IMG/VR virus record: IMGVR_UViG_3300046534_001004 | DNA length: 20,000 bases | Direction: 5' to 3' (one strand) | Source of the DNA: an uncultured virus (IMG/VR IMGVR_UViG_3300046534_001004) | Taxonomy: Duplodnaviria; Heunggongvirae; Uroviricota; Caudoviricetes | Shown here: in pieces, positions 1-20,000 of the stretch | How positions within the stretch are numbered: the stretch's first letter is position 1 | How the letters are laid out: every line of letters starts with the position of its first letter | Program-made: the position numbers and the translations under genes | The notes under the pieces: model-generated | What the model was told of the DNA's origin: nothing | Database searches by the model: none | The model's input: only the letters and a program-made list of their open reading frames with translations

Positions 1-1
1 G

Positions 2-2986
2 TACGAGATACAAAGCCTCTAGACTTGTTGTGTAACTATCTAGTGGACCTTTGATTTCTTCGTATATGGAGGCAGACTCTTTCGCAACTTCAAGACTTCT
101 CATAGTAGCAGAAGCTAAACTAATCTCTTGTTCAGTCAAACTCCTTTTCAGTTCTTCTTCTATTTTCAAGATACCTTGAGCAATTTCTCTCTCTTGACTT
201 GTTAATTTAAGAAGGTCGAGTTCTTTGTTCATTCCAGAGAGGATATTAGCAAAGTTTTTCTCTATTTCCCCGCCGCCTCCAGCATCTTTATCCGCAGCGT
301 CTCTTCTCGCTCCAGCGAGTATAGTCTGATAGTTTCTTTCCGCTTCGGCTAGTTGATCAGTACTCGCTCCAGCAGCCATTAAAGCAGCTCTGTGAGTTTC
401 ATAGCCTTGAGTAGCTTGAGCTAAAGTTCTATCGAGACCTGTGAGACTAGCTAAATTAGCTTGGTTGCCATATCTGTCTACTTGATTGTTCAGCCTTTCT
501 AAAGCGTTAGCAGCATCTTCAGCGTTATCCACAGCTACATCGTTTGTAAGTCTGCTGACTGTTGAGTTATACGCCGCTTCTGCTATGGCTAGATCTCCTA
601 AGCTAGCTCCCGCACTGACCAAAGTAGATCTTAACGCTTCATATTTTTCAGTTTCCCGAGTTATGGCTTTATCTAAACCAGTTCTAGAGGCTACGTTTGC
701 TTGAGAGACATATCTATCTAGTTCTGCGGTAGCATCACGAGTTGCTTCTGCTGAACCATCAATTTCACTAACAGCTTGGCGGTAAAGATCATTAAGATTA
801 GCTTGACGATTTATTAGTTCATCAACTGAAATCCCATTGTTATTAAATTGAGAATCTAAATCAGCCATTCCAGATGCCAACTGAGCAGAAGCTTCTTGAA
901 GACCTCCTGCTATCTTACTAGCAGCAAGCATAGATGGGATTTTACCAATGAAGAATTCTATCGCTCCAGCAGCGGCACCCGCAGAACTAGAGACAGCATC
1001 AAGACCTCCAGCCATTACTAGAAGAGCAGTCTCAGCTGCCGTTGCTGTTCCATTTAATTCTGCTATAACAGCATCTAAAATTTCAACTTGATCATTTGCT
1101 AAATCAACTGATTCTATAGAGTCTACTAATCCACGAACAAATTTTGTGAATCTAGTATTATCAACTTCTGAAGCAAGAGAAGCTATTCTATCACTAAATT
1201 GAAAAATATCTATGCTTCCAGCTTCTAACTCATCTCTAATAGTAACTAATTGATTTATGGCTCTACTAAAATCAAAATCTGCAGTTAGTATAGTTTTAGC
1301 ATCAGTCCAAAGAGAGTTGTAACCAATCAACTGATCAGAGACTGCTGCGAGGGCGTTTCTTTGGGCTTCCAGAGCTTCTACTCTTTGAAGTTGAAGTTGG
1401 GCTATAGAAATTCTGTCAAATGTGTCAGCTAGCTCAACCCCTTGATCTTTAGCATCAACCATCGCTGCTCCGACTTGTCTCATCAAATCAGAGGTTTTAT
1501 CTACTACGACGTTGACTTCTGCAGAAGCGTCACGAAGATTTGAAAGAGCGAAAACCGCAGATGTAATTGCTATAGCGATAAGACCGATAGGACCCAAAGC
1601 TGCTATCAGCCCACCTATAGCTCTACCTAGACCAACAACCATTGCGGTTAAAGTTGGAAAAACCCTTGTAAGCGTTGCCGCAACAGTACCAGCCGCCGCT
1701 TGTGCCGCTGTTAGGCGCACGTTAGCCGCTGCCAATGCGTTGGTGGCCCCTGTTTGGGTTGTACGCACTGTGGCAAGCGTTCCAGTAAGTCCTATTTCTG
1801 CTTTTTCTACAATTGAAAGCTGTGCTGTCACTCTAGCAAGATTAGCTTTTGCTGCTGTCAGGTTAACGAACTGTCCAGTAGCCGCCGTCCGAGCTTTTCC
1901 GTTAGCTACTGTGAACTGAGTATCTAGAACTGTCTGTTGAAGTTGAGTTTTTTGAACAGCTATGAGAGCCAAATTTTGACGAAGTTCTGTTTCTCTTAAA
2001 GCGATACCATATGTTCTAGGACCTATCCTACGGATCTCACTCGCTGCTCTCAATTGTTCAATTTCCAACATGCGAGTTGAAGCCACTGAGGCTGCTCTTA
2101 TACCTACAATGTAAGCACTTATAGAGGCTAGAACTTTAGTCCCCAACATGCCCAAAAGAACAGCACCGACGACTCCAGCGACAACCGCTAATTCTGTGAT
2201 ATTGTCTGATATGAGTATTATAGATTTAGCTACGTTCTCTGAAAGATTGACCGCATCATCTAAAGCATCTAAAAATTCAAGCCAGTTAGTCCCTGCAACA
2301 GACAATGCTTGACTGATAGTCGGAATCGTATTAGCGAACAGCGTGTCGATTTCTTTTTCAGCTTCACGGAATGCTTTGAGAATAGTCTCAGCTGAAATTT
2401 TACCTTCCTCACCAAGTATTCTCAACTCACCTCTAGTGACCCCAAGACTCTGAGAAATGATGTCGGCGACATACGGAAGTTGCTCAAGGACAGAACGAAG
2501 TTCGTCTCCTCTAAGAGTGTTGGAGGCCATACCCTGCCCAAGCTGAACAAGGGCAGCATGAGCTTCTCGGGCAGAAGCACCTGATATGATAGTTGCTTTA
2601 CTGAGGCTTTCTGAAAATCTTACAGTTTCAGCTTGAGAAATACCAAGCTCTCGCACAGAGAGTGCTGTTCTGCTATAAATTTCAGCGACAGCCTCAAAAC
2701 CTGTACGGCTGTCTCGAGCTGTCTGAAACAGACGACGCTGAACTACATCTAGGTTAGATGCACTGGTTGCTGTCAAGCGAAGTCTGTTCTCGTATTCAGT
2801 TAGAGTATCAAGTTGACGTGTTAGTCCACGAAGGATCCCTGCTCCACCCAAGACAAACAGAGCACGTTGCATCAAGAAGATGCCGCGAGTAGCAGAGTTA
2901 GCCGCCAAGCCTATTTCATCGATCCTGCGCTTGATTACTCTTGCGCCAGTTTCTCGAAATCTGATGTCTACATTTTCAGTAACCAT
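2..2986 (-). CDS. Tail tape measure protein (partial; C-terminus continues beyond the left edge; at least 995 aa)
   Basis: Not in the ORF track because there is no stop in the window. Hand translation from ATG at 2986 (TAATG overlap with the upstream gene): MVTENVDIRFRETGARVIKRRIDEIG...EAVAEIYSRTALSVRELGISQAETVRFSESLSKATIISGASAREAHAALVQLGQGMASNTLRGDELRSVLEQLPYVADII, a typical tape-measure N-terminal domain, followed by long Ala-rich helical sequence. Lies downstream of the tail tube and chaperone genes. Confidence 0.95.
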   Translation of the reverse strand, partial: MVTENVDIRFRETGARVIKRRIDEIGLAANSATRGIFLMQRALFVLGGAGILRGLTRQLDTLTEYENRLRLTATSASNLDVVQRRLFQTARDSRTGFEAVAEIYSRTALSVRELGISQAETVRFSESLSKATIISGASAREAHAALVQLGQGMASNTLRGDELRSVLEQLPYVADIISQSLGVTRGELRILGEEGKISAETILKAFREAEKEIDTLFANTIPTISQALSVAGTNWLEFLDALDDAVNLSENVAKSIILISDNITELAVVAGVVGAVLLGMLGTKVLASISAYIVGIRAASVASTRMLEIEQLRAASEIRRIGPRTYGIALRETELRQNLALIAVQKTQLQQTVLDTQFTVANGKARTAATGQFVNLTAAKANLARVTAQLSIVEKAEIGLTGTLATVRTTQTGATNALAAANVRLTAAQAAAGTVAATLTRVFPTLTAMVVGLGRAIGGLIAALGPIGLIAIAITSAVFALSNLRDASAEVNVVVDKTSDLMRQVGAAMVDAKDQGVELADTFDRISIAQLQLQRVEALEAQRNALAAVSDQLIGYNSLWTDAKTILTADFDFSRAINQLVTIRDELEAGSIDIFQFSDRIASLASEVDNTRFTKFVRGLVDSIESVDLANDQVEILDAVIAELNGTATAAETALLVMAGGLDAVSSSAGAAAGAIEFFIGKIPSMLAASKIAGGLQEASAQLASGMADLDSQFNNNGISVDELINRQANLNDLYRQAVSEIDGSAEATRDATAELDRYVSQANVASRTGLDKAITRETEKYEALRSTLVSAGASLGDLAIAEAAYNSTVSRLTNDVAVDNAEDAANALERLNNQVDRYGNQANLASLTGLDRTLAQATQGYETHRAALMAAGASTDQLAEAERNYQTILAGARRDAADKDAGGGGEIEKNFANILSGMNKELDLLKLTSQEREIAQGILKIEEELKRSLTEQEISLASATMRSLEVAKESASIYEEIKGPLDSYTTSLEALYLV
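329..718 (-). repeat. Two diverged copies of an about 50-aa segment, 80 aa apart, in the tape measure protein
   Basis: DRYVSQANVASRTGLDKAITRETEKYEALRSTLVSAGASLGDLAIAEAAY (718-569) vs DRYGNQANLASLTGLDRTLAQATQGYETHRAALMAAGASTDQLAEAERNY (478-329): 26/50 identical, no gaps, offset exactly 240 nt. Confidence 0.9.
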
Positions 2987-3438
2987 TAGCGTTCAAACAC
3001 CCTAAATCCAGCGAGTTCAGCTTTAGCTTCCAGTAGAGCAGTCTCAATGAAACCAGCAGGAGCTTGTTTAGATGAACCAGAGTTTAATTTCTCTATATAA
3101 GAAGCAGCGTTGCTGATATAAATTGAAGTCTCTAAGCCTCTTGTAGAAGATCGTAACGAGTTTATGCGAGCTCGTCCAGCGTTGATAGCCGCAGAAGCAT
3201 TTGCGTTCTCACCAATACCAAGGTTCTTTCCTGGAGCATAGGCACCGATCACAGCTCGAGTAGGTGCTCCGATACCAACACGCCAGTTAGAACGAGCGAC
3301 ACCTTTATCAGCAGGTGTGTTCCGAACAAGACTCTTCAGAGAACGCACCGCGACAGCTTTAACAACGCGAGAAGCGGAGTTCTCAACTTGAGAACCCCGC
3401 CGCCTGATGTTTCTAGAGAATTGAGCCAGAGTAGCCAT
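2986..3438 (-). CDS. HK97 gp10-like tail completion/neck protein
   Basis: 150 aa with TPADKGVARSNW (TPVDTG..R.SW-type motif), IYISNAASYIEKLNSGSSKQAPAGFI; translationally coupled to the tape measure gene. Confidence 0.85.
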   Translation of the reverse strand: MATLAQFSRNIRRRGSQVENSASRVVKAVAVRSLKSLVRNTPADKGVARSNWRVGIGAPTRAVIGAYAPGKNLGIGENANASAAINAGRARINSLRSSTRGLETSIYISNAASYIEKLNSGSSKQAPAGFIETALLEAKAELAGFRVFER

Positions 3439-3762
3439 TCACGTTTTCTTCCCAATTTGCTTAAGATAAGCTAAGTCCATATCTTTCAAATGTATGTGCA
3501 TCGCCCCTATCTGTTCTTCGTCACACCCACTTTTTTCGCAGTACTCTTGAATCGTTGTCCACCATATTGGTCCAGCGCTCATACCCATTTGTCTAGAGGC
3601 GATAAGATCATGAAACCCTATATAGTATAACTCAAGGCCAGGAAGAAGACTAGGGGCGTTGGCTATCTTTTCTGGTAGATCCCAACCCGCCCTAGTGCAT
3701 TGCTCAATAATCGCTTGTTCAGAAGGTCCCTGTGTTAATTGATAACACAGGAACTCTACGAG
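3439..3762 (-). CDS. Tail assembly chaperone, frameshifted C-terminal segment (lambda gpT-like)
   Basis: Open -1 frame with no start of its own near the 5' end: LVEFLCYQLTQGPSEQAIIEQCTRAGWDLPEKIANAPSLLPGLELYYIGFHDLIASRQMGMSAGPIWWTTIQEYCEKSGCDEEQIGAMHIHLKDMDLAYLKQIGKKT*. It is entered at the slippery site A AAA AAC (3768-3762), and its TGA abuts the next ATG. Confidence 0.88.
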   Translation of the reverse strand, partial: LVEFLCYQLTQGPSEQAIIEQCTRAGWDLPEKIANAPSLLPGLELYYIGFHDLIASRQMGMSAGPIWWTTIQEYCEKSGCDEEQIGAMHIHLKDMDLAYLKQIGKKT

Positions 3763-3780
3763 TTTTTTGTATCATTCTCC
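3726..3780 (-). promoter_or_regulatory. Programmed -1 ribosomal frameshift signal
   Basis: GGAG (3780-3777), 8 nt, A AAA AAC in X XXY YYZ phase (3768-3762), 7 nt, then hairpin GUUCCUGUGUUA-UCAAU-UAACACAGGGAC (3754-3726; 12 bp with one G-U pair). Confidence 0.88.
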
Positions 3781-4187
3781 AACTCTGCCTTGCGGTAGTT
3801 GGCAAGAGAAGCAGCTTGTTCTTGAATATCCGTGAACATTCGTGGAAGAGCTGACAGAGCTTGTTCAACGTTAGCAGAGTTGAAAGGAAGGATCTTCCCG
3901 TCTGGGCCTTCAATACCAGATTTCATCTCTTTACCCTGCATAGTTTCCCAAGCGAGAATAACGGTCTTGGCGTAGATGTCAGCCATGAGTGCTTGAGAAC
4001 GATCGTTGCTCAGAGCTCCAGATTCAAGAGCGCGGCGAACAGGCTTGAGCTTCTTCTCAGCGTACTTGACATAATTCTTGTTACCCTGCCCAGCAGAGGC
4101 AAGAAGAACACGGAAATCCCCGTAATCAATCCAAACGCCTTTAGATTCAAGTTCCGGATCGGTCTCAAAAGTGTCGTACATTCCCAT
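3756..4187 (-). CDS. Tail assembly chaperone (lambda gpG-like)
   Basis: Likely start MGMYDTFETDPELESKGVWIDYGDF at 4187 behind AGAAGGA (the ORF track extends to 4226); 143 aa; directly follows the tail tube gene and ends at the slippery site. Confidence 0.87.
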   Translation of the reverse strand: MGMYDTFETDPELESKGVWIDYGDFRVLLASAGQGNKNYVKYAEKKLKPVRRALESGALSNDRSQALMADIYAKTVILAWETMQGKEMKSGIEGPDGKILPFNSANVEQALSALPRMFTDIQEQAASLANYRKAELENDTKNS

Positions 4188-4212
4188 CTTATATTTTCCT
4201 TCTTGGGTTATT

Positions 4213-4241
4213 GAGGATGCCTCCATCGCGAAGACACCCTC
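4213..4241 (-). promoter_or_regulatory. Intergenic stem-loop between tail tube and chaperone genes
   Basis: GAGGGUGUCUUC-GCGAU-GGAGGCAUCCUC, 12-bp stem with G-U pairs, no U-tract. Confidence 0.6.
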
Positions 4242-4250
4242 TTGAGTTTA

Positions 4251-5780
4251 TTAAGCCGCTGTTGGAAGATAGTTAAAGTAAGTGACCAACAACGTGTGAT
4301 TGAGATTTGCATCAATGTCTTCACCAGATGCAGCCTCGGTTGACAAAGGCAAGGTAATAGGTTGATCAATTTCAACCGAGAGTCGACCGTCTCCAAGAGA
4401 GATAAGAGGTAGATCGAATATCATACCTTGATTATCACGAACAAAACCGATATCCAATGAGACATCTGAGTTGTTGCGAACCGCTAGCACAGCAGAAACA
4501 TTTGAGAAGTAAGCTGTGAGATTGCCAGAAACAGCAAACGTACCCGCAGTCACATCAAACGCACCAAGAGTACCGACCGCTTTGTTCGGAGTGACGTTGT
4601 TGTTGATAGAGATCGTGGCTTCTGTAACGAAAGCAAACAAAGCTGTAGGAGCGGCGTCAGTATCGGAGACTGCTGACAACCGGATACGGCTGATGTCACT
4701 AGAAGTGTTATACTCTTTAGCTACGAACGGGGCGACGACGCTGCTCTGTTTGGGTCCAGTATCAGCATCACGTTGAACGTTATCAGTTGCCATCCATGTG
4801 ATGTCTGCATTGAGCAAATCAGCGGACGGTACATTCAATGTGAATTCGTTGGGAACGGCACCAACTAGAACTTCAGTTTGAATGTTGCTAGAACTGTCGT
4901 CAGGAGCGCCCAGAAGACGTTCTACGTTGTAAGACCGACGTTTGATAAGAGCACCAGTTTCGTTACGAAGTACGTCACCGAAGAATAGACGGATATCGAG
5001 AGCAGAACCAGTTTCTGTCACCATAGTAGCGTCTGATTTATCAAATGTCAATCGATTTGCTGCGATTGTTCGAACACGCTTGAAACCGTTATTCGCAGCG
5101 TTAACGAATTGATCAGCAGCGAGATCACCACCAACAAAAACCCACTGTCCTATGACAATACCCAAGGTAGTAAAATCAAGAGCAGAAGAGGTGATTGCAG
5201 GAAGAGTTCCTGAATTATCAACGTCCAAATCTGCTGTTGCAGCTTCAAAGCCAACCACTCGAATGTTAGCAATAGAAGGAGGAGAAGCTTCGGCAGTCGT
5301 AGCTGCGGCTGCGACTGATGTATCTGACACAATCGCGCTTGCGACTTGCAGAGCGTTGTTTCCTAGGTTGGTGAAGTTCTGACCTTTGATCAAAGAACCG
5401 ACAAGAAAACCAGTAGTCGAAGCCACTTCAAAAACTGTTCCAGTCACAGCACTCGGCTCTTCGTAACCTTTTTCCCGCACATCAGCGAACATGACACCTT
5501 GCATCATATTGGTTAGGCTCGAGAATGTCAAGTTGGAGTTGATACCACCAGATGCGTTGAGATCAGTTGTGACACCTTTCCGACGTTGACGAGATGGGTT
5601 GATTGGGTTTGGAGAAACCTTAACAATCTCACCACCAAAATCACTGTAACTGTTTGGAGCAAGTGAACGCCAAACGGGGGTTCCAGATTGACCGTTCTCT
5701 CCTGGAAGACTACCAAGTACAGCTTCCTCGGCAAATGCGAGGCCTGTGATATTGGAGTCAATTTTATTTTTTTGTGCCAT
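4251..5780 (-). CDS. Major tail tube protein
   Basis: 509 aa; N-terminal IDSNITGLAFAEE...NSYSDFGGE...NPINPSRQRRKG and C-terminal ATISINNN...AVGTLGAFDVTAGTFAVSGNLTAYF match YuA/M6-type siphovirus tube proteins; lies between tail terminator and chaperones; GGAGG SD. Confidence 0.9.
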   Translation of the reverse strand: MAQKNKIDSNITGLAFAEEAVLGSLPGENGQSGTPVWRSLAPNSYSDFGGEIVKVSPNPINPSRQRRKGVTTDLNASGGINSNLTFSSLTNMMQGVMFADVREKGYEEPSAVTGTVFEVASTTGFLVGSLIKGQNFTNLGNNALQVASAIVSDTSVAAAATTAEASPPSIANIRVVGFEAATADLDVDNSGTLPAITSSALDFTTLGIVIGQWVFVGGDLAADQFVNAANNGFKRVRTIAANRLTFDKSDATMVTETGSALDIRLFFGDVLRNETGALIKRRSYNVERLLGAPDDSSSNIQTEVLVGAVPNEFTLNVPSADLLNADITWMATDNVQRDADTGPKQSSVVAPFVAKEYNTSSDISRIRLSAVSDTDAAPTALFAFVTEATISINNNVTPNKAVGTLGAFDVTAGTFAVSGNLTAYFSNVSAVLAVRNNSDVSLDIGFVRDNQGMIFDLPLISLGDGRLSVEIDQPITLPLSTEAASGEDIDANLNHTLLVTYFNYLPTAA

Positions 5781-5791
5781 TTAAGGCCTCC

Positions 5792-6208
5792 TTACTTTGT
5801 TTCAGTGTACTCAAAATCCATGAGCACGTTCAACTGACGGAATTGACCCTCGCTGGGTACTTCTTGAATGCGAACATTTTTGAACCACACTCCATTATCA
5901 GATGATTTACCTTCATATGCGTTGGCCACTACTTTAGCCAAGATATAAGAGTCTGACAAGCCATTTCCGGTTGGAGTGAATATAGAAGCGATAGCTGTTC
6001 CTGTTCGCTCGAACATTCGTTTTCCTGTTCCCCCAAGAGTTTTCTGAGATCCGGTTGCGTGTCTTATAACGAATACAGCCCATGGATTATTTGATTTATC
6101 TCTTTCTTTCTGAACGTCTTCCCAATACAGACTATTATCTGTGGGTGTCCATGCAGCTAACATCATTGCACTTATATCGTCGACAGCTTCTTCATAAGTA
6201 AGACTCAT
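5792..6208 (-). CDS. Tail terminator protein
   Basis: 138 aa; PWAVFVIRH...TLGG...RMFERTG...IFTPTGNG pattern; directly upstream of the tail tube gene; ATGA overlap with the preceding gene. Confidence 0.8.
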   Translation of the reverse strand: MSLTYEEAVDDISAMMLAAWTPTDNSLYWEDVQKERDKSNNPWAVFVIRHATGSQKTLGGTGKRMFERTGTAIASIFTPTGNGLSDSYILAKVVANAYEGKSSDNGVWFKNVRIQEVPSEGQFRQLNVLMDFEYTETK

Positions 6209-6597
6209 CTATGCATCCCCACAAATCCAAGTAATTGAACGTCTCCAGGTTGTAGGATTTGAATGGCTTTGATACCAAATGTTTCTAACCCATCTTGCAC
6301 TTTGATGAAATTACGACAATCAGTTGTTCCAGGAAAGAAAATAGCAAAATACTCAGATGACGCAATCAGATCATTGAATTCAGTACCTTGCCCAAGGGCA
6401 GGAAGACCGAATTGAGTAATTGAGCCAGGAGGAAGAAACACAGCTTTAGTCGTCAGTACGACGTCTGCTCCTGTTTGGGCTCCCCAAGGTTTAGCTGAAT
6501 CTACAGGTGTCTCGGGATTTTGAATAAATGTTATAGTCCGCCCACGAGCAGTAATCAAACGTTCTGAAGTTTCTGCGAGTTTAGAGTAATCAAACAT
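6205..6597 (-). CDS. Head closure / head-tail joining protein
   Basis: 130 aa, MFDYSKLAETSERLITARGRTITF...KPW; lies between adaptor and tail terminator; TAATG coupling. Confidence 0.7.
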   Translation of the reverse strand: MFDYSKLAETSERLITARGRTITFIQNPETPVDSAKPWGAQTGADVVLTTKAVFLPPGSITQFGLPALGQGTEFNDLIASSEYFAIFFPGTTDCRNFIKVQDGLETFGIKAIQILQPGDVQLLGFVGMHR

Positions 6598-7106
6598 TAG
6601 CGGATAACGCCTCCGTTAGAACTTCCAAATGTTATCTGACGCATCAGACCATCAGCTTTGGAGACTATTGGGTATTTACGCCCAACAGAGCCATCACCTG
6701 ATCCAGAAAACACAGTTTTAGTCTCGAGAGGTCCCAGTGTCTCCGTAAGAGAAATGATGCCAGGACCATTGATTACTGTGTTGTTTATGAACAAGGTGTT
6801 CGTGAGAGAGTAACGAAGATACTCTGCCATAGCTCTCTTAAGTTGAACAGGTAGTGCTACCGGATCAACAATGAAATAGTCTGTTGGATAAGACAAAGAT
6901 TGAGTTTCAGAAATCGTAAGTCCAGGAACTTTATCACCCCAGCGGAGATCAATGTACTCTGTAGTGAGGCGTAGCTGAACTTCAATTTGAGCTTCTGTTT
7001 CAGAAATTGTGACACCACGATCAGACCAATAAGTGACATAATCAGCATACGAGAGATAACTCTCAGAAGTCGATAGTCCAGTTGCGTCTTCTACGATGAT
7101 TGCCAT
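6597..7106 (-). CDS. Head-tail adaptor protein (family often labelled 'DnaT-like')
   Basis: 169 aa; MAIIVEDATGLSTSESYLSYADYVTYWSDRG...TEYID...QSLSYP...LPVQLKRA...ETLGPLET is the hallmark pattern of this adaptor family; first neck gene. Confidence 0.82.
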   Translation of the reverse strand: MAIIVEDATGLSTSESYLSYADYVTYWSDRGVTISETEAQIEVQLRLTTEYIDLRWGDKVPGLTISETQSLSYPTDYFIVDPVALPVQLKRAMAEYLRYSLTNTLFINNTVINGPGIISLTETLGPLETKTVFSGSGDGSVGRKYPIVSKADGLMRQITFGSSNGGVIR

Positions 7107-7115
7107 TATTGCACC

Positions 7116-7520
7116 TTAAGAGAATACGAGATCGAGGAAAGCGGTTGGTTCTCGCCACTCGTTCAAGTAATGAATTGTTACAGTCCCTGCTATCTCAGCT
7201 CGAATACTCCAAGATCCAATGTAGACACGACCAAGGAAAGCAACTTCGTCTGCGACTGCTGCTCCGGCGCTCATGATACGTGTTCCTTGGGTGTATGTTA
7301 CATCACCGGCATCAGTATCGACTGAGAAAGACACACCGAAATCAACTGGCTTTCTAGTGTAGAAATCAACATCTACATCAAAGTCTTCGGTCACTGTTCC
7401 TGGACCACCGAGTGAAGTCACGCCAGTGTAAGTGCGCTTGTACCAATCTGACTGTGACTCAGCACGACGTCGCTGTCTTGCATTAAACATTTCACTACGA
7501 CGTCGCATTAAAAGTGACAT
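7116..7520 (-). CDS. Hypothetical virion protein (Arg-rich N-terminal arm, beta-rich body)
   Basis: 134-aa ORF tightly packed in the head gene cluster. Confidence 0.6.
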   Translation of the reverse strand: MSLLMRRRSEMFNARQRRRAESQSDWYKRTYTGVTSLGGPGTVTEDFDVDVDFYTRKPVDFGVSFSVDTDAGDVTYTQGTRIMSAGAAVADEVAFLGRVYIGSWSIRAEIAGTVTIHYLNEWREPTAFLDLVFS

Positions 7521-7521
7521 A

Positions 7522-8085
7522 CTACTTCCCCATCAACGGACGAACTTTCTTCTCGCCAGATTTTGATTGATCCAATGGAGACACCGGATGCTGATCAAGC
7601 AACAACGATCGATTCTTTTGAAAATTTGCAACTCGATTAGCACGAGAAGCGTTAGAAGATGCGATAGTACGCATGATCTCACGTTGGTTGGCTTGAGGAT
7701 CGACTTTTTGGTGCATCAGACGAGCCGTTACTTCGGCTAGCGCATCACTGCGTTTTTTCTTCTCTGCTTTGAAATTGGCTTCTGCAGAAACGATTTCATC
7801 AAATTCTTCCTGAGCTTGAACGATATCTGGGTGATCGTAACCCATAGTGTTCAAAGCAGAGATTTCTTCATTTTCAACCAAAGGCTGTTCTTCAACGATG
7901 TCTTTAGAAACGTCGAAGTTACCACGTGAGAATTTTGGTGCGGCGTTGATGATGTCAGCTCGCTTTAGGTTTTCAAAATCACCCAAGGAGGCAACTGCGT
8001 CCACTTTTGGAGCACCGTCAGCAGTCCATTGTTCGTCATCCATGGCGTCCATCAGGCCAAGGGCTTCTATAATTTTATCTTCCAT
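7522..8085 (-). CDS. Conserved hypothetical head-cluster protein
   Basis: 187 aa; N-terminal IIEAL..MD..DDEQWTADGAPKVDAV...LKRADIINAAPKFSR motif recalled from genes following the capsid in related siphoviruses; acidic and coiled-coil C-terminal part. Confidence 0.65.
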   Translation of the reverse strand: MEDKIIEALGLMDAMDDEQWTADGAPKVDAVASLGDFENLKRADIINAAPKFSRGNFDVSKDIVEEQPLVENEEISALNTMGYDHPDIVQAQEEFDEIVSAEANFKAEKKKRSDALAEVTARLMHQKVDPQANQREIMRTIASSNASRANRVANFQKNRSLLLDQHPVSPLDQSKSGEKKVRPLMGK

Positions 8086-8106
8086 GGTATTGACCTTTCA
8101 GGAGGA

Positions 8107-8131
8107 AGGAGAGCCCAAAGTGAGCTCTCCT
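8107..8131. terminator. Intergenic stem-loop (weak or antisense terminator, or mRNA stabiliser)
   Basis: AGGAGAGC/GCTCTCCT 8-bp stem. The T-rich tail (gtttatt) follows on the + strand; the sense (-) side has only TCCTCC. Confidence 0.5.
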
Positions 8132-8136
8132 GTTTA

Positions 8137-8655
8137 TTAGCTATCTAGCATAGTAACCAAAGTGATTTCCAATACACCGACCGCTGTCAAGATGACTGAT
8201 TCGTCATCTACGATACTTGCTGCGTCGATAAGCACATTGAGGTTCAGTTCAAGGCCACCTCCTGTGTTGTCGAGCACGAAATCGACACCGTCTGCCACAG
8301 TGAGCAGAGGAGATACTTCTGCAGTAGCAGCACCGAGCGCGGTGCTCGAGATGAAGTCAACGTCAGTGCCAGCGATAGTTGCATCATCTGCAGGTGTAGA
8401 ACCTACGCCGAAGTCACCATCAAAAGTAGCAGTAAGGTTTGCATCAGAACCAGAGCCAAAGAACTGGACCTGAATAGCAGCGGCCATGATCTTAAGATGA
8501 CCTTCTGGAAGACCACCTACGACAATTGAACCATAACCAACGGCTGCTCCAACAGAAGTGACTGTGACAGCATCGTTTAGTTCCAACTGGATTTTTGTAA
8601 CTGCTTGTGTCTGCGCTTTACCACGAGACAGACTGCGAGGAAGACCCTTAGACAT
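8137..8655 (-). CDS. Virion structural protein, possible capsid decoration protein
   Basis: 172 aa directly after the major capsid gene with strong SD AAAGGAG; basic N-arm MSKGLPRSLSRGK then an acidic beta-rich domain. Confidence 0.6.
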   Translation of the reverse strand: MSKGLPRSLSRGKAQTQAVTKIQLELNDAVTVTSVGAAVGYGSIVVGGLPEGHLKIMAAAIQVQFFGSGSDANLTATFDGDFGVGSTPADDATIAGTDVDFISSTALGAATAEVSPLLTVADGVDFVLDNTGGGLELNLNVLIDAASIVDDESVILTAVGVLEITLVTMLDS

Positions 8656-8678
8656 AATTCTCTCCTTTCATGAGAGTT

Positions 8679-8700
8679 GGGCGGAACCTAAGTTCCGCCC
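8679..8700. terminator. Strong stem-loop after the major capsid gene
   Basis: GGGCGGAAC-TTAG-GTTCCGCCC perfect 9-bp stem; U-tract (tgtttt) only on the + strand side. Confidence 0.6.
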
Positions 8701-8709
8701 TGTTTTCAG

Positions 8710-9753
8710 TTATGCCTCGCGAGAGATCAGACGAGCCATCTTGATCTGCTTGCGCTCTGGGAACACACGGCTCCAAGAAGCAGCAGTTGCAAGAACCGAG
8801 TTGGCTGGACCACCTGCTGGAGTAGCACCACCGTAAGCGTGACCTTTAGGGTGGAAACCCCAACGAACGCGGTTGTAGAGGATTTCTTGACCAGCGCCGT
8901 TACCTGCTCCTGGTTGATCGTCAATCGCAGTGGGTTTGTCCGGAGAGCCTTGTGCAAAAACAATCGCACCAGCGCCGAAGACCCAGCTTTCATAGACACC
9001 GCCGTTAGCGGGAAGACCATCGTCAACAATTACTTCGCGGCCCAAAAAGGTGGGAACCGAGATAGCACGACCGTTTACAGCGTCAGAGATGAAGTCGATC
9101 AAGTTGTTTTTCAACATACGAGCGTAGACCACTGAGTGAACCATGATCATCGACAGATCTTCCATGCTGTCACCCATTGTCAACGTAGTGTCGATAAAGG
9201 CTTCTGCAGAGAAGTCAGTCACACCAGCGACATAAGAGCCGCCTTTGATGTCATTGGTCATGTCACCTTGAGTGTGCTCAGAACCAGCAGGAGCGGCAGC
9301 GTTATCTGCGAAGATTCCGTTGACGACGCTGACAAAAGCAACTTGCTGACGACGAACCCAATAGTCTGCGACGCGAGATTGGATAGCAGCGGCAGGGTCA
9401 TCACCTGACATCAACTTTGCAAGCTGAGTTGCGGTCCAAGAGTTGTTACGCTCAAGACGAACAGCGACTTCTGTGAGAGTACCGATTTTGTTTGGATCGG
9501 GATCAACCACGCCACCGGTGAAGGTGTTGCGAACGCTTTCGTTAGATACGCGCTCTTCGTCGTTGTCGAGGTCGTCGTAAGACGGCATATTGAAAGTGAG
9601 ACCGCCACCGTTGAGCAGAGCCGCCATGTCACTATCAGAGACTACGGCACCAGAACGAATGAGGCGAGATTTTTCTTCAGTTTCCTGCAAAGCATAGGGA
9701 GTGAAGATTTCGGGGACAATGATGTCCGAGATTGAAGTGTGTCCAGAGGCCAT
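8710..9753 (-). CDS. Major capsid protein
   Basis: Likely start MASGHTSISDIIVPEIFTPY at 9753 (SD AAGGA), 347 aa; T.ISDIIVPEIF.PY, GGLTFNMPSYDDL, MVHSVVYARM, PTFLGREVIVDDGLP are typical HK97-fold coat motifs of this group; follows the scaffold gene. Confidence 0.95.
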   Translation of the reverse strand: MASGHTSISDIIVPEIFTPYALQETEEKSRLIRSGAVVSDSDMAALLNGGGLTFNMPSYDDLDNDEERVSNESVRNTFTGGVVDPDPNKIGTLTEVAVRLERNNSWTATQLAKLMSGDDPAAAIQSRVADYWVRRQQVAFVSVVNGIFADNAAAPAGSEHTQGDMTNDIKGGSYVAGVTDFSAEAFIDTTLTMGDSMEDLSMIMVHSVVYARMLKNNLIDFISDAVNGRAISVPTFLGREVIVDDGLPANGGVYESWVFGAGAIVFAQGSPDKPTAIDDQPGAGNGAGQEILYNRVRWGFHPKGHAYGGATPAGGPANSVLATAASWSRVFPERKQIKMARLISREA

Positions 9754-9795
9754 TGAAGAGGATCCTTTCCTAAGATGTTCATGGCTAGATAAATT

Positions 9796-9856
9796 GCTAG
9801 TCCCATGACCAGCCGAAGAGAGTTTGTCAAGCACCTCCCATGGAAGCACTTGACAA
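9796..9856 (-). promoter_or_regulatory. Two CAUGG-loop hairpins in the capsid gene leader
   Basis: UUGUCAAGUGCUUC-CAUGG-GAGGUGCUUGACAA (9856-9824) and GCUGGUC-AUGG-GACUAGC (9813-9796). Confidence 0.7.
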
Positions 9857-9858
9857 TA

Positions 9859-9887
9859 TATTTACATCACGCTGCAGAAGATTGCAA
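9859..9887 (-). promoter_or_regulatory. Putative sigma70-like promoter for the capsid/tail genes
   Basis: TTGCAA-N17-TAAATA in the scaffold-capsid intergenic gap. Confidence 0.55.
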
Positions 9888-9891
9888 CAGG

Positions 9892-10716
9892 TTATTTGCT
9901 CGGAGCCGGACGAGCACCACCAATAGATGTTCCAGCAGCCGTTGCGAGTTGAACAGCTACTTCTCGGTCTGAATTGATGAGTTGGCCCTGTTGAGTAACG
10001 TTCCAGTTATCACCAGAGAATGGATTCTTACCACCGTTGACGCCACCCATACCGCCGCCAGCACCACCACCTGTAGATGTAGGCCACCAGTGAGGACGCT
10101 GTTTCTGCATCTCTTGCATGAACTGCTTTACGTCTACTCCAGGAGTAACCCCGTCAGCGTCAGTCTTAACAATCCATTTGCCAGTAGTCTCATCTTTCTC
10201 GAGGTAGTCTGCAGCCACGAGTTCAATATCACGAAGGGCTGTGCCATGGACTTTCATCTCAGATGCAATCTTACGAACAACTTCGTTGCGAGAGCCTGTG
10301 GTGATAGTTCCGTTCAGCTTGTCGTTGTTTGAAGTCAGCTCACCATTCGCTGTTGTGAGTTCTTCGATCTGCCGTTCCAGAGGTGCAGTTTTCTGCTTCA
10401 TGCGAGACTCAACGATCTTGTTGATTGCCTCATCATCCAGCTTGCCACCACTCGCAGCTTCCAATTCTTCGACCCGATCCAAGGTAGCTTGAACTTCTGT
10501 AGCGTTCATACCTTTGAACGGTTTGAAATCAGCTTTCGTTTTGGCGTGGTCTTCACGCTCTTTACGAAGACCTTCTTGAACACGGTCTATGTCCACTTGG
10601 GTTTTCATACCCACTACGCCTGTCAACACGGCTCTGCCATCTTGCTCAGTGTACAGAAATTTAGCATTCGCAGGAACTTCTGCCATTGTTTCGTAGAATA
10701 GTTCGATCGGATCCAT
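9892..10716 (-). CDS. Capsid scaffolding protein
   Basis: 274 aa, coiled-coil (IDRVQEGLRKEREDH...), C-terminal PHWWPTSTGGGAGGG...KNPFSGDNWNVTQQG motif; between portal and capsid; SD AAAGGAG. Confidence 0.88.
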   Translation of the reverse strand: MDPIELFYETMAEVPANAKFLYTEQDGRAVLTGVVGMKTQVDIDRVQEGLRKEREDHAKTKADFKPFKGMNATEVQATLDRVEELEAASGGKLDDEAINKIVESRMKQKTAPLERQIEELTTANGELTSNNDKLNGTITTGSRNEVVRKIASEMKVHGTALRDIELVAADYLEKDETTGKWIVKTDADGVTPGVDVKQFMQEMQKQRPHWWPTSTGGGAGGGMGGVNGGKNPFSGDNWNVTQQGQLINSDREVAVQLATAAGTSIGGARPAPSK

Positions 10717-10752
10717 GTCCGGTCTCCTTTATAGAACGGCTCCATGGCCGCT
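10705..10752 (-). promoter_or_regulatory. Two CAUGGA-loop hairpins at the scaffold translation start
   Basis: AGCGGC-CAUGGA-GCCGUU (10752-10735) and GACCGGA-CAUGGA-UCCGAUC (10724-10705, one mismatch); the second loop contains the start AUG. Confidence 0.7.
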
Positions 10753-10763
10753 GTTATTGGGGA

Positions 10764-12272
10764 TCATTCCCCTGTCTTAGCTTTGTTGCGGGCAGACTTT
10801 TTATCGCCTGTGTCGTCTCCGGCTGAGTTCTGGCTAGGTCCAGCCCTATCTCCAGTCTCTGGTGTCTTGAAAGGATGATCTTCAGCTTCCTCTAGTTTAG
10901 AAGCTGCCATTTCTTCTTCAAAGGTGAGAGCAGTGATTTTGCGCTTGCGAGCAATAGCATGTAGTGAAGAAGCGCTGATTGGGAAGCCCAAGGTGCGAGC
11001 AGTTGCCATCTCTACCATCGTCTGACCTGTGAGTGGTGTCTCGCCGAATTCTTTGTTCGGTGTGACTTTTACTTCTTCTGGGTTTAGACCCATCCATTCA
11101 GCACACGTCTTAAGGATATCTTCAAGCGCCATAGCGCCAGCGTCTGCGACTTGATTGAGGTCTGCTGTGCGGCTGGCAACACGGATACGCATACTGTCAC
11201 CGCTCTCACGCTCGCGGCTGGTGCTGTCTAGAGTCTGCGCACCCATAGTACCAGCACGGCTCTCTAGTTTATCAATCGCCTCACGTTGCTCTGTGAGACC
11301 TTTACCTTCTACTCCAACAAATTCCGCTGTTGCTCCTAACGGAAGATCTAAGCGAGCACCTGTACCAGTCCGGACAGCCTCTCCTTCGTCTAGTTGAGCT
11401 CCAGTAGTAACGAAAGTATCTTGCCCCTGCATGAACAAATTTTGGCGATAATCTGCATCTGACCTAAACAGGGTTAGACAAAGGTTGCTCAAGTCCAAAA
11501 GAACTGGATCATCAGGCTCAGCAGTGACATCAACGGAGTTTACAATCACAAACGGAATTTTATTGAGTTCTCTACCTTTGTAGGAAGGTCTCTTCAACTC
11601 ACTCTCATTAAATGCGCTGTCGCGGAACAATGCTTGGCTGTATGTTCCGATTTGTTGGTTATCGTCAGGTTCACCGAGAATAAGGACTCTGTGTTGGGTT
11701 GTGAGATCCCACATGAAGTTATCTTTGCGAATGTAAGTAGTCTCGTCTAAGATCACCATGTTTAGTGAGTCTTTATTGAGATCAGTAGTACCAACGTCCC
11801 AATTGATGATACGTTCTGCTCCATATAGAGACAAAATCGGTAAATCTGGTCCAGTGCCAGGAACAAGAGGCAAATCTGCCATAATACCAGTGCGACCAAC
11901 AAGAAGTTGCTCTGAGTTGATTCGACGGAGGAAGTCTTCAAGTTTTTCACCCTTACTAGAGCGAATGTCTTCCATTCCTTCGGGTAGCTCTATTTTCGGA
12001 GGTTGATTGTGCATCATACCAACCGCCATCTGCACAGCTTCGCGAACAAAGTTGTGATAACGAGCTCTTTTCAAATAAGCGGCGTAAGCAGTAGCTCCTG
12101 TAGAGTTTGCGTCTTTTCCATAGCCATCCAAAATGTGAGATGAAGTAGCAGGAAGGTATTGAGTATTTCGAGACTTAACTCGCTTCTCACCTTTGTACGT
12201 ATCACGCATTTGCTTCCAGTCTGGAAGGTGTTCCGAGTAAGAAGGGTGATTTTGAGTGAGAGAATTATCCAT
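10764..12272 (-). CDS. Portal protein (DUF4055-type)
   Basis: Likely start MDNSLTQNHPSY at 12272; HPSY...W..MRD.YKGE..VK....YLP, Y.AYLKRA.Y.NFV, AERIINW, IPFV, PVLLDLSNL, ESGDS motifs; directly after TerL. Confidence 0.93.
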   Translation of the reverse strand: MDNSLTQNHPSYSEHLPDWKQMRDTYKGEKRVKSRNTQYLPATSSHILDGYGKDANSTGATAYAAYLKRARYHNFVREAVQMAVGMMHNQPPKIELPEGMEDIRSSKGEKLEDFLRRINSEQLLVGRTGIMADLPLVPGTGPDLPILSLYGAERIINWDVGTTDLNKDSLNMVILDETTYIRKDNFMWDLTTQHRVLILGEPDDNQQIGTYSQALFRDSAFNESELKRPSYKGRELNKIPFVIVNSVDVTAEPDDPVLLDLSNLCLTLFRSDADYRQNLFMQGQDTFVTTGAQLDEGEAVRTGTGARLDLPLGATAEFVGVEGKGLTEQREAIDKLESRAGTMGAQTLDSTSRERESGDSMRIRVASRTADLNQVADAGAMALEDILKTCAEWMGLNPEEVKVTPNKEFGETPLTGQTMVEMATARTLGFPISASSLHAIARKRKITALTFEEEMAASKLEEAEDHPFKTPETGDRAGPSQNSAGDDTGDKKSARNKAKTGE

Positions 12273-12279
12273 AAAGAAG

Positions 12280-12308
12280 AGCATACCTATATCTAATTGG
12301 TTTGACAA
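12280..12308 (-). promoter_or_regulatory. Putative sigma70-like promoter for the portal gene (leaderless)
   Basis: TTGTCA-N17-TATGCT followed by 7 nt (CTTCTTT) and ATG; no SD. Confidence 0.65.
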
Positions 12309-12318
12309 TCACTTTTTG

Positions 12319-13851
12319 TCAATGAGCGCCTGTCGTTGTTCCAGAACTTCCGGTTTGCCCAACAGAGCGGATAAAATAGCGAACCTCGTCAGCGACGTGG
12401 TCTTCTGCATCAGTGTTTATGTCGTCTGGGTTCTTTTCATCACGAGGGAGCACTGGTAAAGTCTCAATAAAAGCTGTGCAGTTAGTAAAAACGAATAAAG
12501 CTGGCTTCTCCCGAGGGAAAATAGCGATAACTTCACCTTTTTCATCTTTCTTCACGTTGGGTCCAGCGTTTCTGATACGCTGTCTCAGCTGAGACCAACC
12601 TGTAACACGAGATCCAGGACGTTTATCGGCTGCGTTCCACATAATTCCAGGATAAATGTTCCCATCATCCAATCTTACTTTGGCTTTCATGTCCGTGGCG
12701 ATACAATTTCCGTTTTCAGCCGCAAATATCTGCGAATCAGCAACACCTGCTTTGACGCGACACCAAGTTGTTCCTCTTTCTCTCCAACCACATTCCATTT
12801 CTTTCTTAACGATACCTTCGGAGATCTCTGATGCCAGAATATTAAGCCCTTCGTTCGGACGGTTGTCGTGGCATCCATACCATTCTCGAATACGAAATAC
12901 ATCTCCCCGAATGGTGCTTCGCCAATTTCCATCCCGTAGCTGTACGTCTTCTCCATTGCTGATTGCCCACCAGCCCACAGAGAAAGGCTTGCTCGCACCC
13001 CAGTCAAAGCTCCTAGTGATCTTCCAGTTATATGGAATATCAAACGGTAAGACAACATTGTACTTAGGATCCCATACATCGTCAAACATTCCTCCAGACA
13101 CGATATCCCATGAACCATCTAACCAAGCCTTCTTCTGGGCTTCGTTATCAGCCGATGCAGCAATCTTCTGTTTGTATTCTGGATCTGCTTCAAGTAGTAT
13201 GAGGTTCTCATCAATGTGTGATTTTATGCTGAGACGTGGAGGTTCTTTCTCACCATCTTCATCCATAATGTCACGACGAACTATCATGTTTAGGCTCTGC
13301 GGTTTGAAACGGTTCTTTACCCAATTATGACCAGGACCCGAGGGGTTCGTGGTTGCCCGACACATGCGTGGCATACCCTTCACAGAGGAACGGCAGGTAG
13401 ACATCATTTTCTTGTAGCCTTTGGCGTTAGGCCAGTTACAGAGTTCTTCCCAGCCAATCCATGGATATTCGTGACCGTGATAGTTATCATAGTCATTTTC
13501 TTTTGCGAATTGTCGCAGAAGAAGCTGCTCACCAGTGGGCCAAGTCCACGTATGTTCGGAGTGGTTGAATTTCGCAGTAGGCCAAATCTGCGGTATCCAT
13601 TTTTTTGTCTTCGAGATAACGTCGGTCAATTGCTTGTAGGTCTGACGAAACAGAATTCCTTTCCACCCAGCACCATGTCCTTTACCAACGTGCATACAAT
13701 AAGACATGAGGAGAGAATCAGTTTTCCCACCTCCACGTGTCCCCTCAAACAATACCTCAAAGACAGGGGTTGAAGACAAGAACGCTTCTTGCGATCCAGG
13801 CATAGGTCTCCAGACTACATTCTTTGGATATGATTTCGTTTCAGTTTGCAT
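12319..13851 (-). CDS. terL: Terminase large subunit
   Basis: 510 aa; Walker A EGTRGGGKT, Walker B WIGWEEL, motif III ATTNPSGPGHNWVK, nuclease RSFDWG and EDHVADEVRY. Confidence 0.96.
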   Translation of the reverse strand: MQTETKSYPKNVVWRPMPGSQEAFLSSTPVFEVLFEGTRGGGKTDSLLMSYCMHVGKGHGAGWKGILFRQTYKQLTDVISKTKKWIPQIWPTAKFNHSEHTWTWPTGEQLLLRQFAKENDYDNYHGHEYPWIGWEELCNWPNAKGYKKMMSTCRSSVKGMPRMCRATTNPSGPGHNWVKNRFKPQSLNMIVRRDIMDEDGEKEPPRLSIKSHIDENLILLEADPEYKQKIAASADNEAQKKAWLDGSWDIVSGGMFDDVWDPKYNVVLPFDIPYNWKITRSFDWGASKPFSVGWWAISNGEDVQLRDGNWRSTIRGDVFRIREWYGCHDNRPNEGLNILASEISEGIVKKEMECGWRERGTTWCRVKAGVADSQIFAAENGNCIATDMKAKVRLDDGNIYPGIMWNAADKRPGSRVTGWSQLRQRIRNAGPNVKKDEKGEVIAIFPREKPALFVFTNCTAFIETLPVLPRDEKNPDDINTDAEDHVADEVRYFIRSVGQTGSSGTTTGAH

Positions 13852-13867
13852 GGTGAATGTTCTTTCC

Positions 13868-14479
13868 TTAGCTTAGGCCAAACCCTGCACGAACATCGAC
13901 AGCCTGTAATTCGGTCAGTGTGGTTGCGTTTGCAATTTGCAGATAAAGCCCGCGACGTGCGGCGGTTAGCCCCCCATACATCACTCGGTATTGCGCCCGC
14001 AGCCGAAGGATTTTCTCGGCCATTTCTAAGGCAGTCTCTCCTGTAGGTTCGCGTAGCGTGTCGATCAAATCATTCTGACCGCCTGCAATCACCTCTTTGG
14101 AGGCTTCCACCTGCTCAGCCCAACCTTCGCGTTCTTCAAGAGGGTAGGCTTTGCTTAGAGGTTCCATCGCCTCGGAATAGGTACGGTTGACTTCGTGGTT
14201 CAAGGCGGCACGGATATCCTCAATAGTCATGTCCGAGATGGTCACAGTGCGCAGAACGCGGTCAGCCTCTACCGTGTCAACGCTGGTCGATGTAGTGCGT
14301 GCGGTTGTTGAGTTGTCCACCGTTACTACAACGATAGGAACAAGCTGTTCATCACCATAGACACCAGCGGTAGGGGGTGAAACCGTTTGGCCGTTCCCAA
14401 ACGTCACGCGACCTTTCCCGTCGTGGTAAGTGCCGATCACTTGACCGCCTCTGATGTGTGCAAGCATTTGTCGCGGCAT
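13868..14479 (-). CDS. Fibre-associated protein / tail fibre assembly chaperone-like
   Basis: 203 aa; C-terminal YPLEEREGWAEQVEA...EMAEKIL...GLTAARR...IANATTLTELQAV helical domain typical of genes following phage fibres. Confidence 0.65.
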   Translation of the reverse strand: MPRQMLAHIRGGQVIGTYHDGKGRVTFGNGQTVSPPTAGVYGDEQLVPIVVVTVDNSTTARTTSTSVDTVEADRVLRTVTISDMTIEDIRAALNHEVNRTYSEAMEPLSKAYPLEEREGWAEQVEASKEVIAGGQNDLIDTLREPTGETALEMAEKILRLRAQYRVMYGGLTAARRGLYLQIANATTLTELQAVDVRAGFGLS

Positions 14480-14513
14480 TTGTCGTTCCTTTATGTAACA
14501 TTTGTTATGCGGT

Positions 14514-15200
14514 TTAGCCTAAAAGAACAGCTACTTGTGGGGCTTGGGATAAACGGTTGTAACTTGTGGTTATTTTCCCCGATGTGGTCTGACCGTTTTG
14601 AACCGCTTGGTACGCTACTCCTAGTCTGTTGCTGCCCAAAATTTCCGTGGTTGTTTGATTCCAAAACGGTAAGGAGGTGTTGTATGCCTCAACAGTAATT
14701 GTGGTGGACGAGGAAGACTCAGCATAAATAAACGAACCAGCAACAACCGCCATTTGATCGTCTGCTGTCCCTGTAACTACTGCAAGATCGTGAGCGGTGG
14801 GGCTTGTCTGTAGACTTGTTGCAGCTGATAAAACTGACGGTGATCCCGTGGACTTTCTAAAGGATAGCATTTGACCGAGAAAGCGATTGCTTGATACCTG
14901 TCTAAAGTTAATTGAAGACCCTAAATCCCCAGCGTCAGCTACTTTTGTGAAAATAATAGTTCTTTGGCTGGTGGAACTAGATTCCTGCCTCTCGACTTGC
15001 TTGGTCCATCCCGTAGGGGTAAGTGTGGTGGATCGTGACATGGTGCTGGCAACAAGTAAATCACCGACAACCGTTCCTGTTGGAACTGAAAGCGCGCAAA
15101 ATATTGATACGTCGATACGGTAATTGCCCGCAGCCACAAAAGAAACTGTGCCACCCGCAGCGGCGTACCTTCCGCCTCTCATTGGTAAAATCAGGCTCAC
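14514..15200 (-). CDS. Putative fibre tip / receptor-binding accessory protein
   Basis: 228 aa, Ser/Thr-rich beta protein with VPTGTVVGDLLVA...TPTGWT...FTKVA motif seen in phage minor tail proteins; GTGA overlap with the fibre gene. Confidence 0.55.
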   Translation of the reverse strand: MSLILPMRGGRYAAAGGTVSFVAAGNYRIDVSIFCALSVPTGTVVGDLLVASTMSRSTTLTPTGWTKQVERQESSSTSQRTIIFTKVADAGDLGSSINFRQVSSNRFLGQMLSFRKSTGSPSVLSAATSLQTSPTAHDLAVVTGTADDQMAVVAGSFIYAESSSSTTITVEAYNTSLPFWNQTTTEILGSNRLGVAYQAVQNGQTTSGKITTSYNRLSQAPQVAVLLG

Positions 15201-17476
15201 GGTAACGCTTCCACATTAACCGTAGAATAGTCCGTTCCACCAATGTTCAAGATCGTCATTCGTAAAATGAATTTATCACCGTCAGTGGTTGTTAGAGAAT
15301 CGCCAGAAACGTTATCAATTGCCGTTGTCGTGACTGGCCCCGCGCTGGCGTTGTTTGTCATGAAAATTAAAATGTCTGTTGCAGTGTTTGTCGCTAGTGT
15401 AGGGGCCGAAAGTGGAAACGCTCCACCGTTGACGATCTGTTTATAGTTTGAATCAGTTGGTGTTGCTGTGACGCTTGGTGTGTAGGTTGTGCCACCGCTT
15501 TGAGTACCATCATCAGGCACAGACGCAGTGAAACCCGCTGTGAGGTTGTCAGGCACGTCAGCTTTCAAAGTGTCCGCGTCATATGCTTGCACGTTAACAC
15601 CGATTTCAAGACCTACGTTTGCCCTAAACAGAACAAAATTCAGAAAATCAGAGCCGTTGTTGCCACGAAGGACACAGCCGGACAATGCACCGTTACTACC
15701 ACCGGAGAGGCCGATTGTGTATTCAACAAAGTCGGTCAGGGTGTTGCCACTAGTGTTTGAAGCTGTACTGCTAACGAACCACCACCCAAAGAACGTTGCT
15801 TCCTTCAGGACGGGGTTCAGAACGTATTCTTCTAACTCAACGCCAGCTTTCGCCAGAGTTAAATCAGCATAGTTGCCTTGACCGTACTGCAAAACGAAGT
15901 TGCCACTGGTGAAACGGTAAAGCCTGTGACCTACAAAAGTTCCTGAACCTAAAGATATCAGGCTTCCGGCATTATCCCAGACCAGAGGAAGGTCAGTGTT
16001 TCCCCCTGCATCAGTAGCATCCCGCAAGGCCAAGAAAAATTCAGCATTCGTCACTTGGTTAAAAGGAACTGTGTTTGCGTTAAACACGTTACCTGTTGCG
16101 CCAATCTTGACTATCGATCCTTCTGTAGCATCAAAACCCATGTCACCAGCGCGACCGGTAATTATTTGACCTTCTTTTAGCGGTACACCGTTAGCCACAA
16201 GAACTCGAACGATATCTCTTATCGTGTTCGCGTAGTGGCCGATTGTATTACTGGTGTATTCAAAGCTGACAATGGTGGAAGTTGACGTGTCCACAGCGAT
16301 CCGCATAACGAACAGTTTACTCTCCCAGTCTAGGTGGGTCGGAAGGGTAGTCTGTTGCTGCAAGGTGCCTGTGTTATCGACATAAACCCAAGTGGATTCC
16401 TTCGTTAAATCTGCAACGGTAACACCTACAGCACCCGCATAATCTATCCTGAAATAACCTGTAGATGTGTAAATTTCACCTTCAATCACTGGTATAGTGA
16501 AAGTTGTCCCACCAACCACTACTGATGCCGTGTCAAAATCTTTAGATATCCCTGTACTTCGCGCCTTCAATAATGCGCCATCAACATCATCAAAAAACGT
16601 TTGCACATCAGTGCTGACAGCAACCTTCAGGTTAGTGTCGTCAAGTGTCATGTTTGCAACGTCGAAAGTTGGCGTTGCCCCACTCACTAGGCTTTGGTCC
16701 AGCGCCTTCACGTCAATAATTGACACCAGTTCCGAATCCATCAACGCACCAGCCGCTTCAACGGTTGTGGCGTTAGTCACGTTCGCACCGTCTGCCACAT
16801 TCAGGGCGGTTAGAAGTGAACTTTTACTGATAGAACCTGTCAGCCCTACAACAGCTTGAACAGCGTCTGTCTGATCATGCTTAGACCAATTTCCGGTGAA
16901 CGTGGTGGCTGAAGCATCGTCTGTTGTCGCAACGATGTTGTCACCGATTGCAAACGCCACACCGTCGACAATGCCAGCAACGGAAACGTAATAGAACCAA
17001 CCTGTTTGAGCCAATCCGCTGCCAGCAAAACTTCCTGAAGACGCGTCCCAATCACCCTTGTAGACCATGCCGTTCGCAAGTGCAGCAATGTCAATTTCCA
17101 TTTGGTCAAGGTCGACCGCTTGTGAAACAGTGATATAATCTAGCTTAGTTTCATCGCCCAACGTGAAACTTGCTGTCGTATTATCTAAAACGGTTGACCA
17201 CGCCTGAACGGTTGACCCAATATCAGCACTTTGCAACGCGCTGTCAGCAAGGGAACCTTGTGAGCTTGAGGCAATGCCAGACAAACCTGAACCGTCACCG
17301 TCTATTGCCAGACCGCCGATTGTAGCTAGGGCAGTTTCAGGTAAAGGCACGTCAGAAAAGTTGTTGGTGGCAAGTAACGCACCAGCAACACTACCAGAAG
17401 GGCCTTGAATTCCTACTTGAGAAACTACAATAGTAACTGATTCTGGAGAAGTGACAACTATTGTTTTATCTGACAT
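15197..17476 (-). CDS. Fibre protein (tail or head fibre)
   Basis: Likely start MSDKTIVVTS at 17476 (759 aa); short GIQGPSG collagen-like stretch, repeated NN.SD and IG..VQA(W/Y) fibre motifs, YKGDWDAS domain, Gly/Thr/Asp/Ser-rich. Confidence 0.75.
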   Translation of the reverse strand: MSDKTIVVTSPESVTIVVSQVGIQGPSGSVAGALLATNNFSDVPLPETALATIGGLAIDGDGSGLSGIASSSQGSLADSALQSADIGSTVQAWSTVLDNTTASFTLGDETKLDYITVSQAVDLDQMEIDIAALANGMVYKGDWDASSGSFAGSGLAQTGWFYYVSVAGIVDGVAFAIGDNIVATTDDASATTFTGNWSKHDQTDAVQAVVGLTGSISKSSLLTALNVADGANVTNATTVEAAGALMDSELVSIIDVKALDQSLVSGATPTFDVANMTLDDTNLKVAVSTDVQTFFDDVDGALLKARSTGISKDFDTASVVVGGTTFTIPVIEGEIYTSTGYFRIDYAGAVGVTVADLTKESTWVYVDNTGTLQQQTTLPTHLDWESKLFVMRIAVDTSTSTIVSFEYTSNTIGHYANTIRDIVRVLVANGVPLKEGQIITGRAGDMGFDATEGSIVKIGATGNVFNANTVPFNQVTNAEFFLALRDATDAGGNTDLPLVWDNAGSLISLGSGTFVGHRLYRFTSGNFVLQYGQGNYADLTLAKAGVELEEYVLNPVLKEATFFGWWFVSSTASNTSGNTLTDFVEYTIGLSGGSNGALSGCVLRGNNGSDFLNFVLFRANVGLEIGVNVQAYDADTLKADVPDNLTAGFTASVPDDGTQSGGTTYTPSVTATPTDSNYKQIVNGGAFPLSAPTLATNTATDILIFMTNNASAGPVTTTAIDNVSGDSLTTTDGDKFILRMTILNIGGTDYSTVNVEALP

Positions 17477-17753
17477 GTACCTCGACCCTTTCACTTGCTA
17501 AAGAGGTTCCATCTGAAAGCTCCACCTGTAATCGTAGATAATACTTCCCGACAGTAACCATAGAAGTACCTTCAATAGTTATTGAGGCTAATCCGTTTGG
17601 GCCATCTACGAGTGTCGTTGTGCATTTTCCGTTGAGATCACCAGAGGCTTCAACTACCACAGGAGAAGTGATTGGAATAGCAGCCTCTGCTTCGTCTTGA
17701 AACAAGAATTGCAGAGTTGCATCTGATCCACTAGTGATAGAAATAATGTCCAT
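17466..17753 (-). CDS. Small beta-sandwich protein, possible fibre attachment adaptor (BppU N-terminal-like)
   Basis: 95 aa; I.ITSGSDATLQFLFQD...DGPNGLASITI...VGKYYLRLQV pattern; overlaps the fibre gene start; SD GAGGA. Confidence 0.55.
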   Translation of the reverse strand: MDIISITSGSDATLQFLFQDEAEAAIPITSPVVVEASGDLNGKCTTTLVDGPNGLASITIEGTSMVTVGKYYLRLQVELSDGTSLASERVEVHVR

Positions 17754-17777
17754 TTTATCCTCGTTCTGATAAAATTT

Positions 17778-17806
17778 AACTTAGCATTTCTTGTTCGCAC
17801 TAGCAA
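17778..17806 (-). promoter_or_regulatory. Putative sigma70-like promoter for the fibre cassette/terminase
   Basis: TTGCTA-N17-TAAGTT in the intergenic gap. Confidence 0.55.
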
Positions 17807-17815
17807 GCCTAAAAC

Positions 17816-18121
17816 TTATCGAGACCTATCCGTGTTGCAGCCCTGACAGATAATTCTTAGATTGTCAAGATTGTTAGTTCCTCCCTTGGACTTTTCTAAG
17901 ATATGATCGAGACTAGCCATTCTTCTCGCTTGGGCTTTTCTTCCCTCTGGATCTTTGTTCCTCTTTATCTTTTCTTCATGAATTGGAAAGTACATTCTTT
18001 CCCCACAGCAAGGACAGAAGAATTCTTTATGAGCCCAAGCGCGAGCCTTCATGCGGCTTCCCGCTCTCATCGCTGTTTTATGAAAGTCTTTCATAATACG
18101 CTCCCATCGTTGCCGTCCCAA
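17816..18121 (-). CDS. HNH endonuclease
   Basis: CPCCG...ASLDHILEKSKGGTNNLDNLRIICQGCN: Zn-binding CxxC pairs plus DH...GG.N...NL...C..CN motif. The start could be the internal Met near 18094. Confidence 0.9.
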   Translation of the reverse strand: MGRQRWERIMKDFHKTAMRAGSRMKARAWAHKEFFCPCCGERMYFPIHEEKIKRNKDPEGRKAQARRMASLDHILEKSKGGTNNLDNLRIICQGCNTDRSR

Positions 18122-18420
18122 TCGTAGTAGACCATACGACCGTTTTCTCGTTCTACATGTGTAGATACGTGATGCCAGTGTGATTTCATTTCGTTTGTGA
18201 CCACGGTATCGTATTTCACCGGTTCATAGATAATCTTAACCTTAAACAAACCTCGAAAATATTGTCTGTGTCCTGAAACGGTGATGTCGGACACAACTCG
18301 TTCACTTTGCATCAGTGTTCGATAATCATAAGAGCTCAGCTCGAGAACGTGTTTACCTCCTGTCTTCATGTCTTCTGTTTGCATTGCTTTGTGATATAGA
18401 TAGTTGATTACTTGGATCAT
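18091..18420 (-). CDS. Hypothetical protein
   Basis: 109-aa ORF with GGTGGA SD in the minus-strand gene array. Confidence 0.65.
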   Translation of the reverse strand: MIQVINYLYHKAMQTEDMKTGGKHVLELSSYDYRTLMQSERVVSDITVSGHRQYFRGLFKVKIIYEPVKYDTVVTNEMKSHWHHVSTHVERENGRMVYYDWDGNDGSVL

Positions 18421-18431
18421 TTTATTTCCAC

Positions 18432-18647
18432 CTAAAAAAATTCAGTTAAAACATCTGGGTGTGATGGCAATGGAGCAAAAGGTCGTTCAACTCCCCACGG
18501 ACCCAAGAACGCTTTACCATAGCCAAGCGACCACCCATTGTGTGCTTGTGACCACTTCACGTGAACCCACTTGCCGCGATGAAACGCTAAACACTCGACA
18601 CCATCTTCACGATCAGTAAGAGGGACTTCCCAAGGTTTGTCAGTCAT
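18432..18647 (-). CDS. Hypothetical protein (Trp-rich)
   Basis: 71 aa; ATGA overlap with the upstream gene, GGAG SD. Confidence 0.65.
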   Translation of the reverse strand: MTDKPWEVPLTDREDGVECLAFHRGKWVHVKWSQAHNGWSLGYGKAFLGPWGVERPFAPLPSHPDVLTEFF

Positions 18648-18910
18648 CTCTCTGCTCCCTTCATATTTATTTCGGTAATCTCAGCAACGACGCACTGAGC
18701 TGCACCCTGCATAGAGTATCCACCAACCAACCCGACAACCGAGTAAGCTGCGTCCCAGTTTTTGTCTACGTAAGTACACCCGATACCCTGAACTTCTCCG
18801 TTTCGAGCTTCTTGCAGCATCCTTTCTAAAAACTTGATGACTACTTCGTTCGGTTCAGTTACGACAGGTAAACTGTGATATCCCGGTCCTGATATTACGT
18901 TGTCACTCAT
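18644..18910 (-). CDS. Conserved hypothetical phage protein
   Basis: 88 aa; VIKFLERMLQEARNGEVQGIG pattern; GAGGA SD; abuts the upstream gene. Confidence 0.7.
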   Translation of the reverse strand: MSDNVISGPGYHSLPVVTEPNEVVIKFLERMLQEARNGEVQGIGCTYVDKNWDAAYSVVGLVGGYSMQGAAQCVVAEITEINMKGAER

Positions 18911-19114
18911 TTAATATCCTCTATTTAGAGCAGTGACAGCTGAAGGTTTCCTCAACTGCCCTGACAAAGCTTCCAAAATCGGTGCTTGCAGATCCATGAA
19001 GACAGATCGCATCAGTGAGTGAAGATCTGTCTGGAACTCAGCAGCATCTCTCGGATCGGAGGGTGTCCATCGTTCTTGGAATCTCTTCATCTTGTGATTT
19101 AATGCGTCGCTCAT
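18911..19114 (-). CDS. Hypothetical protein
   Basis: 67 aa; AAAGGA SD. Confidence 0.65.
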   Translation of the reverse strand: MSDALNHKMKRFQERWTPSDPRDAAEFQTDLHSLMRSVFMDLQAPILEALSGQLRKPSAVTALNRGY

Positions 19115-19180
19115 GGTATTCCTTTCAATATTGTACCCAAGAGGGCAGGCGCGTGCCTTGGTCTAAAAATCCGAAAATGG

Positions 19181-19660
19181 TTATCTAAAGGGACCAGTTC
19201 CTAGATCATCTAACTGATCTACTTTGTCTGTATGGCGACTGTTTCCCATTAGTTCTCCACAGCGATGGCATTGTCCAGTGTGGACATCAAAGTCTTTGCT
19301 CTCGCATTTTGACTTGTAGGCGAAAGTGTCTTTTGCGACTTGTGTTGGGTCGCACGAATCGAAAGTAAACATGTCACCTTCTATTTTGGTTATTTCACAT
19401 GGTCTTCCCTTGTTGGAGAAAACGAAGTCACCAACTCGCAACTCACTGGCAGGATAGAACTTGGCTTGAGTTATTTTGCTCATACTTTCAGCCTCAGTGA
19501 GGTCTATTTGGTTGTTTACCATTTCTGAGTGGTAGATCAGGTCTTCGCAGAGTTTGTTTCCTAGCTCATTCAGGGGCGGGTTGGCATACTTTTTCCGATC
19601 TATCATGGCTCCGGCTAGGATCTTGAGTTGTGTCGAGCTCATCTTTACGATTATGTTCAT
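19181..19660 (-). CDS. Hypothetical protein (SH3/KOW-like middle, Cys/His C-terminus)
   Basis: 159 aa; first gene after the 19747 promoter; PASELRVGDFVF..GRPCEITKIE and C...C..CG motifs. Confidence 0.6.
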   Translation of the reverse strand: MNIIVKMSSTQLKILAGAMIDRKKYANPPLNELGNKLCEDLIYHSEMVNNQIDLTEAESMSKITQAKFYPASELRVGDFVFSNKGRPCEITKIEGDMFTFDSCDPTQVAKDTFAYKSKCESKDFDVHTGQCHRCGELMGNSRHTDKVDQLDDLGTGPFR

Positions 19661-19718
19661 GGTTTGTCTCTTTTTTATTTTGGTATTTTAATCGGTGTTT
19701 GCTAAGTCATGCTTTATA

Positions 19719-19747
19719 ATGTTAAGGGGGTGGGGTTGGTGTGACAA
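19719..19747 (-). promoter_or_regulatory. Putative sigma70-like promoter at the head of the minus-strand gene array
   Basis: TTGTCA-N17-TAACAT, about 60 nt upstream of the ATG at 19660. Confidence 0.65.
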
Positions 19748-19810
19748 GTGGTTTGTGTCGCTTGGGATGAGGGGATTACGGAGGATGGGGTCCAGCTCTG
19801 GGTACGCGAG

Positions 19811-20000
19811 AGCCTGTACCAAAAATGCCACACCCTGCCCGTTGGTGGGGGCGGGTTGCATAATTGCAACAGTAGGGCAAGGCTTGCGCCCTGCCCCTTG
19901 TGCCTTGCCCGTTGCCTTACTTGCTAGGTGCCACCAACCAGCTTTGCGCCACGTTGCTAGCCCACGTGGGCATATTGTGCGCGGCCCAACCACCGCGCGG
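19811..20000. other. GC-rich, GA/TC-free, palindrome-rich non-coding segment (runs to the window edge)
   Basis: Hand count A32 C64 G54 T40 (62% GC); zero GA and zero TC dinucleotides; several inverted repeats. Confidence 0.85.

Follow-up and report, generated by a model that had tools for sequence, protein, structure and literature searches.

An uncultured siphovirus carries a stretch of 615 nt in which neither GA nor its complement TC occurs, and this stretch spans the complete gene cassette of P0001, a conserved, basic protein of 132 amino acids that contains no aspartate and no glutamate. A second, shorter GA/TC-free island lies within the tape-measure gene. We propose that both are hypermodification-free islands, purged of the sequence context at which the phage would decorate its own DNA. 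We give this reading a probability of about 0.5.

The DNA analyzed, called the window here, is 20,000 nt long and contains 2781 GA and TC dinucleotides, approximately 139 per kb. An earlier note on this DNA had reported that both are missing from its end. The recount gives the same result: neither GA nor TC occurs at positions 19811–20000, the final GA being that at 19810–19811, and the base counts of this part (A32 C64 G54 T40) are exactly those given before. The zone is far larger than its part in the window. Positions 9330–20000 of the window correspond to bases 1–10671 of a 39,599-bp IMG/VR contig (L002) at 99.96% identity, the L002 coordinate being the window coordinate minus 9826. On this contig the zone reaches about 510 nt past the window end (Table 1). 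From its own composition 72.8 GA and TC are expected, and none is observed. Shuffling the zone 20,000 times gave 72.8 on average and never fewer than 46, with ln P(zero) of about −77. The next-longest GA/TC-free runs in the window measure 124, 42, and 39 nt. For AG/CT and CA/TG, two classes matched in frequency, the longest free runs in the joined 48.9 kb are only 69 and 73 nt. Outside the islands the observed/expected ratio of GA/TC is 1.12, which corresponds to no marked enrichment elsewhere in the genome. A C-to-T deaminase signature (TC to TT, GA to AA) was ruled out by the GC content of the zone, which exceeds that of the genome (60% vs 46%). Dinucleotide-free runs can also stem from uneven composition, as in the phage lambda genome with its 593-nt TA-free run. 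Tests in which the amino-acid sequence and the codon usage are held fixed therefore outweigh simple run statistics.

Table 1. Features of the GA/TC-free zone, its surroundings and the second island (window coordinates unless L002 is given).
Feature	Coordinates	Strand	Basis
GA/TC-free zone, full	L002 9986-10599, 615 nt; one GA at 10600; free again to 10683 (84 nt)	.	dinucleotide count
GA/TC-free zone, window part	19811..20000	.	dinucleotide count
P0001 CDS, full	L002 10091-10489; start beyond window, equivalent ~20315	-	translation
P0001 gene, 3′ end	19917..20000; TAA stop 19917-19919	-	translation; homologues
P0001 3′ untranslated region, GA/TC-free	19811..19916	-	fold; dinucleotide count
Sigma-70-like promoter match (TTGTCA, 17 nt, TAACAT), just outside the zone; for the next downstream genes	19719..19747	-	motif match
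159-aa ORF, first gene downstream of the P0001 cassette, normal GA/TC density	19181..19660	-	ORF
Tape-measure protein gene, hosts the second island, runs off the window start	2..2986	-	PHROG tape-measure families, best E = 6e-93
Second GA/TC-free island, ~122 nt, within the tape-measure gene	1659..1780	.	run of 124

The coding sequence of P0001 is recoded to avoid GA and TC, a possibility that the earlier note had raised for reading frames in the zone. When its codons are re-drawn from the usage of the phage, 27.0 ± 3.9 GA and TC are expected, and none of 5000 draws fell below 14; the gene contains none. Permutation of only the gene's own synonymous codons still predicts 9.6 ± 2.3. All seven serine codons are AGC, though the genome favours TCT. 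The depletion extends into the flanks, with 2 GA and TC in the 196 nt upstream of the gene against 24.4 expected, and 0 in the 105 nt downstream of the stop codon against 12.3. The purge is thus seen at synonymous sites, codon junctions and non-coding flanks, and it acts at the level of DNA and not through protein composition. The absence of acidic residues from P0001 follows from the purge, since the codons for aspartate and glutamate begin with GA.

The 3′ untranslated region of the P0001 gene contains a 10-bp GC-rich hairpin with a GCAA loop, followed by a second hairpin and AUUUUUGG, an arrangement that resembles a terminator. The fold has a minimum free energy of −51.9 kcal/mol and a z of −1.58, which alone is not significant. 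A scan against Rfam gave only a chance microRNA match far below the threshold. The promoter match beyond the zone is the sole one in 2 kb, where shuffled sequences yield a mean of 1.6, and is weak evidence. The 159-aa product of the next gene has no family match. Within the purged DNA, and upstream of the likely promoter, there is a direct repeat in four copies that is limited to the close lineage of the window. A TerS gene is located about 1.3 kb upstream of the zone; this assignment was upheld by the match of its protein to the true terS of PaMx11.

The purge is conserved in the clade. Homologues of P0001 fall into 75 clusters, and the gene is conserved in seven further viral loci. In the seven loci compared, the cassette from −200 to 100 nt past the stop codon (~690 nt) contains 2, 16, 28, 5, 32, 8, and 16 GA and TC, where the local density predicts 93–110. 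Among the ten dinucleotide classes, only GA/TC has extreme runs in all four complete relatives, in which only 1e-17 to 6e-8 runs of this kind would be expected. With codon usage fixed, avoidance at codon junctions is significant (p < 0.05) in six of the seven loci, the seventh (L011) giving p = 0.066. The 37 GA/TC sites tolerated in the leakier relatives show no bias in their flanking bases, and the avoided unit looks like the bare dinucleotide. In the more distant relatives the purge is strictest between about −60 and about +200 to +240, counted from the start codon. The ribosome-binding site of P0001 lacks GA in five of the seven loci, reading for example AAAGGGG.

The second island encodes a stretch rich in alanine, threonine and glutamine at residues ~401–443 of the tape-measure protein. 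Homologous islands of 96–124 nt with a GC content of 66–70% are found in all four complete relatives. Resampling predicts 5.4–7.7 GA and TC for them, and none is observed in any of the five genomes. Their DNA is only 58–83% identical, yet no GA or TC was gained in any, although one third of all possible substitutions would create one. No separable product is encoded by the island, and it matches none of the specific roles suggested below for the P0001 cassette. Homology between P0001 and the tape-measure island was considered and rejected: the likeness is only compositional, with E = 0.017 unfiltered and 0.31–2.4 filtered. Alignments of the tape-measure protein with those of the phages NP1 and iggy end at residue 303, short of the island.

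The globular domain of P0001 has homologues in cellular restriction systems. Residues 49–128 share 55% identity with residues 567–645 of an 887-aa McrB-family protein, and the domain is 44–55% identical to an insertion that sits within the AAA+ module of McrB, in McrBC operons of seven Rhodobacterales. This insertion is present in 7 of 77 McrB-like loci, all of them from Rhodobacterales, and absent from the other 70. In Rhodobacter capsulatus, McrC is encoded directly downstream of the insertion-bearing McrB (3e-73). P0001 has no AAA+ GTPase module and no ATPase motifs, and it aligns only to the insertion. By sequence, it shares a domain with McrB and is not a member of the McrB family. The seven cellular copies of the domain (GC 51–63%) contain 24–30 GA and TC and 8–10 aspartate and glutamate residues, whereas seven phage copies (GC 59–66%) contain 0–10 and 0–2, respectively. 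In the phage of the window, the domain comprises 234 nt, is not of low complexity and has no GA or TC. No acidic residue is found in 17 of the 36 proteins of the family alignment.

The AlphaFold model of P0001 reaches a pLDDT of about 90 for residues 50–130, and the Lys/Ala/Thr tail is disordered. In a VIA-align comparison the five best matches by Z are winged-helix or DNA-binding proteins (JetA, APC2, ORC, CENP-B, and MukF; Z 5.2–6.0). SAMD1, histone H1.8 and DpnI come next at Z 4.3–4.5, and several unrelated folds reach similar scores. The globular part may be a winged-helix domain, although this assignment is weak. A Foldseek search with the model gave no match at E ≤ 0.001, and a sequence profile search of the PDB gave none either. 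P0001 belongs to no family in Pfam, PHROG or PADLOC and has no Atlas match. Neither tblastn with P0001 nor megablast with the window end retrieved a match among named phages.

The earlier note had suggested that this is a DNA-hypermodifying phage, and the gene content of the clade supports it: a 5-hmdU DNA kinase pathway is encoded. The kinase was recognized by the family PF18723 HMUDK_hel (1.1e-34 on L004, 18568–19473, minus strand); the same search recovered the kinases of PhiW-14, ViI and M6. It is present in all four relatives that are at least 97% complete, was not found in a relative that is 72% complete, and is only about 27% identical to known 5-hmdU DNA kinases. The clade further encodes a TS homologue (Thymidylat_synt 1.3e-22, phrog_5131 8e-126, 47% identity to the TS of PaMx11), an HD protein, a dCMP deaminase and a GT1 glycosyltransferase (1.7e-06). 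The glycosyltransferase, the TS homologue and the HD protein are likewise conserved in the four relatives at least 97% complete, and the order of the modification module matches that of PaMx11. Judging by synteny, the TS homologue presumably acts on dUMP and not on dCMP. The kinase gene is flanked by those of the GT1 glycosyltransferase and of a conserved uncharacterised protein of 254 amino acids. In known pathways the kinase step is followed by that of a transferase, AADT; no AADT or aGPT-Pplase family was recognized among the ORFs scanned. A pathway combining 5-HMUDK with a glycosyltransferase was not found in the literature searched. Many ORFs of the clade have no family.

Passages of two papers on 5-HMUDK phages establish that modification takes place after replication at a sequence-defined subset of thymidines (PMC5889632, PMC6449724). 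The former describes 5-hmdU as being converted “in a sequence-specific fashion” (PMC5889632), and according to a passage of the latter, those sites of M6, ViI and PhiW-14 that resist restriction show an enrichment of TG/TC (PMC6449724). Given the thymidine-hypermodification toolkit of the clade, the T of 5′-TC-3′, the complement of GA, is the likelier modification target. The published context hint is TG or TC, yet TG is enriched in the zone (observed/expected 1.56), so the kinase would need a narrower specificity.

We propose the following route to the islands. The phage would replace thymidine with 5-hydroxymethyl-dU. After replication, the 5-hmdU DNA kinase and the glycosyltransferase would decorate a sequence-defined subset of bases, probably in the context 5′-TC-3′ (GA on the other strand). 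Removal of TC and GA from both strands would make a stretch impossible to hypermodify, and the islands would then be unmodified in virions. Selection would have purged the whole transcription unit, comprising the upstream elements, the ribosome-binding site, the coding sequence and the terminator, strongly enough to strip P0001 of aspartate and glutamate. Because the same domain is inserted in McrB of Rhodobacterales, P0001 may play a part in the conflict over modified DNA, either by coating or reading that of the phage or by serving as a decoy for the McrBC variant. Its gene, kept free of marks, would stay readable and hidden from modification-dependent enzymes, no matter what state the remaining genome is in. 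Put together, this would describe a cold-water siphovirus clade with strict 5′-TC-3′ thymidine hypermodification by an undescribed kinase-plus-glycosyltransferase pathway and with motif-purged anti-islands, the main one of which encodes a winged-helix protein that reads or shields modified DNA or disarms a host McrBC variant carrying the same domain. This complete picture is offered tentatively, and we hold it to be doubtful as a whole. Against hypermodification-free islands in general, none of the four characterised 5-HMUDK phages examined (PaMx11, M6, ViI and PhiW-14) contains an outlying island for any class of dinucleotide, so that islands of this kind cannot be called a general trait of the 5-HMUDK pathway. 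Also counting against the reading are the tape-measure island, the lack of marked GA/TC enrichment elsewhere in the genome, the weak winged-helix assignment and the failure to recognise an AADT among the ORFs scanned.

The absence of islands from the four kinase phages, together with GA/TC-free islands in the structurally related iggy and NP1, speaks for a different process that reads GA:TC, is unrelated to the kinase pathway and is avoided by the islands. This could be a host nuclease or DNA deaminase with a two-base context, or an as yet unrecognised phage enzyme modifying G or A in GA, such as a highly diverged transglycosylase fed by preQ0 from the host. Such enzymes could hide among the many ORFs without a family, as Pfam misses even known phage DpdA. 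A defence reading a dinucleotide should, however, deplete it genome-wide, and this is contradicted by the ratio of 1.12 outside the islands. No DpdA or preQ0 gene was detected by tblastn or PHROGs with working controls, and the islands of iggy and NP1 are located in Gln/Pro/Ala-rich disordered linkers, are not homologous, and are borderline after post hoc selection. We regard a process of this kind as rather unlikely.

A constraint at the RNA level appears improbable. Under it, the P0001 transcript, and perhaps an antisense one as well, would do without GA (and UC) so as to escape an endoribonuclease or to avoid internal GGAG resembling Shine-Dalgarno sequences. The strictest purge in distant relatives does coincide with the 5′ part of the mRNA, and the ribosome-binding site avoids GA in most loci. 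But the joint absence of GA and TC is one constraint on double-stranded DNA and two unrelated ones on a single RNA. In the lineage of the window, the purge also takes in the repeat array, which lies upstream of the likely promoter, as well as sequence past the terminator-like hairpins, and RNA protection would hardly explain an island of 122 nt within the 3-kb mRNA of the tape-measure gene.

The earlier note had favoured insertion of 7-deazaguanine (dPreQ0) by DpdA at the G of GA, the zone being an unmodifiable genome end, pac site, first-injected DNA or origin. The structural module is indeed related to that of Queuovirinae, of which NP1 carries DpdA, FolE and QueCDE. In iggy, the modification motif is strictly and provenly GA (PMC10484667). 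The nearby TerS gene and the four-copy repeat also speak for this reading. However, searches for dpdA, folE, queC, queD and queE found none in the window, the contig or the four relatives. With the NP1 proteins as tblastn queries the best E was 0.58 in the window, the contig and these relatives (97–100% complete), and DpdA alone gave at best 8.3 in the clade, whereas the NP1 self-matches in the same run ranged from E = 0 (DpdA) to 1.5e-97. None of the 72 distinct ORF products of the clade matches the PHROGs DpdA families (phrog_887), which recognise the NP1 and iggy proteins at 3.6e-100 and 5.1e-86, and no Pfam family of FolE, QueD, QueE or QueC appeared in the ORF scans of the clade. The Pfam TGT family, tried as a DpdA test, was negative in six records and is void, as it also misses the real DpdA of NP1 and iggy. 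Furthermore, a conserved protein gene occupies the zone, which is thus more than a cis-acting site, the repeat array is confined to one lineage, and two terminal-repeat contigs start at different genes, which does not indicate a fixed end. DpdA as the enzyme is largely refuted and the whole reading very improbable, though a DpdA may be too divergent for tblastn and PHROGs. Least credible is that no selection on the dinucleotide exists and the islands are a by-product of GC-rich, low-complexity, acid-free coding DNA grown by local duplication: the Ala/Thr/Gln/Lys-rich, partly repetitive peptides encoded, the GA/TC-free low-complexity linkers of iggy and NP1 and the ~600-nt TA-free run of lambda, which has no such cause, would fit, but it is contradicted by the globular domain set against cellular copies of equal GC, the purged non-coding flanks, the codon-junction test and the diverged tape-measure islands without gained GA or TC.

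If the islands are hypermodification-free, they would be the first case found of a phage that exempts a defined section of its genome from its own hypermodification by removing the motif. Text searches for motif-free zones in modified phages found nothing in the literature searched, and the matched passages of the papers on deazaguanine motifs do not mention them. If the complete picture holds, P0001 would be a counter-defence gene invisible to the modification-dependent restriction that it opposes. The motif would then be revealed by sequence alone, and motif-free islands would allow the modification specificity to be read from uncultured phage genomes; in practice, such viruses could be screened for extreme dinucleotide-free islands as pointers to modification motifs. 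A constraint on DNA would here have rewritten a protein, and the loss of acidic residues relative to the cellular domain would be an unusually clean natural experiment on the tolerance of a fold to charge loss. The link between an uncharacterised phage protein family and a variant McrBC would also provide a concrete pair for studying phage–host conflict over modified DNA.

With PhiW-14, SP10, ViI, M6 and PaMx11 the clade shares 5-HMUDK, the TS homologue, the HD protein, the dCMP deaminase and PolA, and the likeness to PaMx11 includes the gene order. It differs from the 5-HMUDK phages in the GT1 gene between kinase and TS, in the lack of a recognized amino-acid:DNA transferase, in structural genes from another lineage and, compared with PaMx11, M6, ViI and PhiW-14, in having dinucleotide-free islands. 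The structural likeness is to Queuovirinae: the capsid protein is about 62% identical to that of NP1, and the N-terminus of the tape-measure protein is 31–36% identical to those of NP1 and iggy. Unlike Queuovirinae and Iggyvirus, the clade has no detected DpdA, FolE or QueCDE. Both iggy and NP1 have smaller GA/TC-free islands of 111–171 nt with the same GA:TC step, but these lie in Gln/Pro-rich linkers of other proteins, are 4–5 times shorter and are statistically borderline. The three islands of iggy (157–171 nt) are purged beyond the protein-forced level, but were picked post hoc and are only suggestive. The iggy genome is depleted in GA/TC throughout (observed/expected 0.77–0.80), which is not the case here.

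Avoidance of restriction sites is known from phage genomes and from first-entering DNA, for example the early region of T7 including ocr and its upstream DNA, and the leading regions of plasmids. The P0001 cassette resembles them in the local removal of a motif around a gene possibly engaged in defence or counter-defence. It differs in that a bare dinucleotide is removed, totally over ~700 bp and down to the amino-acid composition, that what is avoided is probably a target of the phage's own modification instead of a site cut by the host, and that nothing points to a position of the zone at a leading end. With the Type IV system McrBC the likeness lies in the domain homologous to the McrB insertion, next to McrC; the differences are the missing ATPase of P0001 and the rarity of the insertion among McrB-like loci. 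TF1 of phage SPO1, an HU-family protein, prefers hmU-DNA. P0001 resembles TF1 in being small, basic and encoded by a phage whose DNA is predicted to be 5-hmU-derived, but it differs from TF1 in its predicted winged-helix-like domain and disordered basic tail.

The final 190 bases of the window contain neither GA nor TC, and the boundary and base counts given in the earlier note were exactly reproduced; the GA+TC density of the remaining window is 139 per kb. An exact 52-mer from the zone matched two IMG/VR contigs. One of them, L002 (39,599 bp), overlaps window positions 9330-20000 with 99.96% identity, and window and contig joined give 48.9 kb of one phage. On this contig the free run, whose full extent the note had proposed to establish, reaches far past the window end to 615 nt, followed by a single GA and a further 84 free bases. 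The zone's own base composition predicts 72.8 GA+TC, and the minimum in 20,000 shuffles was 46. Among frequency-matched controls in the 48.9 kb, the longest AG/CT-free and CA/TG-free runs are 69 and 73 nt, respectively. Besides the zone, the window's longest GA/TC-free runs are the 124-nt island listed in the table and runs of 42, 39 and 38 nt. In three runs (X1-X3) the zone core (L002 10041-10607) assembles as one 567-nt unitig without variation, and the stretch is present in four runs labelled 'ice metagenome'. The k-mer depth of the core unitig is ~2-3x that of unitigs 1-2 kb away (55.8 versus 26.9 and 19.8 in X1), a value that is derived from contigs and not reliable. The elevated depth extends over ~3 kb, and it could mean that the zone is common to co-occurring strains.

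Every gene of the region lies on the minus strand, and the layout is read along that strand. Since all elements from the repeats to the hairpins lie within purged DNA, the zone is a complete, self-contained gene cassette; its ORF encodes the basic protein P0001. The adjoining TC-rich stretch has 39 GA and 8 TC in 191 nt and a plus-strand purine content of 70%, and it holds GACGGACTCGGCGAAAA in three copies. At 35 per 150 nt, its plus-strand GA is denser than in any other such segment of the contig, whose mean is 8.6 +/- 3.5. At each of the seven loci, the coding strand ahead of P0001 is rich in TC and poor in GA. Conserved upstream of the gene are a 5'-UTR block and a promoter-like sequence (TTTACA or TTTACT, ~17 nt, TAnGTn); the four-repeat array is confined to the window's close lineage.

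Features of the cassette and its surroundings, the tape-measure island and the modification gene set (L002 coordinate = window coordinate - 9826)
Feature	Position	Remark
Terminator-like hairpin	before TC-rich stretch, minus-strand order	closes upstream genes
Extremely TC-rich stretch (minus strand), ~190 nt	L002 10685-10875, about 510-700 nt past window end	adjoins zone
Four direct repeats, GCGCAACATTAWTRC on plus strand		first element of purged DNA
15-bp palindrome	between repeats and ribosome-binding site	purged DNA
Ribosome-binding site AAAGGGG		purged DNA; avoids GA itself
P0001 ORF, 132 codons, minus strand	stop codon window 19917-19919, rest beyond window
Two GC-rich hairpins	3' of P0001	purged DNA; second followed by U-run
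208-codon ORF, plus strand	L002 9869-10495	antisense to P0001
TerS gene, minus strand	L003 (another record) 12437-13105	41% identical to PaMx11 terS
765-aa ORF, minus strand	window 15197-17494	between HNH and TerL
TerL gene	window 12319-13851
Second GA/TC-free island, 124-nt run	window 1657-1781	within tape-measure gene
5-hmdU DNA kinase	on contig	1.1e-34
GT1 glycosyltransferase	on contig
Thymidylate-synthase homologue	on contig	47% identical to PaMx11's
HD protein	on contig
dCMP deaminase	on contig
PolA	on contig

The antisense 208-codon ORF was treated as an artefact, because GA/TC-free DNA cannot hold TGA on either strand and should by chance contain long open frames. TerS lies ~8 kb upstream of TerL, separated from it by the P0001 cassette, a number of small genes, an HNH endonuclease gene and the 765-aa ORF. 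The latter has no match in Pfam or PHROG and is poorly conserved: its last ~150 residues alone match the relative G003, and no other relative matches. It could represent a variable accessory gene.

P0001 is a genuine gene. It is encoded at seven further viral loci with 75-96% identity, and a large protein collection holds 75 homologous clusters, many on 62-65 kb contigs and none with a Pfam domain. The note had asked whether ORFs inside the zone are recoded, and P0001 is. With the protein sequence fixed and codons drawn from the phage's own usage, 27.0 +/- 3.9 GA+TC are expected in the P0001 CDS (5000 draws, minimum 14), and 0 are observed. All seven serines are encoded by AGC, the genome's preferred serine codon being TCT. 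When the gene's own GC-rich codon set was kept and synonymous codons were merely permuted, 9.6 +/- 2.3 GA+TC were expected at codon junctions versus 0 observed; this test gave p < 0.05 in six of the seven loci and p = 0.066 in the remaining one. The non-coding flanks hold 2 GA+TC upstream (24.4 expected) and 0 downstream (12.3 expected), and the whole cassette has 2-32 versus 93-110 expected over the seven loci. The purge acts on DNA, and it has reached the protein composition of P0001. The protein has neither Asp nor Glu, as do 17 of 36 aligned family proteins, and acidic residues average 0.8% in the family versus 12% in this phage's structural proteins.

Each of the four complete relatives has a homologue of the tape-measure island at the corresponding position (96-124 nt, GC 66-70%). 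Each of the five genomes has 0 GA+TC there, where resampling predicts 5.4-7.7. None of the five islands, among which DNA identity is now 58-83%, has acquired GA or TC, which one third of the possible substitutions would create. Selection, and not inheritance alone, therefore maintains the tape-measure island, which is not significantly similar to P0001. Two additional GA/TC-free runs, of 107 nt (32556-32663) and 91 nt (17869-17960) with GC 69-74%, occur in the relative G004, and one of them encodes an Ala/Pro/Thr/Gly-rich linker; the other genomes have no outlier counterparts of them. In a scan of all ten strand-symmetric dinucleotide classes, GA/TC alone gave extreme runs in each of the four relatives (expected number 1e-17 to 6e-8), and lambda and T7 showed no GA/TC outlier runs.

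AlphaFold models residues 50-130 of P0001 confidently (pLDDT about 90), and the Lys/Ala/Thr-rich N-terminal tail is predicted to be disordered. Foldseek gave no significant match for this model. In an exhaustive structural comparison the five best rows were winged-helix or DNA-binding domains at merely Z 5.2-6.0, with unrelated folds scoring alongside the lower winged-helix rows. A search of longer proteins identified three of ~890 aa with a P0001-like domain at residues 567-645 (55% identity). These belong to the McrB family (NCBIfam McrB 3e-32, AAA_5, GPPGTGKT and DEINRAN motifs), and the domain is inserted between both halves of the AAA+ module. The insertion occurs in 7 of 77 McrB-like loci of species-representative genomes, all seven from Rhodobacterales. 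In R. capsulatus, McrC is the next gene after the insertion-bearing McrB (3e-73); this operon (L044 6001-14654) adjoins the gene-transfer-agent tail genes GTA_TIM and Rcc01698_C. At similar GC, GA+TC counts in the domain are 24-30 for the cellular copies and 0-10 for the phage copies, and acidic residues number 8-10 and 0-2, respectively. The cellular McrB copies are the best control available for the purge. Either a phage or a bacterium could have been the donor of the shared domain.

The capsid protein is ~62% identical to that of NP1 (Queuovirinae), and the earlier note had proposed DpdA/dPreQ0 chemistry. This proposal was not supported: in tblastn searches of this clade, NP1 DpdA, FolE, QueD, QueC and QueE reached no better than E=0.58, with NP1 self-hits at E=0 to 1.5e-97. 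PHROGs recognised no DpdA among 72 distinct ORF products of the clade, and identified the DpdA of NP1 and of phage iggy at 3.6e-100 and 5.1e-86 (phrog_887). The Pfam TGT model (PF01702) also had no match in this clade, a result that is uninformative since the same model, in a genome search and a direct Pfam scan, missed the annotated DpdA of both NP1 and iggy. Statements on phages that report 'no DpdA' on the basis of Pfam are unreliable.

The gene order on the contig matches that of the thymidine-hypermodifying phage PaMx11. The kinase is present in all four relatives with a completeness of 97% or more, and the glycosyltransferase, thymidylate-synthase and HD genes are kept in the same four. 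In the 5-hmdU pathway, conversion takes place 'in a sequence-specific fashion' (PMC5889632), and TG/TC is enriched at restriction-resistant sites of M6, ViI and PhiW-14 (PMC6449724). Since TC complements GA, the T in TC is the natural candidate target of modification; which strand's base is modified is not readable from sequence alone.

It is about an even chance, roughly 50%, that the zone is a hypermodification-free island. With TC/GA removed, the cassette could never carry the phage's thymidine decoration. P0001 would take part in a conflict with modification-dependent restriction, either reading or shielding modified DNA or serving as a decoy for the McrBC variant. GA/TC-free runs also occur in iggy and NP1, and no islands were found in the four characterised 5-HMUDK phages PaMx11, M6, ViI and PhiW-14. 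Such islands are thus not a general property of the 5-HMUDK pathway, which counts against the hypermodification-free island and favours a serious, if rather improbable, rival: a process that reads GA/TC without connection to the kinase. Against this rival, neither the tblastn nor the PHROGs search, both with working positive controls, found a DpdA or preQ0 gene in this clade. A constraint at the RNA level is less likely and quite doubtful, as it needs two separate avoided motifs within one RNA and the purge reaches outside the probable transcript. Composition alone can yield long runs, as in lambda, where a 593-nt TA-free run (20018-20611; expected number 3.5e-9 under a uniform model) shows that uneven local composition can mislead a statistic based on run length alone, but a pure composition artefact is contradicted here by the tests with amino acids or codons fixed, the purged flanks and the unpurged cellular McrB copies.

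For the DpdA of iggy, a strict GA motif is proven (PMC10484667). GA/TC-free runs number three in the iggy genome (157-171 nt) and two in that of NP1, and all sit in Gln/Pro/Ala-rich disordered linkers. The purge exceeds the protein-forced level in all three iggy islands and in one of the two in NP1, with p ~1e-3 that is merely suggestive because the islands were picked after the fact. An open frame on the minus strand of NP1 (39525-39883, annotated as intergenic) has a Gln/Pro/Ala-rich tail ending in ...TATPPWAQPQQ, which resembles the C-terminus of a 293-aa iggy protein (...ATPPWHNPQ). The frame may belong to a gene that was missed or given a wrong start in the annotation. Genome-wide, GA and TC are under-represented in iggy (observed/expected 0.77 and 0.80), whereas NP1 and the present phage both stand at ~1.12.
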